DNA of 64,000 nucleotides from Yuukianura sp. NJ FZ-2021 (taxonomy: Eukaryota), in contig CM102285.1 of the NCBI GenBank assembly GCA_046563655.1, forward strand, positions 1,798,001-1,862,000, read 5' to 3'. The notes beneath the pieces are model-generated. The model was given only the letters and a program-made list of their open reading frames with translations, was not told the DNA's origin and ran no database searches. How positions within the stretch are numbered: the stretch's first letter is position 1; the number at the start of each line of letters is the position of its first letter. Shown one piece after another: positions 1 through 64,000 of this stretch. The translations under genes and the position numbers were made by a program.

Positions 1-49
1 GCGGACACCCTGGAAACTGGGGGTCAAAATGCCGCTGTAACACATGAAA

Positions 50-329
50 TGAAAAATGATCTGGGACATCGTAGAAAGGTCGTACAATGACCCACAACAT
101 ATCAAACTTTAGGAAAAGACTTGATCTAGTTTCTCGCTAAAAAAAATTACAAAGTTTTAGTTCCATCTATGTAAATATGGAGGTGGAATGTTTGGGTCCA
201 TTTTTTTACAGTTACAACTAAAATTTTGTAATTTTTTTTTAGCGAGAAACTAGATCAAGTCTTTTCCTAAAGTTTGATACATTGTGGGTCACTGTATGAC
301 ATTCCTACGCTGACCCAGACCGTTTTTCA
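50..329. mobile_element. Foldback / MITE-like inverted repeat
   Basis: Bases 50-162 are the imperfect reverse complement of 216-329, with a long perfect core (TCAAACTTTAGGAAAAGACTTGATCTAGTTTCTCGCTAAAAAAAA). True ends are unclear near the window edge. Confidence 0.75.
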
Positions 330-3300
330 ATTTCAATGTCGCAGCCTCAGAAAAATTGTTGACAAAACCCAGACGACGGCAACCGAACTTGTGTCTTGTG
401 TATTTTGTTTGTTTGAAAGTGCATACTTTTTTTGATCATCTTTGCACTGATCCTTTTTCACCACTCACGAGGGTGTTTCTTTTTGTCGATGTCTGCATCT
501 TTTACTAACTGCAAAAACTCGGTTATCGTGGTTACTAAATTTAACGATTATTGTTTATTAGACGCATAACACACGTCCTTAAATCTTTGCAATTTTTTTT
601 TGAAAAAGTATTTTGAATCAAGTATGGAAGGTATATTATCAGCTACATTTGAAGTGAGAAACAATGCCCTATGCTATGCAATGTCCATTTCCGTCCAATC
701 ATCTTCCTTAAATCAAAATCCAACAATTTTCAAGCACTTCCATCCGCATTTCCTCACGCATTTCACGCTCATCATCTGAAAAAACGCTGTAGGTTCGATC
801 CCCCGTGTGGTCAAATCCCACCACAACAAAAAAAAACAATTGAAGTCCAATCAATCCATCAATCTGCCTCAGCTAGCTTCAAGCAATCTCAAAACAATTC
901 TCTCCTTAGAAAAGCTGAACTAAAAAATTCAAACTTCAGTGAACAATAGAAAGCACTGTGGCTTTTCAAAAATATTCGCACCATAATCCTAAATTCAAAA
1001 GTTTCAAATCCCCCAACGCGCAAATCTCTGCCACTGGCTATCTCAACATAACGTTTCAAATTTCAAATCCTCAAAACTCGCGCCATACTTACGCTTATGA
1101 ACATGAACAAAAACATTTTGAAAATGAGAACAGAACCACGCATCGACCGACCGGACGAAAGCAATTGTCATCTCGTTACTTTTGATCCTCGTGCAAAAAT
1201 CTAATCTTATTTTATACGTATGCGCACAAATTGCGAATTCTTCTACATTCTACTCCGCATCTGCGCATACTTCTGCCTGGCAAATCCTCTTAAGCTTTAA
1301 AACCATAATACTTATACCTGATCTTACACAAATTTCATTTGTTATAAAAAACGCTTCCGCACAAGCACCTATTGTTTAAAATTTCCCACTGAAAAAAAAG
1401 TAGATCTGCACTTTAAGCACATTCCCTTTCAATGGAATTTGGTAATGGAAGTAGAACGAGAGTTCAGTAACCACGTAACCATTGAGTAACCATTCATAGT
1501 AACCATGCTCATCCTCATTAACTCAATAGCCTACACTACACTCTCCCTTCCTCATAAAATCATCGTCTTCCCTCTTGCTAGCACTCGTTCCATTGTTGTT
1601 GTTGCGTGCAGAGTTCTGCACATGCGCACAGCTCTCGGCCTCAATCTATTAATAGCCTCAAGACCTCCCAGTGCTCATCAGTCTATTGTTAAGTTATTCT
1701 TGGCATACCGTAATCTATTGTTAGACCCTGAATTCAATTACAAGCCGCACTGGAACGTTTTGAGACTTCCAGCACGGTGCTGACTGGCAGCAACACAATG
1801 ACGATAACGTGCAAAACCAAAAAATTCCTCAAAGGAACGTGCTCTGTGTTTTGATTCTTCGAATAGCCCTGTTGGCATTTACTATTTATAACCTCAAGTC
1901 AAAATACCGTAAACGTTCTGGTAAAACCCCAAAATACTCGAAACGCTTAAAACTCATACACTGCTAACCTAACGGTATTCAAACTGTATCTATCATTATA
2001 TACTACAGGATATTAGATTTATTACATGTATACACCTGGATATTAAAAAGTGTTAACATTCTAAATTTTAAGGTATCGAATTCTAAATTTACGAATACCT
2101 ACAAGATACTCCAGGCACTTACAAAATCCAAACTTTAGAAAATTTGCATTAATTTGTGTACATTTTGGAATACAAACAGCATTTCCGAGGCACTTAAATG
2201 ATTTCAAAGTTTTGAAACATTATCGTGTTTCCTTATAACTTAACAAATGTCGATACATCCTGGAAGGCAGCGTAATTAAATTATAAACTCCGGAAATTTA
2301 CGGTATCAAAACATTGCAGGAGCTTCCCACGCAGCTGTATTGTACTCTTTGTATTGACGGCGTTCTAGATAGGTTGTACTATTTAAAACGCCTTGGACAT
2401 AATTTGGTGTAAATTTGCGGAGGTTGAATCGCAGGGAAAGTACTACGGTTTAAATATATTTCCATTTTCCAAGTGGTTAAACGTGTGTTATTAGGTGTCT
2501 TCACTTCTTTTGTATACATAGTGGAAAACGCCCTACTTCAACCCAGTAATCGTAGTATGCCAAATAATACATTTTTTTCTGCTCTCCTTTTATGCCAATC
2601 GATACAAAAAACTGCATCTGGCTACTATTTAGGCATAAAAGCAAATTTGGCAAAGGTGGATGACCTCTTTATGGAATCCTCTTCGCCCATCATTCATTCA
2701 AAAAAATACAAAAACCAATAACACAAAAAACACTTTGCAAAAGTTACGAAAAGTAATGTAGTTTTTATCGCTCAACCTACGTTAAATGCTCAATTTTCAT
2801 CCACTTAGCAAATTTTCCAAACTACAAAAAAAAATTCAAACAGCCTTTCACTACTTTCTATTCGAAAAAATTCATTTCAAATTATCACTTTATGAAAAAA
2901 TTCCGCAGTCAATCTCAGAATTTCGGACTTTTTTATTTGTCCAAATGCAGAAACTTTTCTGTATGTTAAAACTTTCTCTGCGACGGAATATTTCAGTGAA
3001 TGAAATTCATCCGCTTATGTCCGGTTTCTTACCAATGTTTTAGCTTATTCAACACAATACGTGAATTTCATTTTATGCCAAATTAAAATTTGCGTGCAAT
3101 TGTGCAAAAACGTGCGTGTTGTTCACATTTGACACATGAACGCTGCTTTAATTGCTCCTTTTGTTTGTATTTTTACTTACATCAGGCTGTTCATGTTCAA
3201 TATAATACGTAATTATAATTTAATGGTGGCAACAATGAGCATTTAAGCAACAACGTTAGAATGTTCATTTCAACTGTGTCTCTGCAACTACAAAAAATTT

Positions 3301-6300
3301 CCAGACCACAAAATTTTCTAGTGTTTTGAACATGAACTAAACAGAATAACAGAAACTAACCAGAGAATTTTCATTGCAAAAGGTACATAAGGAGACGAGG
3401 ACTTTGCAAAATTACGTTTTGCAACTCATGGGCAACCGTGCTGCTGCAACATTAAACCAAACGGAGTAAAACCAGATGAAGAGGAAATGTCTTCTGCCAA
3501 AACATTTTCTAGATTTTTAGTTTCATGTCCTAGAATTCCATACTTTTTTTAATTTTCAAGAGCCTCAGTATTAGGTCACTTGCCACATATTCTCCCAATC
3601 TTTGTTCTAAAAATAAAAAAAAACTGAAACTTTTAAACTAATATAACCCAATTTTATACAGAATTCTGCGTAAAAGGTATAAAGACAGAATTGTTCAAAA
3701 TTTCAAAATTGTGAAAGAAAAGAAAACTGATGATTGGAAATCAAAATCCTTCAAAATCTTCATCTGCAACAATCCTACTTCAATTGCCAGGAGTTCAAGG
3801 AATAAAACCTGATTGGATCTTTGCCATTTCCTTACCGGAGCGAGTCTCACTCTGCCCCGAGTTCAATATGTTCAGAAATAGCTGGGAGGGCGGGAAGCCG
3901 GAAATCCAAGATGGAAGAAGCGGGATTCTTGGAAAATGAAATTCTATTCCAGTAATCCGTCTTACACTGTCAATAAGACTTTTTAAATTAAACTCCGTAG
4001 TACTTCCTCCAAATTACTCTGCAGAATGCCTACGAATATAAATTTTCTACTTCCTTTACAAAATCCTCTCAGTTTTACATTTCCACTTTTACATTTTTGA
4101 ATTTTACATTTCAACTTTTTTTTATTGGATAGTTCTGCTTTCACAATTTTGGATTTTGGGATAGCTTCAGCTTTTACATTCCAAATCAAGAATTTCCGCA
4201 TTTGAAATTTTAACATTTCCAGCTTTTATTTCAAATTTTGCGCTTTTACTTCTTGCTGGGTTACATGTAGTTCCTATACAATTCTATTTACGTTCAAAGT
4301 CCCCTTTGTTCAAATTGCAGTTTTGAAATTCTTTTAAATTGAAGTTCTTTTAAATCCATCAGTGTATTCTCTTTTTATTCCTTAAAAACTGAAATATCTT
4401 GAAAAATAATGCATGTTAGTATGTATTTTTTGAAATTTGGAGTGCAAATAAACTCATATGAGGGGGCAAGGGAAATGATCGTTTTGCCGGAAATGATGAG
4501 GGGAAGTTTAGCCCAGATTTCCTGGGAAAAAGCTTAGGCTTCTGCTCTAGTCTAGCAAATGTGCAAATAAACTAAAAGCCAAAGCGAACCAACTCTCCCG
4601 TTTTCCCAAAAGTCTCAATTTCCGATTTCCCTTTCAAAATCCAAACTAAAACTAGAGAAGTAGAGAATGGCAGAATGAGAACGCATGGAAGACTATCATT
4701 AGATTGTAGGATTCTAGGATTTAGATTTCAGACTAAAACATCTTCCTTCTGTTCCACATTCCAAACATCCGCTTTTCTCTCTCTCGCCTTGTCATTTGCC
4801 CAATCCCAAGTCTACGTTTTACTGAGTCAGAAACGACAGAAAATAACAAATCTAACCCGCAGTTGGCATTGATAGAACCAGAACTTAAAAAAATGCAAAC
4901 ACATTCCGCTTCCGTAAAAATTAGAACACACATTATGCCATTTTCAATAAAGTAAAACAAACGAAGCAAGTCAAAATTCAAAGAAAATCAAAAGTTTAAT
5001 TAAAATACTGAGCAAACAAATTACTTGTTGCAAAAATTCTAATGAAGATTCAGTTTTTCTTCAAAATTTGTTACTCACTCACAAACAAACATTTTAGTGT
5101 TGTAAATCAATTTCGCTTGCCAAGCATCGTAACTTTAAAGTACGCACTAAAATAAAAGTTGCAAATTTGCAAAAATTTGGTTTCTGCATATATTTGCGAA
5201 TTTAAATCTCATAAAACCGTGGGTAGCTAGCTATAAATTTTACAAATGAGTCTGCATACCTGGATTTAAGATGCTAAGCTGGTTTCATCGTTTCAGCGTT
5301 TTTTGCTATGTACAGTCTGTGCCAAAATGAAGTGTTCAAGTGCACATAGATACTCTTTCACCAATTTCATAAAAATTTAGTGATGCATAAAAGTAGCTTG
5401 TAAAACAAGTACAAACAGCATCAACAGCAGGCGACTTTTTCCTGTATAAGCTGCATGTAATAAGTTGCTACTCGACTAAAAATATGCTAAAAACGACAAA
5501 CCAATTGAATTTTTAGCACAAAATGGCGCCAGTTGTTTAAAAAAAGTGAACTAAACCTTTTGGTTTAGTTAGTTAAAGGATTTTGAAAAAAAAATGCGTG
5601 TTTCAAAAATCAAAATTTTACAAAAACTTCACAAAACTGTGATTCCAAGAAAATGTTAGTCGGAAAGCATTAGACATGCAGTTTTACAAACTCTTCTTAA
5701 ACAAATGAAAAATCCTTCGTTAACTTGAAAGTTTCCTTGTACAGACGGTACGGTTTGAAACTTTGTGCGTATTGTTCCAAAATTTGAGATTCAGAATTTA
5801 AAGTTTAAAAATTTAATAAAAATAAAAACGAAAATGATATAAGGAGCATAAAAACTTTACTGCCAAATTTTAAACTTTTGCAAAGTTTTAAAGTTTTTAA
5901 AAGTTTAAACTCATAAACACTAAACTGTATGTTACACACAGCATCAAAAAAAGCTCGTTAAACCCTAACTACAGAAACTTTAAAACTTAAAATTTAAATT
6001 TCCCTTACACAACAGTACCCATACACCGTGCATAGTTCACCTAACGCGTGCCTTAGGTTTCAGAAAGCACAGGTCAACGACCGCCTAAAATGCCCTTCAA
6101 AATTTAAACTTCCCGCCCCATTCTCTCACTTAACTTGCCCATTTAAAATCTAATGGTGCTCCATTTATGTGCTCAAATGAACCTATTCCCTTGTCTCAAT
6201 TAATAACACTCTCACAGCTCCACAAAATTTTCAGCACAGTCTCAGCACTACTTTTTAAACTCTCAGCATAAGTATCCATTACACCCAATATGCTACACCC

Positions 6301-9300
6301 ACCAGACACTCATTTTCAAATTTCAAATTTTCCCTCCTAATCTCCTCCCTGCAGCATCCCCAATTTCAGTCTCAGATTCAAACTCAATTTCCAAAAAAAA
6401 AATCTTAAGATTAAGTTTTCTTTTAAAAAAAAAGTTTGCAAAATAAGGATTACGCTTCTGAAAAAAATTTGAAGACAAGGTTTTGTTTTTCCTAAGAATT
6501 TCTAAAATTACTCTGCTCATCTGCTCTTCTTTGTGTTAAAAATTTCTAAAATTATCCAGCTTATCCGCTCATCCAAAAATCTCTCTACGTGAACTTTCGC
6601 ATTTTCGCAATTCTTTGTGAAAATCCTTAGCCCGAACACCTTTGATCTTCAAGATCAAAAGGTTTCGGATTTCGAAATTTCGAAAAACCCTGTTCCCTCT
6701 CCCTGGGAAAAAACTTTCAACTTTGTGCAAAAAAGTGAAAACTAAACTACTCTGTTCATTAGCACTTTAAAACACAAGGAAACCTAAGGGATTCGCAAGC
6801 AGCTTGCAGCCTTTCGACAAAACCTCGCGCTTTTATGTTTTAGAAACAAATTAAATTTAATTAGCAACTCACTACAACTTTTCATTTTCTCCCGCCCTTC
6901 TAACAAGCAAAATCCTTCATTACCTCACACTTTTAGGTACTCTCGCGCCTGCTCTCCGCTGTTTTGGACGTTGATCATTCTCTAATTTCAAATCCAAAAC
7001 TGGGATAATCTGTACCCATTCAAAAAAACTTCGTCCTTGACGTGCAAAATTTACAAACTGCAAAGCGTATTCATTAAATCTCAACAAAACATTATAATGT
7101 CCTACTTTTTGCGTTCTTTTCATTAGCACGTACCATTTCATGTTTAGTACATAGTCTCCAACTTCCTGTCTCCTTCTAAAGCATTACTTGAAAAAAAGAA
7201 GTGTTAATTAACATGCTTTGTGAAAACTGTTGCTGTGAAAAGTGCTTCTAAAAATTTGAAATCCAATGCTTCAAAAAAGGCTTTTGTACTTTCATGTAAT
7301 TTATACTCCTATTGTTACCGCATAACGTTCCTCATTATACCAAAACTTTCGTGCTCCATCTCATTCACGATCCGGAAAATGAGGTGGGGTGCATGCGCGG
7401 ATTCGTTAACATTCAAATTCCGTACCATGGAACATTGGTCACCCATGTACACCTATGTAATGACAAGCATTCAAAAATAAACTAACAAAAAAGCGCCAAA
7501 AATACAATTTTTCGAAATTTGACTTCCATAATTTACTCTTCTTAATCATTCTACTTTGGAATCCTGTTTGCCCTGCGACAGGTCAAATGACATGTCAGCT
7601 ATGACAATTCTGACCTGCAGGTCAACCCGCGTACGGCAAAAACAAACATTGACTTCGGTGTTTTTGAAAAATAAAATTTGAGTTTTTTTTCTGTGTTTTT
7701 CCCACAGTGTTCTGGAGTTACCGCTACGCTGCTTTCACACGAATTTCGAAATTTCAAAACTGCCCAAAGCCTAAAAACAAAAACCCGGGCATTTGTCATC
7801 CGCTTACTCCGGATTTCGCTTTTCAAGTTTAGTCATCTGTCACTGCCAAGGTTTTGTGACCTGCGGAGGTCATTTACTGTAACAAAGGAACTTCAGGTCT
7901 AAACCCAAGACCACACCGTACTAACCCGCCTAGCAGAAACGAAATCCGTCTCGCGGGAAAGGCAGTTGTCAAATTCAAAATTTCCCTAGCGACCTTCCCT
8001 TCTACATGAGACTCCACGAAATCTATTTCCCGTTTCCAGGCAAAACTTTTCCTGGAAGGCTCCTTCTCAATGCTCCAGATAAGTTAGGCTATGTTTACGT
8101 TAGGTTGTTAAGTCAGACAGTATCCGTGGATCCTGGCAATGTTATTACCCAATCGCTTCATCTCTGGATTGATGTCTCCCGCTTTGCAACAGGAAAACGT
8201 AACATTCCACGCATCCCTGCCTCTAAACATGGTATTCAAAATGTCATAATTTTCAAAAACTGAAAACGCTTCAGTCCAAAAGCGTTGTGGCGTTCCAGCT
8301 TATCCAGACATGGAACAATGGTTGGTGAGGGATGTGAGATTTCCTTCCAAAATCCATTTCCTCATCTATCCAACTGTGACAACTTGTATTCATAAATATG
8401 GAAAATCACCTTCAACCATTATGCTCACTACTTCAATGCCACTGTTCATCCAAAATCTAGCACAAACAACAACTTTTCCAACTGACACCAAATAAACGAT
8501 GTACGTAAGTGGGGAAAGCACTCCAGGACAGACCATGCTGAACTTTGGCGCACCATATAGTTACAAACGGCAAAATGAAAAAGTTGACCTTTGACCCGGA
8601 AAGAGGTCAATTTGAGGCAAATGATGTAGACAACGTTGTTTATCTCGATGAGAAGAAAAACTAACAGACACACAAGGTCGATGCATCAAGTAGCTTTCGC
8701 TACTTAATAATCTAACCACTTAGGCTCTACTTTAGACAAACAACGTGGAAAATATACAAACAAGGACGTTTCCTAAACTAATCGTCACTGAAATCAAATA
8801 ACCTCACAAACATACCGTAATCTCTTCGTAAGCGACCTGCAGCAATGCAGCAACATAGAACCATTTGAACTGAAGTGTTTGTTTAAATGTCATAACTTAA
8901 GAAAAAAAATTAAGGTTATGCTTAAGCTGTACTTTACGTTGGATTTCAGTTTCAGAAAACGTTCAGGCCTTTTCAAATTTACCAATTTTTAGAAACTCGT
9001 TTTTAGAACAAAAAAAAATTTTACGAGCTTTTTCAAAACAAATGGACAAACAAAACAAGTCGACATAACCTTCAGCAAAACACGAAAATGCTGTCCCAGC
9101 ATATTAGCTGAACTTTTTAAAAACCTGATTCATCAGGTTTGTCTTCATTTTAACCGGTTTTTGGAAGTAAATTCTCCAATCATTCCGTTGACCTCTTCAG
9201 TCTTTGCATTGCGTTTACACAGCACACATATACGTTGAAAAACACAAGAAAATTGTGAAAAATTTGAAAATTTTGAGTAGCAAACCCACAAAATTCAACT

Positions 9301-9763
9301 AAAATGTTCAGTTCTCGTCATCGTTACGATTCTCTCCCGCCATTTGATTATCATCGACCAACTTGGTTGCAGCTCTACGGCAGATATTTGATCGGAACGT
9401 AAGAACATTCCTACTTTGCATTACTTAGCATTTGAACAAAGTATCTAAACTTATCACGATTATCTAAGAAAATTCATTTTAAATCTCAGTGCAATTCTAC
9501 TTGCTGCTGGATTCATTGCCATGACTGTGTTTAAGTTGTGGACAAGCGAAACTACTAGTGACGATTCGCTGCATCCTATCCTAACTTGAGCAACAAAAAA
9601 CCTACATCACTGCATAATTTGACCGAATTAGCACTACCGAACATAACGCGTAATAGAGGCCCCGCCCTAAGTTTGAAAATTTACGGTAATCACTGTTAAC
9701 ACAAGTGAGAGTAATAAAACTTCAATATTTAAACATTAAAAACTAAAGACATTGGATTGTTAC

Positions 9764-10655
9764 CTGTGTGAGTCCGCTCATGCGCCTTGAGATGAGAGCT
9801 CTTCGTGTACATTTTCTTACATCCCGGGTACATACATCTATGGTTGCGTCGTTTTTCTGCCCCACCATCCTCCGTCCCACTAGAACCACTGCTCCCCTCA
9901 CCCACCACCGCCCCCACAACTACTGGCTGACTACTGAAGACATGACTGGGGGACGAACCGGCAGCTTGACTCTTTCGACTCGACACTTTGACCCTCCCGC
10001 TACCCCCAGTTGACCCCACTGAGGAGCAAGAGGAAGCTGAAGACGATGACGACGACTTAGTGACAGGGTTGCCACTGTCCGCATTGAGACCATTGCTACT
10101 GGAAGAGAGGATGAGTGCTGGGGGGCGGTGGAAGAGGAAGGTGGTGGGGTGGTGGCCCAGGGGGTCACGCTTCCTCCTCACAGGGTGCAGCATGACATTG
10201 ACTCCGCCGGCCAAGATGAGTTGATGGTGGTAGGAGTGGGCCAAATGAGGGGGGCACTCCGTTGGACTGCCGCCTGAGTCCACGTCCGTGGCTGACGGAG
10301 AGGAGCCGCCTGAACTGAGGGCGTCCAGGGAGTCATTGCTATCACTGAGGTCAAGGAAGCAGTTCCGACGACTCTTCTCACAGAGGTAGTCGTGACTGGG
10401 GTCATCCACTGGAGAGGGACTCCGACTGCGCTTGGCAAGCAGGAGTGACCTGCGCCTTAGTCCCTCCAGATCGTCATCACTGCTCAGTTTGCCGGGAGAG
10501 GAGGACTCACGTCCACGGTCCCGGTCACGGACGGACGCTTCATGACTGGCGAAGGACGGAGAACTCACGACTGAAACGGAACGACTTGCACGACCGCATT
10601 TGATGAGGGAGGGGTATGGATCCTCCTTCAGACAACGTTCCAGCTCATAACAAGC
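9764..10655 (-). CDS. luna: Krueppel-like factor 6/7 (luna-like), coding exon 2 (Ser-rich region plus zinc finger 1); gene 3'-incomplete in window
   Basis: Acceptor TTTTAATTGCAG| is followed by [13 protein letters not shown], continuing the KLF6/7 motif TCLELERYL. The exon ends [31 protein letters not shown] with a phase-1 donor G|GTAAC. No exons for fingers 2-3 were recognised in 1-9763. Confidence 0.93.
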
Positions 10656-10794
10656 CTGCAATTAAAAAAAAAAACAAAAGTTTTAGTAAATTTTCAGAAA
10701 TTGTTCATTCCTAATTAACCTAGTATAAATCTAACACAATTTTCATAATACATAACTCCCCATTACAAGAATTTCAGAAAAACAACCCAGACAA

Positions 10795-10913
10795 AGGTCA
10801 ATGACACTTGAAGTGTAAAAGTTCAATGACCTTTGTATTGTGAAAGGCCAATGACACTTGAAATGTGGAAGGTCAATGACCTTTACAATGCTGGGGGTCA
10901 ATCTCAATGAACT
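10795..10913. promoter_or_regulatory. Tandem array of IR1 nuclear-receptor (EcRE-type) elements, 25-bp period
   Basis: AGGTCAaTGACAC (10795), AGTTCAaTGACCT (10820), AGGCCAaTGACAC (10845), perfect AGGTCAaTGACCT (10870) and disrupted GGGTCA...TGAACT (10895). The sequence pattern is certain; function is inferred. Confidence 0.6.
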
Positions 10914-13799
10914 TTACAATATCAGACTTTCGGCAATCAGACAGACAGACACAGACGTATACACAAACAATTCTCATTTATGATTGACGACAGACAGCAT
11001 TCAAAGTTTGAACTTCAAAGTTTTCCAAAAACCTCAACATCCCAGACTTCAAAATTTTAAATTTTAACTCAAAACTTCAAAACTGGAACTTCAAAAAATT
11101 TCTAAAACCTCTCGAGACGAAAAGAACTGAAGTTCTTTCACTGCTTTTGGAAGTCAAAAACTAAAAGCATTTTTTGGTAATATTTTTCAAGTTTAACCTT
11201 GAAATATTTACTGAAATTCTACAGAAAAACAAGAAAAGACAAGAAAAAGTCAAAACTTGAAAAAAGAAGGAAAAGTTAGTTATGGAAAGACTGACTTTTC
11301 GAAAAGTGTAAGTCAGGTACTCTGTCAGAAAAAAGTTATTTGCGCAGACGCAGAAATAGAGACGCAGACAGAGAAACTATTAATTATTTTTAAAGCCTCG
11401 TTTTCACTCCAGTGAAAGCAATAGACACCCAAAAACTAAAACTTTTTCATTCCATTTTCTCATAAACTTTGTGCAAAAAGGTTCCCACTTCTGGGAAAAG
11501 CTTCTCACTTTTTACTACAACGAAAGTTAAATTAAACCTTAGCACAACTTTTTTTTTTACAGTTTTCTAGTATAAAATGAACATAGCCTAACCTTAACTC
11601 CTTCGGCACTTTAAACCTTACACCACAAAATGAAATTGGAATCTTCCCGCCATTTTGAGTACTCACTTATATTCCCACCCCACAACAATATTTACTTTCC
11701 AAAAACACACACTTTACCCAAAACACACTCAAGTTTTAAAACACTCAAGGTTTTATAACATTCGGCCAGGGGCTTTCCTTTCCCGCATCCAATTTCAAAT
11801 TATTTAAAAAAACTAAAAGCCTACCAGTTCAGTTTCACTTTTTAATTCACTTTCACTTTATTTTTGAACCAAATCCATCCGCCATTTTATTACGGTCCAA
11901 TTCCATTTCCAAATTCTCCCGCCTTTCTTTCTACATATGCTTTTACCATCCTAAGGGCATCAAGGAAACCTGGCTCCCTAAATTATGCAAATTCAAAATT
12001 CAAACAGTTTGGATCTCGCGCCATTTTCATCTTCAATTTGCAAAGTTACTTCGCAAAATAACAGTTTTAAAAGCTGAGCACAAAACGCAGGAGAGGAGAT
12101 GGAAGTTGAAATTTTTCTCAAACAAGAGCCAATAAAGCATCAAAAAATAATAATTTTAACCTTAACTTTTGCTCACTTACTCTGTTTTGAGTTTTTCTTG
12201 GCTCACTCTGTACATTGAATTTAAACTAAATTGAATGTTAGATATGCCACACGAAAAGTGGAGCAACTGGTTTTGACACCTTCTCTTGCTCTTCTTATGT
12301 AATAGTAACTACTTTTAGTACAAGTCCTTTCCAGTCCTAGTTTTACATTCCAGATTCAAGATCAAAGGATTTGGTGCTTAGCCTTGTGTAAAAAGCATTA
12401 GAAGCTGATCTATATTCAGCTCCACTTTCTCTCTGTTTACACCAAATCCATACGCTGTAAAGGCCTTCTGCATAAATAATGAACAGCAAAAGATCAAAAG
12501 TGGGAGAAACATTACTTTTACTCAGAATTCGAAACAATTTCCACAGAGTGAAAGCATTCATGAATAGCATATAGATTTGAATTTCCCTACCATTCTCTAC
12601 ATTATTCCTGACCTATATTTCCTATACTAAAGACAAAACTTCGAAAACAAAAAGTTAGTTTAACTTTTTGTTTAGATAAAAACTAATGTTGTTTAGCTTT
12701 TGGTTGACGTTTGTTTAGGTTAACTTTAACCTAGTTTTTTGAAAACAAGGTTTTACATGTGTAAAAATATCACAAAAATTCCACCTGCTCACAACGGGAA
12801 AAAATTCCAGAAATTTTCTAGGAATCAAAATAAATTCAGATTCAGAATAAAATTCAAAGAAATCAGAAGGCTGCTTACGCACGCACAAGCCTTAAAATCC
12901 ATTTTGATTCAAATTTAGCGTAAAACCCAAAAAACATTTGTTTGTGTCAGAATCTAAATTTTTATGAAAAACAAAATCAGAAACCGTAACTTTTAGGAGT
13001 GAAACCTACAATGACTAGCATAGGGTTTGAGCTTTGTGCTAATGACTTCGGAAATTACCGTCAATTAAATTTCCATTTTGTTTCTAGCCTTTCCCATTTT
13101 CTCTCAACTTTGATCTCACCTCCTAACATTAAAGTTACTTCCTCCGTGCCGCTGCGCAGATAGTAAAGTTTATCAATAATGAAAACTATAATAAAAAAAA
13201 AAGTTACAAATCGAACGCTTTGCTTTCCACTTTGTTCGAACAAAATGAAAAAAAATCTTGTTTTACACAAGAAGAGGAAAAAACGAAAGAAAAATATCAA
13301 GTCGGCAACTCCGTGTAGAAAATTTTCATTTTGCGAAAAAAAAAAACTTTCACCAACTCGCAAAAAAAGCATAAAAATACACACTTAAAAATCAAACTTT
13401 GATTTCGAGAAAAAACGTTTACAGTTGATCTCATGAAGATACAAATTAGAAAAAAAAACGTTCACTTTAAAAAGAACAGCACTTTGTTTAGTTCAAAACG
13501 GTTTTCAAAAAACAACTTTTTGAAACTTTCTATTTGCTTTTGATCTGTGTACGTCACGTTTTACACAAAGGAGCAGGTTTTTAATTACAAAAGCCTATAG
13601 CGTATTCTCAAAAACGACTTTTCACTCTCTCAAATTTTCTCCACTTCTCATCCATTTCTCACGAAATAATTTTAATTCTTTGGCCCAAATGACAGTTTTA
13701 GAAAAGCTGCGTCCATAAATTCTCACAGTTCCAGTTATTAAACAATGTCTTCTCCAACAGCGTAAGTAATAAAAGAGCTCTCAGAAAAGGCGGGGTTTT

Positions 13800-13899
13800 N
13801 NNNNNNNNNNNNNNNNNNNNNNNNNNNNNNNNNNNNNNNNNNNNNNNNNNNNNNNNNNNNNNNNNNNNNNNNNNNNNNNNNNNNNNNNNNNNNNNNNNN
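13800..13899. other. Assembly gap (100 N)
   Basis: Run of exactly 100 N, a typical placeholder of unknown true size. Confidence 0.99.
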
Positions 13900-15320
13900 G
13901 GGGTTTTTCAAAAAAAAATCGAAGAGTGCCAAAAAAGTCTTTCAATGAGGGTAAAAGATGCTTTTTCCGTTTTTCTTACGAACTATGCAGCAGCCCGAAA
14001 ATCCCTCTGCAGAATTTGATCTCTTCTTTGCCTTGGCTTTTGGCTGGTTAGCTGCCACTGGCAGCTAGAGTAGTGCCAACCCTTTCAAAAGGAAGATTAG
14101 GACCAGCCAGCCTACAAATCCTTTCCTGCCAAAGAAACCTTATGGAATTTTACTCAAATGGAACAATAGAAAGAGTCAAAAAAAAGTAAAAAATAGAATG
14201 ATAAAGTACTTTCTCCCTGTCTTCACTGCGAACAAAAATCAAAAGGTCAAAGGTCAGCCTCATGAATCCTCCTTTACACAACTTCCCGTCATTTTTCAAA
14301 TTTTTCATTTCCGAAAAATTTCTATTTTTTATTGTAATAATTCCAATAAAAATCTATTTCCAAAAAGTCAAAAGTCACGGTCCAAAAATTCGACTTTCTC
14401 CCTGGAGCAGAAATTTCCTGAAATTACCAGCAAACTTAAATCTCCGAGTTCGTAAAAACACAAAAATTTGTCCAAAACTCAAATTTTTAAAAAAAGATAA
14501 AAGTTCGTGCGTATATTTCTTAATGTATAACTGTTATGGGAAAATGGAGGATTTTGAGTTAGAACTTCTGAGTAAATACAAAAAGAACAAAATTTTGAAA
14601 AGTCATTCAATTATTTTTCAGATTACAAAAAAAAAATAACAAACAAACAAAGATTTTAAAGGTAAAAAAATGTAACTTGTCAAACAATGTAATCATTTTG
14701 AGTTGTAACTCTGCTTGTCATGCATCAAAATATTATGTTGCAAAATCTTGAAACAAGGCAATTTTTTGAAGTAAACAAAAAAGGACGTCTTTTTTTTGCT
14801 TACTAACAATTTCTACAACAAACTCCTTAAAAAAATTAACAATTATGTTTAAGTTATACATTGACATCTCTGCGTTTTGTGACATTACGTGCCAATTCTT
14901 GCAAAAACTCAAAAGGTTACAAACGATAATTTTTTGCACTACTGCATGCTGCATAGTACTACTGCTTGTGTTGAAAAAGGAAAAGTTTTGGTGTAAATAT
15001 ATCTTTTACAAAAAAAAAGTTCAAAAATTAAAATACTTTCTTCCTGGCTTTTGTGTGGTTTTCAAAACTTCCTCCACTTTTGACTTTCGCAGAAAAAGTT
15101 TTTGCAACGCAAAGCAAAACAGCGTTCAAAAGAAAACCTCACTTTTCTCTTAAAAAGCCTCAAACTTCCCTTTCCGCTCCAAGTACAAAATGACAAGCCC
15201 CGCTTCTCTTTGTGGTTTAATTTCCAGTTCCTACCGCGCTATAATTCAAACTTTCAACATTTTACGAAAAACTCTAGTTTTAGCTAAAACACACGAAAAC
15301 ACATAATGAAACAGCGGTTC

Positions 15321-15565
15321 CATGCTATAGTGCCAATTGAATTGCATCAACTACCATTGCATCAACTCGAATTGTGTCAACGCTTTACTGCGTTAACGAC
15401 AACTTTTATCAATGTTCGCAAACCTAATCTCAGCCCAATATTAAGTATTACAAACGTTGGCACAATTAGCAGTTTATACAATTGACAAAGTTGTCAAATT
15501 CCTAGTTGACAAAACTGCAGTTGATGCAATGACAGTTGATACAATTATATTGACACAATGGCATG
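15321..15565. mobile_element. Degenerate foldback / MITE
   Basis: 15321-15381 (CATGCTATAGTGCCAATTGAATTGCATCAACT...GTCAAC) pairs with 15505-15565, and similarity continues inward (GACAACTTT/AAAGTTGTC). No clear TSD. Confidence 0.65.
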
Positions 15566-16552
15566 CTACGAAACGGTAGCCATAATTAACAGAACATTCA
15601 TTAATCAATAAACTCTCATCGTCACATCCCTTCGTTAAATGTGACACGGTTCCACATGCAAACGTCAACTTTTGTCGAAATTTCATTTCGAAAAACGAAA
15701 ATGAGTCATTTTGACGAAAAACACGAAAACACAATAATTACGTAAAACATCAATAAACGTTTAGGAAACGTGTCATAAAAGCCACAAAATGTATGCCAAT
15801 ATTCGATTCAACCAAATTCAAAAACTTGTCAAAAATTCAAAATCTTCCATAGGGAATAAACTCGCTTCGATCAAAAAGCCAGACACACAAATTCATTTTC
15901 ATAGCCCTTTAGTAAAATTTCTGTTTCCTATCGTTTTTTTTTCCAAAAATTCTTTTTTCGAAAAAAAAATCCGGAGAAAAATTTGGCACCTTTTGTTACA
16001 TCACCACCTCATTTGTCTCTTTGTCTTCATTAAAAGTTCCTTCCAGTCAGTTAAGTCCTGGAGTGAGGGTGACGTTTGGGCTTTTCGCGTTTTTAAAAAA
16101 AAAAAAACAGAAAAAGTGTACAATTTCAATTGAAATTCTCTTGTGCTTTCTTTTCTCAGAAAAATCCTACACTAGCGAATGCAGTTGCTGGTTCTCCCGC
16201 CGTCAATTAAATTCAGACGACAGTGTCTGGATGAGACTTGACTTGGTAAAAAGCGACGACAGGGCGACACGCTTCAGCAAGAAGCTACAAAAACTCCGAA
16301 AAAGTGTCCGGAGTTTAGTCAAATTTTAACCAAGTTAAATCCACGACTTTTGTCACGCTCACGTTTCCAACCCCAAAAAAAAAAGTCAAACAGAAAAGCG
16401 CCTTTAGCTCACTTGGTTTCAAAAAAAAACGAAACTGAAAAATGACTACAGAAAATGTGTGAACTTAAAATCCCACTGGAGCAGATCTCAATTAACAAAG
16501 TATCAAAGGTTATGTCAACCACATAGTTCACCAAAACTGCCAAGTTTAAGTG

Positions 16553-16890
16553 ACCTTCCATTTTTCAAAATTCGAAGTTAGGTCAAACTCCATTTTTCAA
16601 AATTTAAAGTTCGGTCGGTCACACTCCATTCTCAAAATTGGAACTTAGGTCACACTCTATTTTCAAAGATTCTAAGTTACGTCACACTCCATTTTTCAAA
16701 ATTCAAATTTAGGCCACACCCTCACACCACATTTGAAACAAAAATTCTTAGCCGGTCACACCCAGCTTTTTAAAAACTCCAGGTTGTGACTAATGTGTCG
16801 CATTAGAAATTTCAAAATTTCAACGTCTGTCACACCCCAATTCAACAAATTCAAGCTCGGGTCACGCTCCAACTTTAAAAAAATTCCTGG
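16553..16890. repeat. Degenerate ~32-bp tandem repeat (GGTCACACTCCATTTTTCAAAATT...)
   Basis: Units start near 16581, 16617, 16648, 16680 and 16712, with decayed copies to ~16890. Confidence 0.8.
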
Positions 16891-18562
16891 TACATTTTCA
16901 GTACCATAGAAAAACTTAACGTTTCAGTCATCCGAAAATGTCACCATCAGAAATCTAAAACACAAATTCAGTTTTCATATTTTTCGAAAATTTCAAAAAA
17001 GAGCATGCACCACTAACTTAACGTGACCTTTGAGTAGAACTGGAGGTCACCTTGGTCCTCTACTTATAGGATCTGACTCTGACAACGTAACTTAATCTGC
17101 TGCCTGGACATGGACATCTTCATGTCACGGTTTGGTTCAGCAGGTCACGCCAACTGTCACCTCCTTTCCACATCAACCGCAAATCCCCCAAGGTTCAGTC
17201 TTCCAAGCATGATTTAATCGAGTAAAAATCATTTTCCTCGATTTTATGCACTTTACACCACAAGCACCCAATGACTTAAATTTTTTTTTTTCCAATTTTA
17301 TCCCAGAGAGCTCCACTGGTAAAAACAAAAACTTAATACCCTTCTCGATTTTTTCACAATTCTAAAGTTAAATTTTCAATCGCGGGCACACTCTATGTAA
17401 CTTCTCAGCTCATACTCGTCTTCTCCAGAGAATTTCAGAAAACGAGAAACTTCAATTTTGATTTTTTTTCGAAATCCTAAATCCTTTCTGAAGTGTTTAC
17501 AGTAGCATTAAGGAATGGAGGAAAAAGTGCTCAAAGTTTAAAAATCCTATTTGAAAATGGATCAGTAGAGACGAGGCCTTCCAGAATCCAGACCGGATGA
17601 CCTTGTCACTCCAAATGTCAATCAACTCACAAAATGAACTCAAAACTTCCCTTGTACTACAATTCAACTTCAACTCTCACTTCCATTCAAAAAAAAAGTT
17701 CACAAAAAATCAGATCACAAAATTCGCTCCACTTCAAAAATAAAACCTTCCACTTTTCTGAATTTCCCAAAACCTAAAGCAAAATTTAATGTTTTCAATT
17801 CATTTTATATCCACAATTTGCAAAGTTGTTCAAAATAGATTTAAATTTCCTTATTCGATTCAAAAATAGCATAAAACTTATTCAAAAAGCCTTGTTTTAA
17901 CAATTTCTAAAAAAAAATCTATTCTAAAAATCATGTTCAAAGGATCACAAATCTAACCAACTACACAGCGTTCATGGCAAATTTCAAATTCATTTTTCAC
18001 ATTTTTGTGACAACTCTATGCTCTATTTTCGTAAAATCCTGACAAGTCCATTTACAACTCCCGTCACGAACAAATTTCTTGATGGAACAAAAAACCGAAC
18101 GGTGGAGAGAGTAGAATCAAATCCGATTTTGACTCAAAAAACGGTCGCTCAAATCCGCTTTTCTTAGAAATCACAAAAAATCTCAACATCAAAAACCGCT
18201 TTAGCCTTCCACGTGACCTGACCAAAACACTTTATAAAAATCCCGATTAGTCGTAGTCCACTCTACTACTCGTATTTTTAACAGTCCACACCAAGAATAA
18301 ACATTAGCCACAACTTGCTTCTCACAAAGTGATGGACTCGCCAAAACTTTTTCTACCATCGTGCAAAAATAAAAACGAAGAAAAGAACTTTTTTTTCGAA
18401 ATCCAAACTTTTATTTGTACAAACTAACTTTTCCCTCCAGTTCCTGTTTCGTATTGACTAGCATTGCAATACCATATATCCCACACTACATCTCTCAGAC
18501 TAAGTTAAGCTATACACCTCCTATAGAATATATACTCACGGTTCCTTGACAGCGCAAAGTTA

Positions 18563-18794
18563 ATTTTCTTTACCAGGTTGGGTACTACCAACCTTGTTGA
18601 CAGAAAAACGAAAAAAAAACAACAACAAAAATTGGTACCAATTTTAGCACCAATCCGAAAAATTGCTACCAATTCGTATTTAAAATTTAAAAAAATTCGG
18701 CCGTATTGTTATGACTACGATGCCCTGAAATAAAAAGACACTTTTTCGCTAAATCAAGAAACCATGAGGTATTACCCAACCTGTTAAGGAAAAT
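18563..18794. mobile_element. Degenerate MITE-like inverted repeat flanked by TA-rich tracts
   Basis: 18563-18589 (ATTTTCTTTACCAGGTTGGGTACTACC) versus 18768-18794 (GGTATTACCCAACCTGTTAAGGAAAAT) match at 24/27. Weaker similarity extends out to TATATA runs at ~18530 and ~18815. Confidence 0.55.
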
Positions 18795-21700
18795 CGAAGT
18801 CAACAAACCTTGCTATATATATATCCCTCCAGAAAAGATAAACTACTCGTGGAATTCCCCAAAAATTTCAAAAAAAAAAACCGGGCAGCGTTGAGCGGGA
18901 ACTTTCGTCCTATCGATCCAACTTTCTCTCCCACTCTCGGTCGATACTCCTTCGCGCTGAAACGCTAAAACTACTATAACCAGCCATTGCTTCAGCTCCA
19001 GACAGAATCGCTTCTGAGAGCATTGCGCCAAATGGCACACATTTCCATTTCACCGCGGCGGCTCCCAGGAAATTGCAATGCAGCTTTCCTTACACTACTT
19101 TCACCCGTACAACACTTTCTCCTTTCCTAACAGGCTTTGGACATAGACTGAAAGGCAGTCTATTTTACGAACCTAACCTATACTATTTTCTCTATTTTCT
19201 ACTCTACGAATCAAACGCACGCTATTTTCAACATTGTACAAAGTACTTCCTTTGTTTCGTACAACATCATACAAATTTTGTCCAACGCTGCAGGAGGTAT
19301 AAATAGGCTCATGGGTCACATGACTCTCATTGGCCAAATTGGAAGGCTCAAACGAACCAGAACTAATTTCTAGAACAGTTCTAGCCTATTCCTGTCGTCT
19401 ACAAAACCAACAGAGCAGACGCTGGTTGGTGGTGCTGCTGCTGAAGTAATAAAATTTGGCAAAAGTCACCTTGGAACCAATTGTAAAAGACATGGCTTCT
19501 GGTTTCCTTGCCATAATTTAATCTAAAACGACAGTGTGCTGGTTCTCTAAAGTCGTTTCTTTCATACAGCACAGGATTTTCAATTTCGCAATAATTTATA
19601 ATGCTAACAATAACATGGTTCATATTTCAATTCAATCTTGGTCGATGACTCACAAAAAATTTCAGGAGCTAGAGTTCAATTCAAGCCGGAGTTCTTTTTT
19701 ATTTTGGTTGACCTACTAAATTTTTCAGTATGTTGGCCTCACTCAACTTCAGTTACAAGCTCGTACAATTTTTTTTCTAGAAACGCATTTTTAGCACTCC
19801 CGGAGACAAAGTTTCTGCAAACAAAAAAAAAAGTGGGCCACGGGTACGATTCCCGTCAGAAGCAAACATTTCTCATCGAGTTTTTCGTTAATTTAAAACC
19901 TCTAGCTTTGACTTCAGCATCTAAAACAAATATTTATGTTTTGTACTTTAATCACTTCAACCTAGAAATCTGTAATTCCCAATGCAAAGTTATTGCATAA
20001 TCTGGGCTTGAAATCTTCTGAACATGATTTCACACTCCAGAATAAAAAAAAATACTGTTTTTAATATTAATATAAAAAAAATTTTTTAATACATTTAGTT
20101 TTTAAACACTCTTTTTTTTAAATTTAAACAAATCAGGCGTTGGCAACGGCGCGTTCTAAATGTTACGCTCAACTGGCTCCTTTTTTAAAAAATGGACAAT
20201 GATCCTGTTTTAGACTTATTTTCCTCTAATGGAATCAACAGCATCTTCCAGCACAGAAACAGAAACGGCGGCTCTTTTTCAAATCCCTTTTCAAAAAAGC
20301 GGAGAAAACTTCCGTTCCAGTTCCTCCCCATCTTTTTATTTTTCAATTGGATAAATTCTCTTTTTCGAAACTTCCCAACAAACATTTTCTGGAAATTAGA
20401 CAGTGACGGAGAGCCTATTTACTCAACTTAAAAAAAAAGAAACGGAAGCAGCCAAAAACAAGCTACAGACGACGATTCTAAGGCAAAGAGACTCAAATAA
20501 TTCATCCACTCTCTTCCACCACTTGGGAAACAAGAACACAGTTGAGCAAGCCAATTACTTTCGCCATTTTGAACATTTCCCGCCACCACTCTCAGCCTAA
20601 AAAATACTTAAAATAAAAAATTTACTTAAAAAACGCCATTTTCAAACTAACAGTAAAACATAAATAGTATCCTGCACATGTCAGGAAACCATGGAGGGTG
20701 CAAATGTTCCAAAAAAAAAAATCAGAAAATTCACTCCAGTTTTTACGTTAAAAAAAAAACAGCCATTTTCAAAATTTGTTTTCAAAACTAACCACAGTAA
20801 AACTTGCTCAGCAACTATGGAGGGACAAACATGCCATCAGACTCAAAATTTTTATTTTTATGCCCCAACATTAAAAGTTCCATTAAAAAATCACATCAGT
20901 TGACGTCATCACTTCGCTAGATGAGTAACTCTCTGCCTTCGTCTTCCTTCTTTTCGTTTCGAATGTGCTGCAAGACGTGCTTCTCGTCCAAAAAAGTCAA
21001 TTTCTCATTAACGCCTTACGACTTTAGTACTTTTACACTCATCATCAGCAGACTTTCATACCATCTACCACAAAACGCCAAGATTCCAAGCCTTGAGACA
21101 TGTGCCACAATTTCATGAGTCACTCACAAGACTCCCACAAACCAAAAAGACATTGTCAGCATTCAGCAGACATAAGCACTTGCAGTTATGCAACTCTCGT
21201 TTAGCTTGTTGCTTTAAAACTCATAACTTGCTGAGCTGGTCCAAGCCAGTTTCTAAGTTCTAAAATTCAAATGACATGCTAATCCAAATGTTGAAACCAT
21301 TCAAAAGAAGATTTAGAAAGAGAAAAGAAATTGAAAGCCTTTTGAGAACAACAGAGTTTAGACAAAGTTAAGTAATATGCCACAGGGCCCCCTCATGAAT
21401 AAAAATAAATAAATTTTCACCTTTTGTCAAAATAGACTAGTTTACTCTGCTAAAGATGTTAATTCAAAGAAAACAATACCCTTAAGCCCAATTTACACTA
21501 ACAATAGGGGATTCGACATGCTAAACCCTGTACATACAAAACTTAAAAATTGGGTCGGCATGTGATGCCCATCTCATACCTTTGTAAAATAAAGAAAAAA
21601 TCCAATAAAGAATTTTAATCGCGATTTGCCAAATTCCAAGTCTTCACAATTAGGTAAAATGTTAACCCAACACACAGTTTCTGCGGAATTAATAGAAAAT

Positions 21701-24700
21701 TAATGTAAAGCCTGGTTCACATTCAGCGCATAATTTAAAAAAAAATTGAAAAAAAAAATAGTAAAGTCTGATTTACACTTCTTTTAAAATTTCGAAAAGC
21801 TCATCCACAAATCTTACAAAAATTAAGCCAGGTTCACACATTCGCTAAAATTTGAAAGAGCAAACACGAAACATGCAAAACATAATTTACACTTCAAGAA
21901 TATTTTTTTTTGTATGAAAGTCAGCTCGTACCGGTTTCCAAAATTTAAAGAAAATTCTAATGCGGTTAAGCCTGGTACACACCTCAAAATTTGTAAAAAA
22001 AAAATGTACAACCCTAATGTTTCCCTGGAACTCTCCCATAGTATAATATTTTGCTCAGGCGTTAATTACTGCTAAGTTAATTAGGGTATGTTCACATCAT
22101 GTTTTTTAGGTAAAGTCGCTAACTATACCTTATTACTTTTTGCTCTTAGCAGATAATTGTGACGGATGGAAAATGGAAAGGTGAGGTTAGTGAAAGTGAC
22201 AAATTGGGAATGTCTTCTTCCTTTTAGCTCAGTTTGAACCAGGAAAGCAACTGCACAGTAGTAACTATGTAATGCTTCCCTTACCACACTTTCCTATCTT
22301 CCTTTTGATCAAAACTAAATGGATTACTACTTCCAACCAACTTCAGCAGCTGTCAAAGCCACCACATAATTGATTTTGGGTTTTAGCCCCCTTTTAAAAT
22401 CTACTACAAAACCAAAAAAAAGTCAGAAAAAGTTTTACCTAAAAATCGACAAATCGATTCTAAAAGCGTCTCCTTCCGTTTCTTTTTTGTTTGGGTAAAA
22501 CTACAAAAAAAAATGCAATTTCAAAACAAAAACCTTTCTCGGTTTTCTGTCAGAAAAAACAGCGGGAAAATAAATTACACGAAACCTTAGAAAATGGAAA
22601 ACATTTGCTACGAAACGTAGAAAACAAAAGCCTAACAAGAAAAAAGTTGCCATAGCTGCCACTTCCAAGCACACGACAAGAACACGACAGTGAAACCTTA
22701 GATATAACTAACCTAGCCCAACCAACCAAAAATAACATAGTTTAACAAAGAAAAAAAAACTTTTTCGAATGAAAAGGCTAAAAAAAAGTTGACCTTACAT
22801 TTCTACACTTTCTGAAGCACACCAAAACTATCCTAAAACAAAAATAAAAATAATAAAGTTTCTAAATATAAAGACTTCTTTAAAAAAATTTTTTCCTTTG
22901 TTTCCATGAAAAATTTGTGGGGAGTGATTCCTCCCTATAATAAAATTAAGCTAATTCGGCATTTAACTTTAAAAAAAATAAAGCTTTTGTTTAAAAAACT
23001 CCGCCGGATTTGGATTTTTAAATCTAAACATACTCGCAGTATATTCATATCAACACATGACCAATGTTGTTTGAATCAAAATTTTGTTTGTTCTTAACAC
23101 GTTATACCATAAATCCATTTTTCAAATTTTTAAATTTTTTGATCTGACGCGGTTCCGTTGTATTAGCAGTTATATCGGAGTTATGGCATAACTTGTTAGC
23201 GTATTTGTTTAAATGGTCGCTACAGCAACCTTGCGCCTGATAAAATCACAGCTCGCCTCCACAATTCCCAAATCTCAAACACTCCTACTAAAACAAACAA
23301 AATTTCGACAGTCCAATTTCAAATTTTCTGCACTTTCCCGCCCCCACATGACCTCTTCAAAAGTTCATCTGGTCCGAATCCATTCATTCCATTTGCAATA
23401 TCAACATTCCCATTCATCCTACGCATCTTTTCAAAACATCAAATCAATGACTGCTCTAAATCTCCCGCCCTTCGTTCCAATTTTTCATTCTTTCATCTCA
23501 TCCCCAAAATCTCTTTCTACAACAAAAACAAAACCAGTTTCAACTTTTTGTTATCATTTGTCTAAAAGTTTCCAAGGTTCAAGTTAACCTAGTCTCTCTC
23601 CCTAGGTTAATAATAACATTAGTATGGAGGGGCACAAATGACATATGGTAAGTTGATGAGATTTTGAATCCGGATGTACCGTCGTGTTTCTTGGAACCTA
23701 ACTTACTACTTTTAGTTTCCATTTCCAAAAACTGCATCGTCTGGAGGTTACGAGCTTAGGTTTACCATATGCTTTCCCTCGGATTTCCCAAAAATAGATT
23801 TTCCAAAGGAAAAAAAAACTCCCTCCCGTGTTTAGCTTCTGCTCAGAATGTTTCGTATTTCAAAACAGCGCGCGCTCACCTTTAGCTTTTTTCGGGTCTC
23901 GTGTCGTCGTGTCTCCCCTCCGAAAAACTCCCAGGTCGCTCCACCGGTCAAAACCTTTTGGTTTGGCTGGTGGTGGTGACTGATTAAATTTTAATGTTGT
24001 CCGTGCCCTTTTCCATGCCGTTGCCCCTAGCAACCTCCAGGGTCAAAATTACTCAACAATGAGTCATCCTGGTTTTTCTGGAAGGTTACTAAGGGAGAGA
24101 AAGAGCGGGAAAGTTCAAACAACTGCCGTAATCCCATCCTTGTCAGAGAAAGTAAACACATCAAAATCCATGGCGCGCAAGTGGAGCAAAGAGGGGAAAC
24201 GAGATCCGTCCAATTAAGGGATTTGCACCAACAATCCCCATCAGGAAACTTTCCCCTCGTTTTTTTTTTCGAAAAATGAGAACGTCATTTCGAAATTTCG
24301 AATTTCGAAAGGACACGAACAGTCGTTTCACACTTTTGGTTCATCAAGTTCCGAAAACGAAACGATCGACATGAAAAACTGACCCAATCAAGAGGTCTTC
24401 TCGCAGTAGAATTTGTCGGTGTTTCAAAAAAGTATAAAAAAAAATCCGCCAACAACGAATTCAATCCTGTTTTTGAAATGCAACGCAAGCCAATTTTTCC
24501 CCGCCTTTCTACGACGACCATTCCTCCTCATTCTTTCTCAAGAGAAAAGTCTAACGATATCTCTTACGTGCCTGAATTCCCGAGTAAAAACAACCCGGAG
24601 ACTAAATTTGAGCATTGAACCTTTCCGTTCCTTTCATTTCAGTGAGTCCGTAACAGGACAATCTCGCACGCACTATTCGCGCATAGTCATTTCCAAAATT

Positions 24701-24788
24701 ATAGTTTGAATAATCTAACTCGAAACTTTTACTTCCTATACACTATTATTACGATTACAATTTCCGATTATGTTACGCAGTTTGTTAC

Positions 24789-25017
24789 CTGTTGCGCAGT
24801 TTGTGCACTGTTGCGCAGTTTCTGCGCTGTTGCGCAGTTTCTGCGCTGTTGCGCAGTTTCTGCGCTGTTGCGCAGTTTCTGCGCTGTTGCGCAGTTTCTG
24901 CGCTGTTGCGCAGTTTCTGCGCTGTTGCGCAGTTTCTGCGCTGTTGCGCAGTTTCTGCGCTGTTGCGCAGTTTCTGCGCTGTTGCGCAGTTTCTGCGCTG
25001 TTGCGCAGTTTCTGCGC
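24789..25017. repeat. 19-bp GC-rich minisatellite TGTTGCGCAGTTTCTGCGC x12, followed by (TA)n
   Basis: Near-perfect tandem copies, each containing the palindrome GCGCAG-TTT-CTGCGC. A (TA)n tract follows at ~25020-25048. Confidence 0.97.
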
Positions 25018-25267
25018 AGATATATATATATAATATATATATATATATTAATATTAGTTAATTCCATTTAATCAGCTAATTACTTTTGTTTCACCAAAAA
25101 AAATTAACCAAACAAACAATCGTAAAAAATAAGGCGATAAACTGAAACATACGTTCCCTCCTAAATTAAAACTTTACGGTGCCGCGACTTCGAGTGAAAG
25201 TGAGAAAGAGGAGGAGCTCCTGTCCCTTATTTAGAGAATCCACTGCACTTTTAATCAAAAACGTTAA

Positions 25268-25337
25268 AATATTTACTTAATTAACATTAAGGGCATGGGC
25301 AAATCAATAAATATTTAGTAATAAAATGCCCAAAATA
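25268..25337 (+). repeat. Dispersed ~70-bp repeat, copy 1
   Basis: AATATTTAC...TTAACATTAAGGGCATGGGCAAATCAATAAATATTTAGTAA, matching 61351-61420. Confidence 0.75.
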
Positions 25338-26524
25338 TTGATTTCGCTAACATTACGGGCATGAAAGCTAAATATTTTTTTCCAGTATACCGGTATTCTA
25401 TACACCGATACCGTACGGTCAACTCCGTCCGTTACCGCCGCTGCCTTCCCTTCCAGAAGAGTTAGCACATCAAAACTTTCCTTTCGGTTTGCAGTTGAGG
25501 ATGCTGCTGAAACAATACGATCCTGTCGGAGGAGTGGAGGGAAGTTTGAATTTAAGGAGGATCCATGACTCTTTACCACATCTTACCACAGCACCGCCGC
25601 GCTTCCGCAGCAGGAGTTGTTGACAGAAAAGTGGAGGGTCCATCGTCTTACAACCAAAAGATCCTAGCACGAGACACCCGGGAAAAGTCATAGGCTGAGA
25701 ATGGATCTGAATTTCAATTCCAAAAATAAGCCCTATTCTCCCTTCCCAATTCAAAACCCTACGCTTTTACCCTCAGCGTCTTCCCAAAATTCATAACGAA
25801 TTGAAACTTCCCTCCTGTCTTTGTCAATCCAAAATCGTCACTCGAAATACCCGGGAATTTCCAATTTCCCACTCCAGCATTTCCCACTTCTACCTCATTC
25901 CAGCACCAACCAATCAAATACTTTTTCCTCTTAAAAAACTAGAATCCATTACTATTCAAGTGGACGGTTGTGCATGTTCCCTGGCGTAAAAATTTCTAAT
26001 AACCATAACGTGATCTCATCTTTCTCTATTTTCCAAAATTTCCAGCCATCTCCAAAAACTCCCACCACTTCTTTGGGGTCGTTTAGTTCCAGAAAATTTT
26101 TTATTCTTGTCAATTTCCGCGGAAAATTCAAACATTTAAATTCATCCCACAAGCTCCTGCATGGATCCAATAAATGGGACAATGGAGTCGTTCCCTTTGA
26201 CAGTTATGCACTTCCAAAATTTCTCATCTTTCCACTTTTTTAGTCCTCTGCAGAGTACGGAGCCAAAAACTCTTATCCAAATCATCACCATCGCCATTCC
26301 TCCTGAATTTTGGAATAATTTCCCGTCATTTTCAACTCTTTTTTCTTCCAAATTTGAAATTCCCACAAAAAATTTTCTGGAATTGATATTCGACGGAAAC
26401 AAACCATAGTTGAAGAAACTTAAAAAAAAGTAGCACTAACTTCCTCCTCAAAAATTTGCACGTAGAATTTAAAAAAAAACCTGGTTTCTATGCAACCCCT
26501 TGATACAGTGCAAAATATAACACA

Positions 26525-26795
26525 AAAAATATCTACTTTCAAAATATCTCGAAAAATATCGGAACTAAAAATATCTCCGAAACTAGCTCGACACATATTA
26601 TCTGGGAAAATATCTTGAAAAATAGTTGTACCTCGACTAAAAATATATCTCAGGATAAACCAAAATATGTTGAAAAGTATCTCGACAAATATTTACCGCC
26701 ACAAAACATGTCTCGGTACCAAAAATATCTGAAAACATATCAACCAAAAATATCCCTGCGCTACAAAGTATCTCGAAAGATATCTCAGAAAATAC
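26525..26795. repeat. Decayed short tandem motif (AAAATATCTCG)
   Basis: More than ten variably spaced AAATATCT-like copies. Confidence 0.6.
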
Positions 26796-29700
26796 TAACG
26801 ACCCCTAATACTTTCCAACCCTACACTTATATTTGAAAAATCACGGCACTTTGTGTACTATTGTGCAATTTCTCAAAAGTCAACGAGCCAATCACCATCA
26901 CCCTCTTTTGTAAAATGCCATATTCTGCAATTTTTCCCGCACTTTTCGTTCTAAAACGGGAAAAACTGGAAGTAAAAGTCAAGTTACTGACGAAGAGGGG
27001 AGATTTTATAAGTGTACTTTTTACAATTTTATAAATCACAATTTCCCCATAAAGCCGTTTCGGTCGTTATATTTCCTTCTAAAACCTTAAAATAAGTATA
27101 GTGCTAGGTAAGGTACAAACTCAAAATTGCAGACAACCACTACTATTATAGTACAGGGAGAGTGAGTCATTGGAGAAAGCAGTAAAACACTTTTAGCCTC
27201 ACTTTCTACCGGGTTTTCCCCCAGACGTGCGTGCTACTCTGCCCTTAAACCTTACTTTCACCATAGTCCACGCTTAGGTTAGGTTTACACCACAATCCCC
27301 ATATGCTTACTTTTCAGAAGGTCAAAGGTCACATTACACCATACACCTGATATAACAAAATGTTTCACTCGGGTACACACACACAGACACACACTTTCTA
27401 CATGTAAATTCCTTTCCTGTCAGACCAATTTACTACATCCAAATAGGAATTCAGAATTCTACACCTCAGCCAAATCGGAAACCTCAACAATACGCTTTTC
27501 GTTTTTCCAAAAAAAAATCCAATTTTAGTACCATTTACATCAAATCGCAACTCTTTTCCAAAAATTGCCACCAATAATCTTTTCTCCTTCATGAATCACG
27601 AAAAACTGGTTGAGCACAAAAAAACCCTAAATACTGAACACGCCATCGATTTTGGAACACGGAAAATAACGCTTTCGAACAACATTGTTCTGTTTACAAT
27701 TTTTAACTCACCAAAAAACACAAAGAAACAACCTCGACACAGCAAAATTTCAAAAAAAAAAATTTTTTTTTTTTGCATCTCTAAGTCGTTTTCAACGCCA
27801 CCCGAATTTTTACACCGCTTAAACTCTACCGTAATTTTTGAAAATAATTTTGTCGCCTCCGGGAACTTTAAACTAAAAACAGATAATAAAAATTCGAAAA
27901 TGCAAATTCCAATCTCCGAGATTTGAAAATGCCAATAAATCAATCAGGTCTATTTTTTTTAATTAACTCAGCCAATAATTACCCTAAAATTTCTATAATT
28001 ACAAATTCCCGAACTTTTGAAACAAAAAACTGAAATTAGTTTAGATGAAAACCCAAGAAAAACAAGTCATAATGAATTTTTGAACCGAAACGGAGTAAAA
28101 GTTCATTATTTTCAAAGTTGGGGGAGTGAAAATAGGTTGTAAAAGGGACTCTCACTCCTCAAATTGAGACTTCTCCCGCCGATTGTCAATAACCAAAACC
28201 ACTAAAACTGAATAATGAAAGCATCAATTGAGTCATACCAACTTTTTTTTTGCCCCCTCCGAGTCTCGAACCCTCGCCCTCCTCAGAGCTCTATGAACTC
28301 TCACCAAAATTCCCCTTTGCGTTTTCCACCATTTATCTGATCCAGGCGAGGTCATAAAGGTCACGGGTCAGCTCCCCCTCCCAAAATGGCTCTCAAACAC
28401 AAATTCATGACAATTCAAAATTTCCCGCTCCAAAATAACTTTGGCGCGAACAAGGATAAAATCTACAACGTATGGAAAGTTAAATCGACTGTTGCTTTTT
28501 GTTGACTCTTATTTTTTGCTGATGCATCAAAATTTGTTTCCAAGCTCAGCATGTTCCGCCTTGGGTTGCAAAATTGCAAAAAAACTACTTTCCATTTTGC
28601 AAATCGTGGGAATTGGCAAAAGGAACCTCGGAGCTTAGCAAAACCTAAAAAAAAATTTCTTTCCCACACAATCCCCTTGCTCATTTTGGTTTAATCTGCA
28701 ATTGGAAATTCTACACGCACTTAAGCTGTTGTCTGTCGAGTCGTTTGACATGCCCATTATTGGACTAGACGAAGAACATATTTGGATGAGCCAAAAATGG
28801 AAGTTCGAATAATTCATACTTTTTCTAATCAAAGCTTCCACTATGAACTGAGGCTCAAAATGGACAAAGTGCGTAGTACAAAACTGCGTTTGCGCAAACA
28901 AAAAATGTTGGGCCTCATGAGTGCAATATCCGGGAAATAATGGTCAAACAGGAAAACGGATTTTGAGGTGTACGGTTTTCTGGAATGTAAAAATGTTATT
29001 GTTATGTTACCTCATCAACTTTTGTTTGAATGGCCTCACCTACAAGCTATTCTGTTCTATTCAAAATTTCCCCCTCTTTTTTAAACATAACTTTTTAAGG
29101 TTCACTCCGAAAGGAAGTTGTGGAACCATCCAACGGAAGTGTGTCCCTGCCCTAAAATATTGTTATCTCAAGGCGCAAAGTCAAACATCGCAAAGTGAAA
29201 CCTGCGACCGGGTCGCAACATCGTACGATCCTACTTGCGATTCAAAAACAAATGAAATAGTAAGTGTTAGCTAAAACTTCATTTCTCGAGCTTTCCGTAC
29301 TAATTGCAACCCGGCCGGTGCTGCGATTTTCAAAAAAGTTGAGCGTTATAGCAGTATTTCTCAAAGTGCTCAACGACTCGCGTGCTGCGATTCGCAACAT
29401 GCGACGTGTGATTCTCACAGAAAACGTAACCAAAATATTTTCACGTCCTACAACTCCTATGTACGCTGTCTAGAACCTTTTTCTCAGTCAGAATTTTCGA
29501 AAATTTCGAGTTTTCTTCCAAAATGATCGTCGGAAAAACCGTCCAAAAGCATCGGAAGCAGCATAATTTAAAAGTTTAAACTTAAAAACCGTTCCGAACT
29601 TTCTTAAACTCCCAAAACAGAAACTCCTGTGTTGTAAATTAGGCAAAAAGAAGACGCAAAAAACAGACTAAACGTTCCCCTCCAGCCATTTTCCCATTTT

Positions 29701-32700
29701 ATGTCTTCCTACACACGTTCAGAAGAGATCTCCAAGACATTTGACTATGCATAGTACATAGTGCTGTACTCATCTCTTCAAAGAAGAAGCTGCTGCCCTT
29801 CCTACACTTTGTATCTTAACAACCTACAAATCTTTTATGCAAGGAAATAGCCTCTAACAAAAAAAAACAGGGAAGATGAATTCCCAATGCTAAGAACAAG
29901 CACAGACTTGCGTTCCCTTCGCACTGTTTGTTGCAGAAAGGGAAAGGAACTTTGCTTTGAAAAATTAAAGGCGGAATGAATGAGAAAAACAGTCGTCTTC
30001 ACTTTCATCTTAGCAATTTCTTCACATTTAAGCCGGTTTCAAACAGCTACAAACCTACAGCTAAGCAGAAACCTTCAAAATTTCAACCTTTTCTATAAAA
30101 ATAAAACTTTCAAAACTGCTTCAAAGTTTTTAGAAACTTCAACTGTCAAGTCAAGAGATTCGAACTTTCAAAACCTTCAAACAGAAACACTCGAGTCAAA
30201 ATTTCAAAAGAAATGTAAGCAATCATGTGGGGATTCAGAAAATCGTGAAACAATTTCTCTTTTCCTTTTTTCAAAAATTTTCCGTATTTTAAGCAACAAA
30301 AAGAAACTTCGAATATTTTCTAGTTTTTAGAAATTAAATAAAAACCTGTACCTTTGATTCGCGACGTGAATTTTAGTTTGCTGTGTGCACACGGCTTAAG
30401 ACAAAAAAAATTTTTTTTTTGTTCTCTCTGCGTGGTCAACTACTTCATTTGAAATTCCTTTTGAAAAACTGCGCCCTCATTAATTAAAAATTTCAACATC
30501 TAAGTACTCCGAGTGCCTCCAAATGTCAAAATTTTGCAAATTCTTAAGCATTCTTCACTCAAAAATTTAACCTCCCTCATTTTCATTTCCAGCAAAACCC
30601 AAATTAAACTCCGCCGTTTCCCACTCCTCAAAAAAGCTCGTTTGCCTTCTTCAAAATTTGCGCCGCCGCGGCGTTTATGTTCAAACATTTCCTGTTCAAC
30701 GTGCGAAGGGGGAACCCAGGATTTATTTCCCCGAGGTATAATTCCCTCTCTGTCCTCTCAAAAACCGCACAAGACATAACCATAAAAGCAGCCTTTTGTT
30801 TCTTCCAAATGAAAGAATTTGTTCCTCACGCAGCTCATGAAAAACTTTGCCAAAGGGAAAATTGCAAAAATATTCCAAACCTCTCTACTCTCATCTCGTC
30901 TGGCGGGTTACTCCGGTGCAGCACGTTAAGTAACCACCGTACCGGTCTTCGTAACCATCGTAACCCTCTCAGCCCCTAACCACAAAACAGGAGAGTCTCA
31001 TTGTAATTCAACATCTCAGTGCCCTCGAGGCTTTCAATCATTCCTAAAACATCAGTTCCTCTCCTTGCCACTCCTTTGCCAAAAACTTAAAACAAGCTGG
31101 ACTCATCAGACTGGTCGACGGCACGCACTGAAATTTAAAATCTTTCGAAAAAAAACTTTCAAAAATTTGAAACTCCCTCTCAGACCATCCCTATCGACAC
31201 AGAAGATTCATGTTGAATGAAAATCCCGAGTGGTGGGATTTCGAAATTTTCAAAATCTGATTTGACAGCAACTGAACGGGAAAGAGAAGAAAGATTTTCC
31301 GTTTTGTCTAAAGTGGTGCAACTATCTACAAAGTGCGTTTCTACTATAATAGACTAGAAATATACTAAGGAAGCATCCGATCTTAATTCAATTTTCATGA
31401 AAGGGAGGGAAAGTTTCCAAGAAAAGCAACGGCAGGAAAAGAACGACACTTTTGAACAAGGAAAAAGAGGAAGGAACTTATTAGAAAGCATAGGAGAAAC
31501 TAAATCTCCAAAAACTTTGCCTCTCTTTCCATTAAAACTCATCTTCATAATTAAGTACGTCGCGGATGGCACATTTACCAGCAATATCGTCTTCCATATC
31601 CGTCTGTGCATGCTTCGCAAGCTCGTAAGAACTTTTCACACAAATCACACCCGTTCGCACTTTGCATTCGAATGTTAAACTTCAACTTGTACTTTTAGTT
31701 GAACTTATTTTAGGCGCGTTTTAAATTTAATATCAAAAGTTAACCTTCCCAAGCAGCACAACATGTAACCGGGACACGTCAAAAGTCTGGAATTGAAACG
31801 TGCTCAAACAATACAAAAAATTGACACAAAAACACTAAAACTGAAAGCAATTGTATGCAAATTTTCCCATTTCACACTAAATGCATAACGTCAGTTTAAA
31901 AAATTCCGACAACTACCAGTAACTATCAAAATTATTTTGTTTGAAAACCACTAATAAAAATAGTGACAAATAAATAAACAAAATAATAAAAAGGTATAAT
32001 TAATAATAGAATAAAAAATATACAAAAAATTATAAATAATGAAATTAAAAAAAAAGAAGAAACTAATTCAAGGTACGTACATATTCGAATGACAAAAAAA
32101 AGCTCTTTTTTTGTCTTGTTTCATATCAAAAAATTACCTATCAAATAAAAAGATTTCCCGGTCCGATTTTTTTTTGTTTTCGCTAGTCCGCGGTTTTCAC
32201 CTTCATGTTTACCCGCTTTTTTTTGTATTTTCCCGGAAGAAATGGGTTAAACAAAGTGACAAATAAATGGATAGTCAAAGGAAACACAGGATGGCGAATA
32301 GGAAACCTCCAGCCACTGCCTCTTCCTCTAAACAAGTTTACAAAGGAAAAAAGTAACCAGAGGGAAGTAAAGCCTTTCTCCTCCCATGGAAGTTTAATTA
32401 ACTTAAAAAGCAAATAAAAGCCATGGTATCCTTTCGGCTACACTGTCGTGTCTTCCCGCTCTTCGTAAACAAACCAAGGGAGCAATAAGGCACTCCACTC
32501 CAACCAAACATGCAGTGTTGCATGGGCTTAGCCCTGCTCCAAATAATTCCAGAAGCGATGTTTTCTCCTAAACCAAGATGTAGGAGCGGAGGCTAAAGGC
32601 TCCATATTCAAACCCATGTTAATTTAAACATGAACCTCCATTTCTAATCCCCCTCCTCTTCCTTAAGTGGACTGGAACTGACTCCGCAGAAACAACTTCA

Positions 32701-33075
32701 ACCTAAATCTCAAGTCCTGGAGGGGATAAAGATTTGCTTCGCTGGAGAAGTCCAATTGACGCTGGAGATCCTTTTCAGCGCGTCCTTTCAAACATTTTAT
32801 TTCATAAATCCCCCTCCATCATCTTTCACCCTCCTCTACAACTCCAATTATGTTCAATGTGACACAATAAAAACAAGAATTTGATACACTCCACCGGCTT
32901 CCTCCCTCCAAAAAGTACCAATTTCCACATCAAATCAAACCAGTCCAACAGTCTACGACGGTTAGTGCCATAAAGCAACCGGCGAAAACTGTCGAAAAAG
33001 TACTAAAATCAGTAAAATCCACTAAAAAGTATAACTCAAAAATCCCTATTCTCGCTTTTCAAAAATAACTGAAAT

Positions 33076-33239
33076 CAGGGCTGTCAAAAATATGTAGCCT
33101 GCATGGCCCTGACATTTTTGATTCATAAATATTTATTTTCTTATTACTATTTATGCTGCATAACTGAATATTTAGGCAATTTAAGTAATACTCTTCACTA
33201 TATCTAAACGGGTTTTAATAAATATTTTTGACAGGCCTG
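33076..33239. mobile_element. Short hAT-like MITE remnant (164 bp)
   Basis: TIRs CAGGGCTGTCAAAAATAT and ATATTTTTGACAGGCCTG match at 17/18. No recognisable 8-bp TSD. Confidence 0.6.
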
Positions 33240-34449
33240 CACATAACCCGTCGTTAGCATGCCGAAAACAATACTGTGAGATTTCAAAATTTCAACAACA
33301 AAAACGCTAAAATTTGTTTCCTGATGTTTTACCGCAAAATTCGAAAAAAAAAAAAAGAATCAGATCCTTACCTAATCAACTTCGTCAAACAAAACGTTTA
33401 GAAAAAAACTAAAATAAATAGGACGAGTTTATCCACAAAGTACGCGATCTCGTAAAAGGGGGTGGTATTCCCCCTTTGGGGTGGCGTCTCCCTAGTCTGA
33501 AGTGAAATTACGTAATGTTTGAAAGAAACTAAGCTTATTTCCAGCCAAGGCTAAGATCCAGTTAGGTTGATGGCGAAACACGAAGCAAGACGCGTACAGC
33601 TCCATTGCATTTGCAGTAAATTTGGGAACAAAACCGCAAATTTTCACCAAGGCCTGCACCTCATCATCCCAGTTTGCAGCCTAAAATTAAGTAAATTCCG
33701 TCTGATGTCCAATTCCTCTTGTGCCATTTAGTATTCCATTCTCACCGGGTGGCGGGTAGATTCAAACTCTTAGGACTTTTTACATAATTTATGACTCCCA
33801 CCTTCCATTATTCCCTACTTTTCCTCCTATTATTCAAACTTTCCAAACCTCATTTCCTGGTGGAGAAAATCTCCTTTATGCACAGTACAACATACAAACT
33901 TATTCTCAAATCCACCCAAAATGCACAACTTTAAATTCCAAACTTCCAAAATCTTCTTCCTGCCTCTCGACTTCTGGCTGCTCTACAAAAGCTAAGCCCT
34001 AAACTCACAGGGGACACTTGCGGCAACGGGATTTTCCTCAGTAGTGTTAGTTACGCCGAAATGCTAATACGCTTATTAAAATTCTCCAGCAGATCCTCAC
34101 CATACCATAGGCAAAACCTCTCCAGAAGTTCCTCATTAAATCATCTCAGGAGAGATCTGAATCATAATCCAGACAAGGGCATGTCATTTCCTAATGTTCT
34201 CTCCCTATATTTCCCCACAACCAAAATCCCAGCCGAAGTTAACCTTAAGCTTATCATTCACATACTACGTCATCAACAAACACCCACCCACCCCACAACT
34301 TAAAACAACAAACCAGACTTCAATCGCGTGAATCAGCTACTACCTAACTGACCTTGGAAAATTATGTCATCTCCAAATTCCCTCTCCTCCAAAAGATAAC
34401 TTAATGAATTAACCGCAAGACATAATTCTTTGATGTAGCAACCAAACCA

Positions 34450-34950
34450 CACATAGTATTATGAATACGAATATTCCACAACTACTACATAGTTATATGC
34501 TGCTTACATAGCACATACAAAGATATTACCATACCTCTTACATAACTGTATTCACATACTACTTACGTTACAACTGATGTCACATACTTACAAACCTCTT
34601 TAGTACATACCTACCACTAACTTACCGCACTTACATTATACCTCTTAAGTACATATATACTTATGCTTGCATACCTCTTACACGACTATGTATTTGCATA
34701 TTAACACTTTGACGTAAGTATATACCTACATGTTTAAACCTTGCATACATACTATGAATAGCACACTTGGGAATATGCTAAAATCTTACCTGATATACTT
34801 ACATATATACTGCATATTTCCATGTCCCTATACATATATCTACTACATATTTTCATACCGCTATACTTATATACATACTGCATATTTCCATACCGCTATA
34901 CTTTTATATACTAAATACTTCCGTACTGATATACTGACATATATACAGAA
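34450..34950. repeat. Low-complexity decayed (TACATA/CATATAC) repeat region
   Basis: Dense TACATA, CATAC and TATAC words, with ~24-bp quasi-repeats at 34795-34945. Confidence 0.6.
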
Positions 34951-37900
34951 CGTCTTCAGCACCCCTCTCCCTAAATAATGGTGACGTAATTCGTAAATAT
35001 GTGCCAGCGCAACAAAATTAAATTTGCTCCGTTTCTCCCATCTTCCATGATATAATTTGGAGTACTACCCGGGTATTATCCCTATTATATTCGTAACCCC
35101 CGCTGGAAATGACGTAATACTTCCCTATATCATGCAAATAACACCCAGAAAAAACTTTCAACAAAAACAAATCTTTCTCCAAGCAACATGCATAATACCA
35201 AAACACATTGTTGTTGATGCTGCACCTTACATTTTACAATCTACGCACCTCAATCATCTTTCCCTCTTCATTCCTCGCACATTATTATTCCACTAACAAC
35301 ATGAATTGAATCTGATGAACATTCCTTTCTACCAAAAACTAAAAAAAAACAGGCCTGGGAGCATTTTTTTTTCTCCCATCTACCAGTATAGCTGGGCAAC
35401 TAAAAATTACAAAAGGCAAAAACCTCAAACGTTTTCGTCTTGGTTCACACGCTTTTCTCTCATCATGATGCTCATCCTTCCCTCGCCTGCTTTTACATGC
35501 AACTCCTTCAGAAATGTTACCATAATGCCCACATAAGGCACCGCTTTTTTAACATTATGGGAACTTTTTCAAAAATAACTTAATCCCAACAATATTTATT
35601 TTTGACAAAAGAGAAAATGACACTAAAGACGGATGATTTGTGTCCATGACCTACTCAAAATTCCACGCCACGCTCAGTTAAAAATTCATTCCAAAAAAGG
35701 ACAAAAAATGCACATGCGCACTACGAAAAAAAACGAAACCAAAGTCTTATTATTGTTCCATTTTTTTCTACTCCAAACTATTCGTTACACATTCCACAAA
35801 ACTGGTCGTAAAAAGTTCATCCGTGACTCGTGAGTAGTAGATGAGAAACCGGCTTAAAAACTACCAAAAACCTAGTTTCAACTTTCCAAAAATTTCAAAA
35901 AGCTCAAAAATTCAAGTTTAAAAACAAATTTTTTAAATACAATGCTACATCCGCAACTTTTGTTTACGATTTAAATTTTACTGAAAAATTTCAAGCTCCA
36001 TTACATTCAAAAATCGTCATTTTTGACTTATCAATGTGAAGTATTCGTGCTGAAATTCTGTGCCATTCTCAAAAACTTTTTAAATGAAAACACCGCTATT
36101 GACAAAATTTCATTTTTTTTTCCATTCTGAAAAAATCCATGCAATGTTATTGTTTCCTTTTGACTTTATAAATAGAACTTTTCATGTGAATAATTTAGTT
36201 CCATTCTCTCCCCTTCCGTGTCATTCTGCTTTTCATATTATTAGAACCATATTGTTAAACTTTTCGTTTTTTTCTTTTTTTTCCAACTTCCTTCCCTCTA
36301 TCGCTTCCATTCCATCAAATACGCACCGACTTCACGCAATGTGTGTCCAAAAGACCGTAACAATGGGCTACGTAAACTTCATCACAAATCTTGTTCCAGC
36401 AAAGCATGACCATATCCTAGTGCCCTAACCTATTCATATGCAAAGCTCCACTGTGCGTATTGTTGTACTTTTCAAAACAAGTCACAAAAAATTTCTCTTT
36501 AGGTATTCGACTTTTTACAGGTGAGAGGATTACAGGTAGGGTTACAGGTTACAACCTGCTTTTTCAAAAAATCCTAATGCCTTTCACTTGATTTACACTT
36601 TACCTTTTTAGGCTAGGTTCAGGTTAGGCCTATTTTTTGGTTAACATAAACTAAAAGTTAGGCTAACGGAAAGCATAACCTATTTACCAACCGCAGACAA
36701 ATTTTTTACTTAAGTATATACGCATCTATAAAATTACGTTTTTTGTAAGAAACCAGCAGGTATGCATAACTTGAGTCAAAAGATGCAGGAATTCAGGAAA
36801 TCCCAACGACAACGTCAGTGTACGACTTTAGACTTTAGCCAATAAAAGCCCTTTCTCAGAAATACGTTCAAAAAGTTTCTCATTTTTTGAAAAGAATTTT
36901 TCACTTTCTTTGAAAAACAGAAATCATTTTGCCCTTTAAACTTTGAGCACACATTTTCCTGTTCGAACCAAAATCGTTTTCATTTCTAAGAAAAATGGAA
37001 AAATTCGTGACTTCTGCAACCTTTGATATTTTTAGGGAAAAAATCAGTTTTCTTCAGTCATATGTGAAAAATTTTCAAAAAAAATAAAGTATCGTCGATG
37101 ATTTTAAAAATACCTTTGAATGTACGCTTAAAGCCAAGTTCAAACTCGCAAAAGTACGAATAAAAGTTAAGCCCAGATTATTCGAATTTCGAAAAGTCAA
37201 TGTAAAAATTCATCCATAGAATGTAAATTCAAAAATAGACGATAAGCCTTACAGCCCACATGCGCCAAAAATTTTGAAGTGTCCCAATTTAAGCCAAGTT
37301 CACATTCGAAAAGTAAAAGTCAACAAAATATGCGCATTTAGCAGCAAAATTCCAAAATAGACGAAACCTCCACAGGCGTCAAAATTTCGAAGTTTTCAAC
37401 CAACTTAAGACTAGTTCACATTCACTCATGCAATTTTCAGTAAACTTCACATCAAATTGTCAAATCACATTCGTGAATCATGAGTAGAGTACATACAAAT
37501 AAAATCTACACTTAATTTGCAAATGCAATCAGAAATTCAAAACAAAATGGCAAATGGCGATTGTATAGCTAGAGAACTTAAGCCTAACTCTCACTCTCAC
37601 AAAATTCTTAGAACAATCCAACAATTCACGTTGATAAAAAAAAACCAAAACAAACAAATCTCTCTAAAAAATTTTTTGTCTTCCAAAAACTAAAAAAAAA
37701 AGTTCCAGTCAAGTGGAAATACGTGAACAAAAACGCGTGATCATGCATTATACTGCATATCAGTATGCACTTCAAGTGTCATATAAGTTTAAGCAAATAA
37801 AATCCTAGTACTTGTCCTTCCTACACGTTATAAAACGCTGTTAACTTCCTAATACCAAAATTCAAACTTAACATATTTTTTGAAAATAACAGCAAGTGTT

Positions 37901-40013
37901 TACTAGGAAAATTTTTATACTTTTTTATACAAGATAAAAATGAAACGAACCGTAAAAATTGAAATGTTAATCTAGGATTCTCAAGTGTAGTACAAACTGG
38001 GCTTACGCAGTGATAACCTTATTCCAGTTTTCACAATTGTCCCAACAACAAATTTCTAGCCGACATCCAATGACCTTTCGGTTCCCCCAAAAAGCCAAAC
38101 TCGGCCATATTTGGACATCCATTCACTACTGACTCACTGTTTATGACTGAAACTGGACTGACCCCAAGATAACAAGTCTCCAATTCAAACGAAACCGCCA
38201 TTGTCCTCTTTTCTCACGAAATCAGTGCGCGCATGACTAATGTCACAAACTTACAAACTGGTTGGTACTAGCACCATTCCTTGAAATTTAAGACGCTGAT
38301 GCTGATGCTGCTGATAATACAAAATTCACTGTAAACAATGACGCCTACGCTTCAAATTCCATGCCTCAAATTTGTGTAACAAAAATTAGAGAAATCAAAA
38401 TTTGTTCAGTGAAAAATTTTTAGCTATACTCAAATTCAGCTATGTTTAAAAGTGTTCAAAATGAAATCAAAACTTGTGTAGCAGAATAATCCTACAGATT
38501 TGAACATTTTAGTTATCAAAATCCGAAAATTTATAAAGTCCAGTTCAAATTTTGAACTTCAAAATTTCTGTCGTACTGTGTATTTAAAGGGTAATATGGC
38601 ACACAAATTCTGAAAAATTTTAAGCAAAGGCTTAAACAAACTTTGTATAAAAATTCTAAACTTTACAAATTTTAGAATTTCTTGCAAACTCGGAATCTTT
38701 TGCCAAAATTTTAGTAGCAGACTAGACTGACACAAAAGCATTAAAATTCTACATCAGTTTCATTTTGAGCATTAGGAACATGAAATCTCCTAGCGATTGC
38801 CAATAATTTCCAAATGTTATTTTTGCACATTCGAAATATCTAAAAACATAAGAGCCCAACATATCTTCCCAAGAAACAGAAACCCAACGTATTCTTTCCT
38901 TTCCCCTATGTGTTACAATAATAAACAAGTTCTTCGTCCAAAAGATGATCTCATGCTCCATTCGTCTTCTTTTTCAAAATGCCAAAATCTTCCACAGATT
39001 TTTAGCATGTAAAAGAGGAACAGGAAAACAGGAAAAATGAAAACCAGCTTTTTTACAGATACAAGTGACTCATGTCCGTACTTAGCATTTTGCTTTTGCA
39101 ATTTTAACCAGTTTTACTTTTCATACTCAAATTTTTGCACAAGCATTTTAAATTTCTGCACTAAATTCCATTTACATAAGCAATTTACCGTATCCCATGA
39201 CTCTCACTCACCATACGCCTGTTTTCGCAAAAAATTTTTCGCAGTGATCCGAACCCAAAGCACACAGAACAAATTCCATTGAGATAAAACTCGGTTCCGA
39301 AAATGTACAAAATCATTCGCCAATTTACAGTTTAGCAGTGAAATTTTTTTTTCATTGCCACTACCAGTGCAAATAACTTTGAAATTCAATACCCCATGCT
39401 CTTGAGCTGTTCCATGAAAAAGTTATGAGTCTGCTTGTCAAAGCTTAGTGTTTGTGCGAATTCCAATTGCGAATTCCGATTAGAAACGTCCATTATCTCT
39501 AGATTCTCACACTAAACTACAAGTACTTAAAATTAGCAACATGCAATTCCTTGCACCACTTTGTGCAAATTCAGCAATTTTGTTGCAAACATTGCAACTT
39601 TACGAATTTACAACTCCAACAACGGTGTAGTAATGTGAGCAAAAAATTTGAAATTGCTTACACTTTAGACAGTTTTAGTCTTTTTAGACTCTTGCGTGTG
39701 TGTGGCCTGTACTAAAAGATTAGGAAAATGTCAAATGTCACAAACTATTAAAAGACAAACAAGACTGGCTCCGTCACAACGGCTAAAGTTTGACCTAAAA
39801 TGACATGACATAATGACACGGACATTAGGCTATCGGCTCAGACCAAAAGACCGGCTAAGTTGTGACAAAATGTCAACTGAAAAAAGTTAACTATTATAGC
39901 TAGGTTAGGTTGTCACGTGACTCTATAAGTCCTTCAACCTAATGCCCTGCTCATTGCTCAAGCGATTTGTTTACTGTGTCCCATTTCCACATTTAGACCA
40001 ATCCTTTTGAAAG

Positions 40014-40407
40014 CAGGGTAGCTGATGTTGTTGATTTTTTGATTTAATCAAGATTTTGTTGATTTAAATTAAATACACAATTTTGTATGCTTTATAACAG
40101 AGAAACGTGAAAATTAATTTCAATTTTGCAAGTACGTTTTTTCTTAGACGATACCTCATCAGTTTAATTCATAGTGTTATTTTGACGATTTCAAAATTCA
40201 ATGTTTTAGAAAATTAAAAACGATAAAATGCAGAGTGTTCAAGAAAATTTTTTTGGAATTAAACGAAATTTTGCTCAATAAGCAAATCTTGGCGCATTTC
40301 GTGTATTTAAATTAATCAATGTTTTTTTTTTAAATAAAAAAACTATTGATTTAATCATTGATTAAATCAATGATTTAACTAACTTGATTTAAATCATATC
40401 AACCCTG
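40014..40407. mobile_element. hAT-type MITE (394 bp) near the 5' end of KLF intron 1
   Basis: Termini CAGGGT...ACCCTG. The 8-bp flanks TTTGAAAG and CTTGAAAG match at 7/8. Multiple subterminal GATTTAA(A)TC motifs at both ends. Confidence 0.82.
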
Positions 40408-40562
40408 CTTGAAAGTAATTGCTAAGCTTGTGACAAACTAATTAATGGAATGACATTACACTCCAAACACACTTGTAATATTCACCGTTAGATTAGGCAA
40501 TCTTAAGTTAGGTTGCCTAACTAAAGCTAATTTGAGAGAAGAATGTGAATTGTTCTGCTTAC

Positions 40563-40664
40563 CTGGTGCCAGTAGTCTTCTGGAGATGCTTGAGACAGGA
40601 GGTATCCAGTATCATGAATGGCTTGAAGCTCATACAAAATCCCAACACTTGGAAGGATATCCAT
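40563..40664 (-). CDS. luna: Krueppel-like factor 6/7 (luna-like), coding exon 1
   Basis: Hand translation from ATG 40664 gives MDILPSVGILYELQAIHDTGYLLSQASPEDYWHQ, matching the KLF6/7 N-terminal motif (MDVLP..IFQELQIVH.TGYFS..PSLEEYWQQ). It is 102 nt and ends at a CAG|GTAAG donor in phase 0. Too short for the ORF track. Confidence 0.92.
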
Positions 40665-43302
40665 TTTGCTCACTCTAAAAATCGATTAATTGACACTTCC
40701 GATTGATGAAGTAACTTCAAAGAGGATGAGTTAATTTCAGGGAACGACACCTTTATCCTGTTTTCTGAAAAGCGTTGTTCTGACTTTTGTCCTGATAAAC
40801 AGTATCGTCGAAATGGCAGTGAAATTGGAATCACAATAAACAGGGGAACGTTGATGATACTTTAGATTCTGAAAACTGATGATGACACTGGCAGAGGCAC
40901 TGATGACACTGAAACACAAAAATGAAGTGACAGTGTTCAGTTGCTTTAGTGGAGTTTTGGGCACTTGACCTTGTAGAGGTCACTTAACTTCTCGTGTGTG
41001 TGGTAATAACAGTTCTTCCTCCATCAACAGTTGCCAAACCCTGATTAATTACTGGTCAGACTCAGCAATACGTGATGGTGCACATGACTTCAATTTGACA
41101 GTTGAGTTCAATTGTTGTTGAGGGAGTCCTTGTTTCCTTATTGGTGTCAATAGCACAATAGGGTCCTTCTACTCTCCATTGAACAAATAGAGAGTCATTC
41201 CTGGGATGCTGATGAGTCAATAATTGAGGTACTTTCCTTTTAAGAAACAAATCTCAACAGGGTCTTACATGTACGTGAACTCTGACTCTTGTGGTGACTG
41301 TCACTTGAGAGCAACAAGTCAACAAGACTTATTGAGGAAGCGTGATGATGATAATTAGGATGAGATCATGCCTTCTACAAATGCTGGTATCTTGGGGGTT
41401 TAAAGACGATGACATCAGAGTCTTCTTATTGTTCCTTGAGATGTGGAGTAGTCAAGGGTGACAGGAGAGACAACGTCAACTTGGTGACTACTGACATAGC
41501 GGAGTCCTGGAGTCGTCTCGAAGTGGCAGTAGTGCGCTGTGATAATAAATCCAGAGGTCAACTTGTTAGAATCTTTAGGGCAGTAGAAGAAGCGTAGCTT
41601 GTTTTGTTGGTTTAAGTTATTGGACTGATAAATTGGAAAAGAACTTACTACTGCACAGGACAGCGTACCAAACCCGACTGGCTCTTGGTTTCCGTATTAT
41701 GTCAAAAGGCTCTCACGCTTGGAGTAGTGTAGTGTGTAGAGAATCCTGTCGATGAACAATGGAATGATGTGGATCTCAGCGTCTGAGGCTCAATTCGAAC
41801 TGAAGGGAGGATGCTATAGTCACTTTTACTTTCGTTGGGATCGGAGCCGAGTGGATATAAAGTCCTGGCACGTTCATATCCTGTAGCAGTTCGAACCGAA
41901 ATTCATGGCAAGCATGGGTTTAGGAAGGAACCTTAGGTCTTGTTGGAGCAGCGCAGGAACGCTAGTAGAATATACGAAAGTTCGGAGACCGTGGAGCGGG
42001 AGTCAACGCTAACGTAGAGCTTTGCTACTTCTTCGTTCAAGTTTGACACTAAAACATTTCCCTGGAGAATCGTATCCAACGAGCCCAGCACTAATAGCAG
42101 CAGCAGCAGCGGCGCTTTCCTCCCACTTCGATTCCAATAGCTCGAGACCCCCCTTCTTCTGACTCTGCCAAAACCAGCAAAATAACTTTAGCTCACAGAA
42201 GAGTCCATGCATTGGATGACAGAACTTCGTAATACTTACGATACGATAGCCCAGTGCTAAGAAAGTTGTAGCAATAGTGCTACAATGGCAGGCAGGGGTC
42301 TTGAAGTAATTCAGTGAGCACAACAAGAACTCCATAGAACAAAGTTGGATTGTTAACGCCATAACACGCAGACGATGATTCAATCGTTGTTTCCTGGCCC
42401 TGTTGTTATCAAAAGTACCCAGTCCCTGGAAAAGTTCCTAAATGAAACAAAATAGTCATAGTAATCAACAAAATACACACGCAGAAAGTTACACCATGAC
42501 TAATCTAACACAAACATAGGAAATCATGATTCATGAATACGCAGGATGCAAATGTAAAGGTCAACCTCAAAGGTCAAATATGTCAAACCGAATCGAACAA
42601 CACTTTCCAGTTCCCATAATCATATCCAGTTCTTCTTGTTGATTGTTGTAAGGTTCCTCACCTCCACACGTCGACGACAGTATTCGTGGTTGGTTGGTGT
42701 CCAGCCCAATGTCCAGAGACCATTGTCCAGTAGTCCACTTCTCGTCAGATAACAATTAAAACGGAGATTATCAAGAGACAGGAAAGATGGATGGATGGGA
42801 ATGAATAGGAATAGGACAAAGACTAAAGTCCGGGGCGTCAAAATTAAAATTGCGCTGAAAAATATTTGTTGACTTTTGTACCTTGTGCTAGTAGTGTGTA
42901 GATGGCGCTTATATGAATGAATTTATAAACATAATAAATATCCTTTTTGAAATGACATGCAAAATGCTGGTACTTTCATTACTAAACGTTTTCAAAACGT
43001 AGTGATAAATTATAATTTGTAAGTTATAATTCATTTATTCATCTTTTTGATTTATGATTTTTAAATTTCTCGTTACAATGCTAACTACGGGTACAATTGT
43101 GACATGCGTCTTACGTCAACCGAAAGCGGGAACTAGATATTTTTGAAAACATGTGACTGAGGTGAATTAAATAAACACATGGGTGAAGAATTTACACACA
43201 CACAGACACAGGGAGAGAAGTTTGGAAGCTTTTTACTGATTTTTAATTCAAATTTAATTGAATTGTGATTAACAAGGTTTAATTTACTAATTCGTGGAAG
43301 CG

Positions 43303-44655
43303 ATGGCATCGGACGTAGAAGATTGGCTTCTACAACAAGCAAAGGCAGAAGATGTGGATGAGGACTCAAGCAAGTTCCTTGGAACGGAAGATGACATTTT
43401 CAAAATGGACAAAATATTTGAAACGATTAACTGCCAGGCAAAGAGCATTGGGGAACTTGTGCTGGACTTAACAGCCAAAATTCAGGCAGCGGATATCCAA
43501 GAAGTAAGTGGTTAAACTTACCGATGATGATTAAGTAAATGTTTAAACTTTTTCTGTGGATTAACTTGTTAACGGTATATTTTTCACTTTTAGGAAGGAC
43601 TTAGTTTCTTAACCATGAAGAATCATCTGCTAATTGACTATCTCATGAATCTACTAAATGTGATACGTAGCAAATGTTTAGGAGAAAGTATCGCCGACAG
43701 TGCAGCTGTCCGTAAGTATTCCATTTTACACTAAATGAAGACGAATTGAATTACTGTCTTAGTTTATAATCGAATCCTTTCTGTTGTTCCGTAGATAAAC
43801 TAGTTGAGATTCGTACTGTATTGGAAAAACTTCGACCAATTGACCAAAAAATGAAATACCAAATTGAGAAACTAACAAGAGCTGCTGTCGAAGGAAAGTC
43901 TGATTCGGATCCTTTACAATTCAAAGCAAATCCTGATGATTTGGTTAGTTTACCTAGACGCACCGAATTGAATACGAACTAACATTCTTTCATGCAATAT
44001 AAGACAGTGAATTAATTTGTAGGATCGTAGTGGCTCTGATTCTGAGGACAGTGAAGAAGATGACACAACTGCGACGAAGGCAAAATCTGAAGTATATCGG
44101 CCTCCGAAAGTTGTTCCTCAACATTTCGGTAACTCTTAAAGGCTCATAAATTCTTAATTTATCAAACTACTTTCAATTACTTTGGTCATTTCGGTAATTA
44201 ACAGACGACGACGAGGAAGATGAAGCTAAGGTCGTCGAGAAAGTCAAGCGGAAGATCATCAATCGAACTCTAATTCGTGAACTTCAAGAAGAATTTTTGG
44301 ATACTCCTGTGGAAGTACACAATATGGGAGATGCTTACGACAAACAATTATCCCACGAAGTTCGAGACAGACAACGGTAAATTAAAATAACATTATCTTC
44401 AAGTATCTCAAAGGATATCAGGTAAATAGTTCGATATTTTCATTCTCTTTGTGGATCTTTAGGTATGAGGAAACTTACATGACTCGGTTACCAGTCACTA
44501 AACAAGAGAAACACAAGCAAAATCAACAGTCGACACTTGGAACTTTGGGTCAAGAGCTCACTGACTTCTCTCGAAAGCGATCCGCTCCTGCTGGAAAGAA
44601 ACGCAAGAGCAAAGGGAAGGCTGGAAAAGGCGGGAAAAAGAAATTCAGAAAATAA
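43303..44655 (+). CDS. NGDN: Neuroguidin (Sas10/Utp3/Lcp5 family, SSU processome component), 6 exons, ~312 aa
   Basis: Exons 43303-43503, 43594-43711, 43795-43943, 44023-44128, 44205-44376 and 44463-44655, all GT-AG, total 939 nt in frame. Motifs GLSFLTMKNHLLIDYLMNL, LVEIRTVLEKLRPIDQKMKYQIEKL, VYRPPK, YEETYMTRLPVTK and a Lys-rich tail. Confidence 0.93.
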
Positions 44656-44946
44656 TTTTTTTTTTTTAAACTTTTTAACACTTTCACACCTTTGCAGAAA
44701 CGACGTTGAATAAAAACTATCGCTGCCCGTCCCCGAGACGAACAATTTCATCCAATTTTTTTTGAAAAACGAGTGTTTTGTTCAACTTGCGATGAACAGA
44801 TTCGGTTACATTCATTTTCCATAATTATTAACTAGCGAGAGCTACTTTACTTATACACGTCATGTGTCGGTCTGATCGGCAGTACTCCCGGTTCTCCTTA
44901 TTATCTTTTTATTATTATTTTTTTATTATTATTAATGTTTATTCAT

Positions 44947-47900
44947 TTATTTCTCTCGCAGAGTGACAATAGTCTCGTAAGCCTCAGGAGACAAAGTCAT
45001 TCCCATATGCGGTTCTAAATTTGGTTTGAATCCAGGCGGGAGGGAGAATTTGAATTTTTGAATCAAAGTTGTAATAAAAACGAACAGACCATCCCGACCC
45101 AAAACTTCACCAAAACATATTCGTTTTCCTGAAAAACAAAATTCAAAATTTGAAATGTTTACTCAAAAATTTAAATTGCTACACTCACCTATTCCAAAAG
45201 CAAGAGAAACTACTTCTTGTTTCTTGGGGTCAATGTTTCCTTGGAGGTCAAGGAACCTCTCAGGTCGAAATACATGTGGGTCACCCCATGTTGCTTCATC
45301 GAACATAATACTCTGTGTGTTGTACATCAGAATTGTTCCCTAAAGTCAAATTCAAAATTTGCACATTACGGCATTCACATTGTGTGTTTTGCTGATCCAT
45401 GTAAAATTTAACAATTTTGATTTTACGGTATCCCATCAGCAAAAGCAGAAGAAAAGGTGCGCAACGGGGGGGGGGGGGGATACTGTAACTTTCCAACTGT
45501 AGTATTAGTCCAATATTCATTTCAAAGTGTTTGTCTTAGTACTTTTTTAAATAGAAAGTTCTTATACGCAAAATCCGCAGTTGCTTTTCTAGGAACTCCT
45601 AAAACGGCAACCCGAGCCCAACGAAGGCCTTCCAAAAGTACTGCTTGGGTATACGGCATTCTAAAAAGAAACGTTTTTTTTTAGAACCGAGAAGTAACTG
45701 CGTAGTGTATGGTTTTCCCCGGCAATTTAATGCTCTTTCCAGGGGATTGTAATATAATATCCGACCTGAATTTGTCTTCAATTGACGGAAATCGATAACT
45801 CCCTATAACCGATGAAATTTCTTCAAAAAGTTTCTCTTGAACTCTTTCATTGGCAACGAGTAGTAGCAAGGTGAAATTTACCGCCAGACTCGTTGTATCA
45901 GCTCCAGCATTTATAAAGTCAGAGCACACAACTGCAAATTGTTGTTCTACAAGAAAAAAATTCCTTTTTAATTCAGATACTATGGCGCTTTACCATCGAC
46001 TCTGTTTAAAATATTTTTATTTTTAAAAACTTCGTACATTACGAGGTCGAAAACTTCCAACCTCACAAATTACGAAGTTGTTTTCCAACCTTGTAAATTA
46101 CCGAGTTGGGGAAATTTCAACCTTGTAATTTTCATTCTTGATGATAAAGCCCCATAGATATGTTCATTTCTTCAATAATTCATATCAATAATGTTCATTA
46201 ATTCAATAGGTTTGAATATAAAAATAAATAATACCTGTGAAGAATGGATTTGGGTTTTGAGCGTCTTCGTCCATTCTTTGTATAAAATTGTCCGTAAAAC
46301 ACGATTGCTTGTGAGTATTCGTAATCTCCTTCTTTCTTTCTCTCAATAGCCGCTAAAACATAAAATCAAGTAAAAAAAAATTTTTTTAAAGAATTTTTGG
46401 CGCAATTTTTTTTTGAATGTTCTTACTATAGAGGCATCTCGGAGTCCACGCACTCCTCTCATCTGCATATCGTACCCCAACGCCTTTGGAAAAATAAATC
46501 GAAGAAATGGATATGCCAACATAAGTCCAGCTCCCAGGGCTCCGTTTTTAATAAAATCATCTGCAAAGTTGATGAGATTTTGAAATTCGCGGTCGTCATA
46601 GTTGAATCTTTTCCCCATCACCACACCAATGTTGCCACAATGTTTAGAAAAGGACGATTGAAAAAACCAGAAGGACAGTGAATTTTGTGTTCTGGATTTG
46701 ATTTTGCTTCCGTTTCCATCACTTTTATGAATTCTGTGATTTCATCTACCGAGTGGAAAATAAGTCCTGTCCAAGCCATGTATAAGAATGCGACGGAGTT
46801 GGGCGGAGTTTGGATGGCGGGAACCGAAAATTTGAACGGTTGACTTTCCTCTGAGGTGACAAAAGTGTTCACATCTGGTCTTGTTTATTCTCATCCTTTC
46901 ACTCATTCTTTTACTTGACTCTAGTTAATTGTTTTAACAATTAACGTCATTAATGAATCCTTTAAACCCTACTAGAGTGAGCTTTAGTGTGCAGCAGCGA
47001 GCCTTTATAGTCTAAACTTACCTCACACACACACACAGATTGTAATTTTTAATCTTTAATCTATTAGGAGTACCGCACAACTAATTAATTGGCTTCATCA
47101 GTCCACACAATCCTGTGAGACAAAGACAAAGACCCCTAAGGCTCACTGCTGTACACTAAAGCTCGTTCATTGCTAAAACAATTAACTAAAGTCAAATAAA
47201 AGAATGAGTGAAAGGATGAGAATAAACAAGACCAGATGTGAACACTTTTGCCACCTCAGCGGAAAGTCAACCGTTCAAATTTTCGGTTCCCGCCATCCAA
47301 ACTCCGCTAAACTCCGTCGCGTTCTTATACATGGCTTGGACAGGACTTATTTTCCACTCGGTAGAAGCATGTTGCGCATGACTTCTCGATTTCCGTATCC
47401 GTAGATTTTGAGTGTTTCTCTGCAATAGCGCCTTATTTTCTCATTTGCAGGTCCTTCGGAAAATGCGATCCCTTAAACACCCTATTCAATTAGACTACTT
47501 TGGCTTCTATATTGTGACTTGCTAGGCTAAAGTGGATTACCGTATTTTCTCGTAACTAATACGCGCATCGTCCGCGAATTTTCTGAATATTTGGATTAGT
47601 ACATAAAACGCTACGCTAAAAACAAACTTAAACTCTGCGCCGCAACATAATTTTCACGACTGATTTACTTGTACTATACTATGTATGACGAGAATATAAA
47701 AACTGTGGATTATACACGAGAAAATACGGTAAATTACGGTACGCTAGAAAAGGCTATGCCGAAAGCTACGATTGGGCTTACCAATATCGTGTCGTCTAAA
47801 GTTTCGGTCAAATAAAAGACCACTGCTGTGTCGTCCAACACATTCATCTCGTGTGAAAATTTGTTTTGTCGCCTCAAACGACGAGACGACAACTGCAGTA

Positions 47901-48295
47901 TGAACAAAAAAAAAAAGATACAAAGCAGTTTAAATTTAAACTTGCTGCTAAATTTTGTTTAAGCATGTGTTGATACCTGTCTCAAGTAGCCCCAGCTTTA
48001 TACTCATCACATCTCCATACTTTTTTGCCAACTTGTGCAAAGCAACATGAGCATCTTTGTGCTGCAGTCCGATTTGGATTAAACTTCCAAATGGCGGAAT
48101 TCGAAGTGGCCCTCCCTTTATAACAAAAAAAAAAAAACATTGCTTATTTTTAGTGTTTTTTAAAACTGTTCCAGTTTGAATTGAAGATTCAAAAAATTTA
48201 CCTGGAGGTCGTCCTTTAGTTCTTGTAAAATTTTCAAAACAGAACCACAAAATGTAAAGTAAACCAAGGGAAATGGCGAACATTTGTACAAACAT
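44947..48295 (-). pseudogene. Cytochrome P450 (CYP2-clan-like) disrupted by an exonic MITE and a frameshift
   Basis: Exons 48202-48295, 47977-48111, 47782-47892, 46427-47471 (interrupted), 46235-46352, 45766-45946, 45543-45660, 45189-45339 and 44947-45128. Motifs: TM anchor plus PPGP, I-helix AGADTT, EGLR, FRPERF and heme motif FGIGKRICFG. Removing the MITE plus one TA and a 5-bp duplication restores a 1515-nt (504-aa) ORF. Confidence 0.88.
46749..47361. mobile_element. MITE (613 bp) with long imperfect TIRs and TA TSD, Tc1/mariner-type, inside CYP exon 4
   Basis: Starts CCGAGTGGAAAATAAGTCCTGTCCAAGCCATGTATAAGAA and ends with its reverse complement. Arms are ~190 bp with further inner similarity. 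TA flanks both sides (46747-48 and 47362-63). Confidence 0.92.
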
Positions 48296-48784
48296 TGTCG
48301 TTCGTAAGAAATGTACGACAGAACAAGGCACAAAAAGTCGAGTGGTATACTTTTAGATTGTCTGCTAAAACTGCATTTGCGTGGTCATTTCACGGGCAAA
48401 CGTTAAATGACAACAACTGCTGCAGGCAAAAGAAGGTAAGTTGTTAGCCTTGTGGTTGGTAAAAACCGGTTACAACAAATTTCTCAAGAATTTTTCCGGA
48501 ATTTTCCTGTCATCAATGGAAAACAAATTTGCACACTACAAAATGTAAAAACGCTGCAGAAAATACGTACGCAAGCGCGTTTCGCAGAAGCTTTGAAACT
48601 CTAAAGAGGTCAAAAACATTGAACAAGTCGCATAACGTAAAAACTAACGTTAAACTTTTCACGTATACCATAATCTGCTCTCAAATTTAATTAACATCTG
48701 AAATAGTAAATCTTAAATGCTCAAATCATTAAAAGTGTTTAGTTAATCACTGATTAACACCTTAGTTAGTAATCAACTGCCTTC

Positions 48785-51700
48785 TCATACTCCCAAGTAA
48801 GAGTTCCGAATGATTGTGGATGTTGGTGGTGGTGGTGCTGGTTTTCTGAAAATTGGAGGAGTAGAAGGTGCTCTAGGACCCACTGCAGTAGAAGTGGCTG
48901 GTGGGGCAGGCGGAGGTGGTGGGATGAAAGATCTTATGAACGTTGTAGTAGTGCTTGAAGTGGCTGAATATTTGGGTGGTTGTGGTGGACGGGTCAAACT
49001 GCCAGTGAAACGAGGAGTTACGGCCGTCGTCAACGACGACGATGCGGATGATGTACCAGCTGATGTGGATCCGGTATTGGTAGCAACACTATCAATAGTT
49101 GCAGAAGCATTGCTGGAAAACAGTGGATCCAAATTCGGTTTCACATCGCTTCCGGTGCTACATCCAACTGAATTGAGTGGATGTGAAGGATGAACTATTG
49201 GATAAGCTGGATGTGCTTTGATAAAGCGTGCGATTTTGGCCAGCCTCATCATCTCCTTCTTCACTTCAATTTTTATCCATTTCTTCCTCTGCTCGGCCAC
49301 CAGTTTGTGGTTTATCAAAAAAACGAACCGGAGCTGTGAGATCTGAAAAATCAAAAAATAAATCCAATCATTACGGAGTTTGCGGTGTAAATAAATTATA
49401 CAAATCATAGAATTTAAGAAGTCTTTTTAGTACTAAAACTTTTAAAACAAAAGTAAGAAAAATGAAAATAAAACTATCTTTAAGTTAGTAGATTCGCAAA
49501 ATCGATAAGCTTACTTCGATAACTGACTGGTCTTCGACTGGTCCAGCCTTTCTAGGCATAATAGCGTTTCCGTCAACATAAATCGCGTGCTTTCCTTGAT
49601 TCAGAATGACAAAATCTCCCAATGTCCGAAGCTGAATCGTCGCTTGCCTCCGAGACACTTTGTACGCAGATCCTTCCATGCTTAAATCCGCGTCTACATT
49701 CAAACTTGTTGGGGTTCTTCGGCCCAATGTAATCTGTATTGCACATATACCAAAAAAACTGTTATTACACATAAGGTTGATTAGCATTGAGTAATTAGTT
49801 AAACGTTTCGATCACCTCTCTGGATCGCATCAAGTATCGGACTTGCTTCCCTCGCAACATTGCAAAAGATCCTTCTTCAAATGGAGCTTGCTCGAGTTCT
49901 GTGACCATGTCAGCCAGCACTTGCCATCTCGACACCTCTTCTTCCAAAGTTCGGATCATTTTCTTCGCATGACTGAAAATCAATTATCCAATTATCAATT
50001 GTATGTTGTAAAAACAGTGTTGTATATATTTAAGGGTCAGGTGTTTTTTTTCGTTTCAGTGAAAGAAACTGAAATAAACTGAAAATTGAAAGAAACTGAA
50101 AGAAACTACAGCTGTTTTCTTTCAGTCCATAAATTTAGGTTGGGAAAGCAAAATTTCGTTTCACCTTAAAGAAATGAAAAAAATTGAAATTAACTGAAAC
50201 TGAAATACCCACAACATACCCACAACATACCAACAACATACCCACAACATACCAACAACATACCCACAACATACCAACAACATACCTACAACATACCCAC
50301 AACATACCAACAATATATCAACAACATACCAACAACATACCCACAACATATCCACAACATACCAACAACATATCCACAACATACCGACAACACCAACAAT
50401 ATATCAACAACATACCCACAACATACCCGCAACATACCAACAACATACCCACAACATACCAACAATATATCCACAACATACCGACAACATACCAACAACA
50501 TACCCACAACATACCCACAACATATCCACAACATACCAACAACATACCAACAACATACCCACAACATACCAACAACATACCTACAACATATCCACAACAT
50601 ACCAACAACATACCAACAATATATCAACAACATACCAACAACATACCCACAACATACCCACAACATACCAACAACATACCAACAACATATCCACAACATA
50701 CCGACAACATACCAACAATATATCCACAACATACCAACAATATATCCACAACATACCGACAACATACCAACAACATACCCACAACATATCCACAATATAC
50801 CAACAATATATCCACAACATACTAACAACATACCAACAACATACCCACAACATACCGACAACATACCAACAACATACCCACAACATACCCACAACATATC
50901 CACAACATACCAACAACATACCAACAACATACCCACAACATACCAACAACATACCTACAACATATCCACAACATACCAACAACATACCTACAACATATCC
51001 ACAACATACCAACAATATATCAACAACATACCAACAACATACCCACAACATACCCACAACATACCAACAACATATCCACAACATACCGACAACATACCAA
51101 CAATATATCCACAACATACCAACAATATATCCACAACATACCGACAACATACCGACAACATACCAACAACATATCCACAACATACCAACAATATATCCAC
51201 AACATACCGACAACATACCAACAACATATCCACAACATCCCGACAACATACCCGCAACATACCCACAACATACCAACAACATACCCACAACATACCATCA
51301 ACATACCGACAACATACCAACAACATACCAACAACACACCAACAACATACCAACAACATACTAACAACATACCCACAACATACCCACAACATACCAACAA
51401 CATACCCACAACATAATGACAACATACCCACGTATGGTTTTGGGGTGAAATAATTGACTCGAGACGAGAGTCAATTATTTTTAATTATAATTGAAAATTT
51501 AATTTTGGAGGGTGTTCAAAAAATAATTTTGACCAAAATAATTGTAAATAATTGAGCATTGAATACCCCCTATTTTTAAGGCAATCTTTCACTCAAAGCA
51601 AAAGTTCGTTTCAGTGAAAGAAACTGAAATAAATGAAACAAACTGAAAAATTGAAAAAAAAACATAAATAAACTACAGCTGTTTTCTTTAGTTTAGTTTC

Positions 51701-53840
51701 TTTCACTTGCAGGGTTTTTTTTTTTTCAGTTAATTTCAGTTTTTTTTTCACTTTTCACTGAAAAGTGAAATATTTAACTTCTAACACTGTGCAAAAATAG
51801 CCGTATTGCTTCCGCAAGATTAGTCGAGTAATTGGGAATTCATACGAAAAATTGTACAAAGGCTCTGCTTACTGCTTACCGATTTGCAACTTGAATTTCT
51901 CTGCGAACGTTTGGATCCATTTCGTTATTTTCGCGCACTTCTTGCTCAGTCAAGTTATCTTCAAATCCGGAGAAGCTCTCTTGGTCAAAGTAATCCTTCA
52001 CTGTAAGTACAAATGTTAGCACTGCGACTTCCTTGTTACATCAATTAATGAGTTACAGCGTCTTTCGACAACTACAAACTTACCATTTTGATCACACAGC
52101 AAGTGGTATTCACGAAGATGAAGCCAATGCTCAACTAGGCTTTTCACACTTCTCCATTTGAGGAACACCAAAGCGTTTTCTTTCAAAATCTTTTCCATCA
52201 CGGGCTTCACTGTTTTGGGGTCATGTGTCTGGAATTAAAAAAAATTATGAAGCATCACTGCTCTAAAACTAACAAAATTAAAAACATAAAACCGTAATGT
52301 ATTACAAAAACATAATCAGTACATAATGCATTCAGAAACATAAGCAACTAAGATAACTCACGCTTCGAACTGTCTTTAGAATGCGATCTTCTTCTGGACT
52401 GAACAGTGCATTTTCGTATATGGTTGCTACGACACGAGGATGTAAGTTTTGAATTGAATTGATGGAGACTTTGGCTATGGCTTTGTTGTATAGCAATCCT
52501 GCCCAACGTCGTTCGATGTTCTCCAACGTAAACTTGCAAGAAAATCGTACACCTCGATGAACCAATTCCAAATCGTTGATCTATAAAAATCAAGAATCGG
52601 ATAGTACAAGTACTTGAGTCGGCTTAAAGAATAAGAAATGTATATTTCAATTACAATTAATCGAATAGTTATATACCTGTTGGACATTCACAATAAGTCG
52701 GAGGTCATCTGTGGGTCTCCATTTTCCCGCCAATTCGTGGTCGTAGTTCATTCTCCATCCGTCGCCTGAGTTTGACCTTCCATGAGGCCTGGTTCCTCTG
52801 TAGCTCGGTCGTTTGTCCAACGTAAATCGCTTCTTCCTTATATATCTGCGCTTGCCTGTTGAAGGATCGATATTCGGAAAACGATCTGGACCTCGCTCTC
52901 CGCGCTTCCGTTTCACTTGCTTTCCAGTAGTTGTGCCTTTAGCTGAAGGCATTCCTTTGCCAGCGTACGGACTTTGAGCTTGTGCCGCTTGGCTTTCATT
53001 GGCCATAAAAGCTGCAGGTTTCCCGCGAGAAAATACATGTAACTTGTCATCTTCATTTACAGAACGAGCTGGTTCATTGCTATTGACCGTGTTATTATCA
53101 TTGGACTGTGATGAAGATGTGCCGATTGGCGGAAAAACGAACGGGTTGGAGCCAGTTGAAGAGGTCAAGGAATCAATTGGGACCACTGTAGAAATACTCC
53201 TGTCGGCAGAAAGTGTCACCGAGAGGGCATGCGATGGATCCAGGGCTAGAGGACTAATTGGAGGAAAACTTGATCTGTGTATACCGTTTCCACTGGGAAC
53301 GTTGATCTGAACGTGAGGACCTTGTTGTGGAGTGAGAAGGACGTTGACTTTGTTATTGGACAAACTCATCCGTTTGTAAGGCTCTCCTCTTCGATCTCGT
53401 GAGCTTTTTTTGTGCAATCGTCGGAAAGGAACTGAAAATGACCGACGAAGTTCGGGAGGAAAACCGAGCGAAGAAGGAAGAGATTCCATTTCCATTGAAC
53501 TTTGAGACTGACATACTGAAGGTGATGTTGAAGTTCCACTGGATCCTTGAGGAGATGCCACGACGTAAGTGGAAGACCCTGTGCTGTTTGTCCTTGTTCG
53601 TCGAATAAGGAGAGTAGATGCTGGAGGCGGTGTTAGAAATCCGTCATTATCTTTTACCCCTCCTGAAGCTGATGTTGATGGCGGGGTTAAGGAAGATGAA
53701 CATGGATCTGCATCTACACGGGAGGATGAGGAAGGACCCGGATCAGATGATGATCCAAAATTATTGTCATTGTCTTCTGTATGACCAGTTCCGTTCTCCG
53801 TATCTACAGCAGCAGCTGATTGGCAGCCACTGTTTTCCAT
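48785..53840 (-). CDS. MCRS1: Microspherule protein 1 (MCRS_N plus FHA domain), 7 coding exons, ~860 aa
   Basis: Exons 52677-53840, 52362-52580, 52084-52228, 51880-52000, 49816-49972, 49515-49733 and 48785-49342, total 2583 nt in frame. Motifs WRPTDDLRLIVNVQQ, VHRGVRFSCKFTL..IERRW..LLY, IRTLEEEVSRWQVL, LRGKQVRYLMRSREITLGR, DLSMEGSAYKVSRRQA and LRFVFLIN. The start codon is the least certain part. Confidence 0.9.
50015..51789. mobile_element. Non-autonomous hAT-like element in an MCRS1 intron, carrying a minisatellite
   Basis: Termini CAGTGTT...AACACTG. The 8-bp flanks TGTAAAAA (50007-14) and TGCAAAAA (51790-97) match at 7/8, consistent with a TSD. Subterminal AACTGAAA/TTTCAGTT motifs occur at both ends, with a ~70-80 bp block repeated at ~50050 and ~51605. 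Confidence 0.7.
50206..51430. repeat. 11-bp minisatellite (CCACAACATAC / CAACAACATAC variants), ~110 copies
   Basis: Directly visible tandem array. It produces the spurious TTYPQHTNNIP and VVGMLLVCCGY ORFs. Confidence 0.97.
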
Positions 53841-54310
53841 ACTAGCGTAGTATATTGATCTAAACGAGAAAGATGGAAACAAAAACAAATTAAAAAACAG
53901 ATAGAGCAGCCCGTCACAACAAATTAACTTAATTCTTTACAAGGTAAGAAGCACAAAGGAAGCTTACTTTACCGTACAATGCCAGGATACTCCTCTCCCG
54001 GTAAGGGCAAAGGTTCATCCACGTCTTTTGGGTTAGTTGAAACGTTAGTAATTATAGAACGATGAAGATAAAATCAAAAACGATTTGCTACCTAAAAATC
54101 TAATAAAAGTTAATTTTTTCTGTTGTCCTTTTAACTCCTTTAATTTCTGCGTGCAACCTACACGGTAAATAAAAAGTCAATGGAGGGATTAGAAAGAAAA
54201 CTTGGTTTCATTAAGGTTAATGCATACAATTGTGTCCAAGACTATGGGGGGAGTTTTAGCTGATTAATAATGTCAGGAATTCTTCCACCTTAGGAATTAG
54301 GAATTGGGCT

Positions 54311-54580
54311 ATTCCTAATGCAGAAAATCTTGACGTTTAATTCCTAATGCAGAGATTCTAACGTATAATTTCTAATGCAGAAAATCCTGACGTGATTTCT
54401 TCTTGATGAAATCTAGCTAGAAATAATACCTAAAATTTCTTCTTGATGAATGTTGACTTTTGACTTGAAATTTTAACTTGGTGCGAACTTCTTAATTCTC
54501 AGCAGGAGCCTCTAAAAGTTTGACTTGGTGACCAAATTCTAATTCTCGGGAGGCGGAGGCTCTAAAATTTTGACTTAGTT
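54311..54580. repeat. Short tandem duplications between the divergent MCRS1 and zinc-finger genes
   Basis: ATTCCTAATGCAGAAAATCTTGACGT-type 28-29-bp unit x3 (54311-54393), TTTCTTCTTGATGAA x2, and AATTCTC..AGG..CTCTAAAA.TTTGACTT x2. Confidence 0.7.
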
Positions 54581-55500
54581 ACATTTTACATTGTGCGAGT
54601 ACGACAAGGTTTGTGAAGTCGCGCATCAACCATCAATTGTTTAGAAATACATCGCTTGGAGGCGCCTAGGTTCAAAAAGTTGTTTTGGAATTTGAGGCAC
54701 TTTTCCTATAGAGTATAGACAACGGTGTGTAAACAGCGTAAGCAAAATACTTTATACGTATAGAAGTCAGTCAGTATGCTCTAAAAGACTTCAGAGACGG
54801 AAGAAATTAACCGATAGGCGATAGACGGGATCTCGTTCATTTCATTGTTTTGTTTGTGAATCTAACTTGAGGTGATTGTAAATCGTTTCAGAGATTCTGA
54901 ATCTATCACTGCAAGTGAGAAATTTCGTCCGCTGCAGCATTACTTATTATTTTTAAAGGTAATCAAAATTATATTTACGATGTACTTTTCAATTTAACAA
55001 TCGACTTTAATAATGTGTGCGCACCATAATGTTAGTTTTCCTACTCAGTCCTTCGCCTTGTGTTGTTTGTTGTGGGAAGTGGGACGTTCGACTCGTATTT
55101 GCTAAATTATCGAATGAGTAATTAATTATCTTTGACACGTTTAGTCTTCTCTTTTACACCTTCCTAAAAAACCGAGTTCATTTTCTAATTTCTGCTTGAT
55201 TTTCACAGATTCCGGGTTTCGATACAAAGATTTGTCAAGCAAACCACCAACATACACTTCTGCCGCTGATTGATTGATTAAGCGCTTCCTGGTTGGGGAA
55301 AGCAACAGCTGGGCGGTGTTGCAGTTTTGAGCGTTGTTTTTTCTTGTTGCAAGTATTCGCAAATCAAAAATCGGAGAAAACGTAAGAAATTAAATGAAAG
55401 ATATGAGTAACTTTATCTTTACAAAAATGAAAGTATTAAATTCATTTTCTAAAGGTATGGATTCGGCATGACGCAGGACTCCTGAGCAAAAAGAGATCAG

Positions 55501-58500
55501 ATGTCGCCAACTACGGACGCTGCAGTTGAACGTACCCCGTGTCCAGTTTGTCACCGTCATGTTACCGGATCCTTCCCCAATCATTTACAAACACATTCAA
55601 AGCAAGATTTAATCTATGCCATCATCAACCAGTACAACACTGTGGGTGTATCCCCAGTAAAACCCGGGTCCCATAGTAAGAGGTCCTCACATGGCAGTGG
55701 GGGTTCGCACCAAAGAGCTCGGAACTCTACATCATCCGCTTCTAAGAAGACGGCTAATAATGAACGTACTAAACACGATCTACATCCGGAGCAGCTCGAG
55801 GAACCTGAGGAAAATAAGTTGCAGGGAGTGTCGTTGGCTCCTGAAGCTTCGGAGTTGCGAATTCCATTAACAGACCTTTCTTCCACGGAAGAACCAATAA
55901 CACAGCCGCTGTTTCTGGAGCTAGAAATTCCTGAGTATGGAGCTAATGAGGAGGCGGAGTCAACCGAAGTTATGCCAATCCAATGTTGCTCGTATATATC
56001 AGATCCAGGACCGGAACACAATCCGGATGAACCAAACCCACAATTTGAGACTTTGTATCCAATTGATCAGCCGGAAGAGACTACCGTTCCATCTACTTCT
56101 GGTTCACATTCGGATTTTATTCAGTACATTATCGAAGCTGTAAGTCACGTTTTCTAATACTTTACTTTTTCGACTCATAAGTAAAAATCTAACTCTAATT
56201 GCATATTTTGTGTCGAATGTAGCCAATGTCTGGAAACCACGGAAATCAACAATTGGCTGAATGGATTTTGCCAGACGGTCGCTCGATTCCGGTGTACTCT
56301 ACATTGGCACCAGACGCACCTTTAGGTGGACCAGTAGAAGAGGATCCGTTGTCCATGGATGCGGAATCTTCTCATTCTCAAGCAACAATCTTACGCTCTC
56401 GTTCAACTACGCAGCAACATGAGTTTGATTTAATGACTGATGAAGAGATACCACCGAGAGGAGTAATTTCGGAGTTTGAGGAGAGCAACACTTCGTCTCA
56501 ACAATCTGATGAACTGGTAAGTCCTGTTCGTCTTTTCCTCTTTTCCAAGTCAAACTTTCTCATACTTACCAATTTAACTTTGTTCCGCCATTTTTTCAGA
56601 ACAAACCTGCTATAAGCATTGGCCCCACTCTTGGAAGTTTGTTCACGAATGTTCGACGTTTACCATCAACAGTTGTTTCTAAAAAGAACAAGAAGAAGAG
56701 GAAGAGGGCTTCAGCTACTGTCGAGGAGACAGTTGAAACAAAAAGTTTAGAACTTGGCGACACTCTGATTTCAGTTACCACCATCCACTCAACAGCTGAC
56801 TCTCAATCACATTCATCTTTTGTTCCTGAATTGGTCACGTCGGATACTGAAGCGAACCAACACAAGTGCCCGGAGGCGAACTGCTCACAGGTAGTGTTTC
56901 CGAAACTTCGGTCAATTAACTATCTTCATTATAGCCACACATTGTTGCCACTTTGTATCGCTGCAATAAGCACTACACCTAGTGGCAACATTTGTAACCG
57001 TTCAAACCTAAAGAGGCAATAAAATGTAGCCCACAGAGTAGCCGAATTGTGGCTGCAATGACGATCGTTAAACCTTACTCCAATCGAAACTTCTGACTTC
57101 CACTGTCATCTTTGTGCTCTTGTTACTTGCTTTTGTGAATAACTAACATACTAATATTATGCGTTACTCTGTACAGGTTGGAAGCATTTTCGAACTGGCA
57201 CAACATCAGGAGAGAGTTCATCAGAAAAAGTACAAGATAAAGAAAGAAAAAGAAACCTCTAGTCGAGCGAATTCAAATAGTAGAGCGGCAGCTCTTCTAG
57301 AAGACCGAAAACCTACGCTAACAAAGACAGGGAAAGTTAAAGTTCGAGTTCGGAAGGTCATAAACCATACCAGAGGCAGTGCGTTCCAGTGTCCATACTG
57401 CCAGTTCTACTCTGTTCACTTGAAAATACTACATGGACACATCAAGGCCAATCATCCAGGACAACCTCTCAAACCTCAAGAACATGAATGTATAATCTGT
57501 GGAAAAATATTTCAAAAGAAAATGAACCTTCGGAAGCACGCCCTCATTCACGGGTGAGCAATTTAACAAATACTGAACACAAACTACTGTTTAAAATCTG
57601 TGCTCACGAAGGTTTGATTTTTAGCGGCAAGAACTACAAATGTGACTGTGGCAAAGCGTTTACGTCGGGTTTTAAACTGATGGAGCACAGTCGGGTCCAT
57701 ACGAAACATTATCCATTTCCATGTAGTCAGTGTGATCGAAATTTTCGAACTCCGAGCTTACTAAAGGCCCATTTGGTAAGTTGACTAGTTCTTTTTCAAA
57801 CGTTTTGTCAACTTTTTAAAACGTGTTTTCAAAAATTTTTGAATTTTTTAGTACATTCAACAACTTTTTCTTTTTATTTTAAGGCCCGTACCCACCCAGT
57901 GCCAGGTACTCCGGCGCCGGAACCTCGAATAAAACCGGAATACTTTTGTTCATTGTGCTCTCGAGTGTTGCGTTCCAAGCGAAGTTACGCCAAGCATATT
58001 GAACTTCATACTGAACCATCTCAAAAGTGCCCAACGTGTCATGAAGTTTTTCCTAAAAGTGCACTCCTAACTCGTCACATTCGCATTGTACATGATCCAA
58101 CATACGAAACGAAAGAGTCTAAAGTAAGACCTGGACAATCTACAATATCCAACCAATCGACGTTACACGAAGTATTTGTATTAACTAAGTTTCATGATTA
58201 ACAGGACTGCCCAATTTGCTCGAAGAAGCTTCATCCCAACTCAATGAAGTCTCATATGAGGATCCACGATAATTCGAAACCATTTTCCTGTTCAGTTTGC
58301 AACAAAACGTTTCGGACTTCGGCCAACTTGACATCACATTCCTGGAGTCACTCAAGCGCAGAGAAGCCCTTCAAGTGCTCACAGTGTCCCAAATCTTATC
58401 TTTTCAAGAAATGCTTAGAAGTAAAAAACTAGATGTAATTTTTCTCAATGAACTTACATTTGATAGGCTATGATCAAGTATTCTAATATTTTTTTTTTAT

Positions 58501-58925
58501 TTCTAGGTTCATCTCATTGTTCACAAGAACCGTCGTTTTCATTTTGTGTGTAACGAGTGTGGAATGAAGTTCACAAGCAAAGTCAACTTGAAGAGACATT
58601 CACAGGAACATTTTTCAGAGAAAAAGTACAAGTGTAGTATATGCCCCAAAAAGTTTCATAGGAAGTACTATTTAGTGGAACATGAGAGAGTGCACTCGGG
58701 AACGAAACCGTATCACTGTTCAGTTTGTGGTAAACTATCTACGACGAGGAGCAACCATCGAGCACGTAAGATGAATTCAGCTTATTAGCGTAGAACCTAA
58801 TTTCACAACTTTAGTAAAAACTTAACTATGCATCGCGAAATACCAAGATTACTTACTGGTTTGATTTGATTTTTGTAGATGTGAAGATACACGATGCCAG
58901 GGAATCTGGAACACAAGAAGTCTGA
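55501..58925 (+). CDS. Multi-C2H2 zinc finger protein (~14 fingers), 9 coding exons
   Basis: Exons 55501-56139, 56223-56516, 56600-56890, 57177-57553, 57625-57775, 57884-58123, 58205-58420, 58507-58765 and 58879-58925, all GT-AG with compatible phases. Fingers are completed across junctions, e.g. CSQCPKSYLFKKCLE|VHLIVH and CSICPKKFHRKYYLVEHERVHSGTKPY. Confidence 0.88.
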
Positions 58926-59823
58926 ACGTTTCGCACATCGCTTGACTCAAAAGTAATTTTTGACCCTGATGCAATGAATACAACTGCAATATTAATGTTA
59001 GATGTTGCTCACCCACACTACACAAACGAATATTATAAATCGGGTTCAAAGTTTAAGCGGGCCATCAATCCTATGACTGCGACTGAGGCGTTGAGTACCA
59101 TAGATGGGTTTCGAAGAACGTTTTATTGTTGTTTATGTTTGAACGAGTTTCAACTGGCGGAAGTTTGTTTGGTGGATTTAGTGTTTAGGATATGTTAGTA
59201 GAAGTGCCGAATTCTGTTTAAACATTACTTTTTACTTTGTTTTATTATTGGCAAGCAATTGCAATGTTTTGCGTTTTCAAATTAAAAAGAGGTATGAAAG
59301 TTACCCGTCTTTTTTGAATTTCTAAAGTAAAAATCTTTGCAACGTTCAACTCGAGTCGTTAATTCGCTGGAAGATGAATTCCGTGGATTAAATCAATTTT
59401 CCTTGCCACAGTTGCAATGTTACTTGTGGGAATTTTGTGTTTTTGTAAGTATTTCGTGTTTTTTCGACGGTTAAATTAAGTGTTATGATTTTTTTTTTAT
59501 CTTGTTAGCTGTGGTAGGCGACCTACAACTCCCATGTTGGTCCATTTTTGTTAAAGTTCAAAACTTATTTCGAAATTATTGTTGGTCAAATAAATCTACG
59601 GTTCACATTTAAAACAAAACAAAGCTCACGATTTGGATGTGAAGCCGTTCGGAGGAATCCGGAATTCGAATGTCTCGAAGTGACATAATGCCGACAGTCA
59701 CTTGAAGATTCGCGGTAAGAAATATTATCAAAATTGAAACCTTTAAAAAATGAAATCGATTTTGCCTTTGCCAAAAGGTAATTTTTTGTTTTTATTTGCA
59801 GTGACCTTTGAACTGGAAGACTT

Positions 59824-60714
59824 TCAATCATCCTTTGGTTTAAAATCTTTTGAATTTCCAAACAAAGCGTATCCAGGCGCATGTGTCGGCATTCTATCAA
59901 AATTGGCAAAGAATTCCTTGACTCCTTTGAGCTCCTCGACTCTCTTCATGTAAGCGACGAGTGTTGGAAACGCATTGAAGTGCTTGGGATTGAACAAGAT
60001 GCGATGAAAGTCCAGGACGTCGTAGAGCCAGAAGTCGGCATAAGTCAAGCGACTTCCAGCCACCCAGTTATCAGTGCCCAAAAACTTCGCTACACGTTCC
60101 AGTCTTTCTGGAATGGACTTGAGATACTCCTTACGGGAAATCTCATGTACTTCGGCTTTGTTAGCAACTGATTCCGGAACGTAAGCGACGCGGTTTATGG
60201 CTGTTCTCATGTCAGCAGCTTGTTCTACGATGAGCGACACGCGCAGTTCCTCTGTCTCGTTCTTGGCGTCCAGATCATACTTCCGAGCCAAGTACGAGAT
60301 GATGGTCTTAGTCTGAAACCAAATTTTTAAAAGTTGAAAAAAAGTCTCATTTTTCTCAAAATTTCAAAATTTGTTTTTTTTATGTTGGGCTCACTGACCT
60401 GGGTCAAGCTAACTTTGCCGTCAATGTAGTACGGGAGATTTGGAAAATCGAGTGTTTCCCCTAACTGAACTTTGTCTTCGGTGTACCACTCTTTGTATTC
60501 TGCAAGTTTGTACTCCTTGTATTCGTAACGTACGTCAGCGTAGCTAAGCAACATGCGAATTGGAGTGACAATCCCTCTCACATCCCAGTACCTTAAAGTT
60601 TTAAAATCAACATTTTTTTTTAACAAATTTTTGAAACATTTAGAAATAAAAGCAGTTTGACATTTTTTTTACATTGAGAGTGTTGGGAATAACTTACGCA
60701 AGAATTGGAGCCAT
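59824..60714 (-). CDS. Glutathione S-transferase, Mu-class-like, 3 exons, 232 aa
   Basis: Exons 60698-60714, 60399-60591 and 59824-60312 (699 nt). N-terminus MAPILAYWDVRG with the catalytic Tyr, plus LDFPNLPYYIDG, LTQ and FLG...WVAG..LTYADFWLYDVLD. Confidence 0.92.
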
Positions 60715-60789
60715 ATCGACTTGTGCTTTGACGGTTACCCGAAGCAGTTCCAGTTGGAAGAGTCAAATCTGTACTAGTCCACTTCCAAA

Positions 60790-60795
60790 TTTATA
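60790..60795 (-). promoter_or_regulatory. Putative TATA box of the GST gene
   Basis: TATAAA on the minus strand ~76 bp upstream of the GST ATG. Support is positional only. Confidence 0.4.
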
Positions 60796-61350
60796 TTTTC
60801 AAAAAAAAATTCAAAAAAAAATCAATTTTGGAACTGTGTGATAAGTACCAGTGTGAATGACTCGACATTTCCCTTGATACAAACTCTTTATCATGAGTGT
60901 CACTCCAGAAAAGCTTTGGAAGTTAACGCGTGATGGTCAAAAACGTCACTTCAACCACAGAAAAATTCAAGGGCAAACGTTTTTTGTCGAATTTAACTTA
61001 ATAAGAATCAAGGCCAAATTTTATAACAACAAAAAACACTTCACTTTTCCTTTCATTTTTGAATCATTTGACGGCTCAGCACAAAAAAAAAGCCTGGAAC
61101 AAAATCATGTCCACTTCAAAAAACGTATGAAAGACGACTTTTATTTTGTCTGAAAACAGGATTGCACTTGTTTCCAAAAAATGATGTGGAATTTGTGGAC
61201 AAAATTATTTTCGCTAAAGTCTTGTCGCTTACGAACATTTTAGTATTGCACTATGTTTAGTCATGATTTATGAACAGACATGCCAAAAATATTTACTAAA
61301 AACCCGCGAAATATATGTAAATAAATACAATATTTACTGAAAAATCTCAC

Positions 61351-61420
61351 AATATTTACAAACTTAACATTAAGGCCATGGGCAAATAAATAAATATTTA
61401 GTAACAAAAGACGCTAAATA
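61351..61420 (+). repeat. Dispersed ~70-bp repeat, copy 2
   Basis: AATATTTAC...TTAACATTAAGGCCATGGGCAAATAAATAAATATTTAGTAA, matching 25268-25337. Confidence 0.75.
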
Positions 61421-61484
61421 GTTGTGGTTACAATGTTTTGTAACAACTTTAAATTTTTGTTTGTGCATTTTGTGTCAATGAATT

Positions 61485-63827
61485 TCACGTGCTAAAATAT
61501 GGGTCAACTTTTGTCGCTTTAAATCTACAAATCGCGTACAGGTGAAATACAGATTTACCAGCGATATGGGACACATTTTTCACTCGGAGTGCGTAGTATT
61601 TATCAACTGATGATCTTAATTCATAAATAAGTGCTAAGATGCATAAACCCAAACAAAATAGCAACAAGTAAAAACACGTAATAACGTTTCCTGTCAAGTT
61701 CAATACTTTAGGTCGACTTTTAAGCCATGCTGACTTTTCATGTTCGTGCAAAATCTTGTCGTTTGCATTAGGTCTGGTCAGGGGAACCCACTTTCCCCAC
61801 AAATTATAAATCCCAGAGGACATAAGATGTTGCATTCTTTTGTAACTATACTCATGTGCAAAAGTGTATCCTAGAACCATCTTAGCTAGTGGTTCTGTTC
61901 CTTTTCGGAAATTTACAGAAGACATTCCTTCCGGCCGTATACTGTTTTCATCATAGGCCAAAAACAAATCTAAGTTACGCTCCGGCAAAACTAGCGCTAT
62001 TTTAGAACAAAACGAGAGAAGTTCTGAAAGTCTCTTGAATAGAACACTGACATCTGAATATCTGTGAACGGTGTTTAAATGTTGGAAAACGCCTAATATA
62101 AATGTTGTAGGATATTTACGCTGTTCAATTATGCTGAGTTCGTCCATAGGAACTTTGATGTTTCGCAGTTCGTTTTTGTTGTAGTATACAAAAAAGCTGT
62201 AGCAAAGAGACGACCGAGCTTCAGCGTATAAAAAATTTATGCAACTGAAACTTTCCGAGTTTCTGAAATGTACGATTCGCCGTAAAGCAGGATTCCCGGA
62301 AACTTTAGTGGGGAGAGAATTGAAAGATGACACATTACCATGACGCCATTCTCTGCACTTGCAAGAAAATAGTGTCAAAAGTTCATACGTAGTAAAACTG
62401 GTAGAGTTATTCCACGATTTAACAGTTCTTGTAGTGTGGTAGTAAGATTCTACGTCCATTATTATGACAAAACCTTCTAACTGACTGAATGTGTGGTAAA
62501 TTTGTGTAAGGGGTTCCCGAGTAGTCAAGTAAGACACAACGACACCCTTGTATGCATTTGTCAGAATGACGCTCAACAGCATCCACAAAGTAATCACACA
62601 AATTTGACGATTTTGGGCAATCTTTTGCTGCGGTTCGGTAGAAACTTCAACCAGACTAGAAAAAAATACTATACAAAAATCCAGTCCAATTGGAACAAAC
62701 TTAAATCCAAAATTTGTTTGTGGAGTTTGGGCATGGATCACCCAAGCAACACATAATGTGAGTGAAACTCCTGTTGCCAATGCTGTGTACCAAGAGTATA
62801 TGTCGTACGGTTTTGTATAGATTTCAAAACTAAGCGTGTCAGTGACACCGTCACAAGTCAAAAAAGTTATGTTCTCAATTCCAGTAGGAACAAAGTAATT
62901 TGAATTCTCACTCGGCGCAAGAAAAGTTCCGATTGCCTCTGCTAGTTGTACCATACGTGATTTAAATCGATGTTTCGCTTCGTTCGATACAAAAATTTCA
63001 TCCTTGTCCAACAATAGTAACGGAATGTAGTGTTCCAGCGACAAGTCTTTTCCGTATGCATGGGCTTTGAACGGGTTCAAAATTTTACTTCCATCTACCA
63101 CTTTTACCATCCTTTTTATTAGTCTCTTTTTACTAGCTAAGGCAGGCGACCCCTTCGAAATTGGTCTAGTTGTGTGAAAGCCTTTCAACTCCAGCACTTC
63201 TGTTGTGTTCATTGGGCACCATACATAGTCTTCGTCCAAATATAATACTTCGGAGATCTCACATTCTATAAAACTTTTGAAATATTTGTAGCGCGAGGTC
63301 AGCTGATAAAAGAATACATCAATATTGCCCGGAAATACTGGGACGTGGACTGGGTAATGAGAGTCATTCTGCATGAAAATATGTACCGACATTCCCTGAA
63401 GTCTCTTCCGATTAGCCGAGTATTTCTCATTACCATAGTTTGAGTTAAAGCATGTTTTGAACGGAGCTTTATATTCGTGACGTACATACACACTATATGG
63501 AAAAATGAGAAAAATTTCTAAGGATTTTAGATTTCTTGAAAATTGCCAGTTGTTTACTACACTATCAGTAACGTGCCAGACATTCTTCACAATGCTACCC
63601 ACAAAAAAACTTTCACAGTTTCCTTGTTTGTGCCACATGTAGTACAACTTTATGGGAACAGCAAAACTTGATGTAATTTCAAATTGAGTGTTCTCGGCTA
63701 CTACCAAGTTGTCACTATATGGAAACTGGTCTATCAGTTTGTGAAGGTTCTGGATGTGGTATTGCGTTGAACTTGTTAAGGCAAGTAAATTCAAAATTAC
63801 TTTTCCAACAACCCAAATAGACAACAT
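61485..63827 (-). CDS. Intronless divergent ionotropic receptor (IR / iGluR-derived) membrane protein, 780 aa
   Basis: Single long ATG-initiated ORF with a hydrophobic N-terminus. IR-like landmarks appear in order: KPYDIYSW (pre-M1 PF...W), TLWMLLSVILTNAYKGVVVSYLT (degenerate M3), HLMSSGIYNLW (S2 L.E.GI...W) and LNLTGNVITCFYLLLFCLGLCILALIYE (M4). Confidence 0.75.
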   Translation of the reverse strand: MLSIWVVGKVILNLLALTSSTQYHIQNLHKLIDQFPYSDNLVVAENTQFEITSSFAVPIKLYYMWHKQGNCESFFVGSIVKNVWHVTDSVVNNWQFSRNLKSLEIFLIFPYSVYVRHEYKAPFKTCFNSNYGNEKYSANRKRLQGMSVHIFMQNDSHYPVHVPVFPGNIDVFFYQLTSRYKYFKSFIECEISEVLYLDEDYVWCPMNTTEVLELKGFHTTRPISKGSPALASKKRLIKRMVKVVDGSKILNPFKAHAYGKDLSLEHYIPLLLLDKDEIFVSNEAKHRFKSRMVQLAEAIGTFLAPSENSNYFVPTGIENITFLTCDGVTDTLSFEIYTKPYDIYSWYTALATGVSLTLCVAWVIHAQTPQTNFGFKFVPIGLDFCIVFFSSLVEVSTEPQQKIAQNRQICVITLWMLLSVILTNAYKGVVVSYLTTREPLTQIYHTFSQLEGFVIIMDVESYYHTTRTVKSWNNSTSFTTYELLTLFSCKCREWRHGNVSSFNSLPTKVSGNPALRRIVHFRNSESFSCINFLYAEARSSLCYSFFVYYNKNELRNIKVPMDELSIIEQRKYPTTFILGVFQHLNTVHRYSDVSVLFKRLSELLSFCSKIALVLPERNLDLFLAYDENSIRPEGMSSVNFRKGTEPLAKMVLGYTFAHEYSYKRMQHLMSSGIYNLWGKWVPLTRPNANDKILHEHEKSAWLKSRPKVLNLTGNVITCFYLLLFCLGLCILALIYELRSSVDKYYALRVKNVSHIAGKSVFHLYAICRFKATKVDPYFST

Positions 63828-64000
63828 AGTTTCTAGAAAAAACGTTGAATTTGGGGTGAATTTGTGTTGGTTTGAAAGTTAAAATTTTGCTAAATATTTT
63901 TCTGCTACTAGTGCAAAAGCATTGTGTTAGGTCGAAAGAAAGGCAAAACTCAGAAAGAGCATAGCTTATACTATTTGCGGACTTTATGTAAATTTCTTTT

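Follow-up and report, generated by a model that had tools for sequence, protein, structure and literature searches.

A length-polymorphic minisatellite of receptor-type palindromes in intron 1 of a springtail KLF6-like gene

Introduction

A close known counterpart of the repeat studied here is the IR-1 (PAL1-type) ecdysone response element (EcRE), in which an AGGTCA half-site is followed by its inverted copy after a 1-bp spacer. IR-1 is bound by the DNA-binding domains of USP and EcR, was used in the crystal structure of the USP-DBD/EcR-DBD pair (1R0O), and is called an idealised, non-natural element (PMC1885670). Papers on FXR and FXR/RXR, among them one whose title names the FXR/RXR heterodimer on inverted repeat DNA, also contain this 13-mer, which therefore does not identify a single receptor pair. 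[quoted passage not shown]

At the level of DNA architecture, the relevant comparison is with minisatellites, or VNTRs, which are found in introns and promoters, consist of head-to-tail units of roughly 10–100 bp and have alleles that differ by whole units. Our literature search returned no paper on ecdysone response elements in Collembola and none on AGGTCA in springtails. Receptor sites are also known to be multiplied by repeats, human Alu elements being an example.

We report here the analysis of a 64,000-nt stretch of Yuukianura sp. DNA (hereafter the window). An earlier reading of its sequence had singled out a phased array of palindromes beside exon 2 of a KLF gene and proposed that the array is an ecdysteroid enhancer making this KLF6/7 gene a direct moulting-hormone target. 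In this original prediction, such a link was not known to have been described for luna. Our search agrees, as none of the papers it found describes luna as directly targeted by EcR, and supplementary lists of hormone-induced genes may bear on this point. The data below indicate that the array is probably a young, local and length-polymorphic minisatellite lying within a lineage-specific excess of AGGTCA words.

Results and Discussion

The array lies in intron 1 of a KLF6-like gene

On the minus strand, an open reading frame of 310 codons (9729–10661) has a KLF-type first zinc finger at its end. Among named proteins, the best match to its product is annotated at NCBI as Krueppel-like factor 6 and comes from Folsomia candida (E 4.7e-28, 40% identity, 100% coverage); the next are to the KLF6 of Artemia. 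When the F. candida KLF6 protein was used as a tblastn query, exon 1 was found at 40664–40560 (86% identity) and exon 2 at 10661–9735 (41%). The coding part of exon 1 (40563–40664, minus strand) comprises 34 codons from the ATG and corresponds to the start of F. candida KLF6. Exon 2, delimited by the open frame, the protein search and an RNA contig, occupies 9759–10655 on the minus strand and ends in the first C2H2 finger; in Pfam, the zf-C2H2 match of its product is weak (residues 272–296), and no Pfam family was found for the 34-residue peptide of exon 1. Within the whole-window search, tblastn of 1–9728 found no exon for C2H2 fingers 2 and 3, which therefore presumably lie beyond the start of the window.

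The junction between the two exons was recovered in an RNA contig of an outdoor metatranscriptome (run X6). Over 10465–10658 this contig shows 0 differences, and its next 30 letters match the end of exon 1 exactly in reverse complement. This contig confirms the splice and thus defines intron 1 as a 29,907-nt intron at 10656–40562 on the minus strand, with a GT donor at 40562–40561 and an AG acceptor at 10657–10656. An assembly gap, written as a run of 100 Ns, is present in intron 1 at about 13800–13900. With its conserved N-terminal exon and its KLF-type first finger, the gene fits the KLF6/7 (luna) type that had been proposed. The placement of the array 140–260 bp into intron 1 was also accurate, as it is located 140–258 nt upstream of the exon 2 acceptor.

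The array is a 25-bp minisatellite with a 50-bp super-unit

Tandem Repeats Finder reported a repeat of period 25 at 10793–10880 (3.5 copies, 77% matches, score 113), and a repeat search recovered three 42-nt copies, 25 and 25 apart. Together with a comparison of the repeats, Tandem Repeats Finder delimits a 25-bp minisatellite with a 50-bp a/b super-unit at 10793–10920 (this and the other repeats, palindromes and segments described below are given without strand). The units start at 10795 (a1), 10820 (b1), 10845 (a2), 10870 (b2) and 10895 (b3). The a units open with AGGTCAATGACAC (10795) and AGGCCAATGACAC (10845), and the b units with AGTTCAATGACCT (10820) and AGGTCAATGACCT (10870). Divergence between units amounts to 12–24%, and the two 50-bp super-units are 88% alike over 42 nt. 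This likeness and the Tandem Repeats Finder result support the earlier view that the array was built by tandem duplication.

A search with the degenerate core RGKYCAATGAMMY matched exactly the four in-phase units, with 0.10 matches expected. The fifth unit (10895) begins in phase but contains 6 inserted bp; over its tail it resembles the b type (17 nt, 94% like 10873–10889). The order of the units is therefore a/b/a/b/b′, and the exact period holds in four units only. The array had been described as five units that alternate a/b/a/b at an exact 25-bp period: four units are indeed in phase and alternate, but the fifth departs from this description by its type and its insertion. The word "phased" fares less well, as 25 bp corresponds to about 2.4 helical turns; successive sites would thus be turned by about 0.4 helical turn, and the period would have no helical meaning.

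With head-to-tail units of 25 bp, the array falls within the size range of minisatellites, from which it differs in that its units are themselves receptor-type palindromes. Each a unit also contains a second palindrome, ACACTT-G-AAGTGT, which is perfect in a1 (10804–10816) and has one mismatch in a2 (10854–10866), so that the array alternates two kinds of palindrome. When the array is folded as single-stranded DNA, a pairs with the neighbouring b (−26 kcal/mol, z = −4.4; 0 of 200 shuffles as good). Such pairing fits slippage-prone DNA and may help to keep the cores alike. A search of Rfam across 9500–12500, at E up to 1, gave 0 matches to known RNA families.

Two units are close matches to the IR-1 element

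The perfect IR1 palindrome noted in the original prediction (AGGTCA, a 1-bp spacer, TGACCT) is present at 10870–10882, and its 13-mer AGGTCAATGACCT is the single occurrence in the 64-kb window; the accompanying AGTTCA-A-TGACCT is found at 10820–10832. Both fit the degenerate IR1 consensus of the ecdysone response element literature. No other position in the window does so, and 0.05 matches were expected; the two lie in 120 bp. When one mismatch to the consensus was allowed, six matches were obtained (2.08 expected), three of which are within the array. Similarly, the IR1 13-mer with up to 2 mismatches is found 7 times in the 64-kb window (1.55 expected), a number reached in 0 of 100 shuffles. 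By sequence, these two units thus match the EcR/USP type of site, the 13-mer at 10870 being letter for letter the idealised IR-1 of 1R0O (PMC1885670). In vitro binding of EcR/USP to the IR1-type units is plausible judging from these letters. The a units are poor receptor sites: the second half reads TGACAC in both, and a2 reads AGGCCA. By eye, the units share an invariant centre, TCAATGA, while the outer letters of the half-sites vary.

The spacers had been judged more diverged than the palindromes. In agreement with this impression, one 50-bp copy departs from the other at 10 of 24 positions in the spacers but at 2 of 26 in the cores (Fisher p = 0.007, for a small sample of related units). 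Lower divergence in the cores than in the spacers is the pattern that constraint on binding sites would give.

The two IR1 matches, the binding of IR-1 by the EcR and USP domains and the better-kept cores are the arguments for a working ecdysteroid-responsive intronic enhancer. In such an enhancer, EcR/USP would bind b1, b2 and, weakly, a1, and would turn KLF6/7 on or off at the moult; the number of units would set its strength, and the length alleles described below would differ in their hormone response. Klf15 of H. armigera provides a precedent as a KLF-family gene with an EcRE, but it is another KLF paralogue, and its site is in the promoter, whereas the array is intronic (PMC9191741). Were the array a true hormone switch, a KLF6/7 gene would be tied directly to moulting in an early-branching hexapod, and the two length alleles would constitute a natural experiment in enhancer dosage. 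We consider this reading unlikely. In addition to the poor quality of the a units and to the lack of any paper found linking luna to EcR, the evidence from length alleles, from relatives and from the surrounding sequence stands against it, as described in the following sections.

The perfect IR1 is not present in all alleles

The window stretch or part of it is present in six public runs, four of which were compared over 10000–11400 at 85% likeness. Two of these runs, X1 and X2, come from one sample, which is probably the source of the assembly. The long form of the array is spanned by a contig of X1 (10748–11029; 0 differences) and by one of X2 (10748–11026; 3 differences, 2 gaps). In run X4 (organism B, from a different study), a contig of 270 nt has another structure: 10792–10835, retained with four differences, is joined to 10917–11137, and 81 bases (10836–10916), i.e., 3 × 25 + 6, are skipped. 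Run X4 has no cover at 10846–10892, and its evidence for the short form is this contig, which joins across the gap. The joint falls between two b-type units, and the skipped part includes the perfect IR1; the coordinates of the second consensus match, at 10820–10832, are inside the part kept by both length forms. X1 and X2 each also yielded one contig that departs from the window sequence after 10835 and continues into letters like those from 10917 onward, with some differences.

As long and short contigs were both found, the array occurs in two lengths, and the long one is no assembly artefact. The alleles differ by whole units, as those of minisatellites do. A conserved cis-regulatory element is expected in all alleles or relatives; here, the perfect site is carried by an allele that is not fixed, being skipped in the X4 contig and accompanied by a short form in the probable source sample. 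The short form could be ancestral, or it could have arisen when a functional array recently lost units. As a separate observation, one contig of X2 reaches the array at 10792 through a different upstream sequence with two further AGGTCA words, and it represents either a different allele or some other AGGTCA-rich genomic site.

Such an array is lacking upstream of exon 2 in two other springtail KLF6 loci

A metagenome scan with a KLF6-like product gave three loci, two of which (L001 and L002) were examined upstream of exon 2. In L001, 7.2 kb of intron precede exon 2, whose start (ACYELE...) is the same, and 448 bp are available for L002. From base composition, 3.3 AGGTCA/TGACCT words would be expected in the 8,286 bases of L001 and 0.5 in L002; one was found in L001, at a distance of 3.7 kb to the acceptor, and 0 in L002. 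A search with the IR1 consensus, allowing up to one mismatch, gave no match upstream of exon 2 in either locus. The conservation in the orthologous intron of relatives that an old enhancer would display was thus not seen in these two loci; both relatives are distant, with products that share about 40% identity with exon 2, so that the absence excludes deep conservation only. Taken with the length alleles, these data indicate that the array is neither a fixed nor a conserved hormone enhancer.

AGGTCA words and pairs are in excess across the KLF locus

The AGGTCA/TGACCT word is present 53 times in the window, against about 25 expected. The excess is confined to one part of it: 44 sites were counted in 1–42,600 (15.8 expected) and 9 in 42,601–64,000 (8.8 expected). 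Thirteen close pairs (sites no more than 40 bp apart) were found, whereas 200 first-order Markov simulations gave 0.36 on average and never more than 3. All 13 pairs are located between 7.5 and 42.6 kb, i.e., in the KLF gene and just upstream, and none is in the last 21 kb. Two of them are within the array, and the remaining 11 form direct or everted repeats. These 11 pairs span 7580–42577 and include the exact DR1 AAGGTCAAAGGTCA at 14243 and at 27318 and everted repeats at 7611, 7857 and 40966. Intron 1 also contains a second minisatellite (16557–16719; 32 bp × 5, 76% matches), each unit of which bears an AGGTCA-type extended half-site of the TTAGGTCA type in direct orientation.

As AGGTCA pairs that are not of the EcR type abound at the KLF locus, an IR1 motif match carries little information here. 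The proposal of an ecdysteroid enhancer acting on a direct moulting-hormone target, already undermined by the unfixed site and by the two springtail loci, is further weakened by these pairs and by the poor a units. As an alternative to a neutral word excess, the confinement of the close pairs to the KLF part of the window could reflect a receptor-rich regulatory landscape. The situation resembles that of receptor sites multiplied by Alu-type repeats in that the half-sites of the array have spread by copying and not by point mutation, and in that a second AGGTCA-bearing array is found in the same intron. It differs from it in that the units were duplicated locally and in tandem, and searches of the window found no dispersed element.

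A second alternative is that the array and the other AGGTCA pairs would be read by receptors other than EcR/USP, for example by monomer or homodimer binders of extended half-sites. Candidates for such binders are receptors of the HR38, HR3, E75, FTZ-F1, USP, HNF4 or Svp types. The predominance of direct and everted pairs, including the two exact DR1 copies, would suit these proteins. The 5′ flanks of the 53 sites are purine-rich, with A or G in 40 of 53 at −2 and in 37 of 53 at −1, but this preference is weak. On balance, we find this explanation distinctly improbable. A broader version, in which the array would be a node of a lineage-specific, genome-wide layer of AGGTCA words read by expanded receptor-type DNA-binding proteins, with the number of units acting as an allelic dial on the response of KLF6/7 to these proteins or to the moulting hormone, is a conjecture from sequence to which we attach very little probability.

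The unit and its flanks are unique in the window

BLAST found no second copy of the unit within the 64-kb window, the best hit being a 15-nt exact match at 37768–37782 in unrelated sequence; neither did it find in the window a second copy of the flanks (10660–10800 and 10905–11400). In X1 and X2, the contigs that carry the long array reach depths of 71.7 and 40.4, less than the exon contigs (232 and 244, respectively), and give no sign of high copy, a weak argument as contig depth is no copy number. The summed depths of the flanks exceed the exon depth, but they derive from many short overlapping contigs (63 for X1) that are maybe haplotype bubbles. An origin of the array as a piece of some dispersed transposable element or satellite would agree with the several contigs at 85–99% likeness that the probable source runs contain for the flanks 10680–10800 and 11030–11130 and with the X2 contig that enters at 10792 from different, AGGTCA-rich letters, but given the single copy of unit and flanks in 64 kb, the lower depth of the long array and the possible haplotype bubbles, it is the least credible of the explanations.

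A proposed local origin by slippage within an AGGTCA-rich locus

We therefore favour, as the probable though by no means certain explanation, that the array is a young and local minisatellite whose length is polymorphic and which belongs to a lineage-specific excess of AGGTCA. A segment of about 50 bp with two imperfect palindromes, a and b, would have been copied head to tail; pairing of each palindrome with its neighbour would have made slippage or unequal exchange easy, and alleles of about two and of five units would now coexist. The array would then be one instance of the lineage-specific word excess that fills the KLF locus, and its selected function would be little or none. Under this favoured reading, a textbook-perfect receptor site can arise and vary through simple repeat slippage, and, at a locus rich in AGGTCA, a motif match alone tells little about regulation.

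Other features of the window

Repeats of other kinds are present elsewhere in the window. A 19-bp unit is repeated 13 times at 24771–25017 with 97% identity, each unit containing a GC-rich inverted repeat (GCGCAG ... CTGCGC), and this repeat explains the 4.4-fold excess of the GCGCAG/CTGCGC hexamer. A 1.2-kb satellite at 50205–51428 has an 11/22/33-bp period of the ATACCMACAAC type (87% matches) and accounts for the extreme GC skew of −0.6 at 50–52 kb. Apart from this segment, the GC skew of the plus strand is near zero past 40 kb; over 1–40000, which corresponds to the minus-strand KLF transcription unit, it is steadily negative, at about −0.1 to −0.4, and may reflect a transcription-linked strand asymmetry. 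Finally, weak tblastn matches to C2H2 finger repeats at 57600–58800 on the plus strand suggest a putative separate gene encoding a multi-finger zinc-finger protein.
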